Shown here: positions 1 to 64,000 of the stretch, in pieces
How the letters are laid out: the number at the start of each line of letters is the position of its first letter
How positions within the stretch are numbered: position 1 is the stretch's first letter
DNA from: Candidatus Zhuqueibacterota bacterium
GTDB lineage: Bacteria; Zhuqueibacterota; Zhuqueibacteria; JANLFK01; Oleimicrobiaceae
Reading direction: 5' to 3'
Assembly: GCA_024655945.1 (NCBI GenBank)
Contig: JANLFK010000001.1
Span: 588,116 to 652,115, forward strand
Length of the DNA stretch: 64,000 bases
Notes under the pieces: model-generated
Databases searched by the model: none
The model's input: the letters and a program-made list of their open reading frames with translations, nothing else
What the model was told of the DNA's origin: nothing
Program-made: the position numbers and the translations under genes

Positions 1-192
1 GAACCCAGGTTTGAGCACGAACAGCATCGCAAACATCAGGGGCAGAGAGAACGGCAAGAGCGCCCAGAAGCTCTTCGCGATGCCCAGGATAGCCAAGTAA
101 AGAAAGCCCATCACCAGGAACTGGCCAAACCAGGTGTGGAGCACCTTGAACGAGGTGTTAAACCCCGTGCCGAGACGAATTCGCGCCGCCAT
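1..192 (-). CDS. hypothetical membrane protein, N-terminal part only (gene runs off the window start)
   Basis: Minus-strand ATG at 192..190 preceded by AAGGAGG; translation MAARIRLGTGFNTSFKVLHTWFGQFLVMGFLYLAILGIAKSFWALLPFSLPLMFAMLFVLKPGF is hydrophobic and has no stop before the window edge. Not in the ORF track because it is partial. Confidence 0.35.
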   Translation of the reverse strand, partial: MAARIRLGTGFNTSFKVLHTWFGQFLVMGFLYLAILGIAKSFWALLPFSLPLMFAMLFVLKPGF

Positions 193-381
193 ACGTGCCC
201 TCCTTGCAAGTGGGAAGATTTTGCCCTGCTCTAAGATAGCACTTTTCCAGAGATTGTCAAGACAAAAATGCGCTGCGACGGAAGGGTTTGCGGAGGGAGC
301 CAATGGGCAAACAGCCGGGCGGCGTGACTCAGGTGCGCAGGAGGCGGTGTCCAGACGCGCCCCGGCCTGGTGCTGCGCTGG

Positions 382-1161
382 TTACTTTCGGCCGCGCAAC
401 ACCAAATGCCAACCGATGGCTTTGCCCCAGGCCTGCGGAAGAATCATAAACACACGACAGAACACCCGATTGAACAGGAAGGCCTTCACCCCTTTCCGGG
501 TGCTCTTGGCGGGCCGAGGCGGCCGCTCGAGGTAGACCTCCACGTCTTTGAACTGACGCAAAAGTTCCCTGCCCTGTCTCTTGGAGTAGGTCTTGATGAT
601 GGGGGCCTCTGCGTCGGTGTGCTCAATGTTCACCCGAAAGGCCTTGGACAGGAAATAGAGCCAGGAGTACTTGTGGTAAAGGATGGCGACAAACGTCCCC
701 CCTGGGCTGAGCACACGGTGGATCTCGCCGATGGCTCCCTCGGTGTCGTCCACGTGGTGCAGGACCCCTGCCGACCAGACGGCGTCGAAAGAGTCGTTGG
801 CAAAACAGAGCTTCTCGGCATCGCACACCACGACTTGCCCTTCAAGGCCAAAGGTGCGCAAGTGTTGTTTGGCGAGCCTCGCCCCGTTGAGGGTCATATC
901 GATGGCTATTGGCTTCAGGCCAATGGCGGCGAGCTGCCGCAGGTCGGTGCCGGGGCCACAGCCCACCTCCAGCACGCGGCCTCCTGGGTGGAGCTGCCCC
1001 AGCCGACGGATCTCCTCCAGCATGTACCCCATGCGGCTGGGATCGTAGCGAAAGGTACGCAGGTCTTCGAAGAACTCCCGGGTGCCCACCTCGTGCTGGG
1101 CCACCTCGATGTCGTTGACATATGTCTCCCAGTACTGCCGGCTTTCCTTGGAAAAAGCCAC
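382..1161 (-). CDS. class I SAM-dependent methyltransferase (Methyltransf_11-like), paralog B
   Basis: Motif I LEVGCGPGTDL, acidic NDSFDAVW, YRVLSPGG; GTG start at 1161 with GGAGGAG 9 nt upstream. The 459-aa track ORF 382..1761 is an in-frame upstream extension through the neighbouring gene. Clearly paralogous to 1185..1970. Confidence 0.8.
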   Translation of the reverse strand: MAFSKESRQYWETYVNDIEVAQHEVGTREFFEDLRTFRYDPSRMGYMLEEIRRLGQLHPGGRVLEVGCGPGTDLRQLAAIGLKPIAIDMTLNGARLAKQHLRTFGLEGQVVVCDAEKLCFANDSFDAVWSAGVLHHVDDTEGAIGEIHRVLSPGGTFVAILYHKYSWLYFLSKAFRVNIEHTDAEAPIIKTYSKRQGRELLRQFKDVEVYLERPPRPAKSTRKGVKAFLFNRVFCRVFMILPQAWGKAIGWHLVLRGRK

Positions 1162-1184
1162 CGAACTTTCTCCTCCTCTGCCTT

Positions 1185-1970
1185 TCACTTCCTCAGGTCG
1201 ATGTAGATGTGCCAGCCGATGGACCTGGTAAGCCGTCTGGGAAGGGCATTGAAGGCCGGCACAAAAATCGAATTGTACAGGCCGACCAACAGCCCGTGTC
1301 GTTTCACCGTCTTCATGGGAAAGCCGGTCATGTGCATCTTGATGCTCGAGAACTTGCCGAACAGGCGGCGCACATCCCGCCGCGAATGGGTGGCAATCAG
1401 CGGGGCGTCCACTCCCTGCGTCTCGTAGCCGATCCCGGAGACGCGCACCAGCAGATTGTACCAGGACCACTTGTGGTAGAGCATGACCACCGCCTCGCCG
1501 CCGGGACGCAGCACGCGATAAATCTCGTCGATAGCCTTTTGGATGTTTGGCGTGCACATGAGCACGCCGATGCAGATGACCACATCGAAAGAGTTGTCCT
1601 CGAAGGGCAACTCCTCGGCACTGGCCACGCGCACGTCCCCTTTGAGGCCACGGTATTCCAGATATTTGCGGGCCAGCGCCACGCCGCTCTCGGTCAGGTC
1701 CACCGCCGTGACGATGGCCTCGTTGCGCGCGTACTTGATCAAGTCTCTCCCCCACCCGCACCCCACCTCAAGGAGCTTCTTGCCGGCAAAGTCGGCGTGG
1801 CGAGCGTACAGCTCTTCCTCCCGGTATTTGATGTCATAGTAGCGTTCCAGCTCGTCGAAGAACTCCGGCGTGCCAGGCTCTTTGTCGGTCACCTCGATGC
1901 CGATGACATTCTCGTTCCAGTACTTCTTGACCTCTTCGATGGTCACTGGGCCTGGGGCACTAGTGGTCAT
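1185..1970 (-). CDS. class I SAM-dependent methyltransferase (Methyltransf_11-like), paralog A
   Basis: 261-aa ORF; LEVGCGWGRDL, NSFDVVICIGVL, YRVLRPGG; ATG at 1970 with AAGGAG upstream. Confidence 0.85.
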   Translation of the reverse strand: MTTSAPGPVTIEEVKKYWNENVIGIEVTDKEPGTPEFFDELERYYDIKYREEELYARHADFAGKKLLEVGCGWGRDLIKYARNEAIVTAVDLTESGVALARKYLEYRGLKGDVRVASAEELPFEDNSFDVVICIGVLMCTPNIQKAIDEIYRVLRPGGEAVVMLYHKWSWYNLLVRVSGIGYETQGVDAPLIATHSRRDVRRLFGKFSSIKMHMTGFPMKTVKRHGLLVGLYNSIFVPAFNALPRRLTRSIGWHIYIDLRK

Positions 1971-2294
1971 TTTTCTCCTTGCACCTCCGCGCTCGCATTC
2001 GTCCCTCTCGCCGCTCTTGCGGCTCCACTTGCGACGCCCTAAATATACGTCCAGGTAGCTGCTGTGCGGAAGGGCCCTCCAAAGTCGGGAGAACCCCTGC
2101 CAAGAACAGCAAGCCGGTTCCCGGGAAGATTCTCCCGAAATGAAAACCCACGTACTGGCCTCTACGCTCTCTTTGTGTGCCCTGCCCGCCGGGACTCCCG
2201 TGCGCCGGGGAGGTGCCTATGCCCGCACAACTTTTCCCTTGCATTTCTCTGCGAAAGCTGTAACTTAGTCACCCAGGAGGTGCACGAGGAGAGT

Positions 2295-4208
2295 ATGGCA
2301 CACGTCATCATCGGCACGGCCGGACACATCGACCACGGCAAATCGGCTCTGGTCAAGGCACTGACCGGCACGGATCCGGACCGACTCAAAGAGGAGAAGG
2401 AACGGGGTCTGACCATTGACCTCGGCTTTGCCTTCCTGGGCGAGCGGGCGGCGTTCATCGACGTCCCGGGTCACGAGCGTTTTGTCAAGAACATGGTGGC
2501 AGGGGTCAGCACGGTGGACGCCGTGCTGTTCGTGGTGGCGGCAGACGACGGGGTGATGCCGCAGACGCGCGAACATCTGGACATCCTCACCCTGCTCGAA
2601 CTCAAGCGGGGGGTCATTGCCCTCACCAAGATTGACCTGGTCGACAGCGAATGGGTAGCCATGGTGACTGCCGACGTGCGCAATCTGGTGCAGGGCACCT
2701 TCTTACAGGAGGCGCCCATCATTCCGGTGTCGAGCGTCACTGGTGAGGGGATCGCACAGCTACGCCAGGCGTTAGATGAGCTCATCGCCAGCACCCCTTC
2801 GCGCTCCGACCAGGGTGTGTTCTGGCTCCCTGTGGACCGCTCGTTCATCATGAAAGGCTTCGGCACGGTGGTCACCGGCTCGGTGCTGTCGGGCGCGGCA
2901 AAGGTGGGTGACGAACTTGAGCTCCATCCCCAGCGCCGCTTGGTGCGGGTGCGTGGTTTGCAGACGCACGGCCGCGACGTCACGCTCGTGCGCGCAGGGG
3001 ATAGGGCAGCCTTGAACCTGGTTGGCGTTCACAAAGAGGAAGTGCAGCGAGGGGACGTGCTGGCGAGCCCGGGATACTTCACGCCCTCGACCCTGCTGGA
3101 TGTGCGCTTGCGCCTTTTGCCGGCAGCCGGACGCTCCCTGCGCCACAACACGCGCGTCCGCCTGCACGTGGGCACCCGCGAGCTCATGGCTCGGGTTTCC
3201 CTGCTCGAGCACAACGACCTCCCCCCCGGCGGGTCGACGTTCGCCCAGCTCCGCTTGGAGGAAGTCATTACGGCACGCCGCCTGGACCGCTTCGTGATCC
3301 GGCAGTACTCCCCGCCCATGACCATCGGCGGCGGCGTGATTCTGGACGCCAATCCGCGCCCGCATCGGCGCTTCCGCCCGGAGGTGCTGCAGCAGATGGC
3401 CGCCTTGGAGAAGGACACTCCAGAAGAGACGGTGATGGCTTTGCTGCAGGCGCAGCCGCTGCAGCCCCTCTCGCTCGCTCAACTCACCAAGGGGACAGGA
3501 CTTGCCCAGCCGAACGCAGAAGAACTGGTGGGGCGCCTGGTGCAGAACGGCACGCTGCTCAGGCTCGGCTCTGAGCGCCAGCCGACCTACGCCTTGCCTG
3601 GCAGCGTAGTGGCGGTCAAAGAGGCGGCGCTTGCGGAGTTGCGGCGCTACCACGCCCAGTTTCCCCTCAGAGCGGGCATGCCGCGCGCCGAATTGCGCGA
3701 GGCGATCGGCCGTGGGCTGGACCAAACCCTCTTCACCGCCGCACTGGATGAGCTCCGGCACAGCGGCGAGGTCAAGGAGAATGGCGGCCTGGTCGCCCTG
3801 TCCACGCACCGCATCGTGCTCTCCCCTGCCGATCAAGCCCTGCGAGAAGAGCTATTGCAGGCACTCGTCGCGGCACGCTTCTCCCCGCCTAGCACCGAGG
3901 AGCTATCAAGAGCCTTGGGCCGGAGGCGTGAAGACGTGGAACGCGTCCTGGCGGCACTGTACGCCCTGGGCGAAGTGCTCCGCGTAGAGGAAGGCATCTA
4001 CCTGCCGCAAACCCTTGTCGCCGAGGCCCAGAAGCGACTTGCCGACTACTTTGCCACCCACGAGGAAGTGACGGTGAGCGCCTTCCGCGAAATGCTGGGC
4101 ACCAGCCGCCGCTATGCCCTGCCGCTTCTGCTCCACTTCGACGAGCAGGGGTTCACTGAACGCAGGGGGGAGGCGCGTGTTCTGAGGAAGAAAGATGCAG
4201 CCCGATGA
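2295..4208 (+). CDS. selB: selenocysteine-specific translation elongation factor SelB
   Basis: N-terminus [20 protein letters not shown] (G1 P-loop), DVPGHERF (G3), ALTKIDL (G4), long C-terminal winged-helix-type extension; ATG at 2295 with AGGAGG upstream; the track ORF starts earlier at 2064. Confidence 0.9.
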
Positions 4209-4233
4209 GATTTCCGGCGGCCGGGGAACGACC

Positions 4234-5001
4234 ATGAGGTCTTCGCTTCTCCTCCTCACTGCACTTTGCCTGCTGCAGGCAACGCCGGCAGCCTGCCAAA
4301 AGGCCGGGATCTTGTTGCGCGGCCCCGTTGCCCACGGACAGGCCACGCCGCAGCAGGCCGATTCCATAGCCGCAGAGTTGCAGCAGTGCTTAGCGAGCAC
4401 AGGTGTGCTGGAACTGCTGCCGGCAACCACCCCGGGGCTCGAGGGGTCGGCACAGACTTCAGGGCACCAACCCCTCGCCGACGAGGTCATCGAGGGAAAG
4501 CTCACCAGGACAGGTGGCAGTTTTGCCCTGACCCTCACCTCCTCTCTGACTGCCACACGCGCGGTTGAAACATTCCATGGCGAAGCGGCGACTCTGGCTG
4601 AGCTGTGCACTCGGCTTGTGCCCACTTTTGCGCAGCAGGTGGCCGAACGCCACAAGAAGGGGCGGCTCGTCATCCGCATCGAACGTGGCTTCGACATCTA
4701 CCCCATGGATAAATACTTCGGCGTGTCTGACCCGTTCGTGGAGGTGTACGTCGACACGTTGTTGGTGGGCGTTACCCAGGTGCGCCAGGACGAAAAAGAC
4801 CCTGTCTGGGACGAGGAGTTCCTGCTCCCTGCGGTTGAGGCCAAGACGATAACGCTGTTCGTTTTCGACAAGGATGCTCTTGAGCACCGGGAGCTCATTG
4901 GCCGGGTCACTGTGCCCTGGGGCAGGGACGGCGTCTACTCCATCCGGCGCCCCCGTTACGTGCGAGATTTCGGGAAGGTTCAGGTCTCATTCGGTCGCTG
5001 A
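4234..5001 (+). CDS. secreted/lipoprotein-like protein with CsgG/LpoB-like N-domain and C-terminal C2-like domain
   Basis: Signal-like N-terminus MRSSLLLLTALCLLQATPAAC; C-terminal DPFVEVYVD...KDPVWDEEF...FVFDKDALEHRELIGRVTVPW resembles C2 domains; start overlaps the selB stop region (alternative start 4195). Confidence 0.6.
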   Translation: MRSSLLLLTALCLLQATPAACQKAGILLRGPVAHGQATPQQADSIAAELQQCLASTGVLELLPATTPGLEGSAQTSGHQPLADEVIEGKLTRTGGSFALTLTSSLTATRAVETFHGEAATLAELCTRLVPTFAQQVAERHKKGRLVIRIERGFDIYPMDKYFGVSDPFVEVYVDTLLVGVTQVRQDEKDPVWDEEFLLPAVEAKTITLFVFDKDALEHRELIGRVTVPWGRDGVYSIRRPRYVRDFGKVQVSFGR

Positions 5002-5061
5002 CTCCGCCCGATTTTTCCCTTGAGGCTTTGCCCCATTTTGCTTACATTTAACAGGTACCAC

Positions 5062-5157
5062 GGGAATGGATGGGTCCCTGGTGGGCCCCGCGGGCTTCAA
5101 ACCCGTTGTTCCGTGCTGAACAGTGCGGAAGGTGGGTTCGATTCCCACACATTCCCG
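5062..5157 (+). tRNA. selC: tRNA-Sec (selenocysteine tRNA), anticodon UCA
   Basis: 96 nt; 8-bp acceptor stem GGGAATGG/ACATTCCC (one G-A mismatch), 6-bp D stem GGGTCC/GGGCCC, anticodon loop CTTCAAA with UCA at 5097-5099, long variable arm 5109-5130, T arm GTGGG-TTCGATT-CCCAC, discriminator G; directly downstream of selB. Confidence 0.8.
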
Positions 5158-5166
5158 CAACAGGTC

Positions 5167-5193
5167 AGAAAGGACTCCTCGGTGGAGTCCTTT
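5167..5193 (+). terminator. perfect 11-bp hairpin after tRNA-Sec (possible terminator, weak U-tract)
   Basis: GAAAGGACTCC-tcggt-GGAGTCCTTTC, followed by CTGGCTATG (no strong T-run). Confidence 0.35.
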
Positions 5194-5415
5194 CTGGCTA
5201 TGGGCGGAAGCATGGCGGGTGCCCTCAAGAGCCGACTTGCCAACCAGAAGACAAATACCGCGCGACATCTCCTGCAAGGGGGTGTCTGCGAAATACGCAG
5301 GAGCCGTGGGGTCTTGAACCCGGCCCTCGATCTTCTGCAAAAAGTGACGACCGCCGGTAAATTCAAGGAGTCAGTGGAGTAAGGCACGAGGATCGCGAGC
5401 AGCACTGCGGGTAGA

Positions 5416-8400
5416 ATGGACAGCGAGAGCACGTGGGATGGCACACGCGGACCTTGGCGGCGAAGGCCGAGGCTTGTGGTACCTCCCCTTCTGGGGCTTG
5501 TGCACTTTGCGGCGCCACTGCTGTTCTTCTTAGCGGCTCCCACCGTCTTATCAGCAGATGAACTGCAGCAGTACGGCGTAGGTCGCCGCGACACTACCTT
5601 TTACCGCGCCGGGCGCACACTGCACACCGCCGTTTACTACCCTGCCACCAGTTCCGGCAGCGGGGCCCCCCTGAACACCTCCGGAGCACCCTATCCCCTG
5701 CTGGTCTTCGCCATTGGCAAACGCATGCAGGTGGAACACTATCTGAGCTACTACGAACACCTGGCAGCCAGTGGCTATGTGGTGATGGCGCCTCAGTTTC
5801 CGGACGTGGACAGTCCCAGCGCCTACACCTGGAACGAGGACCTGCGCGATTGCATCACCCAGGCGCTGAATGCGCGCACCGTGCCAGGCTCCGTGTTCTA
5901 TCAGGCGATAGATCCCGGCAAGATAGGGCTCTTCGGCCACTCCTTCGGCGGCGGCACTGTGGTCGGCGTGGCCGCCGACGACGGCCGTGTGCGGGTGACC
6001 TGCGCCATCGCGCCCAATAACCCGGGCAACTACTCCTTCAACAAGATGCCCAATGTGCACACGCCCATTCACATACTCGGCGCCGAGCTGGACGCCATCA
6101 ACTCGGTGGAGGCCATCGGGCGCCCGCTCTACGAGCGAGGTAACCCCGACAAGGCCTTATTGGTGGTCAAGGGCGGCAACCACATGCAGTTTTCCGACTA
6201 TACCGGTTTTGACAGCGTGGATACACCCGCGACCATCACCCGCGCCCAGCAGCTGGCCATCACCAAGGAGCACCTGGTCAATCTCTTTGACGCTTACCTG
6301 AAGGGAAGAAGTAGCGCCCGGACACAGCTTTACGGCACCGCGACCCTCACCAAAGACAGCGTCTTTCTCTGGTTTGAAACGCAGGCAGCCAGCGCCTCTC
6401 GCCTGGTGTACGTTTCCGGAAACGGACAGAGCGCTCCCCCTGGACAGCTCACCCTCTTGCCGGTAGTGTTCAAGGTGGTGGATGCCCAAGGGAATGCGCT
6501 GCCCCGTCACACGGTGCACTTTCAAATCACGGCTGGCGGCGGCAGCCTGGCCGGACAGACCTGGCGGGACTTGGAGACCGACGCCGATGGTCTGGTAAGC
6601 ATCTATCCTCGTCTCGGACCCTCTGAAGGGGTGGCCAACAACCTCATCGCGGTGAGCGCGTACAAGGGCACGGCCCATCTCACCGACTCTCCCCAGACTG
6701 TGGCGCTCTCGGGCACGACGCAACCGCTGCGCCGCATTGTCGTGCACAGCGATCCTGCCACGCTCACATACCAAGTGGACAACGTCGCTTACTCCAGCCC
6801 ACAGACATTTCTCTGGCCGACGGGCAGCAGCCACACCGTTTCGGCACCCTCGCCGCAGGGTGAGGCGGCCGGCACGCGATTCGTCTTCTCCTCCTGGAGC
6901 GACGGCGGCGCCCTGTCCCACGCCTACACGGTGCCCGCGCGCGACGACACCCTTGTCGTCACCTTCCGGACCCAGTACCTGCTCACGTTGGCTTCTGCCT
7001 ACGGCGCGCCCACCGGTGGTGGATGGTACGATGCCGGCAGTGTGGCTTCCTTCCGCGTGGATCGTCATGTCCCGGCCGGCCAGGCTAGACGCATGAGCTT
7101 GAGCGGCTGGGTGGGCACTGGCTCCGGTTCCTACTCGGGCCCGGACTCCGCCGCCACCGTGACCATGCACGGGCCTGTCACCGAAACGGCTATCTGGCAC
7201 ACCGAATTTTTCCTCACCACTGCTCAGAACCCGCCTGCAGGGGGCACGGTTTCGCCGGCACCGCCTGGCGCCTGGTACGACAGCAGCGCCACGGTGACGC
7301 TGGTGGCCACGCCTGCTCCCGGCTACGCTTGGGGCAGCTGGTCCGGCACCATCAATAGCACCGTCAACCCTCTATCGTTTGTCATGACAGGGCCCACGGC
7401 AGCCACGGCGAATTTTGTTCGCCTCGCCCTGCTCACCTTTCGCACCGAACCACCTGGCCTGACCGTTGTGGTGGACACGGTCAGCTATGTCATACCGCGC
7501 ACTTTCTCGTGGCTCCCCGGCTCGGTGCACACTGTGTCTGCCACCTCGCCACAGGCAGGGGGCGCTGGGGTGCAATACCTCTTTGACTCGTGGAGCGACG
7601 GCAATCCACGCACGCACAACCTCGTCACACCGGCCCGGGACGACACGCTGGTGGCGCGTTTCCGCACGCAGTTTTTCCTTGCCGTGCAGTCGGCGCATGG
7701 CTCTCCGCGCGGTCAAGGGTGGTATGACAGCGGCGCGCAGGCAGCTTTCAGCGTCACCACCCCCGATTCACAGGCTGGCACGCGCCACCTGTTCCAGCAG
7801 TGGACAGGCGACTTCACGGGCACCTCTCCGTCTGGAACCGTGCTCATGGACCGGCCAAAAACCGTCACCGCCCTGTGGAAGACCCAACATTTGCTCACCG
7901 TGCTCAGTCCGTACTGCACGGCTTCCGGCGCCGGCTGGCACGACGAGGGTAGCCAGGCGCTCTTCCGCGTGCAGCCATGCGTCGTGTACGACAGCGCAGG
8001 CACCAGGCGGGTTTTTGCCGGATGGACCGGAACCGGGCCAGGTTCCTACACCGGCCCAGACAGCACAGGGACGATCGTGGTACAAGGTCCCGTCACCGAG
8101 GTGGCAAGCTGGCAGACTCAGTACCAGTTGACCGTCTCTTCCCCCTACGGCAGTCCTGTCGGCGCAGGTTGGTACCCGGCCGGTGCAACGGCCCATTTCG
8201 CCGTGACCTCGCCTGAAGTGGAAGGCCTGAGGCGCCACGTCTTCCGCCGCTGGAGCGGCCACTTTTCCGGCACTCAGCCGGCCGGGACACTGGTCATGCG
8301 CGGCCCGCGGACGGTCACCGCCGAGTGGGGCGACCAGTTCTACCTCGCCATCACCGCGGAGCCGCCCGAGGGCGGGACGGTGACTCCCCAACCTCCTGGC

Positions 8401-10587
8401 GACTGGTTCGAGGCGGACTCGGTGCTGCTCGTGCACGCCTCCCCTTCACCGGGATTTGCCTTTGGCGGCTGGGACGGGGATCTCAAGGGAAACGCCAACC
8501 CTGCTTCGCTTCTCATCGACCGGCCCAAAGAGGTCAGCGCGCTCTTTGTGCCCATGGGCATGGTGCGCGTCACCTCTGAACCAGAAAACCTGCTGGTCAT
8601 CGTGGATGGCACTTCGTGTCTGACGCCGCACGACTTTGTCTGGCAACCCGGTTCGGTGCACACCGTGGAGGCCGTGTCCCCCCAGCAATATGACCGCCTC
8701 AGGCACACCTTCCAGTTCTGGAACGACGGCGGCGCCCGGACCCACTCTGTGACGGTGACCGGACCGGCCGTGTTCGTCGCCCACTACCAGAAGGAGTTTT
8801 TCGTCGCCACGGCGTGTTCGCCTCCTGAGGGAGGGAGCATTGTGCCGCCGCCACCAGGCGCATGGGTTGCCGAGGGCGAAGCTCTTCTGCTCCAGGCCAC
8901 GGCAAATGGCGCCCAGGGTTACCTTTTCGCCGGCTGGAGCGGCGACCTTGTCGGGACAGACAACCCTGACACTCTGCTCGTCACCGAGCCGAAACAGGTC
9001 ACGGCGAACTTTGTGAAGATCGGGCACACCACGATCGCCACCGTACCCGAAGGCCTCTCTATAATCGTGGACGGCACCCGATACACTGCTCCGCAGGAGT
9101 TCGTCTGGGCCCCGGGGTCCAGTCACCTCATCGCCGTGGAGTCGCCACAGGCTGTGGCACCTGGCCTCCGCTACGTCTTCGAGGAGTGGAGCGACCACGG
9201 CGCTCAGAGCCACACCATCACTGCTTCAAGCGGGGCGTTCTACACCGCTTCCTTCCGGGCGGAGTACGCCGTATCCATCGCCGTCGAGCCGCAAGGAGCT
9301 GGCACGGTGGAGCTGTCACCCCCGGGTGGCTGGTACCAGGAAGGCGCTTCCGTAACCCTGACGGCGAGGCCCGACTCGGCGCAAGGCTATGAGTTCGCCC
9401 GGTGGAGCGGCCATTTGACCGGCAGCGACAACCCTGCGACCTTGGCGGTGGACTGCCCAAAGGCGGTGGTGGCGCACTTTGTGGCATCGGACGTGCTGCC
9501 GCCGCTTCTTGTCTATGTCTATCCCCCTGCCGGTGCCACCTTCGTGCCCACGAACACGGCAATTGATTTAGCTATCAGCGACAATCCTGGCGGACGCGGG
9601 CTCGACGCCAAGTCGGTCGTCGTCAGCGTGAACGGCACCACGGTCGTCAACGGCGGCTCGGTCCTGCCAGGACAGCAGGCCACCTTGCGCGTGCGCGACG
9701 GGCTGGCGACGTTGCATTTCGTGCCGGCTGTGCCACTTGCTCCCCAAAGGCCGGTTGAGGTCCGCGTGCAAGCGGCTGACCTGGCCTCGCGCCCGCACAC
9801 CCTCGACACCACCTTCACCTTCACCCTCGGGCCCTATCCGGTGCTCGTTACGGCCATGGAGACGATTGGCCCGCAGGGCGGCTTTGTAACCGACCCCGTG
9901 CACAAGCTGCAGATCAGCGTTCCTGCCGACGCCCTCTCCGACTCGACCACGATGACAATCGCCGTGGCTCCCAGCCCGCCACCGCTTCCGGACTCGCTTC
10001 TGGCTGTGGGTCCCACGTTCTACCTTGGACCGGACGGCCTGAGCTTCCTTGACTCGGTGACGGTGGCGATGCCCTACACCCAGGCCGACCTGGTGGCAAC
10101 AGGCGCCAATGAGCCATCGGCCATGCCGGTGTACCGCTTCGACACTGCACGTTCCCGGTGGGAGAGACTCCGAGTCGGCCGCGTCTACCGCAATTTCCTC
10201 CTGGTGCCGATGCGCAGCTTCTGCTACCTCCTCTTCTGCGGCCCGCGCGGCACGCAGGTGGTCACGGAACAGGCTCCGCTGCCGGAGGTCTTTGCGCTGC
10301 GCGGGGGCTTCCCCAACCCGTTCAACAGTGGTACCACCTTCGTTCTGGACCTCCCTCATCCCTGCGCGGTGAAATTGACCTTCTACGACGCCTCTGGCAG
10401 GAGAGTGGCGAGTGTCGATGCGGGGGTGCTGCCGGCGGGCAGCCATCGCCTGCCTTGGGAGGCCCGCGATGCCCGGGGAGACGCCTTGCCCACCGGCATC
10501 TACCTTTGCCGCGTGGAGGCAGGGGCGCCCGGTGCGTCTCGTTCCCCAGCCTTCATCGCCACCCGCAAAATCGCCTTAGTGCGCTGA
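5416..10587 (+). CDS. giant surface protein: cutinase/PETase-like alpha/beta hydrolase + Ig-like domain + about 10 InlB-B-like repeats + T9SS type-A C-terminal sorting domain
   Basis: Single 1723-aa ORF; N-terminal hydrophobic signal-like segment; nucleophile elbow GHSFGGG (Ser codon 5941-5943), Asp in GAELDAIN, His in GGNHMQF; repeats of type GGTVSP.PPG.W...VTL.A.P.PGY.F..WSG.....NP..L.M..P..V.A.F; C-terminus GGFPNPFNSGTTFVLDL...GIYLCRV. Confidence 0.85.
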   Translation: MDSESTWDGTRGPWRRRPRLVVPPLLGLVHFAAPLLFFLAAPTVLSADELQQYGVGRRDTTFYRAGRTLHTAVYYPATSSGSGAPLNTSGAPYPLLVFAIGKRMQVEHYLSYYEHLAASGYVVMAPQFPDVDSPSAYTWNEDLRDCITQALNARTVPGSVFYQAIDPGKIGLFGHSFGGGTVVGVAADDGRVRVTCAIAPNNPGNYSFNKMPNVHTPIHILGAELDAINSVEAIGRPLYERGNPDKALLVVKGGNHMQFSDYTGFDSVDTPATITRAQQLAITKEHLVNLFDAYLKGRSSARTQLYGTATLTKDSVFLWFETQAASASRLVYVSGNGQSAPPGQLTLLPVVFKVVDAQGNALPRHTVHFQITAGGGSLAGQTWRDLETDADGLVSIYPRLGPSEGVANNLIAVSAYKGTAHLTDSPQTVALSGTTQPLRRIVVHSDPATLTYQVDNVAYSSPQTFLWPTGSSHTVSAPSPQGEAAGTRFVFSSWSDGGALSHAYTVPARDDTLVVTFRTQYLLTLASAYGAPTGGGWYDAGSVASFRVDRHVPAGQARRMSLSGWVGTGSGSYSGPDSAATVTMHGPVTETAIWHTEFFLTTAQNPPAGGTVSPAPPGAWYDSSATVTLVATPAPGYAWGSWSGTINSTVNPLSFVMTGPTAATANFVRLALLTFRTEPPGLTVVVDTVSYVIPRTFSWLPGSVHTVSATSPQAGGAGVQYLFDSWSDGNPRTHNLVTPARDDTLVARFRTQFFLAVQSAHGSPRGQGWYDSGAQAAFSVTTPDSQAGTRHLFQQWTGDFTGTSPSGTVLMDRPKTVTALWKTQHLLTVLSPYCTASGAGWHDEGSQALFRVQPCVVYDSAGTRRVFAGWTGTGPGSYTGPDSTGTIVVQGPVTEVASWQTQYQLTVSSPYGSPVGAGWYPAGATAHFAVTSPEVEGLRRHVFRRWSGHFSGTQPAGTLVMRGPRTVTAEWGDQFYLAITAEPPEGGTVTPQPPGDWFEADSVLLVHASPSPGFAFGGWDGDLKGNANPASLLIDRPKEVSALFVPMGMVRVTSEPENLLVIVDGTSCLTPHDFVWQPGSVHTVEAVSPQQYDRLRHTFQFWNDGGARTHSVTVTGPAVFVAHYQKEFFVATACSPPEGGSIVPPPPGAWVAEGEALLLQATANGAQGYLFAGWSGDLVGTDNPDTLLVTEPKQVTANFVKIGHTTIATVPEGLSIIVDGTRYTAPQEFVWAPGSSHLIAVESPQAVAPGLRYVFEEWSDHGAQSHTITASSGAFYTASFRAEYAVSIAVEPQGAGTVELSPPGGWYQEGASVTLTARPDSAQGYEFARWSGHLTGSDNPATLAVDCPKAVVAHFVASDVLPPLLVYVYPPAGATFVPTNTAIDLAISDNPGGRGLDAKSVVVSVNGTTVVNGGSVLPGQQATLRVRDGLATLHFVPAVPLAPQRPVEVRVQAADLASRPHTLDTTFTFTLGPYPVLVTAMETIGPQGGFVTDPVHKLQISVPADALSDSTTMTIAVAPSPPPLPDSLLAVGPTFYLGPDGLSFLDSVTVAMPYTQADLVATGANEPSAMPVYRFDTARSRWERLRVGRVYRNFLLVPMRSFCYLLFCGPRGTQVVTEQAPLPEVFALRGGFPNPFNSGTTFVLDLPHPCAVKLTFYDASGRRVASVDAGVLPAGSHRLPWEARDARGDALPTGIYLCRVEAGAPGASRSPAFIATRKIALVR
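6700..9500 (+). repeat. tandem protein-domain repeats (InlB B-repeat-like, with Ig-like spacers) inside the giant CDS
   Basis: Recurring about 70-aa modules with conserved W/G/P positions seen at least 10 times in the translation; the DNA copies are divergent. Confidence 0.6.
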
Positions 10588-11374
10588 GGGGCTGGTAGGC
10601 TTTCCCCATTCGCAAACTGCCGGGTGCCTCGCCGCCGATAACGGCTGACGAGCCTTGTGGCCGTTGTGAGGACCCTCAGTGGCCAAGAAGAACCACAGAT
10701 TGGTACAGATTCCCAAGGATGCGAGCCAACCCCCACTCATGAAGCCCTGAACTGTCGCCACCAGCGGTCCGTCAACCTCCAAGGATTCTAACCGCTGGTC
10801 AGCTCTGACGTTGTCATCGGCGCCTCTCACCGGAGTTCATACAACCACAGCTTGAGGCGGATCTCCACGGAGTGAGCTGAGACAAGATCGCGCAGGCGGC
10901 TGAGCCGTTCGGTCTGCCAATGACCGCGGACTTGGCCGCCGATGTCCGTTGCCGACATTTTGCTGGGCCATATCGCCACGTGCCCGCCGCTCATGACGGA
11001 CCACAGATAGGCACCGATGTTCACTGCCAGAAGACCAGACCGGCAAGAGTCGCTGATTTGCCGCCTCCGGTCGGCGGAGCCCGAGGCCTTGCCGTCGCAA
11101 GGACATGCCGATGAGCTTTCATCCGCTGTCAGCGGTCCAGGAGAACCCGCATTGTGGGAGACGTGGCCACGAGTCTTCGCCGAGCGGGAGAATGGGAGAT
11201 GGTCGCCTATGGCGATACCAGCCCTGGCCCTCGGGCGACGGCCCGCAAGTCCTACCTCCCGTATCAGTGCCCATCAATGATTCATGGTGAAAACCGGGTT
11301 GGCGCCGATCTTGACACGGAGTAATTGACCAAACCATCAGCATCTGGCCTCTCTCCCGCACGCGATTTTTTTTC

Positions 11375-11403
11375 TTGACTTTTCTTTGGAAATTGCTTAT
11401 TAC
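11375..11403 (+). promoter_or_regulatory. sigma-70-like promoter (TTGACT-17-TATTAC) with upstream T-run
   Basis: TTGACT at 11375-11380, 17-nt spacer, TATTAC at 11398-11403; followed by GGAGGAGGA and a GTG at 11432. Confidence 0.35.
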
Positions 11404-11671
11404 GTCAGCACGATAAGGGGAGGAGGACATTGTGAACAATCGGCGCGGGGGAAAACCGCAAAGGTTGGCCGTAGCGTGTGGGAAGCGAACCTGGGAAGTG
11501 GGGGCTGCGAAGATCGGGCCCCTCCGCCTGCTGCGGAGAGGCAATGTACCCCGCGCGTACTTGCTCCGCACTGAGCGGGTGCCGGACACTGCACGGCGCG
11601 CAGAGGTTGCATGTTTCACCGCCAAAGAAAACGACTCGTCGCCTCTTAGGCTCTAACAGGCGCCCTACTCC

Positions 11672-14125
11672 TTGCCGTATTTGTCCTGCTCTGGCCCTCT
11701 TCCGAGGCTCTGCAGGACCCCAAGCTCTTGCCCTACCGACTTGTTCCCGTCAAAGAACTGCCCCCCTCTCCTCACGACCCACGATGCTAACCACGACGGC
11801 TACGATGAGTGCTACCATGCGCGGAGTCTTGGTCCTGCCAAAGCGCTCACTGGGACCATCGAGCAGCGGGACCACAGGGGGAATAGCACAGAGCAGTACA
11901 ACTTCCCTGGTGCAGAGACAGCTTCTCTCAGCTTTGCGGACTTGGTGGGCGACGGCCGCGAGGAACTGGTTGTCTGGCTCCTCCGCAATGACACTGCCTT
12001 TGTGGATATCCGCACCACGGACGACCAGCGGGTGACCCGCTTCCCTGCGCTCACCACCGACGAGCATACCAACCTCGACAACATCGGACGCTGGGATTGC
12101 CCAGGGTTCCTAATCGACAGCCGCGACTTGGACGGGGACGGGCAGAATGACCTGATCTTTCTGGTGCGCACAGGACATGCCGGGTCTCCCCGCGGTCTTT
12201 TCGCTTTCCGGTTTCCAGACGGCGCCATCTTATGGCAGGAGAAGATGGTGGCGTTTCCCACCGCGTCACTCGCCACCGACTTGGAAGGGGACGGGCTGCC
12301 GGAGTATGTACTCGGCACGGACACCCCACAGAATCTAAGGGCGCCAATCAACGGCACGAAGGACGACGTGGCTTACCTAATGGTCTTTGACCATGACGGC
12401 AAAAGACTTTTTAGGAAAGAGCTCGCCGCCAAGGGTACGTTTGTCCGCACCTACCAGTTCCGCGAGCACGCCCAGGGAACGGCGCGGTGCGCAGTCTTGT
12501 GTAACCGGGTCCAGAAGGAAGCACAGGTCCTGCCCAGCGACCTCTTCGAGATGGAATTCCCGCAGCTGGCCCTGCGCCGTCTCTTGCCGCCGCCTCCCTT
12601 CTCCCGCTCGGCCTTCACCATTGCCGACCTCGATGAAGATGGTATCTCCGAAGCCTTGCTCGTTGCCGAAGACTCGAGGGCTCAACTTTACCGCTATAGT
12701 GTCGACAAACGGGTTTTTGTGCCCCAACTGGAACGCAAGGTGCCCGTTCAGGGCATAGATGGTGCAGCCGGCGTCGCGTGCTACGACCTCAACCTGGACG
12801 GTACTAAGGAAGTAGTGTGCGAGACGCTCAGAGGGTTTGTCGTGCTCGACGCGCGGCTAAGGCTCCTCGGAGCAGATGCTGGCCTGGGAGGCCCCTTACT
12901 CATAAGACGGGGGAAAGAGAAGCCCCTGCTGGTAGCCAATCGTAGAGACCGAGAGGGCTCCCTCCTTCTGCGGTTCGAACCAACCCCGCATCTCTGGTGG
13001 AACTGTGCGGCCATCGTGGCGCCCCCATTGGCCGTAGTGGTGGTGCTTGGTCTGCTCACCTGGCACTTCTTGCTTTCGCTCTCCGCCTACTGCAGCCTCC
13101 CTGTGCTTAGCCCTACAGCGAACTGGGTGCGGTTAGACCGCCACCTGCGCCCACGGGAGTGGAGCGGGGCGCTGGCCGAGCGGGTCAACCGGAGCACGAC
13201 CTCAATTTCCTTGGGCGACCTCCTGCCACCGAGCGCCGTGCAGTATGTGCAAGGTTGGCTGAGGGTACATGGTGCCCACAGTGCCGAGAGCGTTCAGGAG
13301 CTCGAACTGCCGGACCGAACGCACGGCCTCTTCATCTTCGAGTGGTACCCCCGGCCTGGGCTAACTCTCTCCGGTGGTGGCGTCCTTCTCTGGCGCCAGC
13401 TCCCCGTCTCCGCGCCGTTCCGCTCCGGGGAGTGGCTCAAACTGACCCGCGGCATGGTCCACGACCTGAACAATCCCCTTTCGGCGGCACTGACACTGCT
13501 GGGACGCCTGCGGCGGGAGTTGCAGCCCACAGTCCAAAATCAGGATCAATGCCAGGAGCACCTCGGAGAGATGGAGAACCAGGTCGTGCAAGCGCGCAAC
13601 ACGGCCCTTCGCTTACCCTCTTTGATGGACTTGGCATCGCACAAGCCACGCCCATGCGATGTGAACGCTCTGGTCGAAGAAGTTTGCAAGCAGTTCCGTG
13701 GCGAGGTGGGGCCGGAGGTACTCTTTCACCTCAACGCTGGCAAGGACCTCCCCCTGGTGCACGTGGCGCACGATGCCTTGCGCATGGCCCTGCGCAACGT
13801 CATCCAGAACGCGGTGGAAGCGGTGGGCAAACGTGGGAACATCTTCCTCACCACCTACCGTGAAAGCAGGCAGCGCCCGGAGAGCAGCCAGTGGGAAGAG
13901 TGGATTGTCATCGAGGTTCTCGACGACGGGCCGGGCATCCCGCCGGACCTTCTGGGCAGGCTGTTTGAGCCTGGTGTGACCACCAAGCCAGGAGGCTCAG
14001 GCGTCGGTCTCGCCATTACCAAGGAGATAATGCAGTCGCTGCAAGGCGACGTGCGCGTCGAGTGCCCAGGGGGGCACGGTACCTCGGTCACGTTGAGCAT
14101 TCCGGTGCGCCACCCTCCCGCCTAA
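11672..14125 (+). CDS. sensor histidine kinase with FG-GAP/VCBS-like beta-propeller sensor domain (N-terminus unresolved)
   Basis: Repeats FADLVGDGREEL, DLDGDGQNDL, DLEGDGLPEY, DLDEDGISE, DLNLDGTKE; hydrophobic segment AAIVAPPLAVVVVLGLLTWHFLL; H-box MVHDLNNPLSA; HATPase_c G-boxes DDGPGIP and GGSGVGL. The track start is the first TTG after a stop; a signal-like segment lies upstream in another frame. Confidence 0.8.
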   Translation: MPYLSCSGPLPRLCRTPSSCPTDLFPSKNCPPLLTTHDANHDGYDECYHARSLGPAKALTGTIEQRDHRGNSTEQYNFPGAETASLSFADLVGDGREELVVWLLRNDTAFVDIRTTDDQRVTRFPALTTDEHTNLDNIGRWDCPGFLIDSRDLDGDGQNDLIFLVRTGHAGSPRGLFAFRFPDGAILWQEKMVAFPTASLATDLEGDGLPEYVLGTDTPQNLRAPINGTKDDVAYLMVFDHDGKRLFRKELAAKGTFVRTYQFREHAQGTARCAVLCNRVQKEAQVLPSDLFEMEFPQLALRRLLPPPPFSRSAFTIADLDEDGISEALLVAEDSRAQLYRYSVDKRVFVPQLERKVPVQGIDGAAGVACYDLNLDGTKEVVCETLRGFVVLDARLRLLGADAGLGGPLLIRRGKEKPLLVANRRDREGSLLLRFEPTPHLWWNCAAIVAPPLAVVVVLGLLTWHFLLSLSAYCSLPVLSPTANWVRLDRHLRPREWSGALAERVNRSTTSISLGDLLPPSAVQYVQGWLRVHGAHSAESVQELELPDRTHGLFIFEWYPRPGLTLSGGGVLLWRQLPVSAPFRSGEWLKLTRGMVHDLNNPLSAALTLLGRLRRELQPTVQNQDQCQEHLGEMENQVVQARNTALRLPSLMDLASHKPRPCDVNALVEEVCKQFRGEVGPEVLFHLNAGKDLPLVHVAHDALRMALRNVIQNAVEAVGKRGNIFLTTYRESRQRPESSQWEEWIVIEVLDDGPGIPPDLLGRLFEPGVTTKPGGSGVGLAITKEIMQSLQGDVRVECPGGHGTSVTLSIPVRHPPA

Positions 14126-14189
14126 GGCACGCTGGCACGCCGGTTGCACTCGCTCCCAGGCCATCTCACAAAAATCGTGGCAGGAGCTC

Positions 14190-15563
14190 ATGGAAGAACC
14201 TATTCGTGTCCTGATCGCTGACGACAACCGCAACCTCCGCCTGCAGCTGCGCGATATCGCCGAGGAAGCGGGTTACCAGGTGGAAGAGGCAGCTGATGGC
14301 GAGGAGGCGATCGGCCGGCTGTCCGATGCCGATTACGACCTGCTGCTCCTCGACCTGCAGATGCCCAAGCTCTCCGGCCTGCAGGTGCTGGAACGTGCCA
14401 AAGGCCTGGCGCACCCCCCGGAAGTGTTGATCGTTACCGACTATGCCACCGTTGACGCTGCCGTAGAGGCGACGCGCTTAGGGGCATTCGACTTTATCGA
14501 GCGTGACGCCGTGGAACGGCGCCTGCCGGTGAGCATGCGCAATGCGCTGCAAAAGCGGCAGATAGAACCTGAGAACCAGCAGCTGCGCAGCCTTCGCGAG
14601 CCTGGCGAACTGCTGGGCACCAGCGCGGTGATGGCTGCCCTGCGCCAGCGCATTGCCCAGGTGGCCAAAAGCGACAGCACCGTGCTCATTCTCGGCGAGA
14701 GCGGCTCAGGCAAGGAGCTGGTGGCACGGGCCCTCCATCAACAGAGCCCGCGCGCCGCCAAGCCGTTTGTCGTGGTCAACTGCAGCGCCCTGAGCGACAC
14801 GCTGTTGGAGAGCGAGCTCTTCGGGCACGTGAAGGGGGCCTTCACGGGTGCCCACTCCGCCAAGAGGGGCATGTTCGAATGTGCCGATTCCGGCACTATC
14901 TTCCTCGATGAGATCGGCGACATGAGTCCGGCTGCCCAGGCAAAGGTCTTGCATGTGTTGGAGTACGGTGACGTGCACAAGGTGGGCTCCTTAGAGAGCA
15001 TTCGCGTGAACGTGCGCGTGCTGGCTGCAACTAATCGCCAGTTGGAACAGGATGTTGCCGAGGGTCGTTTTCGGCCCGACCTCTACCATAGGCTGAAGGT
15101 AGTCGTCTTGCACGTCCCGCCCTTGCGCGAGCACCCGGAGGATATCCCCCTCCTGGCCAACCACTTCTTGCGCACCTTTTGTGAGTTGAACCGCCGCCCA
15201 CCGGCGACTCTCGCCCCTGAAGCGTTGCAACTTCTCTTCCGCTACCATTGGCCCAACAATATCCGCGAGTTGCGCAACCTCATGGAGAGGGTGTGGATCC
15301 TGTGCAGCTCTGAGGTGGTAAACGCCTGGGAGTTAGAGCAGGTGTGGGAAAAAGAAGAGGGGCAGGTACCGGAGTCCCTGTTCCGTGGTCAGATTGTGCC
15401 GCTTGCGGAGGCCTGGCGCCAGTTTGAGCGGGCGTACATCAGGCGGGCCTTGGTCGCCTGCCGGGGCAACGTCAGCGAAACCGCGCGGCTTCTGCAGATC
15501 AACAGGAGTCATTTGCATGTGAAGATGAGGGAGTTGGGGGTGGGGGGCGGGCCAGCGTCGTAA
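14190..15563 (+). CDS. sigma-54-dependent response regulator (NtrC/Fis family: REC + AAA+ + HTH)
   Basis: REC domain LIADDN...LLLLDLQMP; Walker A GESGSGKE; GAFTGA-type sigma-54 interaction motif (GAFTGA); C-terminal HTH; ATG at 14190 with AGGAG upstream. Confidence 0.9.
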   Translation: MEEPIRVLIADDNRNLRLQLRDIAEEAGYQVEEAADGEEAIGRLSDADYDLLLLDLQMPKLSGLQVLERAKGLAHPPEVLIVTDYATVDAAVEATRLGAFDFIERDAVERRLPVSMRNALQKRQIEPENQQLRSLREPGELLGTSAVMAALRQRIAQVAKSDSTVLILGESGSGKELVARALHQQSPRAAKPFVVVNCSALSDTLLESELFGHVKGAFTGAHSAKRGMFECADSGTIFLDEIGDMSPAAQAKVLHVLEYGDVHKVGSLESIRVNVRVLAATNRQLEQDVAEGRFRPDLYHRLKVVVLHVPPLREHPEDIPLLANHFLRTFCELNRRPPATLAPEALQLLFRYHWPNNIRELRNLMERVWILCSSEVVNAWELEQVWEKEEGQVPESLFRGQIVPLAEAWRQFERAYIRRALVACRGNVSETARLLQINRSHLHVKMRELGVGGGPAS

Positions 15564-16797
15564 ATCGGGGTTGGTTTTGCGCTCTGCCTGCCGCAAAAGG
15601 ACAGGAACGTGAGGAAGTCTGTTGGAAAAGCCCAACACAGTGTGGGAAGAATCCTACAGTAGCGTGACGAACTTGCAGTAAGGTGTGGAAAGAGCCCTTT
15701 GCCTCCTTCTCGACTTCGAGGCCAGGAGGAACCAACGAGAGGGCACGAAGATTGCGTTATGCGATTATCGAGCGGCCTCGATGACCACTTCATCCCTTGT
15801 GAGAAGAGGATCCCAGGATCAGCAAAGGGGAACACTCAACGCTGCAGGAGTCGGCGGCGTTAAGCCAGCGGGTTCTCTTTTGGAGCGGGTTGAAGTGCAT
15901 TATTGGAGGGTCGGCGCCTGATGTTACCCCGAACGGGAAAGCGCTACATTGGGCGTTAGAGTTCGTGAACACTGTGTTCATCATGAGAGAAAGAGCCGCT
16001 CGCTGGCTAAGGTACTACGGTTAGCGGTGAAGCCGAGCTATGAACACGGGCGGGCTTTCTTTCCTCGCCCGATCGGACTCCCCGGGAAGGGGAGTGTTGT
16101 TGGACTGATGACAGTAGGGTTGCTGAGGCCACGGACTTTAGACACCCGCGATTGAGAGTAGGAGTACAGGCAAAGATACCTAACTTCGCAGCATGTTAAC
16201 CCTTGTTGGTGTCCTCTGAGATTCGGGTGGTGTGAAACATGGGGAGAGACACAGGCCCCGAAGGGCATCGGTACCGTACGGGAGCGCCTGCGCGACTGAT
16301 CAGTGAGGTCTTCAGATTCCTTAAACAAGTTGGAAGGAGTAGGAGTGAGACTCACGGCCATGCAGGCGCCGAAGCAGGCATGAGGACGTAACCCGGTTAC
16401 GTCGAGAGTTCCTCCCGGCGCTGCTCACTGGGTGGAACGGGGTGGGAAGTCAAGCCATTTAGAGGCCTCGCGACGATGGATGGACGGGCAGGTACGGCTT
16501 GCAGGTAGGTAGGGACCCACCAATGTGGAAAGAGCAGGAATGGGTGGCAACTCTATGTGGCCCCCCTGCGAGAGAAGGATGCTGTAGCTTCTTCACAGGG
16601 GACCGAGCAGTCAAGTTTGTCTATCAGAACGGGGGACATCTTGTGAAGGCTCCACCTCACGGGTGGAGTATACCCCAAAAGCATGGTGGGCCGCTATCCG
16701 CTGGAGCGGTGGATTGAAGCCTTTCGATGTCCTTACCCTGGAGTGATCCAGATGAGAAACGAGCGAAAATAGAATTGTCAGTCTCCATAACGCACTT
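15564..16797. other. ORF-free, purine-skewed 1.2-kb segment: candidate structured noncoding RNA or heavily decayed gene
   Basis: No ORF above about 110 aa in any frame; plus strand rich in G and A; several GNRA-like loops and clean hairpins (e.g. CTCCCC-GGGAA-GGGGAG at 16078-16094); 12-nt exact repeat TGTGGAAAGAGC at 15684-15695 and 16524-16535; composition differs from flanking genes. Confidence 0.25.
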
Positions 16798-18749
16798 GTG
16801 CGAATTGAGAGTACGAGAAGCCCCCGACGTGCCAAACCTTCGGGCTTGGCCTGGGATGGAAGTTACTTGTGGTTGTGCGACATCAGCGAGAACACCGTGT
16901 GGAAGCTTAGCCGAACCGGCCAGGTGGCGGCCAGAATGTTTGTTCCCGGTACTTATCACACTGGTCTGGAATGGGACGGCCATTCTGCGTGGCTGGTGGA
17001 CGGCGAGGCTGAACTCATCTACGAACTGGACGGCTCTGGCAACACTCGGAACTTCTATCTGCCGCCGGGGACCTTTCCCAGGGATATTGCCTGGGACGGC
17101 AGTGATCTTTGGATTGCAGATGCTGACAACGACAGAATCTACAAGTTGAGAGGTCCCATCATGGGGCCTGAGCCGAGGGCTTCGTTCACGGTAACCCCAA
17201 CGTCCGGTTTCCTGGAGACCCTTTTCCTGGTTGACGCTTCCAGTTCACAAGACCAAGTTACTCCCCTCGCGGACCTCGAGGTTCGGTGGGATTGGGAAAA
17301 CGATGGGGCGTACGACACCGAATACTCCAAGGTCAAGACTGCAAACCATCAGTACGCCTCACCGGGAACCAAGACAATTAGGCTTGAGGTCAAGGATACG
17401 GACGGGTATACCGGCACGACAACAAGAAGCGTCTCAGTAAGCGCGAGGGCCCCTCAGGCTTTCAGCCTAGTTTCTCCGCGATCAGGTGATACCGTTAGAA
17501 CGTACCTGCCCTCATTCAAGTGGCGGACCGCGCGAGACGCTGACCCAGGAGATACGGTGCGCTATTTTGTTCAGTATTCGAAAAGCTCCTATTTCTCCAT
17601 CTTCGATACACTCGCAGCAGGCACCGACACCCCTGCTGCCGTACGTGATTCTTTGCAGCAATTACAGAGGTACTATTGGCGGGTGGAAGCGGTGGATCGC
17701 TGGGGAGCAAAGACCCTGAGCTCTCAAAGTTGGAATTTCCTGGTCGCAGACCTCACGCCCCCCTCTTTCACAATCGGTCTCCTGCAGAATCCCATAATCA
17801 CAGAGGATCTCGATCTGTACGCCATCCCCAACGAGACACTGGATCAGCGCGGGGTTCAGTGTACCGCCAACGGGATCCCTGTTCCTATGTCGGAGCTCGA
17901 CGCTGCGCGTCGAATCTATGTTGGTGATTACCAGCTCTCGGGGGAGCGGAAGACTGGTGGTCATCATGAGAGGCAAAGATGCGATATGGGGAAATGAAGG
18001 TGCCGACAGCCTGTCCATCTCGGTGCAGCTAGTCAAAACAGTACAGGGGGGGGACGATCGCTAGTCTCGATGGGGCCTTGCATGCACAGTTCCCCGCTGG
18101 TTGCCTTCCTTACGACGCTTACGTCTTGGTTCTACAAGCGAACCAGGAACCAGGACGGAGGGAAGGCCTCTGTAGAAGGACAATGGAAAGTGACACAGTC
18201 ATCGCCATTGGGACAAGCTACGGAATTGAGCCCGCAGGACTCCGGTTATCCGACTCTGTGCTGTTGGAGGCCAGTTACTCGGAGAGGGCCTTGGCAGACC
18301 TAGATGAGGAGAGACTAGAGCTTGCGATCAGAGAAAGTGACGGCTGGAGATCTCTCGGCGGTGTAGTGGACAAGAAGACTGACAGAGTGACCTTGCTGGT
18401 CGACCAGCTGGGAGAATACCGTCTGCAGTGGAATCAGAAACGTCGGACGTCAGGGAGTTTTCCTTCGCACTTGGTCCTTTTGCCAAACTACCCCAATCCG
18501 TTCAATCCGACCACTACCCTACATTATGGACTGCCTGAGCGATTTTCGGGCTGGGTGGAGCTGGGTATCTACGACGCCGCTGGGCGCGAAGTGTGTTGCC
18601 TGGTGGATGAGCCTCAGAACCCCGGGTATTATTCTGTCGTATGGGACGGGAGGGATAGCTCTGGTCGGCAGGTGCCAAGCGGAGTGTACTGTTGCCGTCT
18701 GCGGGCAAACAGGCTTTCCATTGCAAGAAAGATGATCTTCCTACGCTAA
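16798..18749 (+). pseudogene. T9SS-type surface protein (WDG beta-propeller blades + PKD domain + type-A C-terminal sorting domain), frame-disrupted and lacking an N-terminal signal
   Basis: Frame 1 16798-17997 (GLAWDGSYLWLCD, GLEWDGHSAWLVD, DIAWDGSDLWIAD; PKD-like WDWENDGAYD), switch to frame 2 near 17940-17960, then to frame 0 at the G8 run 18046-18053; frame 0 continues to the sorting domain LLPNYPNPFNPTTTLHY...GVYCCRL ending at 18749. Confidence 0.55.
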
Positions 18750-18778
18750 GTTGCTCAACACAAATGGAGGAATAGCCA

Positions 18779-19459
18779 ATGACAGCCTTCATGCTCAAAC
18801 AGTCGCCTGGACGTGCGGTGTTGATCTGCCTTGTCTGCGTCGTGGCCCTCGCTACCTGCAGCAAAGAGACACCCACGGCACCAAAGAAGGGTCCCGTTAC
18901 ATGGATTGCTGAGGGCTGGAGATACTTCGAGGCGAAGGACTTCGCCGAGGCAGTTAATTGCTTCAGCACTGCACTCAACATGAATCCAAGCGACAGCATC
19001 GCTGCAATCGCGCATTGCGGGTTGGGCTGGAGTCAGGCAAGGCAGCGCGCATACGAGGTAGCTCACAACAATTTCACTTTCTCGGTCCAGAAGGACTCCA
19101 CCACGCCCGGCCCATATGTTGCCGACTCTTACGCCGGCAGGGCTGCAACCTTCTTTCGAATGAACCTCTACAGTGAGGCAATTTCTGACGTGAAGAAGGC
19201 CCTGAGCAGTACCGGCACCTATGAATTCGTTCACGACCGGACAGTGAGATTCACTGACCTTCACTTCTTGATGGCCGAAGCCTACTACCACACTCGTCAG
19301 TACCAAATGGCACAGGAAAAAGTAGACTTCCTTCGTGCCTTGTTTGCTCTTCCTCCGATCAACTGGACTGTAGTCCCCTATATGGTTGATGGTTTGGGGT
19401 ATGGAACTTACCAGGAAGCTCTTCTCAAAGCGATCGAGGGACTTCGGAGCAGAGTGTAG
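18779..19459 (+). CDS. TPR-like repeat lipoprotein
   Basis: ATG at 18779 with GGAGGA upstream; signal peptide with lipobox-like LATCS; helical repeat content; lower GC than flanking genes; TAG stop. Confidence 0.7.
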   Translation: MTAFMLKQSPGRAVLICLVCVVALATCSKETPTAPKKGPVTWIAEGWRYFEAKDFAEAVNCFSTALNMNPSDSIAAIAHCGLGWSQARQRAYEVAHNNFTFSVQKDSTTPGPYVADSYAGRAATFFRMNLYSEAISDVKKALSSTGTYEFVHDRTVRFTDLHFLMAEAYYHTRQYQMAQEKVDFLRALFALPPINWTVVPYMVDGLGYGTYQEALLKAIEGLRSRV

Positions 19460-19843
19460 GTTGTCCTTCCGTAAGTCCAGAAGGGTAAACCCAAACAAGA
19501 CAAGGGGGGAAGGTGAAACGGGACTGGAGGACACAATCGCGGCGTCCGCGGTCACAGTGTGTCCGCGACAAACGGTTCCCCCGCACCTTTTCGATCAACC
19601 TTTGTCGAGCGTCTCGAGTGCGAGATTTGGTCGAGGGAACTCCGTCGGGAAAGGGACCACGTCTGATCGTGACTCAAAGGCCTTGGAATTGAGGCGAATC
19701 CGACCACGAACTAGGTCAACGATCGGAGATGGAGGAGCCCACAAGTGAGAGAACACCAAACTGCGCGTTGTCCGCGGGAATCGGTTTCCACGGTGGGCGC
19801 CCAGAGGACGAAGTCGTCACAACGTAACGTAAAGAGGCAAGCG

Positions 19844-21383
19844 ATGAGAGAACCCAGTGGTCCATTCCGTCTTTTGATCATTTTGCTGGTATTTGTTGGC
19901 ATTGGCGCCCACGCCGGAGAAATCCGCCCCGTGAGCCCGGCCACCGTCCTGGGGCAGGTGGGGGTCGAGTTCGACGTGTATGTGCGTGTGGATCAGGTAA
20001 GCAATCTCTTCGGGGTCAGTTTCGTTTTGACCTTGGACAACGGCTATCTGGAGGCGATTTCCGAAAACCCCGAGTCCTTCATGGGCAGTGACGTGGTATT
20101 TTTGGGCCAGCACAATAATGCCGCCGGCACAGTGGCCATCGGGATTTCCCGCAAAGCTGGGCAGGGAGGCGTCAGCGGCACAGGCAATGTCGCACGGGTG
20201 CGAGAGTTGTGCAAGGGGCCACGCAGGACAGAGTCCTCCGGTTCGGGCTCGCCTCCGTGGAAGCCATCGACCCCTTGGGCGCGTCGATTGTGCTCGCTCC
20301 AGGTGAAGCCACGACTACGCTGTCCAGGTTGGTCACGGTGTGGCCGGGCGATGCTGATGATAACGGCACTGTGAACATCTTCGACATTAACCCGATCGTT
20401 GCCAATCACTGGGGCCGGACGGGGCCGCAGCGGCCCAATGCCTCTGTAAACTGGACGGGCCAGGTATGCCCACCATGGACACCGCCTGACGCAACCTACC
20501 CGACACTAACGGCGACGGCCTGGTGAGCATTTTCGACATTAATGCCGTACCGGTCAACTTCGGCAAGACTCACCCCGGAACCGCCGGGGCCCCACTCCCG
20601 ACACCGGTGGAACCCCAGGTCGTTGCGCTTGGCAAGGAAAGCGGGGTCACCTCACCGCCCATCGCGGCAAAGGGCCCGCAGCAGGTAGACAAGAACCAGG
20701 AATTCTGGGTAGACATCGAGGTTGGAGCCTTAGGCAATCCCGTCACCAACCTCAAGGTGGTCTCTTTCGAACTGACCTACACGAACACTGCCATAGTTGA
20801 CTACCTCAGTTACGAGGTGGGACCTTTCTTGACGGGCGCGATAGCAACCGTGATTCCGGATGACCCCAACGGGAAGGTAAGCGCGTCGGTCTATCGAACC
20901 ACTGGCAGCAACTCCGGCTACGGGGTAGTCTTGCGGCTGAAGTTTCGCACAAGCGCACAGGCCGCAGCGGGGCAGACGGTAAGCTTTGCCTTCGCCCAGG
21001 TGCTAGCCAACAGGGAGGACGGTAGCGTTCAGCCCTTGTCGCCCATTGGTCAGGTGGTCACCATTCAACCTGGCAGCGGCATACGCGCTGACGACTTCAC
21101 GCCCACAGAGTTCGAGCTGGTGCAGAACTACCCCAACCCCTTCAATCCTGGGACGGTCATAGAGTACCGTCTCCCGCAGGCCAGCAGGGTGACGCTGCAA
21201 GTGTACAACTTGGCTGGAGTAAAGGTGGCCTCGCTGCGGGACGGGATGGAGAGTGCGGGTCGTCATTCGGTGGTCTGGGATGGCCGCGACGAAATGGGCA
21301 GGCCTGTTGCAGCGGGGGTATACATGTGCAGGCTGGTGGCCGGAACCTACGACAAGACCATCAGAATGCTGCTGCTCAGGTAG
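19844..21383 (+). pseudogene. cohesin-like / dockerin-like / cohesin-like protein with T9SS type-A sorting domain, carrying two frame disruptions
   Basis: ATG at 19844 (AAAGAGG upstream), signal MREPSGPFRLLIILLVFVGIGAHA; cohesin-like VSFVLTLDNGYLEAI; dockerin repeats GDADDNGTVNIFDINPIV (frame 1) and DTNGDGLVSIFDINAVPV (frame 0); second cohesin-like VVSFELTYTNTAIVDYL; C-terminus LVQNYPNPFNPGTVIEY...GVYMCRL. Reading requires frame 2 -> 1 -> 0. Confidence 0.55.
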
Positions 21384-21420
21384 ACTTGCCCGCAGGGGTA
21401 AGGCATAACTAACCAAATCG

Positions 21421-21460
21421 CGAGCGCCCTGGGGCAAATGCCTCAGGGCGCTCTGCCTTG
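21421..21460. terminator. bidirectional hairpin between convergent genes
   Basis: GAGCGCCCTG...CAGGGCGCTC 10-bp stem (with extra inner pairs) followed by T-containing tails on both strands. Confidence 0.4.
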
Positions 21461-21682
21461 TGTATCGCAGCAAAGCGCGAACGTATGGTCCCCCGTCTCC
21501 AGTCCTTGGGCCGGACGTCGAGCTCGGGCGCTCAGGCCGTTACACGGTCTGTATTATCAGGAGACGGGGCGGTCTCGTTTTGCCCAGGAGGATCAAGGTA
21601 GCCGCCCAGCCACGAGGGCCCACAGCCCTCAACAAGGCACGCCACACCCTTCGTCCCGGGAATCCCACGCCGTCCGCACGCC

Positions 21683-23850
21683 TCACCACCCCACCTCCGC
21701 CACCGCCCGCCAGTGCCGGCCGGGCATGGGGTAGCCGGCGGCCACCTGGTACTGCACGTCGAAGAGGTTGTCCATTCCTGCCCGGAGGTGCCAGGTCACG
21801 CCCCAGAAGGGCACGCGCACGCCCACATTGGCATCGGCCACCGTGTGCGCAGGAAGGCGCCGCGTGTTGGCTTCGTCCGTGTAGCGCGACCCCACATAGG
21901 AGGCAGTGACATGGCCGTAGAACGGGCGACCCTGAAAACCAGCCCGCAACGAGGCCATGTGTTCCGGCCGGTAGATGAGCCGCTTGCCCTGAAGACCAGG
22001 TATGCCACCAGTATCTACCGCCCGCAGATGGCTGTAGTTCGCCTCAAGGATGAGGCGCTGCGCAAACCCCTCCCACTTGAGCCGCAGCTCCTGCCCCGTA
22101 ATCTCCGCCCTGCTCACATTGGCAGGCGACCACTTGTAACTCAGCGGGTCCATCCCCCAGACGATGAGGTCGCGGGCCCAGCGTCGGTACAAGCTGAGCT
22201 CGCCGTGCACGCGTCCGGCAGCCGGCACCCTCACGCTCAGCCCACCATCAATTTCCGTGGTCCGTTCCGGCTTCAGGTTGGGATTGCCCACGGTAAAGGC
22301 GTCCTCCGGCCAGTAGAGGTCGTTGAATGTCGGTGCGCGGAAGGAGCCACCCACATTGCCGCGTATCGCTACGTGGCTGTGCCGCACCCTGCTCAAAATT
22401 ATCCCCACCTTCGGACTGGTGACGAAACCAACCCCCTCGTAGTGGTCGATGCGCGCCGTCGGCAGAAGGTTGGCCTGCCACTCGGGGCGACCGAGCAAGC
22501 CTTTCCAGGCGGCATCGGCCTGGGCAAAGGCGCCGAAAGACTCCCGCGCGTGGGTACCCAACGAGGTACCTCGCGAGCGCTCGTTCAGATAGCTGGCCCC
22601 CAGGGACAGCACCTTGTCCTGTGCCAAGGGCAGGTCACCCTGCAAAGAGGCACCGGCGCTGACGCCTTTGTTGTCGGCATTCGACGGCCAGAAGGGATTG
22701 GGGTCAACATAGCGGGTGGCGAGCTCGTGCCGGAACCCTGTCGCCTGTACGTGCACCTTGCCGCCGAGGCTCGTCTCCACACCCAGCTGCACGCGGCGGC
22801 TGTCGTCGGTCTGCTTTGCCTCGGGACTCGGAAAGGCCAAGGATCCAGGCGCACCCCGCTCGGCATGGGACCACTCGCCGGAAAGGGTGAGGCGTGTGAG
22901 TGGAGAAGACTGCCAGCTCACCTTGCCGAAGAGTTCATCCATGGCAAACGAATTGTTGATGCGCCTGCTCTCCCTTTCCCTGTCCGTGGCTGGGTCCTTG
23001 GTGCGGTAAATAAAGTCGCCGTCGCTGCGGGCGCGGCTTGCGGCCACCAGCAGGCCGACATCGCCCTGCTGGTGACTTGCGCCAAAGTGCGCCGAGCGGC
23101 TGCCCCAAGAGCCCATGCCCGTGGCAAGCGACAGCTGAGGCCTCACTCCTCCCCGCGGCGCGCGTGTGATGATGTTCACCACGCCGGCGGCGGCATCCGC
23201 CCCATAGAGCGAGGAGAGCCCGCTACGCACAAATTCAATGCGCTCCACCGCAGTGAGCGGCAGCAGGCCGAGATCGTACCCCCCGGCTAACGGCGAATTG
23301 AGGCGCGCGCCATCCCAGAGGATGAGCACCTGTTCCGCCGAGGAGCCGCGCACCGACAGCGACTTCATGGCCGCATCCGAGCCATAGCTTTTCACAAAGG
23401 CCCCGGCCACAGGCCGCAAGGCATCAGCCACGGTGCTGCCGTTGACCATCTCTATGTCCGCGGCGGAGACCACCTCCGCCGACACGGGCAACTCCCAGCT
23501 CAGCGATCTGCCACGCTTGCCGGTGACCATCACTTCCTCAAGTTCAATGATGGTCGGCACCAGGCGCACGGACACCTGTTGGGCGCCGCGATCCGCAACG
23601 CGGAGCGTGAGCAGCTGCGGCGCATAGCCCATGTAGGAAACGCGAAGCTGGTACGTTCCTGCCCGCAGCTTGGGAAGCACGAAACGGCCCATTTCGTCGG
23701 TGGCGGCGCCCTGCCCGCCTGGCATAACACTGACGTTGGCGCCGGCGAGCGGTTTGCCGGTGGTGTGGTCCACCACCAGGCCGGTCACTTGCGCAAGGGC
23801 ACTCGAACAAAGGACCGCCACACAGAGGAGCGTCAGGAAAAGCGTCTTTT
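21683..23850 (-). CDS. btuB: TonB-dependent receptor (CarboxypepD_reg-like + plug + beta-barrel), probably cobalamin receptor BtuB-like
   Basis: ATG at 23850 with GGGAGG upstream; signal MKTQKTLFLTLLCVAVLCSSALAQ; plug motifs, C-terminal aromatic AVAEVGW; lies downstream of a cobalamin riboswitch. The btuB assignment is by context. Confidence 0.8.
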
Positions 23851-24421
23851 GCGTCTTCATCTTCGCCTCCCGTGGAACCCGGTTCACTGCTGTCTCTCTC
23901 CTACCTAACACTCCGATGGCCGCCGGCACCAGCAGCGCAAAGATTGCGGTGTTGACGGCGGCGTGGGTCAGGTAGAACACCGCCCCATAGGCGTAGGCTC
24001 CGAGCAAAGCCGGGAGGGTGAGCCGGGTCATCACGAGAAAGCCCACCGTGGTGAGAAAGTCGAAGGTCACCGTGAGGATGAAGCCGCTGGCCGCTAAAAC
24101 CAGCACTTGTGGCCAGTGGATTTTGTGCCGCCGCGCCCTCCTGCCGATCAGCCCCCCCACAAACCCCGCCAGGCCCATCCCCAAGACCTGGCTGACCAGC
24201 AGAGTGACAGAGGAGATGCCGTAGGGGTTGATGGCCGCGTAGAGAAGCTCGCCGACCATGGCCGTGGCCAGTCCTCGCCCGGCACCAAGGAAGGCGCCGG
24301 CGACAAAGGCAGTGGCGGTCACCAGCTCCACGTTGGGCACGCTGCTGAGCAGGTAGCCCAAGGCGACCATCAACCCGGCGAACATGGCCATGCTGGCCAA
24401 AGAAACGGTGCCCGGTCTCAC
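23851..24421 (-). CDS. ECF-transporter S-component-like small membrane protein (possibly cobalamin-specific); 3' end undefined
   Basis: Hydrophobic multi-TM translation MAMFAGLMVALGYLL...LLVPAAIGVLGRR; GTG at 24421 with GAGGAGGAA upstream (alternative ATG 24391); no stop codon before the btuB start, same frame. Confidence 0.55.
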
Positions 24422-24478
24422 GACCTCATTCCTCCTCTGCCATGCGCGAGCACTCCACCACGCGGCGGGCGGCGCCAA

Positions 24479-24514
24479 CAAAAAAACCCTGGCCTCCTCA
24501 AACAGACCAGGGTT
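24479..24514 (-). terminator. intrinsic terminator / riboswitch expression-platform hairpin
   Basis: Minus strand AACCCTGG-14 nt loop-CCAGGGTT followed by TTTTTTT; sits between the riboswitch aptamer and the RBS. Confidence 0.5.
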
Positions 24515-24569
24515 CGCACGTCGCGCACGCTACGCACCGACACCTCACCCGCGGAGGCTCACACGGTGA

Positions 24570-24760
24570 TACCGACTCCGGCAGGTTTCCTGGCTCTCCC
24601 GACCCTGGTCGCCTTCCCATCCAAGCTGCGGACAGTGGCACCGTTGACCAGGGCACCGGCGCATCGACTCATGCGCCCGGGATCACAGTAGCGGGGCTGC
24701 GACGGACTTGCACCGTCTTCCCTTTTCCTCCCCGGCGGGGAGCACCGGAATCTACGCCCA
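24570..24760 (-). promoter_or_regulatory. cobalamin (AdoCbl) riboswitch
   Basis: Minus strand reads AAGGGAAGACGGTGCAAGTCCGTCGCAGCCCCGCTACTGTGA ... GCCACTG ... GGGAAGGC ... AGCCAGGAAACCTGCC, matching the conserved core and B12 box of the cobalamin riboswitch family. Confidence 0.8.
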
Positions 24761-24783
24761 TATCGCCAAAGAGCGACGGTGCA

Positions 24784-24812
24784 AATATAGCACAGCGCGA
24801 AGGCAATTGCAA
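24784..24812 (-). promoter_or_regulatory. sigma-70-like promoter for the riboswitch operon (TTGCAA-17-TATATT)
   Basis: Minus strand TTGCAA (plus 24807-24812), 17-nt spacer, TATATT (plus 24784-24789), about 25 nt upstream of the aptamer. Confidence 0.45.
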
Positions 24813-24936
24813 GGAAAAAATGCTCACGGGCAAGGTTTCCGCGGAAAATTTGTAGCGGCCCGCCAGTTGGAACTTTTCCCTCTCTGAGGAAGTCTGACCA
24901 GCGTCAACGCGTTCGCACAAGTCTGAGGAGGTGGAC

Positions 24937-26412
24937 GTGAAGACGCGCGCAAGAATTTGGCTGGCAACGGTCGTGGTAGGCAGTCTGCTTTCCTGTTCTC
25001 CGAGTCACAGGACTTCCCTGCAGAGCAAGATCGACGAGTACATGCGCCGCATGACTGCCCGCGGGTTTTCCGGGGCGCTCTTGGTGGCCAAAGAGGGCAA
25101 AATCATTTTGGCCAAAGGCTACGGGCTGAGCGATCGCCAACGGGGCGTCCCTGTCACTGCCGCGACGGTCTTCACCGTGGGGTCCATCACCAAGCAGTTC
25201 ACGGCCACGGCCATCCTCAAACTTCAGCAGATGGGGAAGCTGAACGTGCACGATCCCATCACCCGCTTCTTCCCGGATGTCCCGCTGGACAAAGCGGACA
25301 TCACCCTCCATCACCTGCTCACCCACACGGCCGGCTTCCCTGGCGCCATCGGCGACGATTTTGAGCCCATCGGCCGCCAGGAGTTCGTGGCCCTTGCCAT
25401 GCGCACGCCCCTCCTCTTCGCCCCCGGGGAACGATACCACTACTCCAATGTCGGCTACAGCCTGCTGGGGGCGATCATCGAGGAGCTCACAGGGCGACCG
25501 TATGAGCGCTTCCTGCACGAGCACCTTTTCGCACCAGCGGGCATGGCGGAAACCGGCTATGTGCTTCCCTCCTGGAAGGAAGGGCAATTGGCGCACGGGT
25601 ACCGCGGCGCCCGCGATTGGGGAACCCTGCGCGACCATCCGTGGGGCAGCGACGGCCCCTACTGGCACCTGCGCGCGAACGGCGGTATCCTCTCCACGGT
25701 CGGTGACCTTTACAAGTGGCACCTGGCCCTCGAGAGTGACTGCATTCTGCCCGATAGCCTGCGCGCGCTTCTCTCCCACCCTTTCGTGCGCGAAGGCCCT
25801 GATGCCGACTCCTTCTACGGCTACGGCTGGTCGATTTCCACAACGCCCAGGGGAACACGGCTTGTGGCCCACAGTGGCGGCAACGGCATCTTCTCTGCGG
25901 ACTTGCTGCGTTTTCTCGATGAGGGGGTGGCCATCATCTGTCTGGCGAACGGGGCCGGCAAACCGGCCTGGCAGGTGAGCCAGTCGGTGGCACGCATCGT
26001 GTTTGGCGAGCGATATGAGCTGCCCCCGGAGAAGACCGAACTCCTGGATCTTGCCACGCTGGCCAGCTCGCCCATGGGGGCTCACGCCATGGCGCTCTTG
26101 GAAATCCTGGCCCGGGGAGATACCGGCGCCGCCGCCCGAAACTTGAGCGTGCATTTCGCGGAATCCTACTGCCAGCCGGAGAGGCGACAGCGCCTGCTGG
26201 CCTTTGTGCAGCGCGTCGGCAGCAGACAGGCGCCCTTGCGTCTTGTCAAAGCAGAGAAAGTCGGCCCCGCCACCCTCGAGTTCACCGCCCAGTCAGAAAA
26301 GACGGGCGACTGGTGGCTGCTCACGATAGATTTCGAGGAGCAAGCTCCCCACCGCATCGCCGGCATACGGATGCAGGACACGGTGCCGCCAGAAGGCCAG
26401 GAGGAACAGTAA
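24937..26412 (+). CDS. serine hydrolase, beta-lactamase/PBP-like family lipoprotein
   Basis: SxxK motif SITK, YSN motif, HSGG; lipobox LLSC; GTG at 24937 six nt after GGAG (track start 24931). Confidence 0.85.
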   Translation: MKTRARIWLATVVVGSLLSCSPSHRTSLQSKIDEYMRRMTARGFSGALLVAKEGKIILAKGYGLSDRQRGVPVTAATVFTVGSITKQFTATAILKLQQMGKLNVHDPITRFFPDVPLDKADITLHHLLTHTAGFPGAIGDDFEPIGRQEFVALAMRTPLLFAPGERYHYSNVGYSLLGAIIEELTGRPYERFLHEHLFAPAGMAETGYVLPSWKEGQLAHGYRGARDWGTLRDHPWGSDGPYWHLRANGGILSTVGDLYKWHLALESDCILPDSLRALLSHPFVREGPDADSFYGYGWSISTTPRGTRLVAHSGGNGIFSADLLRFLDEGVAIICLANGAGKPAWQVSQSVARIVFGERYELPPEKTELLDLATLASSPMGAHAMALLEILARGDTGAAARNLSVHFAESYCQPERRQRLLAFVQRVGSRQAPLRLVKAEKVGPATLEFTAQSEKTGDWWLLTIDFEEQAPHRIAGIRMQDTVPPEGQEEQ

Positions 26413-26460
26413 GGCGAGCGCGCACGCAGGGTCGCGTCGCTCCTGGCCTTGGGCCTGGGC

Positions 26461-27536
26461 TCAGGGATGCTGCGCTAAGAACTCGGTCACTGCCGTGGCA
26501 AACTCATCTGGCGCATCGGCAAAGAGAAAGTGGCCGGCCTGCGGCATGGTGCGCGGCTCCGCATGAGGGAGCAGTTGCGCGTACGTGGCGGTGGCCGCCT
26601 CCGGCTAAATGTCCATCCCTCCGTGGAGAATGAGCGCCGGTGCGGTGACCCGCTGCAAAGCCGCGCGGTAGTCGTGCTTCTTGCCCATGCTGAGATACTT
26701 CGCCTGCACCATCCAACCGCCGTTGCCGTGGAAGCGAAGCGTGCTGGGCACCGGCATGCCCTTCGCCTTTGCGGCAGCAAGGTAGAACCTGGTGAAACGG
26801 GAGTTCAGGCCGATCATCTCCCCCTCACTGCGCGAGAAGAGGTGCTTGAAATCGAGATACTCCTTGAGGAAAGTAGCATAGTCGCTCTTCAGCTCTGCTG
26901 GCAGGAGCGCGCCCACCTCGTCCAGGAGGTTGCCCTCGCCGGGAAACACGAGGAGCTGCGCCGGTGCAATCAACACCAGGGCACGCACATGTTCGGGAAA
27001 CTCCGCCGCGTACAGGGTGGCGAGAAAGGCGCCGATGGAGTGTCCGACCAGGATCAACCTATCCACGCCCAGGATGCGACGGATGCGTTCGACGTCAGCC
27101 ACCTGCGCACCTATGCCGAGGGCCCTATCGAGGTTGAGCATGTTGCGATAGAGGCTCTTGTCGGATAGCCGATCCACTGGCCGCGTTGAGTTGCCGCAGC
27201 CGCGCTGGTGGTAATAGATAACGCGATACTGCGCCGCCAGCTGATGCAGACCAGGTGGTGGGGGAGGTAGGGATAGCCAGGGCCACCGTGCAACACCAGA
27301 ACCTGCGAGCCAGACCCTTCTTCGAAGAAGAAGAGCTTCACATTCGGCTCAACCAGCCAGAGGTTTGCGCCTGCCGTTTGCGGCGGCGGAGCCAGTGGCG
27401 CCCGCAGGTTCTTTGCCTGCCGCACCATTCCTGGTCGGTACAAAGGCTTTCCGGCGGAAACGACAAAGAGCACCCCAGCAACCACCACTACCACAAGCAC
27501 CCCCGCCAGCAGCACCAGCATTACTCTCTTGGCCAC
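26461..27536 (-). pseudogene. membrane-anchored alpha/beta hydrolase (proline iminopeptidase-like) with one frameshift and one in-frame TAG
   Basis: N-terminal part VLVLHGGPG (track ORF 27111..27536); body LAAQYRVIYYHQRGCGNS...LVGHSIGAFLA...ILHGGMDI in another frame (switch at a C5 run near 27260-27264); TAG at 26607..26605; conserved C-terminus PEAATATYAQLLPHAEPRTMPQAGHFLFADAPDEFATAVTEFLAQHP continues in frame to TGA at 26461. Confidence 0.6.
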
Positions 27537-27548
27537 GGTTTCTCCTCC

Positions 27549-29384
27549 TCAATCCACAAAGCTCCAGTTGACGCCCCAGGCAAAAAAGCGCGTGGGCATG
27601 GGATATCCCCAGGTGGTCTGGTACGCGCGCCCAAGAAGGTTTTCCATCCTCACCCAGATGACGGCGTTGTGCATGATCCGCGCCCTGGCTTCGGCGCCAG
27701 GGACGGCCACTGGTGGCAGCCTGTGCTCGCTCTCCGCGTCCCACCGCTGGCCAAGGAGCTGGCAGAAGAGTTGCGCGGTGACCTCGAGGTCGGAGTTGAA
27801 CAGGGAAAGGCCGTAACCTGCGGCCAGCCAGCCGTGCCAACTCGGCAGTTGCGGTAGGCGTTCGTCGCCAAGCACGGGGGACTGCGCCACGACCCAGCAG
27901 CGCAGGAAGGAACGCTTGACCGGCTCCCCGAAGAGGCTCGCCATCACTCCGGCCGACCGATGCCTTCCGGCCGCTTGCGTGAACAAGAGCGAGTCCCCTG
28001 AGGCTCCAAAACGCGCGTCTATCTCCCGTGCGCCGTGCCGCACAAAGCCGCCGACGTAGAACGCCGCGTGAGGGCCCTGGGACGACATGCCTGCCACCAC
28101 TCTGTGCACAGCCCACGGGCGAAGGCCCTGAGTGCCCCACACGCGCTGCCGGCCGTATCGCTCGGCAAAGCTGGGAAAAAAGACCTCGCGGCTGCCGTGC
28201 ACCTCCACCCAGGAATTTGTGCTCAGGCGCCGGACAACCTGGAGGGACGGGGCAAGAAAGAAGCGCGTATCCTGGCGCGCCATACCATCGCAAAGGAGCT
28301 GGAGGTGCCAGGACTTGCCAGGTTCGCTGCGCAAGCCGCACCGCAGGCTCCCCTCCACGTCCGTGTGGCCGGCCATAACCTCACTCTCCACCTGGGCATA
28401 GCGCACAAAGGCGCCCACGAGGCCGGCAGCCTTCTGCCCGCCCACGCTCGCCGATGACGCTAAGGTGAGGACATGGCTTTCTTCCTGCCAGCGCAGCCGC
28501 AATGGGTAGTCGTGAAACTCGCGCCGCAGGTCTGTGTGCACGATGCTTGCCGCGACGTCAACAGGGCGCCCAAGGGTGCCCCGCAGCGTGAGCGCGTGGT
28601 CTATCCTGCGATCTTTGCGCACCGGGTGGACCGCCATGCGCAGGGCGAGTTGGCGTTGGTCCGGCGTTTCCTCTGTCTGCGACTTTGTGAGGAGGGCCAC
28701 ATAGTTTGCCGAGCAGTTGTCCGCCAGTGCCGCGCTTGCGGTTGCCCTGATCCTTTGTGCATCATACTCCTGCCGCAGGGCAAAGCCCTCGAAGCCAGAG
28801 AGCAGGGCACCCGCCAACACGTCGGCCTTGGGGCTCACCTTCATGCCAAGGGCGACGTCCACGGCGTGTACGCCCCAGTCGCCGTTCTCATAGCCGACAT
28901 GGGAAAGTGGCCGCTGCCCGGTGTGACGGCGCGCTGTGCAGGAAAGCGTCCCCCCTGCCAGACCACGGGGCGTTCCCCACCCGGCAGCCGTGGCCTCGAG
29001 GCGGATCGCCGACAGCCAGTAGGTGGGAAGCATGTGCACATCAGCCGTGCCGGAGATGGGGTCGCGGAGGTCTAATCCGTCCACGAAGAGACCGGTCTCC
29101 CGCGGCGTACTCCCCAGCGCGGAAAAGGTCAGCCACTGGCCGGGTGCCCCTCTGTCGTGGAGAAAGATGAAAGGCAGCTCGGTCAGGACCTGTGCAGGCC
29201 TGGGGCGCAAGAGCGCCACCCCCTCGAGCGAGAGCGGCTGCCGCATCGGCAGGCTGTCCTGGGAAGCCACGGTCCCGGCCGCCCCACCCTGGGCTCCAGA
29301 ATCGGCAGACCACCCCAGCACCAGCAGTGTCACCAGAGCCCACAACGGCACGGTCCACATGGGCATTTGGACGCGGCTCATCAT
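27549..29384 (-). CDS. TonB-dependent receptor-like outer-membrane protein (plug + barrel)
   Basis: ATG at 29384 with AAGGGGAG upstream; signal MMSRVQMPMWTVPLWALVTLLVLGWSADSGAQ; plug-like GLFVDGLDLRDPISGTADVHMLP; C-terminus FAWGVNWSFVD. Confidence 0.65.
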   Translation of the reverse strand: MMSRVQMPMWTVPLWALVTLLVLGWSADSGAQGGAAGTVASQDSLPMRQPLSLEGVALLRPRPAQVLTELPFIFLHDRGAPGQWLTFSALGSTPRETGLFVDGLDLRDPISGTADVHMLPTYWLSAIRLEATAAGWGTPRGLAGGTLSCTARRHTGQRPLSHVGYENGDWGVHAVDVALGMKVSPKADVLAGALLSGFEGFALRQEYDAQRIRATASAALADNCSANYVALLTKSQTEETPDQRQLALRMAVHPVRKDRRIDHALTLRGTLGRPVDVAASIVHTDLRREFHDYPLRLRWQEESHVLTLASSASVGGQKAAGLVGAFVRYAQVESEVMAGHTDVEGSLRCGLRSEPGKSWHLQLLCDGMARQDTRFFLAPSLQVVRRLSTNSWVEVHGSREVFFPSFAERYGRQRVWGTQGLRPWAVHRVVAGMSSQGPHAAFYVGGFVRHGAREIDARFGASGDSLLFTQAAGRHRSAGVMASLFGEPVKRSFLRCWVVAQSPVLGDERLPQLPSWHGWLAAGYGLSLFNSDLEVTAQLFCQLLGQRWDAESEHRLPPVAVPGAEARARIMHNAVIWVRMENLLGRAYQTTWGYPMPTRFFAWGVNWSFVD

Positions 29385-30430
29385 GCGCGCTCCCCTTTTG
29401 GCGAAGTGGCAAGCTGCCCGCATGCCGCTTGGATGTCGTCCCCCTTGCTACAGCGCACGATGACCGGCGCCTTCAAGGGTGCTAGCCCCTGCCGAAATGC
29501 CTCAATGCGCGCGGCGGTCGGCCGGCGGAAGAGCTCATCGGTGGGATTGTAGGGGATGAGGTTCACCTTGCAGGGCACCTGCTTCAGCAAGTCGCGCAGA
29601 CGCTTAGCGTCCTCGGCCGAGTCGTTTACCCCTGCCAAGAGCACGTACTCGAAGGTCGGTCTGCGACCTGAGCGGCGGTGGTAGAAAATCACCGCGTTGA
29701 GGAGCTCCTGCAGCGGATAGCGCTCTGCCACCGGCATGAGCGCCCGGCGTTGTTCGTCAGTGGTGGCATTGAGGGAAATCGCCAGCTTGAAGCGGTGCCC
29801 CTCTTCGGCCAGCCTCATGATCCCGGGCACCCAGCCAGCGGTGGAAATGACGATGCGCCGATGGCCGATGGCTATGCCGCGCTCATGGCGCACAAGCTCG
29901 CAGGCAGCAATCACCTTATCATAGTTGAGCAGCGGCTCGCCCATGCCCATGAGCACCAGGTTGCTCACCTCCTCCCCGACCTCGCGCTCGACGAGCAGCA
30001 CCTGGTCAACAATCTCCCCTGCCGACAGGTTGCGACGGAAACCCAGGCGTCCGGTGGCGCAGAAACGGCACCCTAAGGCGCAACCGACCTGCGTGGAAAC
30101 ACAGAGGGTGTGGCGCCCTGCCTCGCGAATGTACACGCTTTCGATGCGCTCGCCATCGCCGAGCTCGAACAAGAACTTGCGCGTGCCTCCGTCCCGTGAG
30201 GATACCACCGCCACAATCTTCAGGAGGCCAATCTCGGCAACTTCGGCCAGGCGCAGCCGCAAAGGCTTAGAGATGTCGGTCATTTCGGCAAAGTCGCGCG
30301 CTCGCTTGTTGTAGAGCCAAGCGAACAGCTGCCGCCCGCGGAAAGGCTTCTCGCCTATGCTGGAGGCAAACTGCTCCAGCTCCTCCATGCTCATGCCGAC
30401 AAGTTGTCTCTTGCCTGGCTCAGTCTCCAT
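29381..30430 (-). CDS. rlmN: 23S rRNA (adenine2503-C2)-methyltransferase RlmN (radical SAM)
   Basis: CX3CX2C radical-SAM motif GCALGCRFCATG, LVLMGMGEPLLNYD, 349 aa; 4-bp overlap with the downstream gene. Confidence 0.9.
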   Translation of the reverse strand: METEPGKRQLVGMSMEELEQFASSIGEKPFRGRQLFAWLYNKRARDFAEMTDISKPLRLRLAEVAEIGLLKIVAVVSSRDGGTRKFLFELGDGERIESVYIREAGRHTLCVSTQVGCALGCRFCATGRLGFRRNLSAGEIVDQVLLVEREVGEEVSNLVLMGMGEPLLNYDKVIAACELVRHERGIAIGHRRIVISTAGWVPGIMRLAEEGHRFKLAISLNATTDEQRRALMPVAERYPLQELLNAVIFYHRRSGRRPTFEYVLLAGVNDSAEDAKRLRDLLKQVPCKVNLIPYNPTDELFRRPTAARIEAFRQGLAPLKAPVIVRCSKGDDIQAACGQLATSPKGERA

Positions 30431-30505
30431 CAGCAGTTCCTCTCAGTCCCGCAATTGCTCAGGGGCAAATTTACGCAAATGGCGTGGCCTGCGCAAGGAA
30501 AAACG

Positions 30506-30534
30506 TTGACAATTGCGGCGAAAAATGATAACTT
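30506..30534 (+). promoter_or_regulatory. sigma-70-like promoter upstream of the MoxR operon (TTGACA-17-TAACTT, extended TG)
   Basis: TTGACA at 30506-30511, spacer 17 nt, TGATAACTT at 30526-30534; 36 nt upstream of the ATG at 30570. Confidence 0.35.
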
Positions 30535-30569
30535 AAACGAGCCCTATGACGACATGCGAAGGAGAACCT

Positions 30570-31574
30570 ATGGCCCTTGCGCAACCCCAAAAAGGCGACT
30601 TGGAGATTGTCGAGCAGCTTAAGGAAGCGCACGACCGCATTACTAGAGAAATTGGCAAGGTCATTGTCGGTCAGCGGCAGGTCATCGACGAGCTGCTGAT
30701 TTCGTTGCTGTCGCGCGGGCACTGCCTGCTCATCGGCGTGCCCGGCTTAGCCAAGACGCTGCTCATCAGCACGCTGGCGCGGGTGCTGAACCTGTCCTTT
30801 TCGCGTATCCAGTTCACCCCGGACCTGATGCCCTCCGACATCACCGGCACCGAAGTTATTGAGGAGGACGTGAGCACGGGGCGGAAGACCTTCAAGTTCG
30901 TGCGCGGACCGGTATTTGCCAACATCGTGCTGGCCGACGAGGTGAACCGGACGCCGCCCAAGACGCAGGCGGCCCTGCTGCAAGCCATGCAGGAGCACGA
31001 GGTCTCGGTGGCCGGGCAAACCTACAAGCTCGATGAACCCTTCTTCGTGCTTGCCACCCAGAACCCCATCGAGCAAGAGGGTACCTATCCGCTGCCGGAG
31101 GCGCAGCTTGACCGGTTTATGTTCAGCCTGTGGGTCGACTATCCCGCCGCCGAGGAGGAGGAGCAGATTGTACGTTCCACCACCAGTGCCTACGCCGCGC
31201 AACTGCACAAGGTTCTGGAGGCGCAGGAAATTGTTGCCCTGCAGGACCTGGTGCGGCGCGTGCCGGTGGCCGATGCGGTGATTCACTATGCAGTCGAGCT
31301 GGTGCGCAAGACTCGCCCCAACCACGACGGCGCGCCGCAGTTTATTCGCGACTGGATTAGCTGGGGAGCGGGACCGCGCGCCTCCCAATACCTCATCCTC
31401 GGCGCCAAGACGCGCGCCATCCTGGACGGTCGGCCTACCCCGGACATTGCCGACGTGCGGGCGGTGACCCTGCCCGTGCTCCGCCATCGCCTGGTGACCA
31501 ATTTCAACGCCGAGGCCGATGGCGTAGGCACCGAGGAGATTATCCGCCGCCTTCTGGACACCACCGGAGCATGA
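30570..31574 (+). CDS. MoxR-family AAA+ ATPase
   Basis: Walker A GVPGLAKT, Walker B ADEVNR, sensor VLATQNP; ATG at 30570 with AAGGAG six nt upstream. Confidence 0.9.
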
Positions 31575-32488
31575 CCACGATGCCGCGCGCGGCGCAAGAC
31601 TACCGCCGATTCCTGCAGCCAGAAGTGGTGTCTAAGCTGGCGTCGATGGACCTGCGCGCCCGCCTTGTGGTGGAAGGCTTTATCGCCGGCCTGCACCGCA
31701 GCCCGTACCACGGCTTCAGCGTAGAGTTCGCCGAGTACCGCCAGTACATGCCCGGCGACGAGGTCAAGCACATCGACTGGAAGGTCTACGGCCGCACCGA
31801 CCGCTTCTACGTCAAGGAATTCGAGGAAGAGACTAACCTCAAGTGCTATCTGCTCCTGGACGCCTCTGGCTCCATGGGCTATGCCTCCGGGCCGCTCACC
31901 AAGCTGCAATACGCCAGCTACTTAGCAGCCGCCCTCACCTACCTGATGCTCCAGCAACGGGACGCTGTCGGGCTGGTGACTTTTGACCAGAAGATTCGCA
32001 CCTTTGTGCCGCCGCGCTCGGTGTCCAGCTACCTGCACGTGATTCTACGCCAGTTGGACCGGATGCGCAGCCGCAGCAGAACCAACGTGGCCGCCACACT
32101 CCATGAGTTGGCCGAGAGGATCAAGCGCCGCGGCCTCATCATCCTCTTCTCTGACCTATTCGACGAGCCCAGCGAAGTGCTGGCTGGCCTGCAGCACTTT
32201 CGCCACCGCAAACACGAGGTCATCGTCTTTCACATTCTCGACCCGCTGGAACGCACGTTTAGCTTCCGGCAGGACGGCCTTTTCAAAGACCTCGAGACGG
32301 ACGAGACCATCAGCACCCAGCCGTGGCACATCCGCGGGGAGTATCGGGCGCTGGTGGAGCAGTTCCTCGACACCTACCGCCGCGGCTGCCGCCAGCATCG
32401 CATCGACTATGTGCTGATGGACACGGCCGCCTCGTACGACCGCGCCCTCTTGCAGTACTTGCTGAAACGACAGCGCGTGGGCGGCTGA
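31571..32488 (+). CDS. DUF58 domain protein (MoxR partner, vWA-like)
   Basis: Start overlaps the MoxR stop (ATGA); motifs [25 protein letters not shown]. Confidence 0.85.
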
Positions 32489-32534
32489 TAGAAAACCGCA
32501 CGGCCGGGACAGTCTGCAACCGCTGGTGAAACCC

Positions 32535-35471
32535 ATGAGCAGCAAGACCGTGGACGACATCCTCAATGCATTGAATGCCGAACAACGCGAAGCGGTGACC
32601 TTCGGCGAGGGACCCCTGATGGTGGTGGCCGGTGCAGGCACTGGCAAGACGCGCGTCATCACGCATCGCATTGCCTACCTGATCGCCACCAAGCAGGCCC
32701 GTCCGGAGGAGATCTTGGCGCTCACCTTCACCGACAAGGCCGCCGCGGAGATGGAAGAGCGCGTGGACGTGCTGGTGCCCTATGGCTTTGCCAATGTGTG
32801 GATCAGCACCTTCCACTCCTTCGGCGACCACCTGCTGCGCCAATACGCCTTTGAGTTGGGTCTACCTCCCGACTTTCAAGTCCTTGCCGAAGCAGAGCAG
32901 AACATCTTCTTCTGCCAGCACCTTTTCGCCTATCCGCTGGATTTCTACCGGCCGCTGGGCAACCCGACCCGTTTCCTCTCCGCGCTCCTCTCGCTGTTCA
33001 GCCGAGCAAAGGACGAAGACGTCAGCCCTGAAGAGTATCTGGCCTACGCCGAACGGCTGCAGAGCGAGGCTGCGGCCCATCCAGAGGACGGCGAGCTTCA
33101 GGAGGAGGCGGCGCGGCAGATGGAGCTGGCGCGCACCTATGCCTGTCATCAGCGCCTGTTGGCCGAAAATGGCAAAATCGACTTTGGCGACCAGGTGAGC
33201 CTCGCCCTCAAACTGCTGCGCGAGCGTCCTGCCGTGCTACGAGAATTACGGCAGCGCTACCGGTACATCCTGGTGGATGAGTTTCAGGACACCAACTATG
33301 CGCAGTTTGTGCTCCTGCAACTTCTGGCCGGGTCGCACGGCAACATCACCGTGGTGGCCGACGATGACCAGTCCATCTACAAGTTCCGGGGTGCGGCAAT
33401 CAGCAACGTCATCAATTTCTTGCGCACCTACCCCGACGCCCGCCTGGTGGTGCTGAGGGAGAACTATCGCTCCACCCAGCAGATTCTGGATGCGGCCTAT
33501 CGCCTCATCAGCCACAACAACCCCGAGCGCCTGGAGGTGCAGCGCGGCATCAGCAAGCAGCTGCGGGCGCAGCGCGCCGGCGGGCCTGCAGTCATGCACC
33601 GCCATTTCGACAGCCTCTCCACTGAAGCAGACGCGGTGGCGAGCATCATCGAGCAGAAGATGCAGGCAGGTGGTTACTGCTATCGCGACTTTGCCATTCT
33701 CGTGCGCGCCAACAACCACGCCGATCCCTTCCTGCGCTCGCTGAACATGAAGGGCATCCCATACCAGTTCAGCGGTAGCCGTGGGCTCTACAGCCGCGAA
33801 GAGGTGCGCCTGCTGACCCACTTCTTGCGCACCCTGAGCAATCCCGACGATGTGGTGAGCCTTTTCCACTTAGCGCAATCTGAGGTGTACCAGTTCCCGC
33901 CTGTGGAGTTGGCGCGCTGCAACAGCTATGCTCATGCCAGGAACCTGTCGCTCTTCCAGGTCTTTGAGAGCCTGCCACGGCTCGCCGACCTGGTCGTCTC
34001 TCCGGAGGCGCAGGCCACCGCCGCCAAGATTGTGGAGAACACGCACAAATTCTTGGAATTTGCTCGCACGAATAACGCCGGCGTGGTGCTGTACCGATTT
34101 CTGACCGACAGCGGTCTGTTGAAACGGCTGACCAGCGCGCAGACCGTGGACGCAGAGGTGCAGCTTCTCAACATCGCGCGCTTTTTCGAGATTGTGCGCA
34201 GCTTCTGCGCCATGGCCACCGAGGACCGCGTCCAGGAGTTCGTCACGCACTTGGACGCCCTCATCGAGGCGGGCGACGACCCGCCCACCGCGCAGGCCGA
34301 CACCGACTTGGACGCCGTGAACGTGCTCACAGTGCACAAGGCCAAGGGGTTGGAGTTCCGCGCCGTGTTTCTGGTGGGACTGGTGCAGGACCATTTCCCG
34401 ACGCGCGCCAGGTCGGAGGCCCTCGCCTTGCCCAAGGAGTTGATCAAAGACATTGTGCCGGAAGGGGACGTGCACTTGCAGGAGGAGCGCCGCCTCTTCT
34501 TCGTCGGCATGACGCGCGCCAAGGAAGAGCTCTACCTCACCAGCGCACGCGACTATGGCGGCAAGCGCCCGCGCAAAATCAGCCAGTTCGTGCTGGAGGC
34601 CTTGGACACCGTGCGCGCCGACGACAGCTACGAGCGCCCATCTCCCATAGAGGTGATCCAGCGCCACGCACCAGCAGCGCAGACCACTCCCGACTTGGCC
34701 GCGCCCATCCCCGAGGACCAGCTCCTCACCATAAGCCATAGGCAGATTGACGACTACATTACCTGCCCGCTCAAGTACAAGTACATCCACGTGCTGCGCG
34801 TGCCTCTGTTGCCGCACCACACCATCGTCTACGGGCAAGCCATTCACAAGGCCATCGAGCAGTACCATCGGCGCAAGGTGGCCGGCCAGCCGGTGACCCT
34901 GCAAGACCTGCACGAGGCGTTTCGCAGCGCCTGGAGTAGCCAGGGGTTCTTGTCGCGAGAGCACGAGGAGCAACGGTTCGCCGCCGGCCTCAAGGCCCTA
35001 GAGCTCTTCTTCCACCAGGAGGAGGAAAACGGTTGCACGCCGGCCCTGGTGGAACAGGAGTTCAGCTTCATCCTGGACAACGACCGGGTAACGGGCCGCT
35101 GGGACCGAGTGGACGTTCGCGATGGGGCCGTGTACATCGTCGACTTCAAGTCGTCGGCAGTGCAGGACCAGGACAAGGCCAACGAAGAGGCAAGAAAGAG
35201 CCTGCAGCTGGGGATCTACGCCTTGGGCTATCGCGAAGTGAACGCCCGCACTCCAGATTTCATCGAGCACCGCTACGTGGAGAGCGGGATCACCGGGCGA
35301 GCTGCCGTGACCGACAAGTTGCTGGCCAAGGCCACCGAGAAGATTAAGATTGCAGCCCGCGGCATTCGGCAGCGGCACTACACCGCCCAGCCGGACGAGT
35401 ACACCTGCCCCTACTGCGCCTACAGCCAGATCTGTCCGGCCACGTCGAGCAGTTACCTCATCACCGAGTGA
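32535..35471 (+). CDS. UvrD/PcrA-family SF1 helicase fused to C-terminal Cas4/RecB-like PD-(D/E)xK nuclease with a Cys cluster
   Basis: Walker A AGAGTGKT, helicase motifs LTFT, VDEFQDT, YRST; C-terminal ITCPLKYKY ... YIVDFKSS ... CPYCAYSQICP (four Cys, Fe-S-type). Confidence 0.85.
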   Translation: MSSKTVDDILNALNAEQREAVTFGEGPLMVVAGAGTGKTRVITHRIAYLIATKQARPEEILALTFTDKAAAEMEERVDVLVPYGFANVWISTFHSFGDHLLRQYAFELGLPPDFQVLAEAEQNIFFCQHLFAYPLDFYRPLGNPTRFLSALLSLFSRAKDEDVSPEEYLAYAERLQSEAAAHPEDGELQEEAARQMELARTYACHQRLLAENGKIDFGDQVSLALKLLRERPAVLRELRQRYRYILVDEFQDTNYAQFVLLQLLAGSHGNITVVADDDQSIYKFRGAAISNVINFLRTYPDARLVVLRENYRSTQQILDAAYRLISHNNPERLEVQRGISKQLRAQRAGGPAVMHRHFDSLSTEADAVASIIEQKMQAGGYCYRDFAILVRANNHADPFLRSLNMKGIPYQFSGSRGLYSREEVRLLTHFLRTLSNPDDVVSLFHLAQSEVYQFPPVELARCNSYAHARNLSLFQVFESLPRLADLVVSPEAQATAAKIVENTHKFLEFARTNNAGVVLYRFLTDSGLLKRLTSAQTVDAEVQLLNIARFFEIVRSFCAMATEDRVQEFVTHLDALIEAGDDPPTAQADTDLDAVNVLTVHKAKGLEFRAVFLVGLVQDHFPTRARSEALALPKELIKDIVPEGDVHLQEERRLFFVGMTRAKEELYLTSARDYGGKRPRKISQFVLEALDTVRADDSYERPSPIEVIQRHAPAAQTTPDLAAPIPEDQLLTISHRQIDDYITCPLKYKYIHVLRVPLLPHHTIVYGQAIHKAIEQYHRRKVAGQPVTLQDLHEAFRSAWSSQGFLSREHEEQRFAAGLKALELFFHQEEENGCTPALVEQEFSFILDNDRVTGRWDRVDVRDGAVYIVDFKSSAVQDQDKANEEARKSLQLGIYALGYREVNARTPDFIEHRYVESGITGRAAVTDKLLAKATEKIKIAARGIRQRHYTAQPDEYTCPYCAYSQICPATSSSYLITE

Positions 35472-35476
35472 GGATC

Positions 35477-36514
35477 ATGTCCACCGCTTCCCTGCTCCTT
35501 TTTGCCGCCATGACGCTGGCCGTCATCGCCACCTTGGGCATCATGCACGCACGCCAGGAGCGGCGCTGGCGGGAATTCGAGAAGCGCCACCCGGATGCCC
35601 CCGCCTTGAGCGTCATTACCCAGTGGCTGCAGGACATGCGCGGCAGCTTAGAACGGAGCACGGCGGTCATGCAGCAGCAGATGCAGGCCACCCAGCGCAG
35701 CATCGCCGAGCGCCTGGATGCCGCGGCCCAGGCGCTGAGCATGGTGCATCACGACTTGGGGCAGATGCAAGAAATCGGCCGGCAGATGCGGGAGTTTCAG
35801 GACTTTTTCCGTTCCCCCAAGCTGCGCGGCAATATCGGCGAGCAGGTATTGCGCGAGCTACTGGAGCAGGTGCTCCCCCGCGCCTGCTTTCGCTTGCAGC
35901 ATCGCTTTGCCAACGGGCAGGTGGTGGACGCAGTCATCGTCAGCGACAAAGGGCTGATCCCCATCGACGCCAAGTTTCCGCTGGAAGACTACCGACAGAT
36001 GCGCGCTGCCCGCAGCGAAGACGAACGCGCCGTGTTTGCGCGGAACTTTGTACGCACCATCCGCCGCCACATCGACACCATCAGCGAAAAGTACATCGCC
36101 CCTGCCGAGGGGACGGTCGATTTTGCACTCATGTACGTGCCTTCCGAGGTCGTCTACTACGAGATCATCGCCGGCGACTACTCCCTGCTGGCGCATGCGC
36201 AGCAGCGGCGCGTGGTGGTGGTCTCGCCCAACAGCTTCTACCTCTTTCTCCACGTGGTGCTGATGGGCTTAGAAGGACAGCGCATCGAGGAGACTGCGCG
36301 ACGCATCCTCCAGGCCCTGGACGCGCTCCGCCACGATGCCGGACGCCTTGGCGAGGGTTTGCGCCTGCTCAATACGCACGTCAACAACGCTCGCGCCGCC
36401 CTGGAGCGGGTCAACAACGACTTTGCGCTACTCACCAGCAAGATCGAGGGAATGCGCCAGTTGCGCCCGGGGGAGGATCATGCACAAGCCAAGCTGCCTG
36501 GCGAGGGCGTGTGA
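35477..36514 (+). CDS. rmuC: DNA recombination protein RmuC
   Basis: N-terminal TM, coiled coil, RmuC-type core GLIPIDAKFPLEDY, VVVVSPNSFYLFL; ATG at 35477 six nt after the helicase stop. Confidence 0.85.
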   Translation: MSTASLLLFAAMTLAVIATLGIMHARQERRWREFEKRHPDAPALSVITQWLQDMRGSLERSTAVMQQQMQATQRSIAERLDAAAQALSMVHHDLGQMQEIGRQMREFQDFFRSPKLRGNIGEQVLRELLEQVLPRACFRLQHRFANGQVVDAVIVSDKGLIPIDAKFPLEDYRQMRAARSEDERAVFARNFVRTIRRHIDTISEKYIAPAEGTVDFALMYVPSEVVYYEIIAGDYSLLAHAQQRRVVVVSPNSFYLFLHVVLMGLEGQRIEETARRILQALDALRHDAGRLGEGLRLLNTHVNNARAALERVNNDFALLTSKIEGMRQLRPGEDHAQAKLPGEGV

Positions 36515-36564
36515 GCCGCTCCTGGACAGGGGCCGCGCGGTAGCCGGTTCACGGAAAAAGAAAA

Positions 36565-36584
36565 GCCCGTCGCTGCCGACGGGC
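36565..36584. terminator. bidirectional rho-independent terminator
   Basis: GCCCGTCG-ctgc-CGACGGGC; the minus strand follows with TTTTCTTTTTCC, the plus strand with a weaker T-rich tail; between convergent rmuC and the small secreted-protein gene. Confidence 0.55.
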
Positions 36585-36610
36585 TCATTGTTCTCGGTTG
36601 AGGATGTTGC

Positions 36611-37027
36611 TCAGCGGAACATCGCCTTGATGCTCCCCCAGGTGTGGCGGACGCTGGAAATTTGCGGCGACACCGACACCACCTTGTCGTAATACGCAAA
36701 GCTGCCGTCGAAATCGACCAGCTTCAAGCGATAGTAATAGGTGTTGCCGGTGGACTTGAAGACCGTGCGATCCTCGTAGGCATAGTCCCGCGGCGAGGAA
36801 GAATTTCCCGCCGCCTCGACGAAGACAATCGCCTGGAAGCTCTTGCCATCCAGGCCACGTTCGATTTCAAAACCCTTGAGATTGGACTCGGCAGCAGTAG
36901 TCCAGCGGAGGGTGACCTTGTTCAGCCCAGGCTCCGCCTCGAAGCGGGAGATGACCGCACCCCCCAAAAGGGCCCTTAGCGAGCCAAATGTGACCAGCAC
37001 AACTATCGCGACTCGGCTCATACCCAC
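36611..37027 (-). CDS. small secreted beta-sandwich-like protein (hypothetical)
   Basis: Signal MSRVAIVVLVTFGSLRALLGGA; beta-rich translation with Fn3-like pattern; start at GTG 37027 or ATG 37021. Confidence 0.5.
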   Translation of the reverse strand: MGMSRVAIVVLVTFGSLRALLGGAVISRFEAEPGLNKVTLRWTTAAESNLKGFEIERGLDGKSFQAIVFVEAAGNSSSPRDYAYEDRTVFKSTGNTYYYRLKLVDFDGSFAYYDKVVSVSPQISSVRHTWGSIKAMFR

Positions 37028-37157
37028 CTTGCGGTCTGTGTTCTACCTTGAAGCACGCCTAAAGATAATCATTTTCCTGAAAAATGCAAGTCTTTTTTTT
37101 GCGATTTTTTTCGGTTGTGAGGGGCGGTTTCCTGGGGCGACCTGCCAGAGAAACCGG

Positions 37158-37186
37158 TTGACAGAGAGCAGACGATTACCTATATT
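37158..37186 (+). promoter_or_regulatory. near-consensus sigma-70 promoter (TTGACA-17-TATATT) for the sigma factor gene
   Basis: TTGACA at 37158-37163, 17-nt spacer, TATATT at 37181-37186; upstream A/T-rich tract. Confidence 0.5.
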
Positions 37187-37228
37187 TCGAGCAGGCTGCA
37201 AAGCATGGCTCACTAACGGCAGGTTCCG

Positions 37229-38086
37229 ATGCCATCCTCCAAGAAACGCCGCGATCGCGCGGAGGGCCATTCCTTGGACAGGTATCTCCGGGAGATCGCG
37301 CGGGAACCTCTCCTTTCTCCCAGCGAGGAGGTGGAGCTTGCGCGCCTGGCGCGGCAAGGCGATACCGCGGCCTTGGAGCGTTTGACCAAGGCGAACCTTC
37401 GCTTTGTGGTCAGCGTCGCCAAGCAATTTCAGAACCAAGGTCTGGCGTTGGGCGACCTCATCAACGAAGGCAATTTGGGGCTCATCAAGGCGGCGACGCG
37501 CTTTGACGAGACCCGAGGGTTCCGCTTCATTTCCTATGCGGTGTGGTGGATCCGGCAGGCGATACTGCAGGCCCTTGCCGAGCAATCGCGCGTTGTGCGT
37601 CTGCCGCTGAACCGTGTGGGTGCGCTGACCCGCATCGGCAAAGCGTTCTCCGCGCTGGAACAGGAGTACGAGCGCGAACCTTCGCCGCAAGAGGTGGCCG
37701 GGGTCTTGGAGATGAGCCCTGTGGATGTGACTGACGCCCTCCGCTTCGCCGGCCGCCACGTCTCGCTCAGCGCCCCTTACTTCGCCGACGACGGCACCTT
37801 GCTTCTCGATACCATTCCCAACCCGGACATCCCTGCTCCGGACTCACCGTTGGTCGAGAAGTCCTTGCAAGAAGAGATCGAGGCTGCCCTTTCCCGGCTC
37901 ACTGCCCGCGAAGCGGAAATCATCCGCCTCTACTATGGCTTAGACCAGGAACCCGCGCTCACCCTGGAGGAAATCGGCACCAGGCTCGGCTTGACCAGGG
38001 AGCGCGTGCGGCAGATCAAAGAAAAGGCACTTCGCAAGTTGCGCCGCTTTGCCAAAGGAAGAGGATTGCGTTCCTACCTGGGCTGA
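37229..38086 (+). CDS. RNA polymerase sigma factor, sigma-70 family (regions 2-4; short primary-like form)
   Basis: Region 2 [28 protein letters not shown]; region 4 [15 protein letters not shown]...[27 protein letters not shown]. Confidence 0.9.
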
Positions 38087-38170
38087 ACAAAGCCGGGGAA
38101 GGGTCTGCACGCCGTCCCACGCCCGCCAACACAGGTCGCGAAATCTTTTTACACGAATGAAATTTTTTTC

Positions 38171-38199
38171 TTGACAAATGGTGTTTCTTTTATTAAATT
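38171..38199 (+). promoter_or_regulatory. sigma-70-like promoter (TTGACA-17-TAAATT) upstream of the M23 peptidase gene
   Basis: TTGACA at 38171-38176 after a T7 run, 17-nt spacer, TAAATT at 38194-38199. Confidence 0.4.
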
Positions 38200-38309
38200 G
38201 CAGCACACCCTTTGTTCTGCACCCGCTTTCACCCAGGAGAGTGCCTGGGCAGGGGCCACAACAGCTCTTGCCAGGCGGAGGAAACGAGAGGAGACCGAAG
38301 GAAGCACAC

Positions 38310-39230
38310 ATGCGCGGAAAATCGATCAAGTTGATCTACTTCTCCCTGGGGGGGTCAGAGGTGAGGGAGATCAACCTCGGATGGAGACACGCAGTGCTCC
38401 TGGGGGTTTCTGCTGTGGCGATGATAGGCGTGGTAGTGGTGGGTGTGCTGACGTTGTTTACGGACTTTTTTCAGGACGCTCGCCTCAAGAGCCTGGCAAG
38501 CGCGAACATGGCCCTCAACATCCGCTTGGCCGACATGGGCGCGCAGATCGACCGCATCCAGTCCAAGATTGTGGAGCTGGAGAAGAAAGACAACGACATG
38601 CGCATCTTCGTCGATCTGGACACCCTGGGTAGTGGCGTGAGAGCAGCGGGCGTGGGCGGCTTCACCAAGAGCATAGACTATCCCGAGCCTCCTGCCGGCT
38701 CGCCGCTGGCGACCACAGAGAGCTCCAAAACGTTGCTCGACGAGCTTGAGCGGCGCCTGCAGCTGCTGAAGACCAGCCGCGAGCAAATCGAAGCAAAGTG
38801 GCAGAGCAAGCAAGACCTTTACAACCACACCCCTTCCATTCCGCCGGTGGAAAACTACCGCATCACCGACACCTTTGGCATGCGCCGGCACCCGTTCACC
38901 GGCCGGCGGACGATGCACGAGGGTTTGGACTTTGCCGCCCACCGAGGCGAGCCGGTCTATGCCACTGCTGATGGCGTGGTTATTTCGGCGGTAGACAGGT
39001 TCAGACCCAACAATGGCTACGGCAAGGAGGTCATCGTTGACCACGGCTACGGTAAGCAGACGCGGTATGCGCACCTCTCCAAGGTGCTGGTGAGGCAAGG
39101 GCAACGCGTTTCCCGTTGGGATGTCATCGGTCTTCTTGGCGACACCGGTCAGGCCACCGGACCCCATGTGCACTATGAGGTCTTGGTGGAAGGAAAACCG
39201 GTCAATCCGAAGGACTTTATCTTAGAATAG
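38310..39230 (+). CDS. M23/LytM-family metallopeptidase with N-terminal TM and coiled coil
   Basis: HxxxD (MHEGLDF) and HxH (GPHVHYEV) catalytic motifs; ATG at 38310 with AAGGAAG upstream. Confidence 0.85.
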   Translation: MRGKSIKLIYFSLGGSEVREINLGWRHAVLLGVSAVAMIGVVVVGVLTLFTDFFQDARLKSLASANMALNIRLADMGAQIDRIQSKIVELEKKDNDMRIFVDLDTLGSGVRAAGVGGFTKSIDYPEPPAGSPLATTESSKTLLDELERRLQLLKTSREQIEAKWQSKQDLYNHTPSIPPVENYRITDTFGMRRHPFTGRRTMHEGLDFAAHRGEPVYATADGVVISAVDRFRPNNGYGKEVIVDHGYGKQTRYAHLSKVLVRQGQRVSRWDVIGLLGDTGQATGPHVHYEVLVEGKPVNPKDFILE

Positions 39231-39264
39231 ACGCGCGCAATCCGTGTGTCCAGGAAGAGCACAA

Positions 39265-39298
39265 GGCCCACCGCTCAGGGTGGGCTTTTTTTCTACCC
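39265..39298 (+). terminator. rho-independent terminator after the M23 peptidase gene
   Basis: GGCCCACC-gctca-GGGTGGGC followed by TTTTTTTC. Confidence 0.6.
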
Positions 39299-39388
39299 GG
39301 TCGTCCTGGGCCTGGCAAGGTGCGCAGCCCCGAAAAGCAGGCACATCACCTGCACCGTCGGCAGAAAGGCTGGCGATACTGAGGCGCC

Positions 39389-40474
39389 ATGAAACGACGG
39401 AGCGCACGACCCTTTGCAAAACTCGGCCTGTTATCCATCTGCCTGGCAATGACCCTTGGGGGAATGGTGCTCCTGCGGGCCCCACAGGCTCTGCTCGCAG
39501 ACGACCCCATCGGGCCAGCCCCTCCCGACCCTCTCGTCCTGCGTGGCATCGAGCTCACCGTCAACCACCACTACCAAGAGGCGCAAAGCTGCTTTGACTC
39601 CTTGGCCAACTCCTTGCCCGACCACCCGGCTGGCCCTTTTTTCAAGGCGGCGGTGCTCCATTCAAGGATGTTGGACTATGAATCGGACCGGGGCACTGCA
39701 GAGTTCGCCCGCCTCGTGCAGGAGGCCATTGCTTCTGCCAGCCGTCGCCTGCACCAGAATCCTTCGGATGCGTGGTGCCTTTTCTTCCGTGGAGCCGCAT
39801 ACGGCTATCGGGCGTTCCACGCCGCACGCCAGGGACAATACCTCGCGGCCTTTCACGATGGGCAACTTTCCGTGCAGGACTTGGAGAAGGCAGTGACGCT
39901 CGACTCGTCGCTGGCCGATGCCTACCTCGGCATCGGCAGCTACAAGTACTGGCGTGGCAAGCTTCTCCGCTACTTAAGCTGGCTTCCCTTTGTGCCCGAT
40001 GAGCGTGAGGAGGGAATTCGCCTCATCCGCCTGGCCATTGCGAAGGGGCGGTACTGCTACCTGACCGGTCTCAACGATTTGGCATGGGTCCTCATCGATG
40101 CGGGCAGGTTTGACGAGGCAGCGCAGGCTGCACAGAGGGGGTTAGCGTCCTACCCGGAGAGCCGCTTCTTCTTGTGGCCGCTTGCCGAGGCCTACTTCGC
40201 CAAGCAGGACTACCCCGCGGCGGTGCACTGGTACGAATGCCTGTTGGCGTCCGTGCTACGGGCGCCGGAGAACAATCACTACAACGAAATCATATGCCGC
40301 CTGAAGTTGGCCCGCGCCTATTGTGCCTTGGGCCAGGCCGACAAGGCGCGCATGCACGCCACCACGGTCCTCAGCCTGAAGTTAGAAAAGGAGATTGCGC
40401 AGCGGGCGAAAAAGAAGCTGGCGCTGGCCAGGGAGATACTCGAACGCTGCGGTCCTCCCGCAGATGCTCCATGA
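39389..40474 (+). CDS. TPR-repeat protein with signal peptide
   Basis: Signal MKRRSARPFAKLGLLSICLAMTLGGMVLL; repeated helical A/Y/L-rich TPR-like units. Confidence 0.75.
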   Translation: MKRRSARPFAKLGLLSICLAMTLGGMVLLRAPQALLADDPIGPAPPDPLVLRGIELTVNHHYQEAQSCFDSLANSLPDHPAGPFFKAAVLHSRMLDYESDRGTAEFARLVQEAIASASRRLHQNPSDAWCLFFRGAAYGYRAFHAARQGQYLAAFHDGQLSVQDLEKAVTLDSSLADAYLGIGSYKYWRGKLLRYLSWLPFVPDEREEGIRLIRLAIAKGRYCYLTGLNDLAWVLIDAGRFDEAAQAAQRGLASYPESRFFLWPLAEAYFAKQDYPAAVHWYECLLASVLRAPENNHYNEIICRLKLARAYCALGQADKARMHATTVLSLKLEKEIAQRAKKKLALAREILERCGPPADAP

Positions 40475-40504
40475 CGCTCCTCAGACCCAGCCCCCGTGGA
40501 GTCC

Positions 40505-40876
40505 TCAGAAACTGTAGCGTATGCCCACCTGGTTAACTGGCTTGCCCACAAAGGTGCCGTGCACACGTTGGTAGTTGACGGCCACTTTCCCCACCACGTA
40601 TTTCAGCACGCCGGCTTCTAGATAGTAGTCGGTGGCGTAGCCGGGAGTGAGATGCCGATTGAAATCCGCGGTGAACTCCACCTGGAACCACCACTTGAGC
40701 TTGACCTGATTGATGGACACAATCTGCAGGGTGTTGCCAGCGCTGGCGCCGGAATCGAACGCGTTCTTGTACAGGGACACATCGTTCACCAGTGGGCAAA
40801 AACCCACCAGCTTTTCGCCTGCCCCGGCCAGACCGACCAAGAAAAAGAGCAGAAGACCGCACGCCAAGATGCGCAT
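40505..40876 (-). CDS. small outer-membrane beta-barrel-like protein (hypothetical)
   Basis: Signal MRILACGLLLFFLVGLAGAG; alternating beta pattern; C-terminal ...GIRYSF; GAGGAG RBS. Confidence 0.5.
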   Translation of the reverse strand: MRILACGLLLFFLVGLAGAGEKLVGFCPLVNDVSLYKNAFDSGASAGNTLQIVSINQVKLKWWFQVEFTADFNRHLTPGYATDYYLEAGVLKYVVGKVAVNYQRVHGTFVGKPVNQVGIRYSF

Positions 40877-40942
40877 GTTGGGCTCCTCGCAGTCTGCGAA
40901 GCTAACGGTAACGCAAAGTCGAGACGAGCGGTGCCAGCGCGC

Positions 40943-41842
40943 TCAGATGCCGGTCACTATGGCACCGCCGTGCACTTTGTAGGCGAAGGCCATGCGCGGG
41001 GTATTGAAGGCCCAGCCGAGCTGTCCTCGCGGGTTGATGGCGATGGCGCCCCCCAGTCCTTGCACCTTCCTGCCGAGAATGGCAACCCCTTCGGCCACCG
41101 CCTCCCTGCTGTCGAAGCCGGCTCCCATGAGGTCGCAGATGGTCTTGGCGAGGACGACGCGCATGATCGCCTCGCCCCAGCCGCTGGCTGACACCGCCCC
41201 TGTGGCATCGTCGGCGTAGGTGCCGCAGCCGATGAGGGCCGAGTCGCCCACTCTGCCGGGCAGTTTGAGGGGCGTGCCGCCGGTGGAGGTGGCTGCTGCC
41301 AAGTGCCCATGCCAGTCGATGGCTACCGCACCGACGGTCCCGCGCGGCTGACTCGCAAAGAAATCGCGGGTTGACAACGAGTCCTGGTTGCGCAGGCGCC
41401 GATAGCGTTCCTGCTCCCGCGCCACTACCAGTTCCTCTGGCGAGCAGAGGGCCATTCCCTGGTTGGCGGCAAAATGCCATGCCCCCTCACCCACCACCAG
41501 GACGTGCTGGCTGTACTCCATGACCGCTCGCGCGAGCATGATTGGGTTCCGCACGAAGCGTACCGCAGCCACCGCTCCCGCCCGCAAAGTCGCGCCGTCC
41601 ATGAGCATGGCGTCTAACTCCACCTCGCCAGCGGCATTGAGCGCCGCACCATAGCCCGCGTCAAAGGTCGGATCGTCTTCCATGAGCGCCACTGCCGCCT
41701 GGACTGCATCCAAGGCACTCCCCCCACCATCGAGCACAGCCCATCCTGCGGCAACGGCCTTGCGACACCCCTCACGATGCGCTTCAACGGCATCGTCGGG
41801 GATGTCCCATGCACCTCCATGTACGATGATCGCCGGTTTCAC
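40943..41842 (-). CDS. isoaspartyl peptidase / L-asparaginase (Ntn hydrolase, plant-type)
   Basis: Autoprocessing-site nucleophile context GTVGAVAID, HGGAWD, GGTPLKLPGRVGDSALIGCGTYADD; GTG at 41842 six nt after AAGGAG. Confidence 0.85.
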   Translation of the reverse strand: MKPAIIVHGGAWDIPDDAVEAHREGCRKAVAAGWAVLDGGGSALDAVQAAVALMEDDPTFDAGYGAALNAAGEVELDAMLMDGATLRAGAVAAVRFVRNPIMLARAVMEYSQHVLVVGEGAWHFAANQGMALCSPEELVVAREQERYRRLRNQDSLSTRDFFASQPRGTVGAVAIDWHGHLAAATSTGGTPLKLPGRVGDSALIGCGTYADDATGAVSASGWGEAIMRVVLAKTICDLMGAGFDSREAVAEGVAILGRKVQGLGGAIAINPRGQLGWAFNTPRMAFAYKVHGGAIVTGI

Positions 41843-41991
41843 CTCTTGCTCCTTGCACCCATAACTATCGCCGGCTCTATTGAGCACCAACGGCTCTCCT
41901 CAGCCGCCGGAGGACCGAGTCGCGAACCCCCCAGGGAGCATTCTCGCCGATCCGAGGCGGCCTGTACAGTGAGCCGGCCCAAGAGAAGGCT

Positions 41992-42348
41992 TCACCCCCT
42001 CGCTCCGGGCCCCACTTTGAACACCAACGTGGCCACCAATTCGATAAGCAGGGCATACACGGCACCCATCACCACGATGGCAAAAGCGGTGCCCGTGCCC
42101 ATTTGCGGCGCCTCGAGGAAAAAGGCTGCCAACGGCAGACTAAAGATCGCCCCCAGCACCAGCGCGTGCAGCCACCACCGCAAACGCAGCCTGCTTATGC
42201 CCAAACCGAAGCCCATCACCGTCCTGCCGAGGATGACGGCAAGCGCAGCGGAGGTGCTCACCAACGGGTTCTTGGCGCTTATCAGGCCCCAGCAGACTAC
42301 GCCGAACACCAGACCCAGCAGCGTGCACAGGATAAGGCGCTTGTCCAC
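41992..42348 (-). CDS. small integral membrane protein (hypothetical)
   Basis: 118 aa, three to four predicted TM helices. Confidence 0.5.
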   Translation of the reverse strand: MDKRLILCTLLGLVFGVVCWGLISAKNPLVSTSAALAVILGRTVMGFGLGISRLRLRWWLHALVLGAIFSLPLAAFFLEAPQMGTGTAFAIVVMGAVYALLIELVATLVFKVGPGARG

Positions 42349-42373
42349 TGCTCCTCCCTTCGTCTGTCACCTT

Positions 42374-43849
42374 TCAGGATTTTTCTGGAAAGAGCTTGGC
42401 CAGGCTCGCCTTGCTTGGCGGCGGGGTCAGCAGGCTCACCACCACCAGACCAAGGAAAGAGGCCAGAAACGCCGGATATATGCTGGGAATGCCCCACGGG
42501 TCGCCACCTTTGAGCACCGAGGGAAAGGCGTAAGGAATCACCACCTCGAGAACCAGCGCCACCACTGCCCCTGCCACGATGGAGGTCACGCCGCCCGCCT
42601 TGGTGGCACGTTTCCACGCCAGTGCTGCGATCAGCGCCGGCGTAATGGCCACACCGTACATGGTGTAGGCAAAGTAGGAATACTTGAGCACCGAAATGGG
42701 CAGATGGAGGACCGTGGGGACAAAGATCATTAGGAACGCGCACAAGCCTAAGATGACAATGAAGGTCTTTTGCAGAGCAACCATCCGCTTTTGCTCTGCC
42801 TGCGGGTTGAGAAAACGCTGATAGATGTCGCGCATGATGCTGGTAGTCGGCGAGAGCAGGTAGTTCATGCCCGTGGAGATGACGACGGCACACGCTGCTG
42901 CCAAGAGGAAAAGTCCCACGGGTGCCGGCACCATGTGCCGGGCCGCCTGCAGCACCACCGAGGCAGGATCGATCCCCTTGCCCCAGAAATAGGCCGCGCC
43001 GTAGATGGCAATCACCACCACCACGGTCTCCACCACGATCGTGCCCAGAATCCAGAAGACCACCGCCTTGCGCGCCTCCCTTGCGCTGCCGGCACTGTAG
43101 AATTTCTGGTACATGCTTTGGACCCCGAGCAACAGGAGCATGGTGGCAAGGCAGTAGCTGAGCGCCTTCAGGACAGGGTACTGGCCAAAGTCAGGAGAAA
43201 AGACCGCCATGTGCCCTGGTGGGAGCGTCTGGGCGGCGGCTTTCCATCCTCCGGCGGCGGCCACGGTGAAGGGTGTCGCCACGCAGCAAGCCAGCACAAT
43301 GATGATGCCGTTCGGCAGGTCGGTGTGAGCCACCGCCACCATGCCGCCCAAGGCGACAAAAAGAATCACAAAGCCGGCGGCCAGCGCCTGGCCCACCTCC
43401 ACGCTCACTCTCCCATCAGTGATCACGTTGAGAATGTAACCACCCGCCCGGAACTGGTAGGAGACGATGGTCGTGAAGGCGATGATGAGGGCAATCGCCC
43501 CGAACAGGCGGGCAAACTTGCCATAGCGCTCCTCCAAGATGTCGCCCACCGTGTACTGCCCGAACGTGCGGATTTTGCCGGCAAGGAAGTAGATGATCGC
43601 AATGCCCACCCACGCTCCGGCAGGCAGCCAGAGCGAACTCCATCCCGCCTTGTATGCATACTCGGCGCCGGCAATGAAGGTGCCGGAACCGATCCAGGTA
43701 CAGACCAGGGTAAAGACCATCTTCGTGGTGTTTAGGCTACGCCCGGCCACCATCATGTCGTCCTGCGTCTTCACCCGCCCTGCCCGGTAGAAGTTGAGCA
43801 CAGTCAGCACCAGCAGATAGCCCAAGATGACGTACAGATACCAGACCAT
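42374..43849 (-). CDS. sodium:solute symporter family transporter
   Basis: 491 aa, multi-TM, SSF-type N-terminal region GRSLNTTKMVFTLVCTWIGSGTFIAGAE; ATG at 43849 with GGGAGGG upstream. Confidence 0.85.
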   Translation of the reverse strand: MVWYLYVILGYLLVLTVLNFYRAGRVKTQDDMMVAGRSLNTTKMVFTLVCTWIGSGTFIAGAEYAYKAGWSSLWLPAGAWVGIAIIYFLAGKIRTFGQYTVGDILEERYGKFARLFGAIALIIAFTTIVSYQFRAGGYILNVITDGRVSVEVGQALAAGFVILFVALGGMVAVAHTDLPNGIIIVLACCVATPFTVAAAGGWKAAAQTLPPGHMAVFSPDFGQYPVLKALSYCLATMLLLLGVQSMYQKFYSAGSAREARKAVVFWILGTIVVETVVVVIAIYGAAYFWGKGIDPASVVLQAARHMVPAPVGLFLLAAACAVVISTGMNYLLSPTTSIMRDIYQRFLNPQAEQKRMVALQKTFIVILGLCAFLMIFVPTVLHLPISVLKYSYFAYTMYGVAITPALIAALAWKRATKAGGVTSIVAGAVVALVLEVVIPYAFPSVLKGGDPWGIPSIYPAFLASFLGLVVVSLLTPPPSKASLAKLFPEKS

Positions 43850-43924
43850 GCCATGCCCTCCCGTTGCGTTACCTTCCTCTGTTCCTTGCTAAGACTGCCG
43901 GACCACGCACTGCGCGCTGGTCGT

Positions 43925-46414
43925 TCAGCGGATGAGCACCATCTTGCGCCACTCCACGCCTTCTTCGCCCACCAGCCGATAGAGATAGACTCCCGCGGCC
44001 AATGTCGCCCCGTCGAACCGCACCCGATGCGGCCCTGCGCTCATTCTCTGGTCCAGCACGGTGCACACCTGTGCCCCAAGCGGGTTGAACACATCCAGGC
44101 GTACTCTGCTCTCGTGGGGCAGTTCAAAACAGATCTCTGTGACCGGATTGAAAGGGTTCGGGTAGTTTTGGTGGAGGCGGAAAGCCTTGGGCAACGCTCC
44201 TTCGCGCGGGGCCTCCACAGCGGTCTGCAGGTAGTGGGCAGTAAAGTCGTCGAAGTAGAGCACGCCGGCGTCCTTGCGATTGTCGTCGGTCTCCGCCAAG
44301 TAGATGCGCTTCCAGGTAATTGGAAAAGTGAGAACCGCCGCGGGGTTACTCCAGTGCACAATCACGCTGTCCATGGACACGCGCAGGTAGCGCCAAGTGC
44401 CAGACCAATTGATGCCAGGCGATGCCGGGGTAAAGTTCACCAAGAACTTTTCGCCATCGGCGTCGGCAAACTCCCCGCGCAGCCAGTGACCTTTGCCATC
44501 GCCATACACGTGCACGCCCACCGCAGTAGGTGTCCCCGAGAGCGGAATCGAGCATTCCATGTACAGAGCGCTCGTCCCCCCAGTGGCCAGGGAATAGGTG
44601 AGCTTTCCGGAGGTAGGCGGGGAGAAGATGACGGCGCTATCAAGCGTCAGACTGCAGGCCGGCAGGTTGACCCGCACGCCGGTCAGACTCCAGCGCGCAA
44701 GAGAGCTAAAGTCGTCCACCACTACGTCCGTGGGAAGGCCAACGTAGACGGCGGCAGAGCCTACCACGCTTCGATACGCCGCCCTAATCTCGCCCTCCCC
44801 CGGTTTCACCGCAGTGAAGACTCCTGTGGCGCTGACGGTGCCCACCTCTCCCACCACCGACCAGTGGTAATCGGTGGCCAGCAGACTGATCTGACTGCCG
44901 AAGCTGTCGTTGGCCCGTGCGGTGATAGTTTGCGTTTGACCAACTTGCAGCACCACCGGATTGGGCGTCAGGGTAATGGCTGCCACCCTGGTGATGCGCA
45001 CCATGGCCGAGTCGCGTGCCACGCCCGCAGTGGCGTAGACGTACCCAGAGGTATCGTGCAGTCCGGCCACAAACGTGCCTTGGGCGTTGATGCTCCCTAT
45101 CCACGGATCGCAGCTCCAGGCCACGGTGCCGGCCGGCAGGCTGAGCGGGTTATAGAACTCGTCAAACCCTTGCACGGTAAAGCGCAGCGTCCCTTCAGAG
45201 AGGACAAAGGCCTCCCGTGGCGAGATGCGCAGCACGCGCAGTGGTCCGGTAGGGGCGTTGCTCACCACCAGCAGCGCGTTTGCTACCGGCCGCTCCGTGC
45301 CATCCGAAGGGCTATTCACCACGCGGCCGCGCACGACCATGGTGGTGGAGCCGCCGCCATCCAAGTTCACCGCCTGATGCACACCCCATTCCCGCATGTA
45401 CGCGGCGAGCTCAAAAAGGGACATCCCCACGCTGTACCCGGCCTGACGGCCATCCACGGTGACAAAGAACAGCTTCGTAGAGTCGGCAGAAAAGCCCACT
45501 GCCGTTCGCGGATGGCGATCGTAAGCAAAGTTCTTGTTGGTGAGCCCCTCCTGGTCCCATTCCACCGAGACGGCCCCGTCGCGAATGATGCGCGGCACGC
45601 CACCGACTAACTCGACAATCCGCTTGCGCGTGGGGGGCAAGCGCAGCACCACGGCCACGGTATCCCCCACGAAAACATGGGCATTCAGAAAGGCGCTCGC
45701 CTGTCCGTGGCCAGAAAGAACGACGCCGTTCCTCGGAATGGCCGCATTCCCGTGGCCAGCCGCCATGATGCTATCCTTGGTGGTGGCAACCAGCCACACC
45801 GTATCGTTGACCGCGAAATCGCTGCCCAGATACTGCGCCACGACTTCGGTACCCCAGTAGTTCGTGCGGGTGTTGTTCCCGTAGAAGGAGTTGTAGATGA
45901 TGAGCTCGTCGGTATCTCTGCTTTCGTTGACGCCGTTCACCGCTGCTTGTCCCTTCTTGCTGATGAGGGTGCCGGCAAAGGTGACGATATCGATGAGCGG
46001 GCGGCGCTCGTCAGTGTAGGCAAAGACCGAGCGGCTAATCGGCCGCTTGATGAGCACGCCTCTCACCACCTGCGCCCCAATGGGGGTGCCGTCGGTTTCC
46101 CAAAAGTCGGCGTTCATGGCGCCAACCACCTTGTGCCCCTCGCGGTCGCTGCGGGCAGCCATGGCCGAGGTCAACTCCCGCCCTCCGGAGAGCAGGTCGT
46201 TGGACTTGACGCTTTCGATGGCCACCCACGGGTTGGTCAGATCGATTTCCAGCACATGGAAGTGCCATGGGCCAGCCTCCCGGTATTCGTGGTGGTGCAC
46301 CACGCCCGGGCCCACTGGCACACTCTCCTTCCAATCCGCTACGGCGATGCCGCAGAAGGCTGCCAAGGCCACAATGAGCAGCAAGAGCAGTTTCTTCGGG
46401 ATTCGGGAATTCAT
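43925..46414 (-). CDS. phosphodiester-glycosidase-like (NAGPA/DUF2233-type) surface protein with Ig-like domains and T9SS type-A sorting domain
   Basis: Signal MNSRIPKKLLLLLIVALAAF; GAMNADFWETDG and NLDGGGSTTM motifs; Big_2-like segments; C-terminus LHQNYPNPFNPVTEICFEL...GVYLYRL; ATG at 46414 with AAGGAGC upstream. Confidence 0.8.
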   Translation of the reverse strand: MNSRIPKKLLLLLIVALAAFCGIAVADWKESVPVGPGVVHHHEYREAGPWHFHVLEIDLTNPWVAIESVKSNDLLSGGRELTSAMAARSDREGHKVVGAMNADFWETDGTPIGAQVVRGVLIKRPISRSVFAYTDERRPLIDIVTFAGTLISKKGQAAVNGVNESRDTDELIIYNSFYGNNTRTNYWGTEVVAQYLGSDFAVNDTVWLVATTKDSIMAAGHGNAAIPRNGVVLSGHGQASAFLNAHVFVGDTVAVVLRLPPTRKRIVELVGGVPRIIRDGAVSVEWDQEGLTNKNFAYDRHPRTAVGFSADSTKLFFVTVDGRQAGYSVGMSLFELAAYMREWGVHQAVNLDGGGSTTMVVRGRVVNSPSDGTERPVANALLVVSNAPTGPLRVLRISPREAFVLSEGTLRFTVQGFDEFYNPLSLPAGTVAWSCDPWIGSINAQGTFVAGLHDTSGYVYATAGVARDSAMVRITRVAAITLTPNPVVLQVGQTQTITARANDSFGSQISLLATDYHWSVVGEVGTVSATGVFTAVKPGEGEIRAAYRSVVGSAAVYVGLPTDVVVDDFSSLARWSLTGVRVNLPACSLTLDSAVIFSPPTSGKLTYSLATGGTSALYMECSIPLSGTPTAVGVHVYGDGKGHWLRGEFADADGEKFLVNFTPASPGINWSGTWRYLRVSMDSVIVHWSNPAAVLTFPITWKRIYLAETDDNRKDAGVLYFDDFTAHYLQTAVEAPREGALPKAFRLHQNYPNPFNPVTEICFELPHESRVRLDVFNPLGAQVCTVLDQRMSAGPHRVRFDGATLAAGVYLYRLVGEEGVEWRKMVLIR

Positions 46415-46454
46415 GGTCACTTGCTCCTTATTCCTCCGTGAACTTGTTATTTCT

Positions 46455-48845
46455 TCAGTACAGCCGTGCCAGACTCAACCCCACCGCCCAGGCCGATCGA
46501 TCCAGCCTCCTGGTCACATCGCATCGCAAAAAGCCCAGGAGCCCGCTGAGAGACAGGCCCAACTCCTGGTGGAACCCTGCCGAGAAATGCCCTTCCCCCT
46601 CCCGAAAAGAGGAATCGCCACGCCATGTCCGGGCCGCGCCGCCGTGCACGAGCAGCCCAATTCCTTGGTCAACCAGCCAGCGCAGGTCAAGAAGCTCGAA
46701 GGGCACCGTGCGGAAGTTGTGTTCCCAAGACAAGCCCAAGTACTTCTTCCCCTCGTACCAGCCGTGCAGCGTGCGCAATCCGCCAAAGGGGCTGAGGAAC
46801 GCCAACCGCCCCTCTATGGTGCCCAAGCGCTGCCTCGGGGCCAAGCCCTCTATCATCCCAGCGACCAGCCTTAGGTCCAACCGATTGGGCAACAAACGGC
46901 GACGCACAAAGGTGCTGGTGGCATAAGCCGCTTCGACCCGATAGCTCGTAAAAGAAAAATCGCTGCCGAACAGGCCGCGCAGGCAGCGCTCTACTTCCAC
47001 CTGCAGGCCCTTATGGCTGGTGACGCTCCAGGCGGAACCAAGCCCTCCGACGGTCAACTTGAACCGCACCGAGCCCAGGCGGCCCTCGTCCACAAGCGGA
47101 TTCGGGTGTTGGCAGCGCCTCGGGCTGAGCAGGGCAAAGTCGGTCTGCTTGGCCGCGGAGCTATGGCGTTCGGCCGCTACGGCCACCTCCATGGCCAAAT
47201 CCCACCGCCGTACCCGGTGGGTCAGCCCCACGGTCGTGCCGGTAAGCCAGAAGTAGTCGAAGTAGTCGGCAGCCCCGAAAAGATTTAGGAGGGAGTTGAA
47301 GACGCGCGGATAGAGGCTGCCGGCCGGCCTGGACGCAGTGTCGTGCAGATGGCGCACCCAGGCCTGGGTGTTCTTCCCTGCCGGCGCGGCGAAAGCCAGT
47401 TGGTAGGACCATTGGCGTAGGCCAGTCTTGTAGCCGCCGCCACCCTGCACCTGCCAGCCCTTCGCTGGGCGAGACTGGTAGACTGCCCCGAGGTGCAGTC
47501 CGTCGACGCGATCGTAGCGCAGGTCGGGGAGCACGCTACCACGGTTGCTTTTCCGCCTGGTCGCCCTGGTCTCAGCGGCTTCGCTGCGCTCAGACCCTTC
47601 CCGTGATTCTGCCCGTACGGAGGCCTTCACCAGCCTGGCCAGCGGCCCCTTCGGACGGAACTGCTGCTGCAGGGTCCATGTGCTGTCCACCCGCTGGTAG
47701 GCCACCAGCTCCGGCTCGGTGAGGGGCACCGCTCTCACCCCGCGCGCCAAGAGCGTGTCCTGCTGAACCACCAACGAGTCAAGGGATACCACGCGTCGCC
47801 TGGCGTAGAGACTATCCGGCAGGGGCACATTGACCTGGTAGTCGGTGAGCCTGGCCAGGCGGTCGTACTTTATCGTCGGGAAGCGAAGGCCCGGCACCCC
47901 AACGCGCACCTCGCCGTGCTCCTGCATGTCCACCGGCAACCAGAACTCCTGCCCGAAGCTGTGAAAATGTTGTCGCAACTGCACCTGCCACTCTTCCACC
48001 GGGAACGGCAACTGCAGGGCATTGCCCGGCTGCAGCTCTGCCCCAACCAAGGCATAGGCAGAGTCCAGAACCGCGAGGGTGCCAGAGAAGCACGGTTGCA
48101 GCTGAGTCTTGGGGCTCACCGCAATGTCGTAGATGATCCCTTGGTCCATCCCCCGGCGCCCCAACAGGACAAACCGATAATGGTCAAGTGCTTCTGGACT
48201 GGTCACGCCCACGAACTTGTTCCCCAAAACCTCGACGTCATCATCGTAAAAGTTGGGAAAACCGACGGCGAAGATCATCGCCTCCTTGGGGACATTGCTC
48301 GTTTGGATACGGGAAGTGACCACCTCGCGCGAGCCTCGCGTGCCGTCCCAAAACAGGCGCGAGGTGCTCTCCAGGATCATGACCATAGCTGTGTCATTGG
48401 AGACCGAGAATCGCGAAAATGCCTCAGCGGCAAAGGTGCGCAGTTTGCCGCGCCACTGCTGTTTGCGCCGGATCACCTCGCGCATGATGGCCACTGCCGG
48501 ATCCTCACTGGTGACCACTACCGGCGGCAATTCCACCACTGTCGGCCGCAAATGGATATCCACAAGCTCCGGCGTAGCGGCAGTGACCACAATGCGCTCA
48601 GAGTGGTACCCGATGTAGCGGACTTGCACAGTGGCAGGCACGTGCGGGATCAGCAGGCTGTACTGGCCCTGGGCATTGCTGGTGGTGCCGCGGTAGGTGC
48701 CCTCAATCCAAACATTCGCCAGGGGGAGCGCCTCTCCTGTGCGGGCGTCGCGGACCGTGCCATGAATGCGGACTTCTTGCGCAAGAGTGTGAGCTTCCCC
48801 CACTGCGAAAAGACAAAACGCTATGAGCGCGTGGAGTCTGCTCAT
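46455..48845 (-). CDS. CarboxypepD_reg-like + DUF5686-type outer-membrane protein
   Basis: Signal MSRLHALIAFCLFAVGEAHTLAQ; N-terminal GTVRDARTGEALPLANVWIEGTYRGTTSNAQGQYSL; about 800 aa beta-rich body. Confidence 0.75.
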   Translation of the reverse strand: MSRLHALIAFCLFAVGEAHTLAQEVRIHGTVRDARTGEALPLANVWIEGTYRGTTSNAQGQYSLLIPHVPATVQVRYIGYHSERIVVTAATPELVDIHLRPTVVELPPVVVTSEDPAVAIMREVIRRKQQWRGKLRTFAAEAFSRFSVSNDTAMVMILESTSRLFWDGTRGSREVVTSRIQTSNVPKEAMIFAVGFPNFYDDDVEVLGNKFVGVTSPEALDHYRFVLLGRRGMDQGIIYDIAVSPKTQLQPCFSGTLAVLDSAYALVGAELQPGNALQLPFPVEEWQVQLRQHFHSFGQEFWLPVDMQEHGEVRVGVPGLRFPTIKYDRLARLTDYQVNVPLPDSLYARRRVVSLDSLVVQQDTLLARGVRAVPLTEPELVAYQRVDSTWTLQQQFRPKGPLARLVKASVRAESREGSERSEAAETRATRRKSNRGSVLPDLRYDRVDGLHLGAVYQSRPAKGWQVQGGGGYKTGLRQWSYQLAFAAPAGKNTQAWVRHLHDTASRPAGSLYPRVFNSLLNLFGAADYFDYFWLTGTTVGLTHRVRRWDLAMEVAVAAERHSSAAKQTDFALLSPRRCQHPNPLVDEGRLGSVRFKLTVGGLGSAWSVTSHKGLQVEVERCLRGLFGSDFSFTSYRVEAAYATSTFVRRRLLPNRLDLRLVAGMIEGLAPRQRLGTIEGRLAFLSPFGGLRTLHGWYEGKKYLGLSWEHNFRTVPFELLDLRWLVDQGIGLLVHGGAARTWRGDSSFREGEGHFSAGFHQELGLSLSGLLGFLRCDVTRRLDRSAWAVGLSLARLY

Positions 48846-48883
48846 TGGCAACTTGCCTCATAATAGCTCAAGAACCGGCAGGC

Positions 48884-48917
48884 CGGCATTGGCCTGTACG
48901 GGCGCACAGGCCAATGC
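48884..48917. terminator. perfect 13-bp inverted repeat hairpin (likely terminator of the minus-strand four-helix-bundle gene)
   Basis: GGCATTGGCCTGT-acgggcgc-ACAGGCCAATGCC. Confidence 0.4.
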
Positions 48918-48960
48918 CACACCGACCCGAGAGCAGCGCTTTGCATCTTGACGGAAGCGA

Positions 48961-49344
48961 TTACTGCTGGCCGCGATTCTGCTGGGGCCGCGCCGAGCGC
49001 ACCAGGCGACTCAGCATCCGGCCCACCTCCTCGCCGAGATTCCAGAGCGCCTCAAACTCCTTGAGCAATCCCAAGTCGCGCGCCAGGATGAGGTAGTAGC
49101 GGGCACGCTCCAAGGCTGACAGGCTCTCGCTGTAGAGGCGCAGCTTTTCCGGCTGGATCCTGCAGCGGAACCCTGCGGCAATGTTGGCCGGCACGGCGGC
49201 AATCGCCTTGCGCAGCTCCGCAGCCAGGCCGTCGCGTTCTTCCTTGGGGAATTTCTTCGTGGCTCTGAATATCTCCAAAGTGAGTTGGTGGCTCCTTTGC
49301 CACACAACCAGGTCGTGGAAAGTAATCCTCTTTTCTTGTTCCAT
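48961..49344 (-). CDS. four-helix-bundle protein (23S rRNA intervening-sequence protein family)
   Basis: MEQEKRITFHDLVVWQRSHQLTLEIFRATKKFPKEERDGLAAELRKAIAAVPANIAAGF...; start at internal ATG 49344. Confidence 0.7.
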   Translation of the reverse strand: MEQEKRITFHDLVVWQRSHQLTLEIFRATKKFPKEERDGLAAELRKAIAAVPANIAAGFRCRIQPEKLRLYSESLSALERARYYLILARDLGLLKEFEALWNLGEEVGRMLSRLVRSARPQQNRGQQ

Positions 49345-49387
49345 GCTTGTTGCCTTTCGGTTGAGGAGGCCCCCGCAGAAGCTTCCG

Positions 49388-51385
49388 CTACCGCGGGTAG
49401 CCCGCGTAGCGCAGCATCTGGCCCAGGAAATCACAAGGATAGGTCACCATGACATCTATGGGCTTGCCATTCGCGTCGGTGACCAGGGACAACTCAGGAT
49501 TCACGTAGGCAGTGTAGGTGGGCAAGTCGAGCTTGGCAAAACGCGCCACTACCTCATCGCGCAGCACAGGATCGAGAGAGCTGCCGTAGGTGGTGACTAG
49601 CGCCCGGGCCGCCTGATAGTCCCCTTGCGCCTTGATGCGCATGATCTCGGCCAAGAGGCGCCCCACGCCGGCATGCATCGCCGCATAGTGCCTCACGCGC
49701 AAGTAGCTCTTCCCCCCTTTGCGCTCCAAGGCGATGGCGTCGGTGGTGGCACGCAGGTAGCTGACGATCAAGTGGGCGGCGCGGTCGTGGTCCTCTTCGA
49801 TGGTCGTGGCGTGCGGGTACAGGCGGAGCAGGGTCAGGTCATCGCGCGCATAGTCGTCGTAGGCAGCCTTGCCGACTTCCTCAGAATTGCTCACCAGGCC
49901 GATCTCCACCAGCTTGGGGTCGAAGATGTTCCACAGTGCCATTAGGTCCGCGCGGGCCTCCTCCAGCGTCGAGTAGTACTCCCTGAGAAAGTCGGAGGGG
50001 TCCCTGCCCAGAGCCGGGTCTGCTTTGCCACTGCCATGGCCGACCACTTCGTGCAGCGCCAGGCAGGCGTCGGCCGCCTGGTCTCCCCACTTCTTGGCGC
50101 GTCGCAGTTCGCCGCTTGTGGCGCAGAACTCACGCAGCAAGGCTTCCGATTGGGCACGGCGCCGCGCGGCAATCATGTTCTGCAAGGTGATGCTCTTGCT
50201 GCCATGTTGCTCGCGGATCCACTGCTCATTGGGCAAGTTGATGCCCGCCCAGCCGATAGGTCCTTGATCCCCGGTCTGCGTGAGCACCTTGATGGCACTT
50301 GCTACCGGCGGGTGCACGCCCTGCTTCTTGAAAGCTTCGTCCCAAGGCGCACGATCTTCGAAATACTGGGCCGCAGCCGCCAAGGCGCGCATCTTCGCCG
50401 TGGTCTCCTCGTCGACAAAGAAGACGATCCCTTCCCAGGCGCCCTTCACCGCACGCGCGTCAAGGTAGGTCTCCACAAAGCCATTGATGGTATCCACGAG
50501 CGGGTCGTCGCGCACCCATAGCAGGTAAAAGTTGTAGAACTCCCGGACGTCGCCGGTCCGGTAGTAGGCGATCAGGTGCCGCAACGCCTGACGTTGTGCT
50601 CCCTCCGCCACGGCCTCTGCCCGCTCCAAATGGGAAACGACCGCCGCCAACTCGGCAGCATAGCGTCCAGGCGGAATGCTGTCGGTGCCAACCCGGTAGA
50701 CCTCCTCCACCAACTGTCCATCTCTCTTCACCAGGCGAGAGTTGAGCGGGTAGCGCTCGGCAAACCGCTCCACCTCGGCCAGCGTGACGCCTTCGTACAG
50801 GTTGTTGGCGCTGGCGGTCAGGATGTCCTGACCAGGTCCCGGCGTCTTGTTGGTCTTGAAAGGCTCATAAGCCGGGTCAAAGATGGTTGGGCGCAGGCGT
50901 TCTATCAGTGCCTCCAACGATTCGCCCTCTGCACCCTGGATCGAGGCGCCATTGCGCACGGCGATGCGCGCGGCGGCAAGCAGCTCCTCGGGGGTAAAGT
51001 CGGGCACGAACTTGGCAAACGACCGGCTGTAGTAGTGGCCATTGTTGATCCACACCAGCTTGGCATAATGCACGATGCGATCCAAGAGCGGCTGCTCGAT
51101 GCCCTGCGGGTGGAGGATGATCTGCTCGAGCATGCGGCGGATCTCCAGGGCGTGGCGGTGATTCTGGTCGTACATGATGTCGCGCCCGGCGATGGCCGCC
51201 TCACAGAGGTGGTAGGCGAGCACTTTCTGCTGCAGGGGCAGACGCTCGAATCCGTCCGCATACATCTGCACGATCTGCGTGTTCCCCACCCGTTCGAGGA
51301 AATAGCGGCGTTGGTTGCCCCCACACGCCACGAGGAGCACCGCCAACACGATGGCGCCTAACGAGTACGTCGCTTTGCCAGCCAA
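49388..51385 (-). CDS. dipeptidyl-peptidase III-like M49 zinc metallopeptidase, lipoprotein
   Basis: HEVVGHGSG (HExxGH) and EEARAD second zinc-binding motif; lipobox LLVACGG; TTG start at 51385 with GGGAGGAAGC upstream. Confidence 0.8.
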   Translation of the reverse strand: MAGKATYSLGAIVLAVLLVACGGNQRRYFLERVGNTQIVQMYADGFERLPLQQKVLAYHLCEAAIAGRDIMYDQNHRHALEIRRMLEQIILHPQGIEQPLLDRIVHYAKLVWINNGHYYSRSFAKFVPDFTPEELLAAARIAVRNGASIQGAEGESLEALIERLRPTIFDPAYEPFKTNKTPGPGQDILTASANNLYEGVTLAEVERFAERYPLNSRLVKRDGQLVEEVYRVGTDSIPPGRYAAELAAVVSHLERAEAVAEGAQRQALRHLIAYYRTGDVREFYNFYLLWVRDDPLVDTINGFVETYLDARAVKGAWEGIVFFVDEETTAKMRALAAAAQYFEDRAPWDEAFKKQGVHPPVASAIKVLTQTGDQGPIGWAGINLPNEQWIREQHGSKSITLQNMIAARRRAQSEALLREFCATSGELRRAKKWGDQAADACLALHEVVGHGSGKADPALGRDPSDFLREYYSTLEEARADLMALWNIFDPKLVEIGLVSNSEEVGKAAYDDYARDDLTLLRLYPHATTIEEDHDRAAHLIVSYLRATTDAIALERKGGKSYLRVRHYAAMHAGVGRLLAEIMRIKAQGDYQAARALVTTYGSSLDPVLRDEVVARFAKLDLPTYTAYVNPELSLVTDANGKPIDVMVTYPCDFLGQMLRYAGYPR

Positions 51386-51938
51386 GCTTCCTCCCTGGTC
51401 CAGTCAAACTTTCCAACAAGCGGCAGGGTAAGATACGCAATCCACAGTGCAAAAGCAACGAATTTTTCGCGCCAGGTCCGCGCAACAGGTGCCACAAGCC
51501 TCGCAGCGACCGGCCAAGGGTCGACAGACAACATGAAGAACCTTTCCCGTGCCCCCGTGCAACAAAGATCTCGGGTTTGCGGCCGGAGACTGCCGGTGCG
51601 CCGTGCCGACGCCCACGCGGGCTGGTCATCATGCTACAGGTGCAGCCTCCCTTGCGCATGTGGACTGCGAGCAGGGTTCCTCACCGGCTCATGCGCCGGA
51701 GCCCCGGCGAGGAGCCTCCTGCGTTGACCTCTCTGGTCACCCCGTTGTCTTTCTCTCGCTCCCTTTTGGATTGGCGGAGGCCCCACACCTCCGTATGGTG
51801 AGGACGGCAACGACCGTTCCTGCGACCCCTGAGGAGGGCAAGGAGCTCCCAGGCGCGGCAGCCGCCAGATCCATGCAGTGCTTGCCCCTAACAAAAAAGC
51901 CCTCCCGCAATATGTGGGAGGGCTCGACGTTAGGCACC

Positions 51939-52997
51939 TTATGCCTTGCTGACCTTCTTGGGCAGCTCGTCGATCCACTTGGTCAAAGCATCGTACTTGA
52001 TCTTGGCCACTTTATAGACCAAGTTGTCGTACTGCACAAACATGAAGTAGCCTTTGTCCTTCTCAAACTCGCGGCCGAACACGACGTTGTAGCGCGAAGG
52101 ATCATTCTGCTTCGTGAAGACCATGAAAAGGCTGGGCCGGTCAAACTGGTAGCGGCTCTGCTTGCCCAGGTCGGCCAGGGTGTTGCCAATTCGGTCGACC
52201 ACTTCCTGCGCGTAAACATAGGTCACGTCGCCCAGGAATCTATCCACTTCTTTTTGGTCGATCTTGAGCTGCCGTCCGCCGCGGACCAACACCCATTCGT
52301 ACTCCTTCCTGCTCGCCGAGTCCGAGCTGGCGGAGGCGGCCTTTTGCACGCGGCGGATGACCACCTCTTTCCCGCCGCTGGCCATGGCTACCAGCTCGAG
52401 GTCCTTCTTCTCCAGCTTCACCGCGGTGAGGTCCACAAAGGAGTTGTCATTAAAGCGCGACAGAGTATCCAACTCGCCGTAGATGGCCAAGCTGGAGAGT
52501 ATGTTCTTGTCCACGGCATAAATCTTCTCGCGATTGGCGAAACGGACAAAGCCGGTGTTGTAGTCGTCACCCCGCTTGCCGATAATCAGGTTGGCCAAGG
52601 GTTTCTGCGCAGCGTCCTTGAGGATCAAGTGCACGCCCTGGTCGTCCCCGACCTGGAAGGTCGCAAAGTGCTTGGGGTCAGCGGCCCTCACCCTGCCGGT
52701 CATCTCCAGTAGGTCGTCGATGATGCGGTTGACGCTGTACTCGCGCGCCTTGGCGTTGAGCCTGGTGGGAATGTACCACTGCTTATCCTTTTTCACAAAC
52801 TCCATGCGGATCTCGCCACCGGGGGTCTGCTTGTACACCTCGATGGCCTGCACATCGTCGCGGCCCACGCCGATGACCACACTCTGCTGCAGTTCATCAA
52901 CGTTGACCGTCTTCATGCGCGGCTTGGTCACGAAAAATAGCAGCAGCAGCGCGCAGAAGACGCCACCCAGGATGTAGAGTTGCTTTTCCTTCATCAT
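51939..52997 (-). CDS. DUF4340 domain protein (GldG-associated)
   Basis: ATG at 52997 with GAGGGAAG upstream; N-terminal TM MMKEKQLYILGGVFCALLLLFFV; last gene of the gldA-F-G operon. Confidence 0.75.
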   Translation of the reverse strand: MMKEKQLYILGGVFCALLLLFFVTKPRMKTVNVDELQQSVVIGVGRDDVQAIEVYKQTPGGEIRMEFVKKDKQWYIPTRLNAKAREYSVNRIIDDLLEMTGRVRAADPKHFATFQVGDDQGVHLILKDAAQKPLANLIIGKRGDDYNTGFVRFANREKIYAVDKNILSSLAIYGELDTLSRFNDNSFVDLTAVKLEKKDLELVAMASGGKEVVIRRVQKAASASSDSASRKEYEWVLVRGGRQLKIDQKEVDRFLGDVTYVYAQEVVDRIGNTLADLGKQSRYQFDRPSLFMVFTKQNDPSRYNVVFGREFEKDKGYFMFVQYDNLVYKVAKIKYDALTKWIDELPKKVSKA

Positions 52998-53049
52998 AGC
53001 GCTTCCCTCATTGCTTACTGGCACGTTCCCTGGGGCGCCAGCCCATGCC

Positions 53050-54825
53050 TCACTTCATCTTCCGCCGCATGGTGAGCACCACGCCGAGCGCCACAAAGCA
53101 GAGAGCCGGGAACCAGACGACGAAGAACTTGGCCAGCGACTTGCCAAAGGCGCTGGTCTCTTTGATGCGCCGCGCTTCGATGTTCTTGGCGCGGATGTGA
53201 ATGAGCTCATCGCCAAGCGTCAAGGCATCCACACTGTTCAGCAAGAGCGCCTTGTGGCTGTCCACGGCACGGAGCACGTCATCCTTGAACATGTTGCTGC
53301 AGCCGTAGGCGATGATCTTGGTCGGGGCGCCCGGTCCGGTAATGAGCGGCGCAGCCGTGCTGTCCACCCCAGAACCTTCGCTGGACCACTTCGGAGGCGG
53401 CTGGTCAAGGTAGCGAGCGCTGAAGGTTCCCTCAATCAGCACGCCGAGCGGCTGCCGCCGCAAAAAGTCGCCGGAGGCCGGCTCGGAGGTGTCCACAGGC
53501 CGATAACCCAGGCTCTCTGTAGTCCAACTATGGTTGCTTGAGGTAAAAAGTACGGTCGCCTTGAGATGGTCCTTTTCCAAGATCTCGTTGTACAGGTTCA
53601 GCCGGTTGCCGTACATGTAGAACAGCTCGGTGATCTTGTTGGCCACCGATACACGGCTGTTGATGTTCTCCTGGTTGACCTTGATGATGACCGGCTTGCT
53701 CACCGGCTCGTAGCTCTGCTCCTGGATCTGGAAGATACCCATGCGTCGGGTGCGGTAGGTAGGCACCTGGACGAAGGCGGCGCTGCGGTCCATGAAGATC
53801 TTGGTGTCGATCTCAAAGCCATAGTTCTTCGTTAGGCTGTTGATGTTGATGCGGGTAGGCATGGCCTGCACATCGAATCCCCCAGATGCGCCGCCGCGGG
53901 CGGGGTAGATCTGGTAGTTGTACGTCTGCCCCGCTAACACCAACCGCACGCCCTTGTGCACCAGCCGGTCGATTTCGTAGAGCTGCCGTTCGGTGAGCGG
54001 TTCGTCCACCATCATCACCATCGTCTGGATGTCGCCGGGGATGGTGTCATCCTTGGTGATGTTGGTGCGAACCACGTCATAGCCGGCGTTGCGCAGCAGC
54101 TCGACTGCCATGCTGTAGGCATCAGGCGGCGACTGTTGGAACTGGCGGTACTGCGGAGGAGTCTCGGGCTGGTCCGGGAAGAACCCCACCTTAGGCCGCT
54201 TGGTGGCAGTCAGCTTGTAGATGCGGGAGACGATCTCATATTCCAAGCTGCCGAACATCTCCGGCCGCACTTGCTCGATCACATCTTCCTTGCGGTCCAG
54301 GTAGGATAGGACAAGCGACGAGTAGATACGTTTGACGGCAAATTCGTCGCGCTCGGCGCTCTGCACGCCAAATGGCCCCACCCCCTTTTCCGCCAGTCGC
54401 TCGGCAATGCGTTTGCGCGGCGCGGGTTTGCTGGCTTGGCCCTTCTCCTCCTTCTCTTTGGCGCGGCGTTCCTCGTATGCTTCGCGCTCCTCCTCAGCAG
54501 AGGGGTCGAACACCTTGTAGGTGACCCTCCCCTTGGAGGCCAACTTCAGCTCCTCAAGCTTGTCGATGACGTCCCGCTCCAAGTTCTTCCACTTGGTCGG
54601 CATCTTCTCCGACGAGGAGACGTAGTAGGTGATTTCGATGGGCGCTTCTAACCGCGACAAAATCTTCTCCACCGAGGGCGAAAGTTTGTAGACCTGCTCG
54701 GCAGTCAGGTCGAAGCGACCGAGGTTGAGATTGTCGAAAACCATGATGACCAACAGGGCGATGCCCAAGAGCAGCCCTGAGCCGATCAAGAAGGTCCTAA
54801 TGAAGAGCTTGCGTAGGTTCTTCAT
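53050..54825 (-). CDS. gldG: GldG-family ABC transporter auxiliary component
   Basis: 591 aa, N- and C-terminal TM anchors, GldG-like periplasmic body; directly downstream of the permease gene. Confidence 0.85.
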   Translation of the reverse strand: MKNLRKLFIRTFLIGSGLLLGIALLVIMVFDNLNLGRFDLTAEQVYKLSPSVEKILSRLEAPIEITYYVSSSEKMPTKWKNLERDVIDKLEELKLASKGRVTYKVFDPSAEEEREAYEERRAKEKEEKGQASKPAPRKRIAERLAEKGVGPFGVQSAERDEFAVKRIYSSLVLSYLDRKEDVIEQVRPEMFGSLEYEIVSRIYKLTATKRPKVGFFPDQPETPPQYRQFQQSPPDAYSMAVELLRNAGYDVVRTNITKDDTIPGDIQTMVMMVDEPLTERQLYEIDRLVHKGVRLVLAGQTYNYQIYPARGGASGGFDVQAMPTRININSLTKNYGFEIDTKIFMDRSAAFVQVPTYRTRRMGIFQIQEQSYEPVSKPVIIKVNQENINSRVSVANKITELFYMYGNRLNLYNEILEKDHLKATVLFTSSNHSWTTESLGYRPVDTSEPASGDFLRRQPLGVLIEGTFSARYLDQPPPKWSSEGSGVDSTAAPLITGPGAPTKIIAYGCSNMFKDDVLRAVDSHKALLLNSVDALTLGDELIHIRAKNIEARRIKETSAFGKSLAKFFVVWFPALCFVALGVVLTMRRKMK

Positions 54826-54827
54826 GG

Positions 54828-55556
54828 CTAATACTTTCTCCCATCCAGGTACTTGATGTTCAACGTGATGAACAGAGCACTCAAGGAGAGGAAGTAAACG
54901 AGGCTGCGGACGTCAATCACGCCGCGAGCGATGTCGTTAAAGTGCCGGGTGACGCCCACGTAGCTGTACAAGAAATCGCCGAGACCAGGGAACCACCCGT
55001 CGATGACCATCGGCACGTACTGCCAGCCAATGAGGGCAAAGAACCCGCACACCAGGCTGGTAATAATCAGCGAAACGATCTGGTCGGCAAAGAAGCCGGA
55101 GATGAAGATGCCGACCGCCAAGTAGAAGGCGCCCAAGAGCACCGCGCCGAAGTAGCCACCGATGATGGGCCCAAAGTCCGGCTTGCCCAGGAACAGCAGC
55201 ATGATGGGAATCGCCAGCGTGCCAGCCAGCGCCACCAGGTAGAAGGCAAGGCCGGCCAAGTACTTGCCCAGCACCACGTGCTCGGCCTTCATGGGCAGCG
55301 TGAGCAGCAGTTCGATGGTGCCCAGCTTCTTCTCCTCAGACCACAGGCGCATGCAGATGGCCGGGATGAAGATCAGCGCCAAGGTCACCGGCAGCGCCGA
55401 GAAGAACGCGCGCATGTCGGCGTTGCCGAAGAAGAAGAAGTGAAACATGTACAAGCCGCAGTTGAGCACGATGAAGATGATGCTGAACACGTAAGCTATG
55501 GGTGAATAGAAGTAGGCGGCGAACTCCCGTTTGAAAATGATCCAGATGTCTTTCAT
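54828..55556 (-). CDS. gldF: ABC-2 type transporter permease (GldF-like)
   Basis: 242 aa, six TM helices, MKDIWIIFKREFAAYFYSPIAYVF. Confidence 0.85.
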   Translation of the reverse strand: MKDIWIIFKREFAAYFYSPIAYVFSIIFIVLNCGLYMFHFFFFGNADMRAFFSALPVTLALIFIPAICMRLWSEEKKLGTIELLLTLPMKAEHVVLGKYLAGLAFYLVALAGTLAIPIMLLFLGKPDFGPIIGGYFGAVLLGAFYLAVGIFISGFFADQIVSLIITSLVCGFFALIGWQYVPMVIDGWFPGLGDFLYSYVGVTRHFNDIARGVIDVRSLVYFLSLSALFITLNIKYLDGRKY

Positions 55557-55571
55557 GTCTCGCCTCCCTTC

Positions 55572-56549
55572 TTACGCCTGAGCTTGCTTTCCAGGCTGCC
55601 CGGCGCGCTCCTCTGCGCCGCCGCCTTGGGTGAGAAGGATGAACGAGTCCTCCAGCGACAGCTTCTCCGGATGGAACTCCAGAATGTCCCACTGGGCCTC
55701 ACGAATGACGCGGTTCAAATCCGCGATGAGGTCCTTGCCCGCGTCGTAAGAGAGGGTGCAGCGCGTCACGCCTCGCTCCCCACCGTCGCGGAAGGTGACG
55801 TCCAGGAGATTGTCCAGCCCCTTCAGGCGCTGCTCCACCTCCTTGCGCGGCGCTTTCACCGCCAAGGACAACGACGTGCGCGTTGCCAGCTTGTTGCGCA
55901 GCTCCTCGAAATTGCCGTCGGCCACCAGCCTGCCCTGGTTGATTACCAACACGCGATCCGCAACTGTGGCCACCTCCGGCAAGATGTGCGTGCTGAGGAT
56001 AATCGTCTTGTCGTGTGCCAACTTCTTGACCAGATTGCGGATGCCGATGATTTGCAGCGGGTCAAGACCCGAGGTGGGCTCGTCCAGAATCAGAACATCT
56101 GGGTCATGGATGAGCGCCTGGGCGAGGCAAGTGCGCTGGCGAAAACCTTTCGACAGCACGCCGATCTTGCGCTTGAGCACCGACTCCAGGCCGCAGGCCT
56201 CAATTACCCACGCCATGCGCTCGTTCAGCTTGCCGTTCAGGTGCCTGGCCTCGCCAATGAAGCGGAGGTACTCGGAGACCAACATGTCGGCGTACAGCGG
56301 CACTGTCTCCGGCAGGTACCCGATGATGCGGCGCACATCGTAGGGGTTTTCCAGCACGTCGTAGCCCCCCACCCGTGCCGTCCCCGAGGTGGGGGCCGTG
56401 TAGGTAGTGATAATCTTCATTGCCGTGGTCTTCCCGGCACCGTTCGGCCCCACAAAACCCACGATCTCACCCTTCTTGATCGTGCAGGTCACATCCTCGA
56501 GGGCAGTGGTCAAGCCGTACCGCTTGGTGAGGTTCTGCAGTTCGATCAT
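55572..56549 (-). CDS. gldA: ABC transporter ATP-binding protein (GldA-like)
   Basis: Walker A GPNGAGKTT, signature LSKGFRQR, Walker B VLILDEPTSGLD. Confidence 0.9.
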   Translation of the reverse strand: MIELQNLTKRYGLTTALEDVTCTIKKGEIVGFVGPNGAGKTTAMKIITTYTAPTSGTARVGGYDVLENPYDVRRIIGYLPETVPLYADMLVSEYLRFIGEARHLNGKLNERMAWVIEACGLESVLKRKIGVLSKGFRQRTCLAQALIHDPDVLILDEPTSGLDPLQIIGIRNLVKKLAHDKTIILSTHILPEVATVADRVLVINQGRLVADGNFEELRNKLATRTSLSLAVKAPRKEVEQRLKGLDNLLDVTFRDGGERGVTRCTLSYDAGKDLIADLNRVIREAQWDILEFHPEKLSLEDSFILLTQGGGAEERAGQPGKQAQA

Positions 56550-56664
56550 GGCTATCCCTCTGTTTTGACCTCCACTATGCCCACTGAAAACTCAATTCGC
56601 CGAATTGAACGAGAAAAAAGCCTTTGGAGTTCCGGCGAAATTCGCATAGATTTTCGCGCTGGCT

Positions 56665-56693
56665 TATATACAAAATTTCCGTCTTTTCGTCAA
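56665..56693 (-). promoter_or_regulatory. sigma-70-like promoter for the gldA operon (TTGACG-17-TATATA)
   Basis: Minus strand TTGACG (plus 56688-56693), 17-nt spacer, TATATA (plus 56665-56670). Confidence 0.45.
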
Positions 56694-57024
56694 CCGAAAA
56701 GTGAGCTGGCAGGGAAGGAGCTGCGGGGAGTGTGGGAAGGCAGACGGTCGCCACCCCCAAGCGGCGACGGTGATCGCCTATGACGGACGGAGCTATCGGC
56801 CAGGGTTTCCCAGCAAGCGCCGGCGGAGAGCCTCCGGCGCCAACCTCGTGCACGAGGATGGACTCAGGCTGGTCTGCACCGCCCGTGTGGCGAAGAGGCG
56901 TGCCTTCGCCGGCCTGATCTGGCCGCCATGACGCCGTGTGGCACTCGCCTTTTGCTCCGATCATACCTGCTGCTCTCGCATGACGCTGGAGGCGCAAGCC
57001 AGTACCCCCATTCCGAGGTCACTC

Positions 57025-58083
57025 ATGCCAAGACAAACTTTGCAGGCCCAAAAAGTCCCGCGTCTGCTCAGTACCTTGAGGCACTCCACTCATCCGGCCA
57101 GGACCTGCCCCACTGCGCTGGCGGGCTTGCTTTTCTGGGGGCTTTTGCCAGGGACGAGCACCGCACAGAGTTGGAGCACGACTGGCAGAGTCGTTGGCTT
57201 TGAGACCGGAGCCACCATCTCGCTTGGCGCTTACAAGGCATACGCCAGCGCCTTTGTGAATCTTGCGCGAAGGCAGGGCACACCAGTCTTCCTTACCGGA
57301 AATGAGGGGCGCATTTACGCCTATTTGGGCAGGCGGCTCCTTTCCCCTAAGTACCTGGTGGTGCAGGCCACCCTCTACCCGCTGGCGACCCTCAGCAGCT
57401 ACGCGGAGACCTACCATCCGCGGCAGTTCGACCGCCTCGAAGTAGCAGGCTTCAACGTCTTGCGCTCCCTCGGCTCTGGCAGCGAGGAACCGTACGCGCT
57501 TTCCCTGCTGGTTGGCAACATCGCGTTCCTCGGTTACTACGAGCATGCGGAGGGCTCTGTGCGGGTTCGCCAGGCCGGTTCAGCGCTCGCCGGCCTGTTG
57601 CTCTCCACCGGCCACTGGCACATCCACGACAACATCCGTGTGAACGACCGCTGGTGGCAGGCGGAGCTGATCCTCAAAGGCACCTCAAGCCGCCCCGGCC
57701 TGGAGAAGCTGGAATGGAACTTTCGCGGCGGGGTGAAACTGCACGGCAATCACCTTGCCCCGGACGCTGTCGCCTTCGCCCTGTTTCGCGACGATGTTCA
57801 CTGGCAGGCACGTGGCTTTTCCCTCCTAGCCAACAGCCAAATCGCCTACGAGGTACGCTTCCCTCTTGACGAGCAAGACCAGGCCATGCCGTTTGTTGTC
57901 AGGCACCTGTTCAGATACGGGAAAAAGTTCCCACTGCGCATGGGGGGCAAGCGGATGGTCCCGCAACTCGGCGGCGGGGTCTTGTGGGAGTGGGTGCGAA
58001 GTTACGACCGCCAGGCACGACGGTTCCAGCCACACGGGGCCGGACAGTGGGTTTGGCTCATCCAGCCCACCGTCTCGTTTTGA
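57025..58083 (+). CDS. hypothetical outer-membrane beta-barrel-like protein
   Basis: ATG at 57025; signal MPRQTLQAQKVPRLLSTLRHSTHPARTCPTALAGLLFWGLLPGTSTAQS; C-terminal ...IQPTVSF. Confidence 0.55.
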   Translation: MPRQTLQAQKVPRLLSTLRHSTHPARTCPTALAGLLFWGLLPGTSTAQSWSTTGRVVGFETGATISLGAYKAYASAFVNLARRQGTPVFLTGNEGRIYAYLGRRLLSPKYLVVQATLYPLATLSSYAETYHPRQFDRLEVAGFNVLRSLGSGSEEPYALSLLVGNIAFLGYYEHAEGSVRVRQAGSALAGLLLSTGHWHIHDNIRVNDRWWQAELILKGTSSRPGLEKLEWNFRGGVKLHGNHLAPDAVAFALFRDDVHWQARGFSLLANSQIAYEVRFPLDEQDQAMPFVVRHLFRYGKKFPLRMGGKRMVPQLGGGVLWEWVRSYDRQARRFQPHGAGQWVWLIQPTVSF

Positions 58084-58126
58084 CAGTGGCGGCGCTCAGG
58101 CCGCGACCTTCTCCGACGGCCCCGCC

Positions 58127-59527
58127 TCAGGGACGGGTCATCCTCAGGTCGTCGTAGAACTGCACCGACGTGCCAGAGGCAAAGTCCTGCGCCGCCAAGA
58201 CCAGTGCGTCCCACTGCTCGCCAGAGAGGTAGAACATGGAGGCCTTCTGTTCGCCGTCCACAAAGACGTTGCCATGCGGGTAGACCAGCTCCACGCGCAC
58301 TGTGTACCAGGTCAGGGGCTCGTAGGGTTGCAGCTCCGTGCGCTGGTCTTTTCTGGCGGCGTAAATGTGGCCATCTTCAGCGAATTCTATCCAATCGACA
58401 AAGGCGCCCCCTCCGGCAGCGCCACGGTTGAATAGGCCCACGACAGCCCCGCTGCCACCCTCTTGCAGCAACACGCTCACCTGGATGGTGAGGCTGTCTG
58501 CACGCCGCAGCGGCAAGAGGTCGCGCCTCGGGTGGCCCGGGGATGATTCCTGGCGAAAGCTCTGCGCGCCACTAAAGGCATAGGCTCTGCTCACGCCGCC
58601 GCCTACTCCCGGCGCCAGCACTTCCCACCCCCCAGCGGATGGGTAGGCGCCCACGGCGTACGTTTCAAAGTCCTCGGCCGCCAGCAGCGTAGCCAGCGCA
58701 ATCGTAACCTGCGCCATGGCAGTGTCGCCTTCGAACACCGCGAGCACGGCTTCCTGGCCAGTGGCCTGCAGCCCCGCCAGGAAGAGGCCGGTGTCGTCAA
58801 TGCTCCCGGCGATGCCTGGCTGCACGGACCAGACTGCGTGCTTGGTCACATCCACCTCTCGACCATCGGAGTAGTACGCAGTGCAGCGGAAGCGCTGGCT
58901 CAGGCCGTTCTTCAGGGGAGCAAAGTACGGACGCACCTCTAGCCAATAGAGCTGCGGCCCCACATCCCAGACCTGCACCGCGGCGCGGGCAGGTTCTCCT
59001 TCCCGCACCATGACCTCGCCTTCGCCCCAGTAGCGAATACTGTCGCCTTCGATCATGCCCACGCAGAGGTAGTTCAGCCCAACCACCCCTGTGACGGTCC
59101 CCTTGGCATAGTCCCCCTCGATGCTCAACGCCTGGTCGGCGACCACTCGGAAAAAGTCGCCAAGCAGCTTGCGCCATTCGGCCCAATACTTCAGGTCTCC
59201 TGGCCAGCTGTCGCGCGCGTGCACATATTTGTGGTACTCTTCCGACTCGAAGTGCTGCGACGCACTGTCATAGGCAGAAACGTCCAGGACCATCGCCCTG
59301 ACGATGTCCACCTTCTCCTGGCCAGTCCTTTTGGCGAGAGGTTGTGCCGGCGCAGAGGGCCGCTCCGGGACTTTGCCGATATGCGGTGCGCCTGCCGGGT
59401 CAAAGACAAAGCGCAGCGTGATGCTCGGCTCGCCTCCGTCACTGGTCGGCTGCTTGCTGCACTGCAAGGAGAGCATGAGGCTGCCCGCCGCAAGCAGGCA
59501 CGCGCCTATCGTCAATCTCGTCATCAT
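58127..59527 (-). CDS. lipoprotein with Ig-like (Big_2-type) and lectin-like regions (hypothetical)
   Basis: ATG at 59527 with AAGAGG upstream; lipobox MMTRLTIGACLLAAGSLMLSLQC; Big_2-like FRCTAYYSDGREVDVTKHAVWSV. Confidence 0.65.
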   Translation of the reverse strand: MMTRLTIGACLLAAGSLMLSLQCSKQPTSDGGEPSITLRFVFDPAGAPHIGKVPERPSAPAQPLAKRTGQEKVDIVRAMVLDVSAYDSASQHFESEEYHKYVHARDSWPGDLKYWAEWRKLLGDFFRVVADQALSIEGDYAKGTVTGVVGLNYLCVGMIEGDSIRYWGEGEVMVREGEPARAAVQVWDVGPQLYWLEVRPYFAPLKNGLSQRFRCTAYYSDGREVDVTKHAVWSVQPGIAGSIDDTGLFLAGLQATGQEAVLAVFEGDTAMAQVTIALATLLAAEDFETYAVGAYPSAGGWEVLAPGVGGGVSRAYAFSGAQSFRQESSPGHPRRDLLPLRRADSLTIQVSVLLQEGGSGAVVGLFNRGAAGGGAFVDWIEFAEDGHIYAARKDQRTELQPYEPLTWYTVRVELVYPHGNVFVDGEQKASMFYLSGEQWDALVLAAQDFASGTSVQFYDDLRMTRP

Positions 59528-59555
59528 GGAGAACCTCTTTCTTTCCCCCAAGGGG

Positions 59556-60680
59556 TCACAAAAAGTATCGGAACAAGGCATCCACCACAAAGCCTGTCAG
59601 ATGTGCTTTCTTCGGGCCGCTCTTGAGATTCCCGGTGTAGTAGCGGATGCCCAGGTCGCCGTCGATTTTGCTCCCCAATCTCAGCAGAGCGCCGCCGCCC
59701 AGGCCAACCAGGAGTGCGGAGCCGGTGCCATACTCATTGTCGCCGTACGCCTTCAGGTCCACCAGTGCCTTCGGGCGCGTGCCCTGCGCAGCGCCGAAGA
59801 GCATTTGCGAGGAGAACTCGAACTCGTTCCCGTTGCTGTTCTTGCGCTCCTCGGCAAACAGATCACCAATCCCTGTCTTGTTGCGGCCCTTCAGCCGCTC
59901 GCGCAACGTGAGGAGCAGATCGAAGGAACCCGGGCGTGCGAGCAGGCCGCCCTGGATGAGCAGACGGTTGCCGCTCTTGAACACCACCTGGCCTGCCCCC
60001 CTGTCTTTGCCATAGATGCTGTACACCAGGTCGGTGGTCAGGCGGGCGTCGTTGCCGAACAGGGTCAGGGCGCGATCGATGCCCGCCGACAGCGTCAGTT
60101 CGCCGCCAGGCTTGTACTCATAGTCCATCCCGTGGAACGGGCGGAAGGCACCTTTTGCTAAGTAACTGGCTCCTGCCCCCAAAACAAAGTCACCGAGCTC
60201 CGCCGCAGTGGCCAATCCCACATGGAGATCGAGGCCCTGGCCCATGTTGGGCACGCGGAAGCCTAAGGCATGCAACGCCAGCACGTTGGAAACGTTGAAC
60301 TCCTCTGCAGTAAGCGAGTGCCTGCCCGTGGGAAAGTTTGCGCCAAAGGTGAACAAGAAACGGCCATTCGGCGTCCAGTAGTGGCCGCTGATGCGCGTGT
60401 CGGAAAGCCCACCCAACTGGTTAGCGGCGACCGTGGTCAGCTTGGAAAAAGCTGGCGCCGTCGCCACCACCACCCGCATGCGCTCGTTGACCGGATACAC
60501 GAAGCTCACCGGTAAAGCGACCTGATTGACCTTGTTAGTACCAGCCGTCCACCACTGGCCAGTCACTCCCGCTCCCAAGGATACCCGGCTCTGCAGCCTG
60601 CTCAGCAGCGCTTGGGCCCGAGAAGCCCCAGGCATTAGCGCGCCGAGCAGCAGAATGTAAACAAGGGCGTCACGCTTCAT
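59556..60680 (-). CDS. porin-like outer-membrane beta-barrel protein
   Basis: ATG at 60680 with GAGGTG upstream; signal MKRDALVYILLLGALMPGASRAQA; Gly/aromatic-rich beta pattern; C-terminal ...ALFRYFL. Confidence 0.65.
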   Translation of the reverse strand: MKRDALVYILLLGALMPGASRAQALLSRLQSRVSLGAGVTGQWWTAGTNKVNQVALPVSFVYPVNERMRVVVATAPAFSKLTTVAANQLGGLSDTRISGHYWTPNGRFLFTFGANFPTGRHSLTAEEFNVSNVLALHALGFRVPNMGQGLDLHVGLATAAELGDFVLGAGASYLAKGAFRPFHGMDYEYKPGGELTLSAGIDRALTLFGNDARLTTDLVYSIYGKDRGAGQVVFKSGNRLLIQGGLLARPGSFDLLLTLRERLKGRNKTGIGDLFAEERKNSNGNEFEFSSQMLFGAAQGTRPKALVDLKAYGDNEYGTGSALLVGLGGGALLRLGSKIDGDLGIRYYTGNLKSGPKKAHLTGFVVDALFRYFL

Positions 60681-60706
60681 TTCAGCACCTCGCCACCGGT
60701 ATCTGT

Positions 60707-62020
60707 TCACTTGGGAATAGGAACCACCACTTCGATGCTGGCGCCAGAACCAAAGCTCGACTGGCTCTGCTCCTGCAGGGGTTGTCGCGCATCGACACCG
60801 GGCACAAATCCGGCGCTGAGCTGTTGCTGCGTCTGCTGCAGCCGGTCCAGAGTCGACGGTTTGAGCGCCTCGGCCACTGCCGGAGGTGGCTCGAGGGTCT
60901 TCTTCAGCTCCTGGATGTCCTGGCTGCCCACTTGCATCGCCTCCACCTGGGCTACCGCAGCGTTGGCAGCCTTGAACCTGGGGTCAAGTTCGGCTGCCTG
61001 TGCGTAGGCCTCCCGCGCAGCGTCACACATGCCACGATCTTCATAGTCCAGGCCCTTGCAGTAGGCCAAGAAGGCGAGCATGTTCTCCGTGGGGATGAGC
61101 AGGATCGCATCACGCTCTTCCTGGCTCAAGGGCACGCCGATTTGGTCGAGGATGCGGAAGACCAGCGCCTTCTCCATGCGGAAAAAGTCCTGCACAGAAC
61201 CGCTGATGCGGCGCGGGCCACTGATGGTGCGGCTCCTGGTGTCCACCAGGGCTGCCTCGATGCGCAGCTGCTCCCCTTCGAGGCCCAAGAATCCGCCCTG
61301 CACGACTTTGGCCACGCCCAGCAGGCGGCCCAGCCGCGGCGCAGTGGTTTCGTCGACCAGGCCAGTCATGCCCAGGACAATCTCCTCGAGCAAGGCCTGC
61401 ATCCTGGCCCGTTCGATGACGCGCAGCGCCTTCGCCTTGGACAGGTCGGTGATGAGCATCTCGGCTATGCCCTTCTCCAACGGGTCGAGCTCCTCGGGAC
61501 CGCCCAACCGGGCGAAGTTCAGCACAGCCACCGCATTGTGCGGGATGCGCACGGTATCAAGGGCTGCCTCATTGGCCAAGGCCTGCCGCGCCTGCTCGGC
61601 CAAGCGCCGCCGCAGCAGCACCTGCAGTCGCCCTTCCAAGGCGCGCCTCATCTGGCTCATGCCGCCCACGCGCGTGTACCGCCGGTACATGTCGATGGCC
61701 CCATCCAGGTCGCCGGTCAATTCGTACGCGGAGCCAAGGTAAAAGAGCGTGCGCGCGTCGGTGGAATCCAGCCGGAACGCCCTCCTCAGCACCGAGATCG
61801 CCGCGGCATAGTCCTCCTTGCCATAGAGGGCAATCCCTGTGTCGCGGAGAACAAGTGGGTCTGCGCGTCGCTGCTCTAAGGCGATGGCTAAGTGAAGGAG
61901 GGCAGCGTCGTAGTTTTGGCGGCGTAACTCGCTCTTCGCCTGGCCGTAGTGGGAAGCAGCGCATCCCATGAGGACCAGGCTCAGGCCCAAGGCAAAGCTC
62001 AGAACAAGACTTCTCCGCAC
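60707..62020 (-). CDS. lipoprotein with TPR repeats and CsgG/LpoB-like (TolB-N-like) domain
   Basis: GTG at 62020 six nt after AGGAGGAA; lipobox SLVLMGCAAS; TPR region; domain VAVLNF...GIAEMLITDLSKAKALRVIERARMQALLEE...GRLLGVAKVVQG; paralogous to 62057..62758. Confidence 0.7.
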   Translation of the reverse strand: MRRSLVLSFALGLSLVLMGCAASHYGQAKSELRRQNYDAALLHLAIALEQRRADPLVLRDTGIALYGKEDYAAAISVLRRAFRLDSTDARTLFYLGSAYELTGDLDGAIDMYRRYTRVGGMSQMRRALEGRLQVLLRRRLAEQARQALANEAALDTVRIPHNAVAVLNFARLGGPEELDPLEKGIAEMLITDLSKAKALRVIERARMQALLEEIVLGMTGLVDETTAPRLGRLLGVAKVVQGGFLGLEGEQLRIEAALVDTRSRTISGPRRISGSVQDFFRMEKALVFRILDQIGVPLSQEERDAILLIPTENMLAFLAYCKGLDYEDRGMCDAAREAYAQAAELDPRFKAANAAVAQVEAMQVGSQDIQELKKTLEPPPAVAEALKPSTLDRLQQTQQQLSAGFVPGVDARQPLQEQSQSSFGSGASIEVVVPIPK

Positions 62021-62056
62021 GAGGATTTCCTCCTGTGCCAATGGGCGCCAGGCCCG

Positions 62057-62758
62057 CTACTTGAGATGCACTTGGATCTGCATCAGGCGTTGCTTAGCTT
62101 GCGCGAAGGAAGGGCTCACGGCAAGGGCTTTGCGGTACATCTTGTAAGCCTCAAGAGGCTGGCCGCTGTCCTCAAATTCCAGCCCCTTGGCGTACAGGAC
62201 AGCCGCTTCAAAGGAAGCCTCGCCACTTTCCTCCAGCCGCGCGCGGTCCTCCTTGGTGAGCGCTACATCCAGGTCACGGACAATCTTCTCCGTGAGTCGC
62301 TTGACCATGTCGAACAGCTTGTCGACCTTGCCGGTCTCTTCTTCAGCCTTTATGGTCAAGCCGGTCTCCACTTCCACGATCCGGGCGTCGATGCGCATCT
62401 TTCCGCCGAACATGTGCACATAGCTGCCCAACAAGAGGTGCTTCGCTCCCAACAGGCGACCCACCTGCACCGCGCTCTTTTCGTCGATGAGGCCGGCCTG
62501 GGGCAACTTCATCTCTTCTAAGAGCTGCTGCAGCTGCGCGCGCTCAATCACCTGCAAGGCACGTACCTTGGCAAGCTCGGTGATGAACATGTCGGCCAAG
62601 CCCTTGCTCAGCGCAGCCACCTCGTCCTTCTGCGCCAAGCTGTTGTTCTGGAAGTAAAGCACCGCAAGGGTCTTCGCTTGTTGGGCACCTAAGGGGATGG
62701 CAGCAGTGACAAGAAGAATAGTCAACAGGAGTGCCAAGAGTCGTTTCGAAGCGCACAT
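62057..62758 (-). CDS. lipoprotein with CsgG/LpoB-like (TolB-N-like) domain and C-terminal TPR-like helices
   Basis: ATG at 62758 six nt after GGGAGG; signal MCASKRLLALLLTILLVTAAIPLGAQQ; LAVLYFQNNS...GLADMFITELAKVRALQVIERAQLQQLLEE...GRLLGAKHLLLGS. Confidence 0.7.
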   Translation of the reverse strand: MCASKRLLALLLTILLVTAAIPLGAQQAKTLAVLYFQNNSLAQKDEVAALSKGLADMFITELAKVRALQVIERAQLQQLLEEMKLPQAGLIDEKSAVQVGRLLGAKHLLLGSYVHMFGGKMRIDARIVEVETGLTIKAEEETGKVDKLFDMVKRLTEKIVRDLDVALTKEDRARLEESGEASFEAAVLYAKGLEFEDSGQPLEAYKMYRKALAVSPSFAQAKQRLMQIQVHLK

Positions 62759-63102
62759 AGTCAACCTCCCATTGGCTTGCAGGAACGGGTGGCTCCACCG
62801 GCAGAAAAAAGCAGGAGGCCCGGCTCAGCCTCTCAGCCGTCGTCCATCTGCCACTTTCCGTCCAATGCTAAGCAATTTGGCGGACAAATACAAGGATTTT
62901 CTGTTGGCCGTGCGAAAAACGGGGCATTGAGGAGCACCGAACTCTCGATCGCGGGCGAATGCCTGCCCCTGGCTTGTGCAGCCAGAAGCGAAAAGACCAC
63001 GTTCTCTTGCCTCGACTCTGGGCTATGCCCGGCTGTCCCCGGGAGGTTTGGCTGCACACCAGGCTGCAGGTTCGCGCCCGCAGCGGCGTGGGAGCGGCGC
63101 GA

Positions 63103-64000
63103 CTAATAGAGCTGCAGGTACTTCTGCACCTCCCAGGGGGTCACCTGCGCCCTGAAGTCTTCCCATTCGCGGGACTTGATATCCAAGTAGCGCTCGAAGA
63201 GGTGCTGCCCAAGAACCTTCAGAGAGAGCTCGTCTTTCTGCAACTCCTGCAGCGCCTCGTACAGCGAACTGGGCAGGAGCTCGATCTGCTTCGCCTTCAG
63301 GCCCTCTTCGTCAAAGAGGTACACATTCTCCTCCACCGGCTCTGGGGGCTGCCACTTGTTGCGAATGCCATCCAGGCCGGCCTCGAGCATGAAGGCAAGG
63401 GCCAGATAGGGATTGCAACTGGGGTCAGGGCAGCGCAACTCGATGCGCGCCGACTGCTTGCGGTCGTGAAACCATTTCGGCACCCGAATCAGCGCCGAGC
63501 GATTGATCCGCGCCCAGGTCACGTAGACCGGCGCCTCGTAACCGGACACCAGGCGCTTGTAGGAATTCACCGTCGGGCACAGCACCGCACACATCGCTCG
63601 GATGTGCTTGATGATGCCCGCCATGAAGTGATAGGCCAGCGGCGACAGGTTGTAGGGGTCGTCCGCATGGTAGAAGGCGTTTAGGCCCGACTTGAAGTCA
63701 AAAAGGCTCTGGTGCGTGTGCATGCCGTTGCCTGGCGCGCCGAACAGAGGCTTGGGCATGAAGGTGGCGTCCAGGTTGTACCGCTGGGCGATCTTTTTCA
63801 CCGTGTACTTTAACGTGAGGATGCGATCGGCCGTCTCTAAGGCGTTGCCGTAGAGGAAGTCTATCTCGTACTGCCCGCTCCCGACCTCGTGGTGAGAGGC
63901 CTCCACCGGGATGCCGAAGCTGTGCAGCGCGCCGAGGATTTCGCGCATCACGAAGTAACCCTCATGCGAGGAAAAGTCAAAGTAACTCCCCTCGTCGATG
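63103..64000 (-). CDS. glnA: glutamine synthetase, C-terminal catalytic part (gene continues beyond the window end)
   Basis: HHEVGSGQYEIDF, FMPKPLFGAPGNGMHTHQSL, RVPKWFHDRKQSARIELRCPDPSCNPYLA; the reading frame stays open to position 64000. Confidence 0.9.
   Translation of the reverse strand, partial: IDEGSYFDFSSHEGYFVMREILGALHSFGIPVEASHHEVGSGQYEIDFLYGNALETADRILTLKYTVKKIAQRYNLDATFMPKPLFGAPGNGMHTHQSLFDFKSGLNAFYHADDPYNLSPLAYHFMAGIIKHIRAMCAVLCPTVNSYKRLVSGYEAPVYVTWARINRSALIRVPKWFHDRKQSARIELRCPDPSCNPYLALAFMLEAGLDGIRNKWQPPEPVEENVYLFDEEGLKAKQIELLPSSLYEALQELQKDELSLKVLGQHLFERYLDIKSREWEDFRAQVTPWEVQKYLQLY

Follow-up and report, generated by a model that had tools for sequence, protein, structure and literature searches.

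A conserved selB-selC locus, very probably functional in selenocysteine decoding, in an uncultured KSB1 (Candidatus Zhuqueibacterota) bacterium

In E. coli, selA and selB form a selAB pair and selC is located separately. Linkage of selB and selC is nonetheless common among bacteria. In a sample of genome contigs matched with a generic SelB peptide pattern, in which the listed relatives are at most 48% identical, a tRNA-Sec gene was located at no more than 10 kb from selB in 11 of 60 diverse loci, selA immediately preceded selB in 32 of 85, and selA-selB-selC clusters were also seen among the loci retrieved. SelB itself, as captured by the equivalog model TIGR00475 and by a full-length bacterial structure (PMC4605307), combines EF-Tu-like domains I to III with C-terminal winged helices. 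The 8+5 fold of tRNA-Sec has been described for Aquifex aeolicus (PMC3711452) and surveyed (PMC5330540), and of the bacterial tRNA-Sec genes, 93% encode the 3' CCA, whereas a minority of about 7% do not (PMC5330540).

The locus described here lies in a 64-kb window, by which we mean the whole stretch of DNA analysed, and its features are listed in Table 1. As in the 11 linked loci of the sample, selC is a near neighbour of selB and shares its orientation. In contrast to the loci in which selA precedes selB, however, selB has no adjacent selA, and an unrelated gene for a C2-domain envelope protein is inserted between selB and selC. The block comprises, in this order, two methyltransferase genes, selB, the C2 gene, tRNA-Sec, and a giant hydrolase gene. 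This order is the same in relatives, and the architecture together with the tRNA-Sec is kept in at least six related contigs. We consider it very probable that the locus is functional and decodes selenocysteine in the canonical bacterial way, in an uncultured, Oleimicrobiales-like member of KSB1 (Candidatus Zhuqueibacterota).

Table 1. Features of the selB-selC locus, in positions of the 64-kb window
Feature	Position	Strand	Basis and remarks
Promoter-like block upstream of selB	2228..2267	+	Conservation; function putative
selB, selenocysteine-specific translation elongation factor	2295..4208	+	637 aa; TIGR00475 and Pfam
Secreted two-domain C2 protein gene	4195..5001	+	PF00168; likely true start ATG 4234
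Promoter-like element of the tRNA-Sec gene	5020..5048	+	Conservation; function putative
selC, tRNA-Sec	5062..5157	+	ARAGORN and Rfam RF01852; anticodon UCA, discriminator G5157
Hairpin CAGAAAGGACTCC / GGAGTCCTTTCTG, loop TCGGT	5166..5196	+	100% complementary inverted repeat

The assignment of the first open reading frame to selB, proposed earlier from the sequence by itself, is borne out by the curated SelB equivalog model, which it passes with 352.1 bits (cut-off, 242.25) over residues 4 to 631 of 637. Pfam finds GTP_EFTU, GTP_EFTU_D2, Beta-barrel_SelB, SelB-wing_2, and SelB-wing_3 and places the C-terminal winged-helix extension at residues 446 to 502 (PF09106) and 584 to 630 (PF09107). The protein shares the domain plan of described SelB as well as its typical length and its G motifs, including TKID, and nothing notable sets it apart. 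Identical proteins annotated as SelB are present at NCBI (MCR4437889.1 and MDH7559078.1). The window SelB shares 48 to 55% of its residues with its counterparts in other FCB-group phyla, and identity amounts to 75 to 94% within the one narrow lineage formed by the contigs that carry the C2 gene. All seven contigs contain the complete gene. Comparison with five to six relatives indicates strong purifying selection on selB, with a dN/dS of 0.09 to 0.13 at a dS of about 1.4 to 1.7, which is near saturation.

The sequence-only reading had also proposed a tRNA-Sec with a UCA anticodon downstream of selB and had named a tRNA predictor as the way to check it. ARAGORN indeed calls tRNA-SeC(tca) at 5062..5158 on the plus strand, the sole tRNA in the 64 kb, with the anticodon TCA at 5097 to 5099. 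The Rfam tRNA-Sec model concurs, matching 5062..5156 over its full length (model positions 1 to 91) with 75.2 bits (gathering score, 47; E value, 1.3e-13). The proposed 5-bp T stem was likewise found (5132-5136 with 5144-5148), but the proposed 8-bp acceptor stem was not. Instead, seven Watson-Crick pairs (5062-5068 with 5150-5156) are followed by an opposition of G5069 and A5149 in the eighth layer, so that each acceptor strand contributes 8 nt and the acceptor and T helices together still count 13 layers (8+5). The molecule further has a 6-bp D stem with a D loop of 5 nt, a 5-bp anticodon stem, and a variable arm with a 9-bp stem and a 4-nt loop. It thus resembles bacterial tRNA-Sec in its UCA anticodon, its G73, its 8+5 layers, its D stem, its long variable arm, and its single copy. 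It differs in the G·A in the innermost acceptor layer, a state it shares with many other environmental tRNA-Sec genes, in the 5-nt D loop, and in the unencoded CCA, the discriminator being followed by CAA.

Comparison with related contigs argues for the maintenance of this fold. The tRNA-Sec gene occupies the syntenic position in L001, L002, L086, and L207-L210 and is almost invariant across a divergence at which synonymous sites in selB approach saturation. The few changes that did occur are compensatory: across six relatives, 96% of the helix cells are paired, the D stem and the variable arm both show double changes, and in three relatives a G-C pair of the D stem is replaced by A-U.

Some tRNAs that look like tRNA-Sec and decode UGA, the allo-tRNA and selC*-type tRNAs, insert serine or cysteine. 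The non-Watson-Crick G·A in the eighth layer and the unencoded CCA, which deviate slightly from the E. coli archetype, might suggest that the tRNA of the window is such a decoder rather than one for selenocysteine. We consider this exceedingly unlikely. The score of the tRNA comfortably exceeds the threshold of the Rfam tRNA-Sec model, its gene lies in tight linkage with a bona fide selB, and G·A is the commonest state of this layer in a (biased) sample of unique bacterial tRNA-Sec sequences, occurring in 70 of 96.

Both selB and selC appear to be equipped with expression signals of their own. Within the intergenic region 1971-2294, the promoter-like block upstream of selB is the only part conserved among the window, L001, and L002. 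It comprises TTGCAT (2239-2244) and TAACTT (2261-2266), separated by a 16-nt spacer, and a ribosome-binding site, GAGGAG, is located at 2286-2291. The putative promoter of the tRNA-Sec gene, with TTGAGG (5020-5025), a 17-nt spacer, and TACATT (5043-5048), ends 13 nt before the 5' end of the tRNA, and the pattern TTG...TTT..TA(C/G)ATT recurs at the same distance from the tRNA in all six aligned members of the lineage. Downstream, a hairpin starts 8 nt after the discriminator base. The sequence-only reading had described a perfect hairpin of 11 bp at this site; it is perfect but comprises 13 bp (5166-5178 with 5184-5196) around a 5-nt loop. Its pairing is upheld across six relatives, where changes on both sides affect 5 of the 13 pairs and 95.9% of the cells are paired. 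The core stem GGACUCC/GGAGUCC precedes a U tract, UUUCU, that is weak. The hairpin is probably a terminator or a 3'-processing hairpin of the tRNA transcript. A scan for consensus promoters and terminators called neither a promoter-like block nor the hairpin, all of which fell below its thresholds, so that it is conservation only on which we base these assignments. In a permissive Rfam search of 1900-5500, no further RNA element was found, such as a SECIS-like or leader element upstream of selB.

The other components of the selenocysteine pathway were not encountered near the locus. A scan of approximately 45 window genes against Pfam revealed no SelA or SelD domain, and selA, selD, and selenoprotein genes were found neither in the 64-kb window nor in the 7.7 kb of sequence that adjoin it on the left. 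For selenoproteins, a codon-usage model was trained on long open reading frames and all six frames were searched for TGA flanked by coding-like sequence, but no gene split by an in-frame TGA was detected in the window. The weak candidates at 26463 (minus strand), 55441 (plus strand), and 57687 (minus strand), as well as an upstream extension at 56650-56931, were rejected as antisense shadows of real genes or as sequence that is not protein-like. The Pfam and codon-usage scans thus agree with the earlier statement that the window lacks selA, selD, and TGA-containing selenoprotein genes. When a SelA of Latescibacterota (from L006) was used as a query, the best 120 matches were all from other phyla.

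Conceivably, then, the lineage may have lost the use of selenocysteine, leaving selB and selC behind as decaying remnants, a view that might draw on the fact that the window lacks selA, selD, and genes for selenoproteins. We regard this as very unlikely, since decay would not keep selB, the tRNA, and the expression elements intact. All seven contigs carry a full-length selB, which evolves at a dN/dS of about 0.1 at near-saturated synonymous divergence, the tRNA-Sec is nearly invariant with compensatory changes, and the promoter-like and terminator elements are conserved. The same constraint on selB, together with the near invariance and the compensatory changes of the tRNA, supports the proposal made in the sequence-only reading that the organism makes selenoproteins, a conclusion that is well supported by these comparisons, albeit indirectly and short of proof. 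The genes selA and selD and those for the selenoproteins are presumably located elsewhere in the genome. As an ordinary stop codon, TGA is used more often in the window than any other, by approximately 29 of 47 mapped genes. UGA is therefore not globally reassigned, and its recoding would need a mechanism of the SelB/SECIS type.

The gene between selB and tRNA-Sec, which has the same orientation, deserves separate consideration. Its product carries a signal peptide and combines a PelC/TolB-N-like alpha/beta domain with a C2 domain at the C terminus (PF00168; 50.1 bits; cut-off, 22; E value, 3.5e-13). Its sequence matches in the PDB are synaptotagmin C2 domains. The AlphaFold model (pLDDT, 71.5) resembles C2 folds and also TolB and PelC, and Foldseek matches it to the C2 domains of PKC-eta, a Trichomonas protein, and NEDD4 with a probability of 1.00. 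Translation probably starts at Met14, as in the homologues, rather than at 4195. An identical NCBI entry already bears the name of a C2 protein. The earlier description as a C2-domain lipoprotein gene between selB and selC holds with respect to domain and position, but the lipoprotein label is insecure. A signal-peptide-like helix precedes the sequence ...TPAAC, with a Pro at position -3 that is atypical of a lipobox, and the putative lipobox Cys34, which is common to the other six of the seven members, is replaced by Ser in P0244, the closest homologue.

The family is tiny, comprising 7 clusters among 5.8 billion proteins, and each of the five further members whose context was read is encoded directly after selB, as is that of L001. 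The two SAM methyltransferase genes, which are divergent from selB, are likewise syntenic in relatives for which the upstream flank was recovered. Such consistent linkage might be expected if selB, the C2 gene, selC, and possibly the methyltransferase genes formed a functional selenium module in which the C2 protein or the methyltransferases took part in handling selenium. We consider this extremely improbable. The contigs all belong to one narrow lineage, for which vertical inheritance alone suffices to explain the synteny, and in more distant KSB1 and other relatives neither the C2 gene nor the methyltransferase genes are found beside selB. Furthermore, the signal peptide and the PelC/TolB-N-like and C2 folds fit an envelope protein with no known link to selenium, and the methyltransferases match selenoprotein-type NCBIfam models far below the cut-off, by their generic domain only. 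These matches, to models named 'methyltransferase ... selenoprotein', reach 60 to 63 bits where the cut-offs are 155 to 460. Considered as selenoproteins in their own right, the methyltransferases were also rejected on account of their stop codons, one a TAA and the other a TGA directly before the ribosome-binding site of the next gene. The related proposal, that this Oleimicrobiales-like lineage possesses a conserved two-gene operon of selB and the C2 gene immediately upstream of selC and that the C2 protein or the methyltransferases have a role related to selenium, such as its handling in the envelope or methylation, seems very unlikely as well. If it were true, the C2 protein or the methyltransferases would count as a new accessory component of a locus for selenium utilisation in bacteria. 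Most likely, however, the C2 protein is a passenger whose position between selB and selC is conserved.

For the locus as a canonical decoding unit, established knowledge of the bacterial selenocysteine pathway provides a plausible sequence of events. selB would be transcribed from its own promoter, probably on a transcript shared with the gene for the unrelated C2-domain envelope protein, and selC from a separate promoter, with the hairpin as its terminator. SerRS would load serine on tRNA-Sec by virtue of the long variable arm and G73, and SelA would then convert Ser-tRNA-Sec to Sec-tRNA-Sec with selenophosphate provided by SelD. The EF-Tu-like domains of SelB·GTP are expected to bind Sec-tRNA-Sec and its C-terminal winged helices the SECIS hairpin of the mRNA, so that SelB may bring Sec-tRNA-Sec to in-frame UGA codons.

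In conclusion, the selB-selC pair is real and conserved yet ordinary, and it is already annotated in public databases. The locus is of a known kind, and its sole odd feature is the lineage-restricted secreted C2 protein encoded between selB and selC. Beyond the assignment to this lineage, it teaches nothing new on selenocysteine decoding as such. Selenium is absent from the description of the phylum in PMC11683472; on the evidence of the locus, this uncultured KSB1/Zhuqueibacterota lineage probably uses selenocysteine. This is of consequence for correct gene calling, as selenoprotein genes with in-frame UGA codons elsewhere in the metagenome-assembled genome would be truncated by standard ORF callers. 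The locus is also relevant to metabolic reconstruction, for instance, where formate dehydrogenases and hydrogenases are concerned.

The only tRNA that ARAGORN finds in the 64-kb window is tRNA-SeC(tca) at 5062..5158 (+). Likewise, the Rfam covariance model for tRNA-Sec (RF01852) matches 5062..5156 over the full model length, scoring 75.2 bits (gathering score, 47; E = 1.3e-13, from the entire window searched against all 4227 Rfam families), and even with permissive thresholds this was the sole meaningful Rfam match in 1900-5500. Both predictors agree with the sequence-only reading, which had placed a tRNA-Sec (UCA) at 5062-5157; the anticodon position and the 5-bp T stem that it gave were recovered in the structure, which we took from sequence reading and the ARAGORN drawing. 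The claimed 8-bp acceptor stem, however, has only seven Watson-Crick pairs, the eighth layer being a G·A opposition. With 8 nt on each strand, and 13 layers stacked when the T stem is counted, the geometry is that of the bacterial 8+5 fold (PMC3711452, PMC5330540). The CCA end is not encoded, since CAA follows the discriminator.

Features of the tRNA-Sec gene and its flanking elements (window positions)
Feature	Position	Strand	Description
tRNA-Sec acceptor	5062-5068 / 5150-5156	+	7 Watson-Crick pairs; 8th layer, G5069·A5149 opposition
tRNA-Sec D stem	5072-5077 / 5083-5088	+	6 bp, one U·G; loop 5 nt
tRNA-Sec anticodon stem	5090-5094 / 5102-5106	+	anticodon UCA 5097-5099
tRNA-Sec variable arm	5109-5117 / 5122-5130	+	9 bp, loop 4 nt
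tRNA-Sec T stem	5132-5136 / 5144-5148	+	5 bp
tRNA-Sec discriminator	G5157	+	next bases CAA
Hairpin after tRNA-Sec	5166-5178 / 5184-5196	+	perfect 13-bp inverted repeat, loop 5 nt
Conserved block upstream of selB	2228-2267	+	TTGCAT-16-TAACTT
Conserved block upstream of tRNA-Sec	5020-5048	+	TTGAGG-17-TACATT; ends 13 nt before mature 5' end

The G·A layer is not special. Among 96 unique tRNA-Sec sequences, a sample that is biased because 80 loci were retrieved through an identical 28-nt 3' half, the eighth layer was G·A in 70, A·A in 13, C·A in 7, U-A in 4, and G·G in 2, while G·A, G·G, and U-A were all present in a small unbiased set collected via selB. A fully paired 5-bp T stem occurred in 96/96, and seven paired outer layers together with G73 in 95/96. 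CCA is encoded by 93% of bacterial tRNA-Sec genes, so that its absence is a minority state (PMC5330540); tRNA-Sec genes lacking it also occur in part of the window's lineage. Exact copies of the 28-nt 3' half itself (5132-5159; T arm and 3' acceptor strand; GGTGGGTTCGATTCCCACACATTCCCGC) occur in at least 120 contigs of metagenomic origin and in a Latescibacterota chromosome (L006); it is very widely shared across phyla. Of the metagenomic contigs sharing it (loci L087-L166), most either lack a detectable selB in the vicinity or carry only a distant selB (31-47% identity). In one relative, L210, ARAGORN also reports an antisense 97-nt "tRNA-Arg(tcg)" (3586-3682, -) overlapping the tRNA-Sec, almost certainly a spurious prediction from the strand opposite to it.

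The presence of selB, as claimed, is well founded. The 637-aa ORF (2295 to 4208) scores 352 bits on the NCBIfam equivalog TIGR00475 (cut-off, 242) and contains the GTP_EFTU, GTP_EFTU_D2, and SelB beta-barrel domains as well as two SelB winged-helix domains. Its ATG is fixed at 2295, since all homologues share the same N-terminal beginning and a GAGGAG ribosome-binding site precedes it at 2286-2291. The protein is identical to NCBI MCR4437889.1 / MDH7559078.1, already annotated under the SelB name, and the adjoining protein is MCR4437890.1, "C2 domain-containing protein." An identical SelB is encoded on contig Ga0417229_000003 (631,779 bp) of JGI metagenome 3300038743, of which the window represents approximately 109,418-173,417, reversed. 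The closest named relative is a Candidatus Oleimicrobiaceae MAG (SelB identity, 78%), which NCBI taxonomy places within Candidatus Zhuqueibacterota, the renamed KSB1 phylum; the paper describing this phylum does not mention selenium (PMC11683472).

The locus is conserved as a block of two divergent class-I SAM methyltransferases, selB, the C2 gene, tRNA-Sec, and a secreted hydrolase of ~1700 aa. This order was found in the comparison loci L001, L002, L086, L207, L208, L209, and L210, of which L086 is the source contig itself, and ARAGORN detects tRNA-Sec at the syntenic site in every one of them. Against five block-carrying relatives, selB shows a dN/dS of 0.09-0.13; dS, at 1.4-1.7, is close to saturation, and across this same divergence the tRNA-Sec is almost invariant. 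When six loci are aligned, standard pairs fill 96% of the cells in the proposed structure, compared with 43-58% when partners were slid by 1-3 columns. Double-sided changes include a D-stem G-C to A-U in three sequences, two variable-arm pairs, and 5/13 hairpin pairs; the hairpin, described previously as a perfect 11-bp one, is indeed perfect but is longer. We read the conserved blocks upstream of selB and tRNA-Sec as putative promoters; a consensus scan calls neither, nor does it call the hairpin as a terminator. A 66-aa gene in the JGI annotation (5182-5382, +) overlaps the hairpin and is probably not a gene, given its low codon-usage score (0.16 per codon) and lack of a family match.

The methyltransferases (Methyltransf_11/25; 382-1161 and 1185-1970, both -), a tandem pair whose transcription diverges from that of selB, are syntenic with selB in close relatives with a recovered upstream flank and not in more distant KSB1 relatives. 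As selenoproteins they were rejected, their NCBIfam matches to selenoprotein-type methyltransferase models being weak and far below the cut-off. The secreted hydrolase (5416-10587, +) combines a PETase/dienelactone-hydrolase-like alpha/beta-hydrolase domain with four InlB B-repeat (Flg_new_2) domains, a ZU5 match, and a C-terminal FlgD_ig / T9SS-type sorting domain; the same terminal FlgD_ig domain occurs in smaller proteins at 18183-18749 (+) and 20523-21383 (+).

The gene between selB and selC had been described as encoding a C2-domain lipoprotein. Its position and Pfam C2 domain, which resembles those of synaptotagmin, NEDD4, and PKC by sequence and predicted fold, are as described. The lipoprotein label is unproven: PA[AS]C comes after a signal-peptide-like helix, with Pro at position -3 and the Cys replaced by Ser in the closest homologue. 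The true start is probably 4234, since homologues begin at the position of Met14. In the predicted model (mean pLDDT, 71.5), an N-terminal alpha/beta domain is better modelled (pLDDT, ~90) and matches TolB together with PelC, an outer-membrane lipoprotein; the predicted envelope location gives no reason to tie the protein to Sec decoding. The family is tiny (7 clusters among 5.8 billion proteins) and lies directly after selB in every member with context read, including the window, while it is absent from 80/80 metagenomic loci sharing the tRNA-Sec 3' half and from the more distant SelB loci examined. Inherited gene order is the simplest explanation of this synteny, since all carriers form one narrow lineage. 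A selenium-related role for this lineage-specific protein or the adjoining methyltransferases, supported only by synteny within a single clade, seems very improbable.

The sequence-only reading had found no selA, selD, or obvious TGA-containing selenoprotein gene in the window, and the scans concur. Pfam scans of ~45 genes across the window detected no SelA (PF03841) or SelD (AIRS) domain, the 7.7 kb past its left edge likewise held neither, and among the matches listed in a SelA protein search all were from other phyla. Screening codon usage for coding sequence that runs on past an in-frame TGA gave only artefacts in the window. TGA is the commonest ordinary stop codon (~29/47 genes of the gene map), and UGA is therefore not reassigned. 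An alpha/beta-hydrolase ORF at 26605-27177 (-) covers only 53-210 of the 245-position Abhydrolase_1 profile and stops at TAG, the frame being coding-like for ~100 further codons across this TAG and a TGA; it may be a gene that has been truncated or disrupted, or else an antisense shadow of the adjoining beta-lactamase-family gene.

Elsewhere in the window, a cobalamin riboswitch (RF00174; 24563-24764, -; 99.2 bits, E 1.4e-23) is directly followed by a TonB-dependent receptor gene (21683-24400, -). The receptor has CarboxypepD_reg, Plug, and beta-barrel domains and is presumably a BtuB-like importer under B12 regulation. At 60707-62737 (-), two adjacent CsgG/LpoB-like and TPR-repeat proteins, followed by 374-aa and 462-aa proteins without a family match, form an uncharacterised envelope gene cluster.

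In conclusion, tRNA-Sec lay within 10 kb of selB in 11/60 diverse selB loci from species-representative genomes, and a SelA family ORF (identity confirmed; TIGR00474, 549 bits) was immediately upstream of selB in 32/85 loci. Given these counts, selB/selC linkage is common and a missing adjacent selA unremarkable. The original finding is correct and its interpretation sound: this is a textbook selB/selC locus, already known, which standard pipelines detect and public records already annotate.

What the first reader, a model, noticed from the sequence alone, without database searches (positions are those of the whole stretch)
11375..11760. Sensor kinase N-terminus is scrambled: signal peptide in another frame, in-frame TAG, and a C6 frameshift
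The FG-GAP-propeller histidine kinase body (frame 2) has no signal peptide or TM segment before its periplasmic-type domain. A textbook signal sequence MFHRQRKRLVAS-[TAG]-ALTGALLLAVFVLLWPSSEA is encoded in frame 1 from the ATG at 11611 (GAGGT RBS), interrupted by TAG at 11647-11649, and joins the kinase frame only through a shift at the C6 run 11751-11756. A strong promoter plus RBS also drives a 74-codon ORF from the GTG at 11432. Either the kinase is a pseudogene, or the sequence has errors, or there is a leader-peptide arrangement.
Basis: seen in the sequence. Interest (0 to 1): 0.45.

Follow-up and report, generated by a model that had tools for sequence, protein, structure and literature searches.

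The report
Broken sensor kinase gene (recent pseudogene)
A membrane sensor kinase gene has lost its start region to one premature stop codon and one extra base, so it is most likely a recently dead gene: an ordinary finding, though correctly spotted.

Summary
A 52-codon N-terminus runs in frame 1 from ATG 11611. It is colinear with residues 1-52 of two intact orthologues of 836 and 838 aa (54% identity, no gaps, E 2e-17).

It is cut by TAG 11647-11649, where the orthologues have Tyr (TAT, TAC). It joins the kinase body in frame 2 only if one base is removed from the C6 run.

TAG is a normal stop codon here, ending 5 of 38 genes. Neither lesion is conserved in the orthologues, and no upstream ORF is conserved. 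This argues against recoding and against a leader-peptide arrangement.

Of 41 gene models, about 38 of them checked against Pfam, only one other is visibly broken: an alpha/beta hydrolase (27536-26461, minus strand). It also carries two lesions, TAG in place of Gln and a missing base at a C5 run. Four random errors would fall in two or fewer genes with p of about 0.01.

NCBI protein records from at least one further assembly (761,593-bp contig) reproduce the C6 frame and both hydrolase lesions.

Best reading: a real, recent pseudogene (about 0.7). The neighbouring sigma-54 response regulator is intact and has its own conserved sigma-54 promoter. Consensus sequence error remains possible (about 0.2), and only the reads can settle it. 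Interest is low.

The parts
11366..11403 (+). Promoter-like element of the kinase gene: T8 run (11366-11373), TTGACT (11375-11380), 17-nt spacer, TATTAC (11398-11403). It implies a 5' UTR of about 200 nt.
   Evidence: T7-8-CTTGACTTT is invariant, and a TAnnnT box sits at the same spacing, in window, L003 and L004. The consensus scan does not call it. Function is inferred from conservation only.
11432..11656 (+). 74-codon ORF in the 5' UTR (GTG start, GGAGG-rich stretch upstream), overlapping the kinase ATG. Judged a chance ORF.
   Evidence: No Pfam hit and no coding signal. The UTR aligns at only about 41-47% with indels. ORFs in the UTRs of L003 and L004 share no peptide and are not all in the same relative frame. 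There are 71 ORFs of 50 aa or more in the surrounding 8 kb.
11611..11766 (+). Ancestral 5' end of the kinase CDS in frame 1: Met1, basic n-region, hydrophobic core (residues 14-28), then WPSSEA and a conserved DPKLLPYRLVP linker, up to the C-run.
   Evidence: 54% identity, no gaps, E 2e-17 to residues 1-52 of P0003. Colinear alignments at protein and DNA level. Hydrophobicity.
11647..11649 (+). Lesion 1: in-frame TAG at codon 13, a premature stop.
   Evidence: Orthologues have Tyr here: TAT in L003 and TAC in L004. TAG is a genuine stop in this genome, ending 5 of 38 genes.
11761..11766 (+). Lesion 2: C6 run carrying one extra base relative to both orthologues, which shifts the frame from 1 to 2.
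   Evidence: There is a one-column gap in both orthologues in the DNA alignment. Removing one C gives ELPPLLTTHDANHDG, against ELPPLLATCDADHDG in P0003. The NCBI protein P0194 starts MFPSKNCPPLLTTHD, which is frame 2 read through the same C6.
11768..13006 (+). Periplasmic-type sensor domain in frame 2, beta-rich with DxDGDG (FG-GAP/VCBS-like) repeats.
   Evidence: Pfam FG-GAP_3, E 2.3e-15. There are 1112 relatives at E<=1e-3, mostly proteins of about 800-860 aa with the domain starting at residue 50-60. The AlphaFold model of orthologue P0002 is all-beta over residues 42-458.
13007..13081 (+). Second transmembrane segment (AAIVAPPLAVVVVLGLLTWHFLLSL).
   Evidence: Read from the sequence. A helix spans residues 462-496 in the model of P0002.
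13430..14125 (+). Cytoplasmic DHp and catalytic ATPase domains. The H-box MVHDLNNPLSA has its His at 13460-13462. Stop codon TAA at 14123-14125.
   Evidence: HATPase_c at 76.5 bits. HisKA is weak, 21.6 bits against a cut-off of 26.9. Top Foldseek matches of the orthologue model are DHp-CA kinases such as ZraS, CckA and HK853.
14133..14148 (+). Sigma-54 promoter consensus TGGCACGCCGGTTGCA between the kinase stop and the response-regulator ATG.
   Evidence: Exact consensus match. Conserved in L003 (identical) and L004 (TGGCACACGGGTTGCA). Function is inferred.
14190..15563 (+). Intact NtrC-type sigma-54-dependent response regulator, the presumed partner of the kinase.
   Evidence: Pfam Response_reg, Sigma54_activat and HTH_8. 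About 91-92% identical to the L003 orthologue with dN/dS 0.10.

Best explanation
The locus is a two-component system. It consists of a membrane sensor histidine kinase (N-terminal signal or anchor, about 410-aa FG-GAP-type beta-rich periplasmic domain, second TM segment, DHp-CA core) and an NtrC-type sigma-54 activator.

In this lineage the kinase gene has been knocked out recently by two mutations in its first 156 nt:
- a Tyr codon (TAY) changed to TAG at codon 13;
- a 1-nt insertion in a poly-C run at codons 51-52.

As the sequence stands, ribosomes starting at ATG 11611 make a 12-residue peptide and stop. No in-frame restart can supply the hydrophobic leader. The sensor domain therefore cannot reach the periplasm, and the kinase is non-functional.

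The rest of the ORF is still open because the inactivation is young. The response regulator has its own conserved sigma-54 promoter and remains intact, so it is now an orphan.

Shown: the lesions, their derived state relative to orthologues, the clean state of the other genes in the window, and their recurrence in other assemblies' proteins. Inferred: that they exist in the cells rather than only in the consensus, the functional consequence, and the timing.
For: 1. The repaired protein is colinear from Met1 with intact orthologues of 838 and 836 aa. The DNA alignment shows TAG against TAT and TAC, and one extra base at the C-run.
2. An N-terminal basic and hydrophobic leader of about 50 aa is the family norm.
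3. TAG is a normal stop here, ending 5 of 38 genes, and no coding signal continues beyond those stops.
4. The assembly is otherwise clean. About 36 other genes, including ORFs of 1723, 981, 932, 831 and 798 aa, have full-length Pfam domain coverage and no frame breaks, despite 18 C6 and 48 C5 runs in the window.
5. The only other broken gene, the hydrolase at 27536-26461, also has two lesions. Four random lesions would hit two or fewer of 41 genes with p of about 0.01. This is the clustering expected of pseudogenes.
6. NCBI proteins from at least one further assembly reproduce three of the four lesions. P0194 is the frame-2 reading through C6. P0076 runs from the hydrolase frameshift to its TAG. 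They come from two accession series (MCR, MDH), and the contig is 761,593 bp against JGI's 631,779 bp.
7. No intact copy of this allele turned up in the word-filtered search of 5.8 billion proteins.
8. Kinase dN/dS against the orthologues is about 0.14-0.2, and no further stops or indels occur in 2.36 kb. The gene was therefore under purifying selection until recently.
9. The lesion types are typical of real mutations: C-to-T giving CAG to TAG in the hydrolase, and indels in homopolymers in opposite directions (+1 in the kinase, -1 in the hydrolase).
Against: - No reads were available, so the lesions cannot be shown to exist in the DNA.
- The assemblies that share them may derive from the same read set, in which case a platform-systematic error would recur in all.
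- The kinase TAG itself is not directly confirmed in the NCBI records.
- Both frameshifts lie in C-runs, the classic site of sequencing indels.
- Both kinase lesions fall in the first 156 of 2515 nt. The post-hoc p is about 0.004 if both are placed uniformly, or about 0.09 for the second to lie within 120 nt of the first. This is mildly odd for random decay.
- A relative-rate test on the hydrolase shows only a non-significant excess of window-specific changes: 10-11 against 3-5, p 0.06-0.3.
Confidence: 0.7

Rival explanations
1. Consensus or sequencing error. The gene is intact in the organism, and the TAG and the extra C are artefacts of the assembly, as are the two hydrolase lesions.
For: Both frameshifts sit in poly-C runs, the typical site of homopolymer miscalls. 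The source is a metagenome contig of 632 kb, a size that might come from long-read data; this is my inference, as the platform is unknown. The rest of the ORF is perfectly open with dN/dS of about 0.2. The assemblies sharing the lesions could rest on the same reads.
Against: - Of the other gene models, about 36 of which were checked, none shows a break, although the window holds 66 C5/C6 runs and 40 G5/G6 runs.
- Four independent errors falling in two genes has p of about 0.01.
- Two of the four lesions are base substitutions creating TAG, which is not a homopolymer error type.
- The indels go in opposite directions.
- Differently assembled contigs (631,779 and 761,593 bp) carry the same lesions.
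Confidence: 0.2
2. Tolerated or programmed recoding. The kinase would be made at a low, possibly regulated, level by UAG read-through at codon 13 plus a +1 slip of tRNA-Pro on CCC-CCC-U. The hydrolase would likewise be rescued by UAG read-through plus a -1 slip.
For: CCC-C allows perfect re-pairing of tRNA-Pro after a +1 slip; this rests on established knowledge of +1 frameshifting at Pro codons, not on a test here. The residues that orthologues carry at the two TAGs, Tyr and Gln, are among those known to be inserted by near-cognate read-through of UAG. Two genes in 64 kb show the same pair of lesion types.
Against: - Neither the TAG nor the C-run is present in either orthologue of the kinase, nor in the hydrolase orthologues.
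- TAG ends 5 of 38 genes.
- There is no stop or rare codon at the shift site and no SD-like stimulator as in prfB.
- The two genes need shifts in opposite directions and different amino acids at UAG.
- No suppressor tRNA lies in the window; the only tRNA is tRNA-Sec.
- The combined yield of two inefficient events would be negligible.
Confidence: 0.03
3. Leader-peptide or uORF arrangement. The 12-codon ORF from ATG 11611, or the 74-codon ORF from GTG 11432, would be a regulatory leader, and the kinase would start downstream (TTG 11672, TTG 11741 or GTG 11945) as annotated by JGI and NCBI.
For: The GTG 11432 ORF has a GGAGG-rich stretch upstream and overlaps the kinase ATG. All three loci have a UTR of about 200 nt behind a conserved promoter-like box. 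Public annotations call downstream starts of 726 aa and 794 aa.
Against: - The '12-codon ORF' is simply the first 12 codons of the orthologues' kinase.
- No uORF peptide or frame is conserved.
- Any downstream start yields a protein with no leader in front of a domain that carries one in every relative inspected.
- The downstream starts lack a recognisable SD sequence.
Confidence: 0.02

Closest known systems
Bacterial pseudogenes made by a nonsense mutation plus a homopolymer frameshift (ordinary gene decay)
   Same: A conserved sense codon is turned into a stop. A 1-nt indel sits in a short homopolymer. There are several lesions per dead gene. Intact orthologues exist in close relatives, and the neighbouring genes are intact.
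   Different: The gene is very young. The remaining 2.36 kb of ORF is undamaged, and both lesions are at the extreme 5' end. Reality at read level is unverified.
NtrC-family two-component systems with a periplasmic-sensing kinase, such as ZraS/ZraR
   Same: A kinase with a periplasmic domain bracketed by two hydrophobic segments, a DHp-CA core and an adjacent sigma-54-dependent activator. Crystal structures of the ZraS cytoplasmic domain are among the best fold matches.
   Different: The sensor domain is a roughly 410-aa FG-GAP/VCBS-type beta-rich domain, not the small helical ZraS sensor. The regulator has its own conserved sigma-54 promoter in the 64-nt spacer. The signal and the regulon are unknown.
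prfB-type programmed +1 frameshifting
   Same: A +1 shift would be needed to join the two frames, and the shift site allows tRNA re-pairing.
   Different: There is no in-frame stop at the site and no upstream SD stimulator. The site is absent from orthologues, and an additional premature TAG lies upstream.
Phase-variable (contingency) genes with homopolymeric tracts
   Same: The frame is set by the length of a poly-C tract near the 5' end of a gene for an envelope protein.
   Different: The tract has only 6 bases. It is absent in orthologues (CTGCCGCCC and CTGCCACAA). A separate nonsense codon would keep the gene off whatever the tract length.

Membership tests
Transmembrane class-I sensor histidine kinase | Catalytic ATP-binding domain (HATPase_c) | tested here: met
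   PF02518 at 76.5 bits against a cut-off of 26.4, residues 701-813 of the frame-2 ORF. The fold of the orthologue model matches CA domains.
Transmembrane class-I sensor histidine kinase | DHp domain with a phospho-acceptor His (H-box) | tested here: inconclusive
   HisKA scores only 21.6 bits, below the cut-off of 26.9. However, MVHDxxNPLSA is invariant in all three orthologues, and helices 607-677 of the model match DHp.
Transmembrane class-I sensor histidine kinase | One continuous ORF encoding N-terminal signal or TM1, extracytoplasmic domain, TM2 and kinase core | tested here: not met
   In the window the leader is in frame 1, interrupted by TAG, and the body is in frame 2. The feature is met in orthologues P0002 and P0003.
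Transmembrane class-I sensor histidine kinase | Adjacent cognate response regulator | tested here: met
   REC, Sigma54_activat and HTH_8 protein at 14190-15563. Synteny is conserved in L003.
Pseudogene (disrupted copy of a functional gene) | Intact, colinear orthologues exist | tested here: met
   P0002 (838 aa) and P0003 (836 aa) cover 100% of the repaired query.
Pseudogene (disrupted copy of a functional gene) | Premature stop or frameshift at positions that are sense and in frame in orthologues | tested here: met
   TAG against TAT and TAC; one extra base at the C-run.
Pseudogene (disrupted copy of a functional gene) | Lesions are in the DNA of the organism, not artefacts | tested here: inconclusive
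   Three of the four lesions in the window recur in NCBI proteins from at least one other assembly. Lesions cluster by gene with p of about 0.01. The independence of the read sets is unknown, and reads cannot be inspected with these tools.
Pseudogene (disrupted copy of a functional gene) | Relaxed selection after inactivation | tested here: inconclusive
   Kinase dN/dS is about 0.2 over the whole divergence and dS is saturated. The hydrolase relative-rate test gives 10-11 against 3-5 changes, p 0.06-0.3. Both are consistent with very recent loss but do not demonstrate it.
Programmed recoding (stop read-through, Pyl, or +1 frameshift) | Recoding site conserved in orthologues | tested here: not met
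   Orthologues have Tyr codons and no C-run or indel.
Programmed recoding (stop read-through, Pyl, or +1 frameshift) | TAG avoided as a terminator, or dedicated decoding machinery present | tested here: not met
   TAG ends 5 of 38 genes. The only tRNA in the window is tRNA-Sec. The rest of the genome could not be searched.
Leader peptide / regulatory uORF | uORF conserved in presence, frame or peptide among orthologous loci | tested here: not met
   No shared peptide or frame. The UTR is only 41-47% identical.
Phase-variable homopolymer switch | Long tract (usually 7 or more) retained across relatives, with no other inactivating lesion | tested here: not met
   The tract is C6, is absent in orthologues, and an extra TAG lies upstream.

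The most novel reading that the evidence does not exclude
The organism would tolerate or exploit translational recoding. Two unrelated genes within 64 kb each need UAG read-through (restoring Tyr in one and Gln in the other) plus a ribosomal slip on a run of proline codons to give their conserved full-length products. This could mean both genes are still expressed at a low, condition-dependent level rather than being dead.
Probability: 0.03. Interest if true: 0.7.

Novelty: new member of a known kind. Interest (0 to 1): 0.15.

Why it matters
It matters mainly for annotation. Public records give this gene as a 726-aa 'anti-sigma regulatory factor' (JGI) and a 794-aa 'ATP-binding protein' (NCBI). 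Both have arbitrary internal starts. It should instead be flagged as a disrupted 837-aa sensor kinase.

If the lesions are real, this KSB1/Calditrichota-like lineage has just lost the sensor of a sigma-54 two-component system. That system sits among genes for large secreted surface proteins, and its regulator has been kept. This is a small, datable example of regulatory rewiring.

It opens no general question.

Tried and rejected
- **TAG reassignment.** Rejected. TAG ends 5 of 38 genes, and no coding signal continues past those stops.
- **Other frameshifts in the window.** A codon-score frame scan and Pfam coverage of about 38 genes were used. The overlapping minus-strand ORFs at 382-2216 looked like a frameshift but are two complete methyltransferase genes. 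The only other hit is the hydrolase.
- **Finding the source organism or near-identical contigs.**
  - The genome-contig scan returned one distant relative.
- **Fetching the DNA of the NCBI contig.** Not possible. P0194, P0076 and the 1723-aa ORF are not on record as gene products. The regulator look-up showed only the JGI copy. The kinase TAG is therefore not directly confirmed in a second assembly.
- **Provenance and platform.** No paper cites the IMG identifiers. The Zhuqueibacterota paper does not mention a sequencing platform.
- **RNA elements in the 5' UTR.** No Rfam family matches it.
- **Fold search.** The full-length model was dominated by the kinase core, so it did not test the propeller fold of the sensor domain.
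Full report
**What is in the sequence**

- ATG 11611, with GAGGT at 11603-11607, opens frame 1. It encodes MFHRQRKRLVAS, then TAG at 11647-11649, then ALTGALLLAVFVLLWPSSEALQDPKLLPYRLVPVKELPP.
- The long kinase ORF is in frame 2. It runs stop-to-stop over 11657-14125, and its first possible start is TTG 11672. It has no hydrophobic segment ahead of its beta-rich domain.
- The two frames can be joined only around the poly-C run.
- Pfam finds FG-GAP_3, a weak HisKA and a strong HATPase_c in the frame-2 ORF. The next gene (14190-15563) is a REC, sigma-54-activator and HTH_8 regulator.

**Orthologues settle the reading**

A search with the repaired protein found three close matches in 5.8 billion proteins.
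- The source's own truncated gene call: P0001, 726 aa, JGI metagenome 3300038743, contig Ga0417229_000003, 631,779 bp.
- Two intact orthologues, P0002 (838 aa, Calditrichota MAG GCA_014359355.1) and P0003 (836 aa). Each is 57-58% identical and covers 100% of the repaired 837-aa query.

The protein alignment is colinear from Met1, with no gap at the repair site. The DNA alignment shows two things.
- The window's TAG lies opposite TAT and TAC, both Tyr codons.
- The window has exactly one extra base at the C-run. Deleting one C gives ELPPLLTTHDANHDG, against ELPPLLATCDADHDG in P0003.

The frame-1 piece alone matches residues 1-52 of P0003 at E 2e-17.

A filter-free HMMER search with the sensor domain (11768-13006) found 1112 relatives. 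Most are proteins of about 800-860 aa in which the domain starts at residue 50-60. All eight that I inspected begin with a basic and hydrophobic, or lipoprotein-type, leader.

An AlphaFold model of the intact orthologue has mean pLDDT 61, so I use it for architecture only.
- helix at residues 2-26
- all-beta at 42-458
- helix at 462-496
- DHp-CA core at 607-832

The core matches ZraS, CckA and HK853 structures. The upstream segment is the true, conserved N-terminus.

**Recoding and leader-peptide readings**

TAG is an ordinary terminator in this genome. It ends 5 of 38 genes, and nothing coding follows those stops. Neither lesion is present in the orthologues. The shift site has no stop codon and no SD stimulator.

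The 74-codon ORF from GTG 11432 has no Pfam hit and no coding signal. The 5' UTRs of the three loci are only about 41-47% identical. They hold unrelated ORFs, and not all are in the same relative frame. Such ORFs are common at 62% G+C: 71 ORFs of 50 aa or more lie in the surrounding 8 kb.

What is conserved in the UTR region is a promoter-like T7-8-CTTGACTTT, a 17-nt spacer and a TAnnnT box, about 230 nt upstream of the ATG. The consensus scan does not score it.

**Real mutation or sequence error?**

I checked the rest of the window for broken genes. About 36 other genes are uninterrupted with full-length domain matches, including ORFs of 1723, 981, 932, 831 and 798 aa. The window nevertheless holds 18 C6 and 48 C5 runs.

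One other gene is broken, a proline-iminopeptidase-like alpha/beta hydrolase on the minus strand (27536-26461). It too has two lesions.
- A missing base at a C5 run (27260-27264). Orthologues read YPYLGPPPGL or YLAPPPGL there.
- An in-frame TAG at 26605-26607, where orthologues have Gln (GGMDIQPEAAS). The catalytic-His motif continues in frame after it.

Four independent random lesions would fall in two or fewer of 41 genes with p of about 0.01. Clustering by gene is what pseudogenes show.

The lesion types are also heterogeneous.
- one transition (CAG to TAG)
- one transversion (TAY to TAG)
- one +1 indel
- one -1 indel

This does not look like one systematic error mode.

Protein records from other assemblies reproduce three of the four lesions. 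NCBI MAG proteins MCR4437893.1 and MDH7559082.1 (P0194, 794 aa, 'candidate division KSB1 bacterium', contig 761,593 bp) start MFPSKNCPPLLTTHD. That is frame 2 read through the same C6. MCR4437902.1 and MDH7559091.1 (P0076, 214 aa) run from just after the hydrolase frameshift to its TAG.

No intact copy of this allele turned up in the protein search.

Some caveats remain.
- I could not obtain the NCBI contig's DNA.
- I could not see any reads.
- I could not establish that the assemblies rest on different read sets.
- The JGI locus is identical to the window over 13.4 kb.

**Timing**

Against L003 the kinase has dN/dS of about 0.2. It has no further stop or indel in 2.36 kb. It was therefore under purifying selection for nearly all of its history, and the knock-out is recent.

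Both lesions lie in the first 156 nt. This is mildly unusual: post hoc, p is about 0.09 for the second lesion to fall within 120 nt of the first. I attach no mechanism to it.

**Consequence (inferred)**

Translation from ATG 11611 stops after 12 residues. No in-frame start codon follows that could supply the hydrophobic leader. The downstream starts used by the public annotations lack an SD sequence, and they would leave a 410-aa extracytoplasmic-type domain without an export signal.

The regulator is probably unaffected transcriptionally. An exact sigma-54 promoter consensus (TGGCACGCCGGTTGCA, 14133-14148) sits in the 64-nt spacer and is conserved in both orthologous loci. The regulator itself is about 91-92% identical to its orthologue, with dN/dS 0.10.

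**Verdict**

This is a correctly observed, ordinary feature: a sensor-kinase gene disrupted by a nonsense codon and a homopolymer frameshift. The probabilities I assign are:
- real, recent pseudogene: about 0.7
- consensus error: about 0.2
- recoding or leader-peptide readings: about 0.05 together

Interest is low. The practical value is in correcting the annotation.

Noticed in passing
window 26461-27536 (minus strand): A second broken gene, a proline-iminopeptidase-like alpha/beta hydrolase. It has a missing base at the C5 run 27260-27264 and an in-frame TAG at 26605-26607, where orthologues have Gln. Orthologue P0192 is 92% identical and intact (358 aa). NCBI and JGI call only fragments of 214 and 178 aa.
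   Followed up: yes
window 10590-14190 compared with L003 5105-8580: The kinase gene and its upstream intergenic region form a divergent island between well-conserved flanks. Kinase: 57.5% aa identity, synonymous difference pS 0.67 (dS about 1.6, saturated). Flanks: dS 0.49 (upstream gene, 85% aa) and 0.56 (regulator, 91% aa). Identity jumps from about 75% to 88% at the regulator start. This suggests allele replacement or a separate history for the sensor gene.
   Followed up: partly
window 14133-14148: An exact sigma-54 promoter consensus (TGGCAC-N5-TTGCA) lies in the 64-nt spacer between kinase and regulator and is conserved in L003 and L004. The sigma-54 activator gene therefore probably has its own, possibly autoregulated, promoter.
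   Followed up: partly
window 2064-4208 and 5062-5158: Selenocysteine machinery: SelB elongation factor (Pfam SelB winged-helix and beta-barrel domains) and a tRNA-Sec gene (ARAGORN and Rfam RF01852). In-frame TGA codons in this genome may therefore be Sec.
   Followed up: no
window 40505-40942 (minus strand): A 145-codon open frame with gene-like GC3 (0.75) follows directly, in the same frame, the TGA that ends the asparaginase gene (40943-41899). It has no Pfam hit. It may be a separate small gene or, given the Sec machinery, a read-through candidate.
   Followed up: partly
window 24563-24764 (minus strand): A cobalamin riboswitch (RF00174, 99 bits) lies upstream of the TonB-dependent receptor gene 21683-24481.
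   Followed up: no
window 15564-16935: A 1.37-kb stretch downstream of the regulator has no called gene, no Pfam hit in any ORF, no Rfam hit and no similarity to L003. Its content is unexplained.
   Followed up: partly
window 5416-10587 and 16936-21383: The two-component system sits among genes for large secreted or surface proteins. These include a 1723-aa PETase-like hydrolase with InlB B-repeats and a FlgD_ig-type C-terminal domain, plus PKD, cohesin, TPR and further FlgD_ig-tailed proteins. The latter block has lower GC3 than the rest of the window. They are possible targets of the regulator.
   Followed up: no

What the first reader, a model, noticed from the sequence alone, without database searches (positions are those of the whole stretch)
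15564..16797. ORF-free, purine-skewed 1.2-kb segment: candidate large structured RNA or decayed element
Between the sigma-54 response regulator and a 5'-truncated surface-protein gene lies about 1.2 kb with no credible ORF in six frames, a G+A-rich plus strand, and several clean hairpins with GNRA-like or small loops (e.g. 16078-16094). A 12-nt exact direct repeat TGTGGAAAGAGC occurs at 15684 and 16524. I found no hallmark of RNase P, tmRNA, rRNA, cobalamin riboswitch or group II domain V by eye, so if this is an RNA it may belong to a poorly characterised class (GOLLD/ROOL/HEARO-like), or be new. The alternative is a degraded N-terminal half of the downstream gene or a scar of acquired DNA.
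Basis: seen in the sequence. Interest (0 to 1): 0.65.

Follow-up and report, generated by a model that had tools for sequence, protein, structure and literature searches.

The report
Promoter region plus gene-truncation scar
The 1.2-kb gene-free stretch is a sigma-54 enhancer and promoter, then about 1 kb of orphan non-coding DNA where the front third of a broken surface-protein gene should be; nothing shows it is a large structured RNA.

Summary
Window 15564-16797 has no credible ORF, is an outlier in purine content and G-over-C skew, has more perfect hairpins than expected, and carries the exact 12-nt repeat. The large-RNA interpretation is not supported. There is no Rfam match even at E<=10, no similar DNA or protein anywhere I could search, and no conservation in the closest relative.

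The segment has three parts.
1. 15620-15756 is a control region shared with the closest relative (L084, regulator 92% identical). It holds two tandem palindromes (TGTTGG-N6-CCAACA) 21 nt apart, then a sigma-54 -24/-12 core (GGCAC-N5-TTGC) exactly 122 nt further on in both genomes. It sits directly downstream of a GAFTGA-type sigma-54 activator gene.
2. About 15767-16755 (~990 nt) is orphan sequence, not alignable to the relative's leader.
3. From 16756 the sequence is a gene remnant. A full-length 1002-aa homologue (P0254) aligns colinearly to 16756-18746 in three reading frames. The first 333 residues are missing, the break falls mid-blade, and there are two frameshifts.

The segment is therefore best read as a promoter plus a rearrangement scar upstream of a pseudogene. 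The rRNA-like base composition and the hairpin excess remain unexplained. Interest is low.

The parts
14190..15563 (+). NtrC-family sigma-54 activator (response regulator with receiver, AAA+ Sigma54_activat carrying GAFTGA, and HTH_8 domains). Presumed binder of the palindromes downstream.
   Evidence: Translation contains GHVKGAFTGA. Pfam domains are listed. Orthologues at 92%, 81% and 80% identity lie in syntenic loci.
15620..15637 (.). Upstream activator site 1: perfect palindrome TGTTGG-aaaagc-CCAACA.
   Evidence: Only exact match in the 64 kb; 0.02 expected. The same perfect palindrome is at L084 10332-10349. It is a conserved island in an otherwise diverged alignment.
15641..15658 (.). 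Upstream activator site 2: TGTGGG-aagaat-CCTACA (2 mismatches), 21 nt after site 1.
   Evidence: L084 has its second site at 10353-10370, also 21 nt after the first. Related motifs occur in distant relatives L113 and L115.
15741..15756 (+). Sigma-54 type promoter GGGCACGAAGATTGCG (-24 GG and -12 GC kept; 2 mismatches to the 16-nt consensus). Predicted transcription start near 15767.
   Evidence: The core GGCAC-N5-TTGC occurs 4 times in the window, 1.1 expected. The distance from site 1 to the core is 122 nt in both the window and L084, where the promoter is TGGCACACCGGTTGCA. The transcription start is inferred.
15767..16755 (+). About 990 nt of orphan, ORF-free, purine- and G-rich sequence. 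Probably transcribed from the promoter as an accidental long leader; origin unknown.
   Evidence: No Rfam, protein or DNA homologue. Not alignable to the L084 leader: Smith-Waterman score 12 against 11.9 in shuffles. No intrinsic terminator on the + strand.
15765..15784 (+). Hairpin TTATCGAG-CGGC-CTCGATGA at the predicted 5' end of the transcript.
15965..15981 (.). Palindrome/hairpin GTGAACA-CTG-TGTTCAT.
16077..16095 (.).
16385..16403 (.). Hairpin GACGTAAC-CCG-GTTACGTC (8-bp perfect stem).
   Evidence: No exact match in viral contigs.
16649..16669 (.). Hairpin GCTCCACC-TCACG-GGTGGAGT.
15684..15695 (+). First copy of the 12-nt direct repeat TGTGGAAAGAGC.
   Evidence: Such a repeat arises in 4.3% of shuffles.
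16524..16535 (+). Second copy of the 12-nt direct repeat TGTGGAAAGAGC.
16744..16755 (+). Breakpoint: two in-frame stop codons (16744-46 and 16753-55) immediately before protein similarity begins, in the middle of a propeller blade.
   Evidence: Sequence. tblastn similarity starts at 16756.
16756..17940 (+). Pseudogene segment A: propeller blades, PKD domain and Ig-like region. Corresponds to P0254 residues 334-734 at 52.7% identity.
   Evidence: Pfam PKD_4 match. P0002 is 58% identical.
17945..18052 (+). Pseudogene segment B, in a second reading frame. Corresponds to P0254 residues 736-770.
18036..18746 (+). Pseudogene segment C, in a third reading frame: the C-terminal module with FlgD_ig / T9SS-type sorting domain. 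Corresponds to P0254 residues 765-1002.
15564..21684 (.). 6.1-kb block of lower G+C (about 0.55 against 0.62). It is absent from relatives L085 and L086, where the regulator gene is followed after ~305 nt by the convergent TonB-dependent receptor gene.

Best explanation
The segment is three things in a row, not one element.

(1) 15620-15756 is the control region of a sigma-54-dependent transcription unit. The NtrC-type activator encoded just upstream, partnered with the FG-GAP sensor kinase, binds two tandem palindromes (TGTTGG-N6-CCAACA) and activates a -24/-12 promoter 122 nt downstream. Transcription would run rightwards from about 15767. Conservation of the motifs and their spacing is shown. 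Binding and transcription are inferred.

(2) About 15767-16755 is ~990 nt of non-coding DNA under no detectable constraint. It occupies the place where the leader and the first 333 codons of the target gene should be: signal peptide, N-terminal domain and one and a half propeller blades. A rearrangement (deletion with fusion, or replacement by unrelated DNA) cut the gene in the middle of a blade at 16755/16756. If transcribed, this stretch is an accidental long leader, not a functional RNA. This step is inferred.

(3) 16756-18746 is the rest of that gene, a P0254-like T9SS-sorted propeller-PKD surface protein. It now lacks a signal peptide and is split by two frameshifts, so it is a pseudogene. 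The colinear homology is shown.

In more distant relatives the same kinase-regulator pair sits directly upstream of an intact giant T9SS surface-protein gene, with a ~330-nt intergenic region and a leader of about 75 nt. That is the likely ancestral layout.
For: Control region:
- The palindrome is unique in the window, and a second copy lies 21 nt later.
- L084 has the same pair with the same spacing.
- The GGCAC-N5-TTGC core lies 122 nt after site 1 in both genomes.
- The alignment shows these as conserved islands in otherwise diverged DNA. The Smith-Waterman score for this interval is 20 against 8.9 in shuffles, reached by 0 of 200.
- The activator carries GAFTGA and HTH_8.

Orphan stretch:
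- No Rfam hit.
- No Pfam or protein hit in six frames.
- No hit with the 120 homologues, the giant protein or the P0254 N-terminus.
- No plasmid, phage or viral match.
- No similarity to the L084 leader.
- No coding periodicity.
- Local folding z-scores are the same as in flanking genes: -0.50 against -0.43 and -0.07, p=0.31.

Pseudogene:
- P0254 aligns colinearly in three frames with a joint E of 8e-170, starting at its residue 334.
- Many 850-1000-aa proteins align to the C-terminal ORF right up to its upstream stop codon.
- The P0254 locus is also followed by a TPR gene, as in the window.

Ancestral layout: L113, L114 and L115. The whole block is absent from L085 and L086.
Against: - The promoter deviates from the 16-nt consensus at two positions. 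At that stringency matches are no more frequent than chance, so support rests on the positional match to L084.
- No expression data exist.
- The orphan stretch is not featureless. It has an excess of perfect hairpins (6 against 1.5). Hairpins with G-U pairs and stems of at least 8 bp number 7 on the + strand and 2 on the - strand. Its base composition resembles that of ribosomal RNA (G 32.5, A 23.9, C 23.0, T 20.6%). Its 1-kb folding z-score of -1.43 is somewhat lower than four coding controls at -0.74 to +1.33.
- Only one close relative could be compared, and only over ~490 nt, because its contig ends.
- The lineage is very sparsely sampled, so absence of homologues is weak evidence.
- The two frameshifts could be assembly errors. 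The two available assemblies are the same population, with 1 mismatch in 21 kb.
Confidence: 0.7

Rival explanations
1. A new, lineage-restricted large structured RNA, or a functional structured long leader, transcribed from the sigma-54 promoter under control of the neighbouring two-component system.
For: - It lies directly downstream of a conserved promoter.
- It is ORF-free.
- Its purine and G skew is in the top 1% of windows.
- It has an excess of perfect hairpins, and G-U-containing hairpins are more frequent on the + strand.
- A hairpin lies at the predicted 5' end.
- Its 1-kb folding z-score of -1.43 is below the coding controls.
Against: - No Rfam match.
- The closest relative, with the same promoter, has an unrelated leader with no hairpin excess.
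- No homologue was found anywhere searched.
- Local z-scores equal those of the flanking genes, and the two strands fold equally well relative to their shuffles.
- There is no terminator before the gene remnant.
- It sits exactly where 333 codons of a broken gene are missing, which explains an ORF-free gap without invoking an RNA.
Confidence: 0.05
2. The segment is the N-terminal third of the downstream gene, decayed in place by point mutations and frameshifts.
For: - The length fits. About 990 nt lie between the predicted transcription start and the breakpoint, and 333 missing codons would take 999 nt.
- The gene remnant already shows two frameshifts.
Against: - The remnant is still 53% identical to P0254 over 400 residues, with no in-frame stop. 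Directly upstream, even the other half of the same propeller blade is undetectable in any frame.
- No six-frame fragment hits any protein.
- There is no residual codon periodicity.
- Uniform decay cannot erase one side of a point and spare the other.
Confidence: 0.06
3. The ~1 kb is a fragment of foreign or mobile DNA that inserted into, or replaced, the 5' part of the gene. This is one specific origin for the scar in the best explanation.
For: - Its composition differs from both flanks.
- The junction at 16756 is abrupt.
- It lies inside a 6.1-kb block of lower G+C that some relatives lack.
- It is rich in palindromes.
- A 12-nt direct repeat 840 nt apart could be a target duplication.
Against: - There is no transposase, integrase or other mobile-element protein remnant.
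- No similarity to plasmids, phages or viral contigs.
- No terminal inverted repeats next to the 12-nt repeats.
- The 12-mer repeat arises by chance in 4.3% of shuffles.
- No second copy occurs in the 64 kb.
Confidence: 0.15

Closest known systems
NtrC-family enhancer-binding protein with upstream activator sites and a sigma-54 (-24/-12) promoter, e.g. NtrC at glnAp2 (comparison from established knowledge of the family)
   Same: - The adjacent activator has receiver, AAA+ (GAFTGA) and Fis-type HTH domains.
- Two dyad-symmetric sites lie two helical turns apart, about 100-120 bp upstream of a GG-N10-GC promoter.
- The architecture is conserved in a relative.
   Different: - The site sequence TGTTGG-N6-CCAACA is not one I can assign to a characterised regulator.
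- The promoter has G instead of T before GGCAC.
- The target gene downstream is broken.
- Nothing has been tested experimentally.
Truncated and frameshifted bacterial pseudogene of a T9SS-sorted surface protein (P0254-like: signal peptide, N-terminal domain, beta-propeller, PKD, Ig-like region, FlgD_ig/Por_Secre_tail C-terminal domain)
   Same: The homology to a 1002-aa full-length protein is colinear. The signal peptide and N-terminus are lost, and the remnant is spread over three reading frames.
   Different: Gene callers annotate two separate proteins (353 aa and 188 aa). There are no in-frame stops inside the fragments, so the inactivation is recent, or the frameshifts are assembly errors.
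Large bacterial non-coding RNAs of unknown function (GOLLD RF01998, ROOL RF03087, HEARO RF02033, OLE RF01071; accessions from memory)
   Same: A length of about 1 kb, no ORF, G- and purine-rich, and many hairpins.
   Different: - No covariance-model match even at E<=10.
- No homologues, no conservation in the closest relative, and no association with phage or mobile-element genes.

Membership tests
Any Rfam 15 family (including GOLLD, ROOL, HEARO, OLE, raiA, RNase P, tmRNA, rRNA, group I/II introns, riboswitches) | Covariance-model score at or above the family's gathering score | tested here: not met
   One search found only a cobalamin riboswitch and tRNA-Sec, elsewhere in the window. In one search (1.6 kb, both strands, E<=10) the best score was 19.3 bits against a gathering score of 70.4, and that match lies inside the regulator gene.
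Structured functional RNA (generic) | Sequence or structure conservation in related genomes, with compensatory base changes | tested here: not met
   The only comparable relative (L084) has no detectable similarity downstream of the promoter. No other homologue was found, so covariation could not be measured at all.
Structured functional RNA (generic) | Folding energy clearly lower than composition-matched shuffles and than neighbouring sequence | tested here: inconclusive
   The mean z-score of 150-nt windows is -0.50, against -0.43 and -0.07 in the flanks. The 1-kb z-score is -1.43, against -0.74 to +1.33 in coding controls. The riboswitch used as a positive control scores only -1.75. The hairpin count is raised.
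Sigma-54-dependent promoter with enhancer | -24 GG and -12 GC elements with the canonical spacing (GGCAC-N5-TTGC) | tested here: met
   15742-15755 is GGCACGAAGATTGC. It matches 14 of 16 positions of the extended consensus.
Sigma-54-dependent promoter with enhancer | Dyad-symmetric activator sites about 80-150 bp upstream | tested here: met
   Sites at 15620-15637 and 15641-15658, 122 nt before the core.
Sigma-54-dependent promoter with enhancer | A cognate enhancer-binding protein with a GAFTGA AAA+ domain and a DNA-binding HTH | tested here: met
   The gene at 14190-15563 has the GAFTGA motif and the Sigma54_activat and HTH_8 domains.
Sigma-54-dependent promoter with enhancer | Conservation of the elements and their spacing in a relative | tested here: met
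   In L084 the sites are at 10332 and 10353 and the core at 10454, the same 21-nt and 122-nt spacings.
Sigma-54-dependent promoter with enhancer | rpoN present in the genome, a mapped transcription start, and activator-dependent expression | not testable with these tools
   Only a 64-kb window is available, with no expression data.
Pseudogene of a P0254-like T9SS surface protein | Colinear homology to a full-length protein, interrupted by truncation or frameshifts | tested here: met
   P0254 residues 334-734, 736-770 and 765-1002 map to 16756-17940, 17945-18052 and 18036-18746 in three frames. Residues 1-333 have no counterpart.
Pseudogene of a P0254-like T9SS surface protein | The lesions are real and not assembly errors | not testable with these tools
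   Two assemblies agree, but they are the same population and no reads are available. The 5' truncation cannot be a homopolymer-type error.
Insertion sequence, MITE or other mobile element | Transposase or integrase remnant, terminal inverted repeats, target-site duplication, multiple copies | tested here: not met
   There are no protein remnants, no second copy in the window and no plasmid or phage match. The 12-nt direct repeat is only marginally significant and has no adjacent inverted repeats.

The most novel reading that the evidence does not exclude
The ~1-kb stretch is a lineage-specific structured RNA, or a regulatory long leader, produced from a sigma-54 promoter under the FG-GAP kinase and NtrC-type regulator pair. 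It would have taken over the transcription unit after the original surface-protein gene was truncated. The hairpin excess, the strand-biased G-U hairpins and the rRNA-like base composition would then be its signature.
Probability: 0.05. Interest if true: 0.55.

Novelty: new member of a known kind. Interest (0 to 1): 0.15.

Why it matters
It matters little beyond annotation.
- A long ORF-free, purine-skewed gap can be an enhancer-promoter region plus a truncation scar, not an RNA gene.
- The genes called here as two proteins (353 aa and 188 aa) are fragments of one broken gene.
- The one modestly useful product is a candidate binding site (TGTTGG-N6-CCAACA, in tandem 21 nt apart) and target promoter for an uncharacterised FG-GAP sensor kinase and sigma-54 activator pair. 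In KSB1/Calditrichota-like bacteria this pair sits next to large T9SS-sorted surface-protein genes. That gives a testable regulon hypothesis for an uncultured lineage.

Tried and rejected
Searches that found nothing:
- Rfam on the whole window and, permissively, on the region: nothing relevant. Rfam on the L084 leader: nothing.
- ARAGORN and Tandem Repeats Finder: nothing.
- Self-comparison for paralogous copies or internal duplication: nothing significant.
- Metagenome scan with the C-terminal part of the downstream protein: no relative, and not even the source contig.
- Metagenome scan with the tandem-palindrome pattern: 26 loci, all chance matches with no regulator homologue, promoter or similarity.
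- Plasmid and phage blastn and two viral-contig scans with hairpin motifs: nothing.
- Pfam on 20 six-frame fragments and a concatenated six-frame query against 5.8 billion proteins: nothing.
- tblastn of 120 homologues, of the 2159-aa neighbour protein of distant relatives, and of the P0254 N-terminus against the region: nothing upstream of 16756.

Ideas rejected:
- The second assembly, L003, is the same population (1 mismatch in 21 kb) and carries no comparative information.
- The 12-nt repeat as a target-site duplication: marginal statistics and no inverted repeats.
- An integron attC reading of the GTAAC...GTTAC hairpin: the core sites do not fit, judged by eye.
- A second sigma-54 promoter near 16541: a poor match, judged by eye.
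- A literature search for KSB1 together with sigma-54 found no paper.

Full report
**Source and setting.** The window is part of a 632-kb metagenome contig (JGI 3300038743, Ga0417229_000003). The same population was also assembled as NCBI MAG GCA_029907585.1, with 1 mismatch in 21 kb. The nearest relatives of the flanking regulator are labelled Calditrichaeota and candidate division KSB1. The local gene order is SelB, C2-domain protein, a 1700-aa PETase/Flg_new protein, an FG-GAP histidine kinase (11672-14125), a sigma-54 response regulator (14190-15563), the segment in question, and then genes for FlgD_ig/PKD/TPR proteins. A convergent TonB-dependent receptor gene follows at 21683-24391.

- No ORF longer than 108 aa overlaps 15564-16797.
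- Codon-position GC periodicity collapses from a spread of 0.33-0.39 in the regulator gene to 0.01-0.10 in the segment.
- Purine content (56.4%) and GC skew (+0.171) lie in the extreme 0.6-0.8% of same-size windows.
- Six distinct perfect hairpins with stems of at least 6 bp are present, against 1.5 in shuffles (0 of 200 reach six) and a maximum of 5 in any other window.
- The 12-nt repeat is exact, but a repeat of that kind arises in 4.3% of shuffles.

**The segment is not a known RNA.** cmscan of the whole window at gathering thresholds finds only a cobalamin riboswitch and tRNA-Sec elsewhere. A permissive scan of 15400-17000 at E<=10 gives three noise hits, the best at 19 bits against a 70-bit threshold. 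ARAGORN and Tandem Repeats Finder find nothing.

**The segment is not a protein remnant that can be detected.**
- Twenty six-frame fragments have no Pfam match.
- All 31 fragments of at least 30 aa, concatenated, find nothing among 5.8 billion proteins at E<=10. That search would also have caught spurious ORFs called on homologous DNA elsewhere.
- There is no match in plasmids, phages or viral contigs.
- There is no second copy in the window.

**What relatives show at the same position.**
- Three syntenic loci were recovered through regulator orthologues: L084 (92% identity), L085 (81%) and L086 (80%).
- In L085 and L086 the regulator gene is followed after ~305 nt by the convergent TonB receptor gene, which corresponds to window 21685 onwards. 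Window 15564-21684 is therefore a 6.1-kb block that they lack, and it has a lower G+C than the surrounding DNA.
- In L084, 693 nt follow the regulator gene before the contig ends. They cannot be aligned to the window except at three islands.
  - A perfect palindrome TGTTGG-N6-CCAACA: window 15620, the only exact match in 64 kb with 0.02 expected; L084 10332.
  - A second, imperfect copy exactly 21 nt later in both genomes.
  - A sigma-54 core GGCAC-N5-TTGC exactly 122 nt after the first palindrome in both genomes: window 15742 and L084 10454.
- This core occurs only four times in the window. Another copy is a perfect TGGCACGCCGGTTGCA at 14133, just before the regulator gene, and L084 has the same core (GGCACGCCGGTTGC) between its kinase and regulator genes.
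- Local alignment of the interval between the stop codon and the promoter is significant: score 20 against 8.9±1.4 in shuffles, reached by 0 of 200. Everything after the promoter is at random level: 12 against 11.9±1.4.
- The regulator has the GAFTGA loop and an HTH_8 domain.

I conclude that 15620-15756 is an enhancer plus sigma-54 promoter served by the adjacent two-component system. The predicted transcription start is near 15767, which is an inference. At this evolutionary distance selection has kept the protein-binding motifs and nothing downstream of them.

**What should follow the promoter.** In more distant KSB1 relatives (regulator 55% identical: L113, L114, L115) the same kinase-regulator pair is followed by a ~330-nt intergenic region. 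That region holds related half-sites (CCAACAgtgTGTTGG...) and a TGGTAT-N5-TTGCT promoter. A ~75-nt leader then leads into a 2159-aa T9SS-sorted surface-protein gene.

**The gene downstream of the segment is broken.**
- It has three 'WDG' propeller blades, a PKD domain and no signal peptide.
- Its closest homologue, P0002, carries at least one more blade at the N-terminus.
- tblastn similarity begins at 16756, immediately after two in-frame stops at 16744-46 and 16753-55, in the middle of a blade.
- An exhaustive search with the next ORF, read from its upstream stop (18033-18746), showed that this ORF corresponds to the C-terminal ~235 residues of many 850-1000-aa proteins.
- One of these, P0254 (1002 aa, from MAG GCA_034505975.1, assigned to no phylum here), aligns colinearly to the window with a joint E of 8e-170.
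  - Residues 334-734 align to 16756-17940 at 52.7% identity.
  - Residues 736-770 align to 17945-18052 in a second frame.
  - Residues 765-1002 align to 18036-18746 in a third frame.
- Its locus is also followed by a TPR gene, as in the window.
- So 16756-18746 is one gene remnant. It lacks the first 333 residues (signal peptide, N-terminal domain, one and a half blades) and is split by two frameshifts.
- The N-terminal 333 residues of P0254 find nothing in 15564-16755. Neither does the giant protein of the distant relatives.

**Interpretation of the ~990 nt between promoter and breakpoint.**
- Similarity is 53% on one side of 16756 and nil on the other, within a single blade. The junction is therefore a breakpoint (deletion with fusion, or replacement) and not decay in place.
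- The stretch is orphan, unconstrained relative to L084, and has no terminator before the remnant. I read it as scar DNA that is at most co-transcribed as an accidental leader.

**Features this reading does not explain.**
- The hairpin excess.
- The surplus of G-U-containing hairpins with stems of at least 8 bp on the + strand: 7 against 2.7 expected, compared with 2 on the - strand.
- A base composition resembling that of ribosomal RNA.
- A slightly lower 1-kb folding z-score (-1.43) than four coding controls.

**Why these features do not change the verdict.**
- Local z-scores match those of the flanks.
- The two strands fold equally well relative to their shuffles.
- The L084 leader shares none of these properties.
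- I therefore keep a 5% probability for a lineage-specific functional RNA.

**Limits.**
- The lineage is very sparsely sampled. Only three relatives have regulators above 55% identity, and all three contigs end at or soon after the regulator gene.
- Both metagenome scans and the genome scan yielded no further relatives, so covariation could not be tested.
- There are no expression data.
- The two frameshifts cannot be distinguished from assembly errors. The 5' truncation can.

**Verdict.** The large-RNA interpretation is not supported. The 'scar next to a truncated gene' alternative is supported in modified form, and a conserved sigma-54 enhancer-promoter was newly recognised in the first 200 nt. 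This is an ordinary finding of low interest.

Noticed in passing
window 14133-14148 (+): A perfect sigma-54 promoter, TGGCACGCCGGTTGCA, lies 8 nt after the kinase stop codon and 42 nt before the regulator start codon. The same core (GGCACGCCGGTTGC) lies between the same two genes in L084 (8839-8852). The regulator gene may have its own sigma-54-dependent promoter, but no palindrome of the TGTTGG-N6-CCAACA type lies upstream of it.
   Followed up: partly
window 24563-24764 (-) and 21683-24391 (-): A cobalamin riboswitch (99 bits) lies directly upstream of the TonB-dependent receptor gene, so this is probably a B12-regulated BtuB-like transporter. The receptor is conserved in L085 and L086.
   Followed up: no
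window 5062-5156 (+), next to the SelB gene that ends near 4208: A tRNA-Sec gene (75 bits) lies close to the selenocysteine elongation factor gene. L084 and L085 align to this stretch.
   Followed up: no
window 15564-21684: This 6.1-kb block has a lower G+C (~0.55 against ~0.62) and weak codon periodicity. It is absent between the regulator and TonB receptor genes of L085 and L086. The L086 intergenic region keeps what looks like a vestige of the palindromes (CCAACAcaa...TCTGAAAAGGCCATCGG), which suggests loss there and not gain here.
   Followed up: partly
window 16936-17997 and 18183-18749: Both public annotations call these as two separate proteins (353 aa 'PKD domain-containing protein' and a 188-aa FlgD_ig protein). 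They are fragments of one P0254-like gene split by frameshifts near 17940-17945 and 18036-18052.
   Followed up: yes
L002 (ENA ERZ1742238 NODE_58106), both ends: The contig that encodes P0002 begins with ...FFFQAEDGIRD... and ends with ...SEERRVGKECRSRWSPYH. From memory, both resemble peptides common at misassembled or chimeric contig ends. The termini of P0002 should not be trusted.
   Followed up: no
L113 10481-16960; L115 5489-11912: In distant KSB1 relatives the FG-GAP kinase and sigma-54 regulator pair sits directly upstream of a 2159-aa Sortilin/FG-GAP/UnbV_ASPIC/T9SS surface-protein gene. This suggests a conserved sensor-to-surface-protein regulatory module.
   Followed up: partly
L084 end (10936-10961), L116 start (1-36), L085 end: Several relatives' contigs break within a few hundred bases of this promoter or gene start. 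This may reflect strain variation or repeats at this locus in those metagenomes.
   Followed up: no
window 15967-15994 and 17949-17979: A 31-nt match at 84% identity (E=0.017) links the palindrome region at 15966 with the site of the first frameshift in the pseudogene. It is probably chance.
   Followed up: no

What the first reader, a model, noticed from the sequence alone, without database searches (positions are those of the whole stretch)
15564..21383. Lower-GC island carrying T9SS-cargo genes with frame disruptions
From about 15.6 to 21.4 kb the composition shifts (visibly more A/T and purine skew; TAG stops used) relative to the flanking high-GC genes. The island holds the ORF-free segment, a beta-propeller/PKD/CTD surface protein split over three frames and lacking a signal peptide, a TPR lipoprotein, and a cohesin-dockerin-cohesin CTD protein split over three frames. 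This pattern fits horizontally acquired or fast-evolving surface-protein DNA undergoing decay, or a locally error-prone assembly.
Basis: partly seen in the sequence, partly recalled or inferred. Interest (0 to 1): 0.55.

Follow-up and report, generated by a model that had tools for sequence, protein, structure and literature searches.

The report
Decaying surface-protein islet in KSB1 genome
This is a roughly 6-kb stretch of foreign-looking DNA in an uncultured KSB1 (Zhuqueibacterota) bacterium that two related genomes lack; it carries two broken genes for secreted surface proteins and one intact lipoprotein gene, so it is an ordinary decaying accessory gene cluster, not a new kind of system.

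Summary
GC falls to 0.54-0.56 over 15.5-20 kb, against 0.62-0.66 in the flanks. The tetranucleotide signature there is the strongest outlier in the window (+3 to +3.8 SD). GC3 of the propeller/PKD gene and the TPR gene is 0.62-0.63, against 0.78±0.03 elsewhere.

Two related KSB1 contigs join the sigma-54 response-regulator gene directly to the TonB receptor gene through a 363-nt spacer. The 6.1-kb interval is therefore a lineage-specific islet.

Homologue alignments confirm both split genes:
- The propeller/PKD/CTD gene lacks about 330 N-terminal codons and has two +1 shifts, at a G5 and a G8 run.
- The cohesin/dockerin-like/cohesin-like/CTD gene has two -1 shifts.

The same gene fragments occur in two other deposited assemblies, one of which differs by a SNP. 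The shifts are about 30 times denser here than in the rest of the window. Real pseudogenisation is therefore more likely than assembly error, but reads are needed to settle it.

The 1.2-kb ORF-free segment is truly non-coding. It shows no 3-base periodicity, no remnant of the missing N-terminus, no Rfam hit and no excess RNA structure. Its left edge carries a tandem enhancer plus sigma-54 promoter that is conserved in the closest relative.

No mobility genes or flanking repeats were found. Ordinary; low interest.

The parts
14190..15563 (+). Left flank: NtrC-type sigma-54-dependent response regulator (receiver + AAA+ + HTH_8). Intact.
   Evidence: Pfam Sigma54_activat 226 bits, Response_reg, HTH_8. 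Orthologues at 92%, 81% and 80% identity in L165, L166 and L167.
15620..15658 (+). Tandem inverted-repeat sites, a likely enhancer (UAS) for the adjacent regulator: TGTTGG-N6-CCAACA (perfect) and TGTGGG-N6-CCTACA, 21 bp apart.
   Evidence: The same two sites occur in L165 at 10332-10370, and this is the only conserved block in an otherwise unalignable intergenic region. Binding by the regulator is inferred.
15741..15756 (+). Sigma-54 promoter-like element GGGCACGAAGATTGCG (-24 GG / -12 GC core GGCACG-N4-TTGC).
   Evidence: The core occurs only twice in the 64 kb on either strand, at 14134 and 15742. It lies exactly 122 nt downstream of the first repeat, the same spacing as in L165 (10332 to 10454).
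15757..16755 (.). About 1 kb of non-coding, G-rich DNA of unknown origin. It is not a remnant of the missing N-terminus of gene 1.
   Evidence: No periodicity. At least 9 stops in every frame. No Pfam hit for its ORFs. Frameshift-tolerant protein-to-DNA alignment scores 44/41 against shuffled 49.6 ± 6.5, with a positive control of 459. No Rfam hit at E ≤ 10. Fold z = -1.6 on both strands and nothing in local windows. No similarity in the window, in 167 loci, or in plasmids or phages.
16756..18749 (+). Gene 1: pseudogene of a T9SS-type cargo (beta-propeller blades, PKD, Ig-like domains, FlgD_ig-type C-terminal domain). It is 5'-truncated and has two +1 frame shifts.
   Evidence: tblastn of P0001, P0002 and P0004 across three frames. 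PKD_4 and FlgD_ig hits. Homologues are 768-1002 aa.
17940..17944 (+). Frameshift site 1 of gene 1 (G5 run; frame 1 to frame 2).
18046..18053 (+). Frameshift site 2 of gene 1 (G8 run, the longest G/C homopolymer in the window; frame 2 to frame 0).
18779..19459 (+). Intact TPR protein, probably a lipoprotein, and the conserved partner of the propeller gene. GGAGG lies 8 nt upstream of the ATG.
   Evidence: TPR_2 52 bits. Orthologues lie directly downstream of the propeller gene in L083 (59% identity) and L084 (52%). GC3 0.63.
19844..21383 (+). Gene 3: signal peptide, cohesin, dockerin-like repeats, cohesin-like domain and T9SS type A sorting domain, interrupted by two -1 frame shifts near 20203 and 20499-20501.
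   Evidence: Colinear tblastn with P0122, P0123, P0126 and others over frames 2, 1 and 3. Cohesin 33.4 bits and FlgD_ig. TIGR04183 31.4 bits. Dockerin_1 18.9 bits, below threshold. Internal cohesin similarity.
21422..21453 (+). 15-bp GC-rich hairpin (GAGCGCCCTGGGGCA / TGCCTCAGGGCGCTC). Likely a terminator between gene 3 and the convergent receptor gene.
   Evidence: Inverted repeat I7, 93% complementary with a 2-nt loop. It was not called by the terminator scan, which needs a T run. The role is inferred.
21683..24481 (-). Right flank: TonB-dependent (cobalamin) receptor, convergent with the island genes. Homology with relatives resumes at 21685.
   Evidence: Pfam Plug, TonB barrel and CarboxypepD_reg. 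blastn of L166 and L167. Cobalamin riboswitch at 24563-24764.

Best explanation
The interval from about 15.55 to 21.68 kb is a lineage-specific accessory islet in a KSB1/Zhuqueibacterota genome; the closest named relative is 'Oleimicrobium dongyingense', order JACIZP01. It lies where the 3' ends of a sigma-54 response-regulator gene and a TonB receptor gene converge.

Its left 200 nt carry the probable cognate target of that regulator: two inverted-repeat sites, then a sigma-54 promoter 122 nt downstream. That promoter would read into the islet.

Downstream lie 1 kb of non-coding DNA and then surface-protein genes, at least two of which were acquired from a lower-GC relative. They are a T9SS-cargo gene (propeller/PKD/Ig/C-terminal sorting domain) with its partner TPR lipoprotein gene, and a cohesin/dockerin-like/cohesin-like cargo gene.

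The first cargo gene is dead. It has lost its signal peptide and about 330 N-terminal codons through a rearrangement, and it has slipped by +1 at a G5 and a G8 run. The third gene carries two single-base deletions. Only the TPR gene is intact. The locus is therefore an acquired surface-protein cassette in the course of decay.

Shown: the composition, absence from relatives, colinear three-frame homology, the truncation, recurrence of the fragments in other assemblies, and conservation of the enhancer/promoter module. Inferred: the direction of transfer, that the frame shifts are biological, and that the regulator acts on this promoter.
For: Empty site. In L166 and L167 (regulator 80-81% identical; synteny SelB, C2, PETase-like, kinase, regulator) homology runs to window 15544 and resumes at 21685, with a 363-nt spacer instead of 6.1 kb.

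Composition. GC 0.54-0.56, tetranucleotide z up to +3.8, and GC3 0.62-0.63 against 0.784 ± 0.033.

Source. The best homologues of gene 1 (56% and 50% identity, 98% coverage) and of the TPR gene (59% and 52%) are adjacent on contigs of 44% and 46% GC, one from a KSB1 MAG.

Pseudogene status. Gene 1 shows three-frame colinearity with intact 768-1002-aa homologues and no trace of the N-terminus. Gene 3 shows three-frame colinearity with one-residue junctions.

Reproducibility. The 353-aa, 188-aa, 176-aa and 286-aa fragments are all deposited from two NCBI MAGs, on contigs of 761,593 and 760,040 bp, as well as from the 631,779-bp JGI contig. One MAG has V179I within the 353-aa fragment yet the same out-of-frame tail.

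Enrichment. There are 4 shifts in about 3.5 kb of island coding DNA, against 1 found in about 50 kb elsewhere. Only 1 of 99 G/C runs of 5 or more outside the island is linked to a shift, against 2 of 8 inside.

Real decay elsewhere in the genome. The hydrolase at 26.5-27.5 kb has a frameshift and also an in-frame TAG, while the closest relative has an intact 358-aa copy.

Regulatory module.
Against: No integrase, transposase, tRNA or flanking direct repeats were found, so the insertion mechanism is unknown. A deletion in the L166/L167 lineage cannot be formally excluded.

Gene 3 has near-native GC3 (0.73) and may have a different history from gene 1 and the TPR gene.

Two of the four shifts, and the one outside the island, sit in G/C runs, the classic site of consensus errors.

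Apart from the shifts, the 1,160 aligned codons contain no nonsense mutation. That fits either very recent inactivation or errors.

The three assemblies may derive from related samples and the same sequencing chemistry, so a systematic error could recur.

The closest relative's contig (L165) ends 711 nt after the regulator gene, so its own cargo region is unseen.
Confidence: 0.68

Rival explanations
1. The frame shifts are assembly or consensus errors (systematic indels, especially in G runs) in a region of lower coverage or strain heterogeneity. Gene 3, and gene 1 downstream of its truncation, would then be uninterrupted in the cell.
For: The shifts in gene 1 are at G5 and G8 runs, and the one outside the island is at a C5 run. 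The contigs are very long (632-762 kb), which would be compatible with a long-read assembly (my inference; the sequencing platform is unknown). After each shift the correct frame stays open and conserved, with 65% identity across the 35 codons between the two gene 1 shifts. Gene 3 keeps its start, ribosome-binding site, signal peptide and sorting domain.
Against: Outside the island, 98 of 99 G/C runs of 5 or more, including C7 and G7 runs, are in frame. The two gene 3 shifts are not in homopolymers. The 5' truncation of gene 1 is structural. The hydrolase pseudogene also has a TAG substitution, which is not an indel-type error.
Confidence: 0.22
2. The locus is ancestral to this clade and was deleted in the L166/L167 lineage. 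Its low GC would reflect relaxed selection and fast evolution of surface-protein genes, not horizontal transfer.
For: The enhancer plus sigma-54 promoter just downstream of the regulator gene is shared with L165 (92% regulator identity), so some target unit was present in their common ancestor. No mobility genes or repeats mark an insertion. Gene 3 has near-native GC3.
Against: The intact TPR gene, still under selection, also has GC3 of 0.63, 4.6 SD below the native mean. Drift large enough to lower GC3 by 0.15 would have destroyed the open frames. Nothing downstream of the promoter aligns between the window and L165. No homologue of gene 1 above 56% identity or of gene 3 above 47% was returned from 5.8 billion proteins, which include the L165 MAG. 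The closest homologues, in the same gene order, are on 44-46% GC contigs.
Confidence: 0.2
3. The sigma-54 promoter drives a long non-coding RNA encoded by the 1-kb ORF-free, G-rich segment. This would be analogous to regulator-adjacent sigma-54-dependent small RNAs such as CrcZ next to cbrB or the Qrr RNAs next to luxO (my own knowledge).
For: A conserved enhancer/promoter module lies directly downstream of the regulator gene. About 1 kb follows without coding signal. GC skew on the transcribed strand is +0.2.
Against: There is no sequence conservation downstream of the promoter in L165. There is no excess folding energy globally or locally and no Rfam match. No terminator-like site lies on the + strand before gene 1. 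L165 shows a plausible protein-gene start about 450 nt after its promoter.
Confidence: 0.07
4. The G8 tract is a contingency (phase-variation) tract that switches expression of the surface protein on and off by slipped-strand mispairing.
For: G8 is the longest G/C homopolymer in the 64 kb and lies inside a surface-protein gene.
Against: The gene lacks its start and signal peptide and has a second, independent shift 105 nt upstream, so no tract length restores a product. The tract state is the same in all three assemblies, with identical 188-aa and 353-aa fragments. The tract lies deep in the gene, not near its 5' end.
Confidence: 0.03

Closest known systems
Genomic islets or variable regions carrying accessory surface-protein genes (horizontally acquired, compositionally atypical DNA without mobility genes)
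   Same: Atypical GC, GC3 and tetranucleotide signature. Absent from syntenic relatives. Sits between convergent gene ends. Carries cell-surface proteins and pseudogenes.
   Different: No integrase, tRNA target or direct repeats. It is small (about 6 kb). Its left edge includes a promoter module that appears native to the neighbouring regulator.
T9SS type A C-terminal-domain cargo proteins of the FCB superphylum (TIGR04183 / PF18962, with PF13860 FlgD_ig-type tails, common in KSB1, Calditrichota and Cloacimonadota MAGs)
   Same: Both split genes end in the NYPNPFNP...-type sorting domain. Homologues are annotated as T9SS type A sorting-domain proteins. Other genes in the window carry the same tail (tblastn hits ending at 10584 and at 44194-43928).
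   Different: Gene 1 has no signal peptide and is frame-shifted, so it cannot be a functional cargo. Its tail scores just under the TIGR04183 cut-off. The T9SS machinery was not examined.
Cohesin-dockerin modular proteins (cellulosome-type modules; PF00963 / PF00404)
   Same: There is an N-terminal cohesin above threshold, two D-x-N-x-D-G-x-V-x-I-F-D-I-N repeats, and a second cohesin-like domain. Many homologues carry PF00404 and PF00963 together with a T9SS tail.
   Different: The dockerin is sub-threshold and has a spacer of about 40 residues between its repeats. No catalytic module is present. This is a non-cellulosomal context in an FCB-group bacterium. The gene is interrupted twice.
Bacterial enhancer-binding-protein (NtrC-family) dependent sigma-54 promoters located next to the regulator gene
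   Same: -24 GG / -12 GC core with canonical spacing. Two dyad sites 21 bp apart, about 100-120 nt upstream. Placed directly after the regulator gene. A second sigma-54 promoter precedes the regulator gene itself.
   Different: Activity is untested. The transcribed unit begins with 1 kb of non-coding DNA and pseudogenes, so the promoter's present output may be only the TPR gene or nothing useful.

Membership tests
Horizontally acquired genomic island | Base composition and codon usage differ from the host genome | tested here: met
   GC 0.54-0.56 vs 0.62-0.66. GC3 0.62-0.63 vs 0.784 ± 0.033 for gene 1 and the TPR gene; gene 3 is borderline at 0.73. Tetranucleotide z +3.0 to +3.8.
Horizontally acquired genomic island | Absent from the same site in related genomes | tested here: met
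   L166 and L167 have the regulator gene, a 363-nt spacer, then the TonB receptor gene. In the closest relative, L165, the contig ends too early to tell.
Horizontally acquired genomic island | Mobility signatures (integrase or transposase, tRNA target, flanking direct repeats) | tested here: not met
   No such genes among the ORFs or Pfam hits. The only tRNA is tRNA-Sec at 5062. No flanking repeat pair.
T9SS type A cargo | C-terminal sorting domain (TIGR04183 / PF18962) | tested here: met
   Gene 3: TIGR04183 31.4 bits vs cut-off 23, and FlgD_ig 41.5 vs 27. Gene 1: TIGR04183 20.5 bits (below 23) but FlgD_ig 37.3 vs 27; its homologue P0002 scores 34.5 bits.
T9SS type A cargo | N-terminal Sec signal peptide | tested here: inconclusive
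   Gene 3 begins MREPSGPFRLLIILLVFVGIGAHAGE, which is signal-like by inspection; no predictor was available. Gene 1 has none and lacks about 330 N-terminal residues.
T9SS type A cargo | T9SS machinery (PorU/PorV/SprA and others) encoded in the genome | not tested
   Only 64 kb were available. Other CTD-bearing genes in the window suggest the system is in use.
Cohesin-dockerin module proteins | Cohesin domain (PF00963) above threshold | tested here: met
   33.4 bits vs 24.1 for residues 31-127 of the reconstructed protein. The second domain rests only on pairwise similarity, E = 9e-4, with no Pfam hit.
Cohesin-dockerin module proteins | Dockerin type I (PF00404) above threshold | tested here: not met
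   18.9 bits vs 22.9 (E = 0.0017) on the reconstructed segment spanning the second shift. The two calcium-loop-like repeats are visible as direct repeat D4.
Pseudogene | Reading-frame disruption or truncation relative to intact homologues | tested here: met
   Gene 1 and gene 3. No N-terminal remnant was found. The biological reality of the indels could not be tested without reads; recurrence in other assemblies supports it.
bEBP-dependent sigma-54 promoter | -24 GG / -12 GC elements with canonical spacing, plus upstream dyad enhancer sites | tested here: met
   GGCACG-N4-TTGC at 15742, one of only two in the window. Dyads at 15620 and 15641. The same elements and the same 122-nt spacing occur in L165.
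bEBP-dependent sigma-54 promoter | Sigma-54- and activator-dependent transcription start | not testable with these tools
   Needs 5'-end mapping or a reporter assay.
Phase-variable contingency locus | Tract length varies between strains or reads and toggles an otherwise intact ORF | tested here: not met
   The fragments are the same in three assemblies. The gene is also truncated and has a second shift.

The most novel reading that the evidence does not exclude
The conserved enhancer plus sigma-54 promoter directly downstream of the response-regulator gene drives a roughly 1-kb non-coding RNA of a new family in KSB1/Zhuqueibacterota. This would be analogous in layout to CrcZ next to cbrB, and the surface-protein pseudogenes would merely lie downstream of it.
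Probability: 0.06. Interest if true: 0.5.

Novelty: new member of a known kind. Interest (0 to 1): 0.2.

Why it matters
It matters little beyond annotation. It documents, for an uncultured phylum (KSB1/Zhuqueibacterota), that T9SS-type surface-protein genes are gained by intra-phylum transfer and lost by truncation and slippage. It also shows that one such cassette sits behind a two-component, sigma-54-dependent promoter.

Practical consequences:
- The 353-aa, 188-aa, 176-aa and 286-aa proteins deposited for this MAG are fragments of two pseudogenes and should not be counted as separate families.
- The enhancer/promoter motif (TGTTGG-N6-CCAACA, twice, followed by GGCAC-N5-TTGC) gives a testable binding site for this regulator family.

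Tried and rejected
Non-coding RNA in the ORF-free segment:
- Rfam at gathering threshold over the whole window, and at E ≤ 10 over 15.3-21.7 kb, gave nothing in the segment.
- Global folds gave z = -1.6 on both strands.
- 150-nt sliding folds gave no window below z = -2.5.
- No + strand terminator was found.

Decayed coding sequence in the ORF-free segment:
- Pfam on all its ORFs of 65 aa or more gave nothing.
- tblastn of homologue N-termini gave nothing.
- My own frameshift-tolerant protein-to-DNA alignment scored at shuffle level.
- tblastx against all fetched loci gave nothing.
- Counting stops by type excluded recoding.

Mobile-element origin:
- blastn against plasmids and phages gave no match.
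- The repeat search found no flanking repeats.
- The other large non-coding stretch (10.6-11.65 kb) is unrelated.

Searches for relatives:
Both scans were effectively wasted.
- Relatives came instead from the cluster look-up and the third protein search.
- The look-up of P0121 found nothing on record, possibly only because of a difference at the start residue.

Other dead ends:
- Literature searches for the sample and assembly accessions returned nothing, so the sequencing platform is unknown.
- A first coding-frame scan was too noisy to use and was replaced.
- The upstream region of L083 has no sigma-54 promoter, so sigma-54 control is not a property of the propeller gene family.

Full report
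**Source and host.** The window is part of JGI metagenome 3300038743, contig Ga0417229_000003 (631,779 bp). Identical proteins are deposited from two NCBI MAGs labelled 'bacterium' and 'candidate division KSB1 bacterium', on contigs of 761,593 and 760,040 bp. The closest other genome is GCA_014359355.1, with a regulator 92% identical. The supplement of PMC11683472 lists it as MAG-107, 'Oleimicrobium dongyingense', KSB1/Zhuqueibacterota order JACIZP01, 61.3% GC, from an oil production facility. KSB1 belongs to the FCB superphylum (PMC11683472).

**The observation.** The compositional shift is real.
- In 1-kb windows, GC is 0.537-0.565 from 15.5 to 20 kb and about 0.60 from 20 to 21.5 kb, against 0.62-0.66 on both sides. 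GC skew reaches +0.21.
- The tetranucleotide distance of 4-kb windows from the window-wide profile is highest for windows starting at 15, 16 and 17 kb, with z = +3.1, +3.8 and +3.0.
- GC3 is 0.62 (gene 1), 0.63 (TPR gene) and 0.73 (gene 3), against 0.784 ± 0.033 for 30 other genes, whose minimum is 0.732. The core of the anomaly is therefore 15.5-19.8 kb, and gene 3 is borderline.
- The three island genes end in TAA, TAG and TAG. Of 31 other genes, 21 end in TGA.

**Comparison with relatives.** Three contigs carry orthologues of the regulator in the same upstream synteny (SelB, C2-domain protein, about 1,700-aa PETase-like CTD protein, FG-GAP histidine kinase, regulator).
- In L166 and L167 (80-81% protein identity, about 72% DNA identity), blastn homology runs to window 15544 and resumes at 21685, the 3' end of the convergent TonB receptor gene. 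Only 363 nt lie in between. The 6.1-kb interval is absent there.
- The spacers cannot be aligned, so exact junctions and any target duplication cannot be defined.
- In L165 (92% identity) the contig ends 711 nt after the regulator gene. That tail is ORF-free and does not align with the window, with one exception described next.

**The left edge is a regulatory module.** The core GGCACG-N4-TTGC of a sigma-54 promoter occurs only twice in the 64 kb on either strand. One copy is at 14134, between the kinase and regulator genes. The other is at 15742, 180 nt after the regulator's stop.
- A perfect dyad, TGTTGG-N6-CCAACA, lies 122 nt upstream of the second copy at 15620. A second, imperfect dyad follows 21 bp later.
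- L165 has the same two dyads (10332, 10353) and a GGCAC-N5-TTGC core (10454) at the identical 122-nt spacing.
- In the pairwise alignment these are the only conserved blocks.
- This is the standard layout of an enhancer-dependent sigma-54 promoter (established knowledge of NtrC-family activators). That the adjacent regulator binds it is an inference.
- L166 and L167 lack the module in their spacer.

**The ORF-free kilobase (15757-16755).**
- It has no 3-base periodicity: 0.3-1.0 against a window median of 4.8.
- It has at least 9 stops of mixed type in every frame.
- Its ORFs give no Pfam hit, and it has no Rfam hit.
- It shows no excess folding energy.
- It has no similarity to anything in the window, 167 fetched loci, plasmids or phages.
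- Its length roughly equals the missing N-terminus of gene 1 (333 codons). However, a frameshift-tolerant protein-to-DNA alignment of the N-termini of P0002 and of the L083 orthologue scores 44 and 41, against 49.6 ± 6.5 for shuffled proteins and 459 for a positive control.
- The rest of gene 1 is still 50-56% identical to these homologues, so gradual decay cannot explain the loss. A deletion or rearrangement removed the 5' part.
- The origin of this kilobase remains unexplained.

**Gene 1.** The reconstructed 649-aa product matches P0001 (768 aa, 56% identity, 98% coverage) and P0002 (1002 aa, KSB1, 50% identity).
- tblastn places P0001 residues 126-499, 499-535 and 530-768 in frames 1, 2 and 3.
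- The junctions coincide with a G5 run (17940-17944) and a G8 run (18046-18053). The G8 run is the longest G/C homopolymer in the window.
- Both shifts are +1.
- Domains found: PKD, an Ig-like domain and a FlgD_ig-type tail. TIGR04183 scores just below cut-off, at 20.5 against 23 bits.

**The TPR gene.** It is intact, has a good ribosome-binding site and has GC3 of 0.63. Orthologues (59% and 52% identity) lie directly downstream of the propeller gene in L083 and L084. These contigs are 44% and 46% GC. The pair is therefore a conserved two-gene unit whose closest known relatives live in lower-GC genomes, at least one of which is KSB1. This points to transfer within the phylum. The L083 orthologue has its own frameshift, and the L084 TPR gene is broken only by a run of N.

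**Gene 3.** It starts at ATG 19844 with a signal-peptide-like sequence.
- P0122 residues 192-300, 302-399 and 401-690 align in frames 2, 1 and 3 with one-residue junctions near 20203 and 20500. Both shifts are -1 and neither lies in a homopolymer.
- The first cohesin is above Pfam threshold. The dockerin is below it. The second cohesin-like domain rests on internal similarity. The type A sorting domain is above the NCBIfam cut-off.
- The best homologues are 46-47% identical, and many combine PF00963 and PF00404 with a T9SS tail.

**Real mutations or errors?**

For errors:
- Three of the five shifts in the window sit in G/C runs.
- The frames are otherwise clean.
- The contigs are long.

For real mutations:
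- The 353-, 188-, 176- and 286-aa fragments are all present in both NCBI MAGs. One MAG differs by V179I inside the 353-aa fragment but keeps the out-of-frame tail.
- Outside the island only 1 of 99 G/C runs of 5 or more is associated with a shift, against 2 of 8 inside. C7 and G7 runs elsewhere are in frame.
- A simple scan found one shift in about 50 kb of other coding DNA, against four in 3.5 kb here. By my own binomial estimate, if five shifts fell at random, at least four landing in 6.5% of the coding DNA has p of about 1e-4. The scan may have missed shifts elsewhere.
- The one outside case, the alpha/beta hydrolase at 26461-27521, also carries an in-frame TAG before a conserved catalytic C-terminus. 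The closest relative has an intact 358-aa copy. The genome therefore does contain genuine pseudogenes.
- I put about 0.7-0.75 on the island shifts being biological. Only read mapping can settle it.

**Overall reading.** This is a small accessory islet at a convergent-terminator site. It has no mobility genes, tRNA or flanking repeats. Behind a probably native sigma-54 target promoter, it holds an acquired T9SS-cargo/TPR pair and a cohesin-dockerin-type cargo, and both cargo genes are inactivated. This is a familiar pattern for fast-turnover surface-protein loci. The additions are the empty site in relatives, the regulatory module, the precise lesions and their reproducibility. Interest is low.

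Noticed in passing
window 14133-14148 (+): A perfect sigma-54 promoter, TGGCACGCCGGTTGCA, lies between the histidine-kinase stop and the response-regulator start. The same element sits at the same place in L165 (8839) and in L166 and L167 (9941). This suggests sigma-54-dependent, possibly auto-regulated, expression of the regulator.
   Followed up: partly
window 26461-27521 (-): An alpha/beta hydrolase (proline-iminopeptidase-like) is a pseudogene outside the island. It has a -1 shift at a C5 run near 27262 and an in-frame TAG at 26605-26607, and the conserved C-terminus (AGHFLF) continues to the TGA at 26461. A member of the same 90%-identity cluster in 'Oleimicrobium dongyingense' is intact at 358 aa (MBC7187328.1).
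   Followed up: yes
window 21683-24481 (-), riboswitch 24563-24764 (-): The 932-aa ORF downstream of a cobalamin riboswitch joins two parts in one frame. One is an ECF-transporter S-component-like membrane domain (PF12822, residues 28-186). The other is the signal peptide, CarboxypepD_reg, Plug and barrel of a TonB receptor. This is either a lost stop between two genes or an odd fusion. JGI and NCBI and 912 aa.
   Followed up: no
window 10588-11650: This is the second large non-coding stretch (about 1.06 kb, no periodicity, with a T8 run at 11366), upstream of the histidine-kinase gene. A comparably large gap exists in L165 (about 900 nt) and L167 (about 755 nt), but the sequences do not align.
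   Followed up: partly
window 5062-5158 (+), 2064-4208 (+): tRNA-Sec (Rfam 75 bits; ARAGORN anticodon TCA) lies close to a SelB gene, so the organism uses selenocysteine.
   Followed up: no
L083 about 2222; L084 3317-3326: The L083 orthologue of gene 1 is itself split by a single missing base (GGCAGC-GG-ATT, apparently the T of a TGG codon), giving 235-aa and 768-aa calls. The TPR gene of L084 is interrupted only by a scaffold gap of N.
   Followed up: partly
L165 10929-10961: About 450 nt after its sigma-54 promoter, the closest relative's contig shows a strong ribosome-binding site and start (AAAGGAGG-N7-ATG, MARISCILGV...) just before the contig ends. Its cargo gene is therefore different from anything in the window.
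   Followed up: no
window 11657-14125 (+): The histidine-kinase ORF can be at most about 822 codons (stop to stop), and JGI aa. The orthologues are 836-838 aa, so the N-terminus may be shortened or mis-called here.
   Followed up: no
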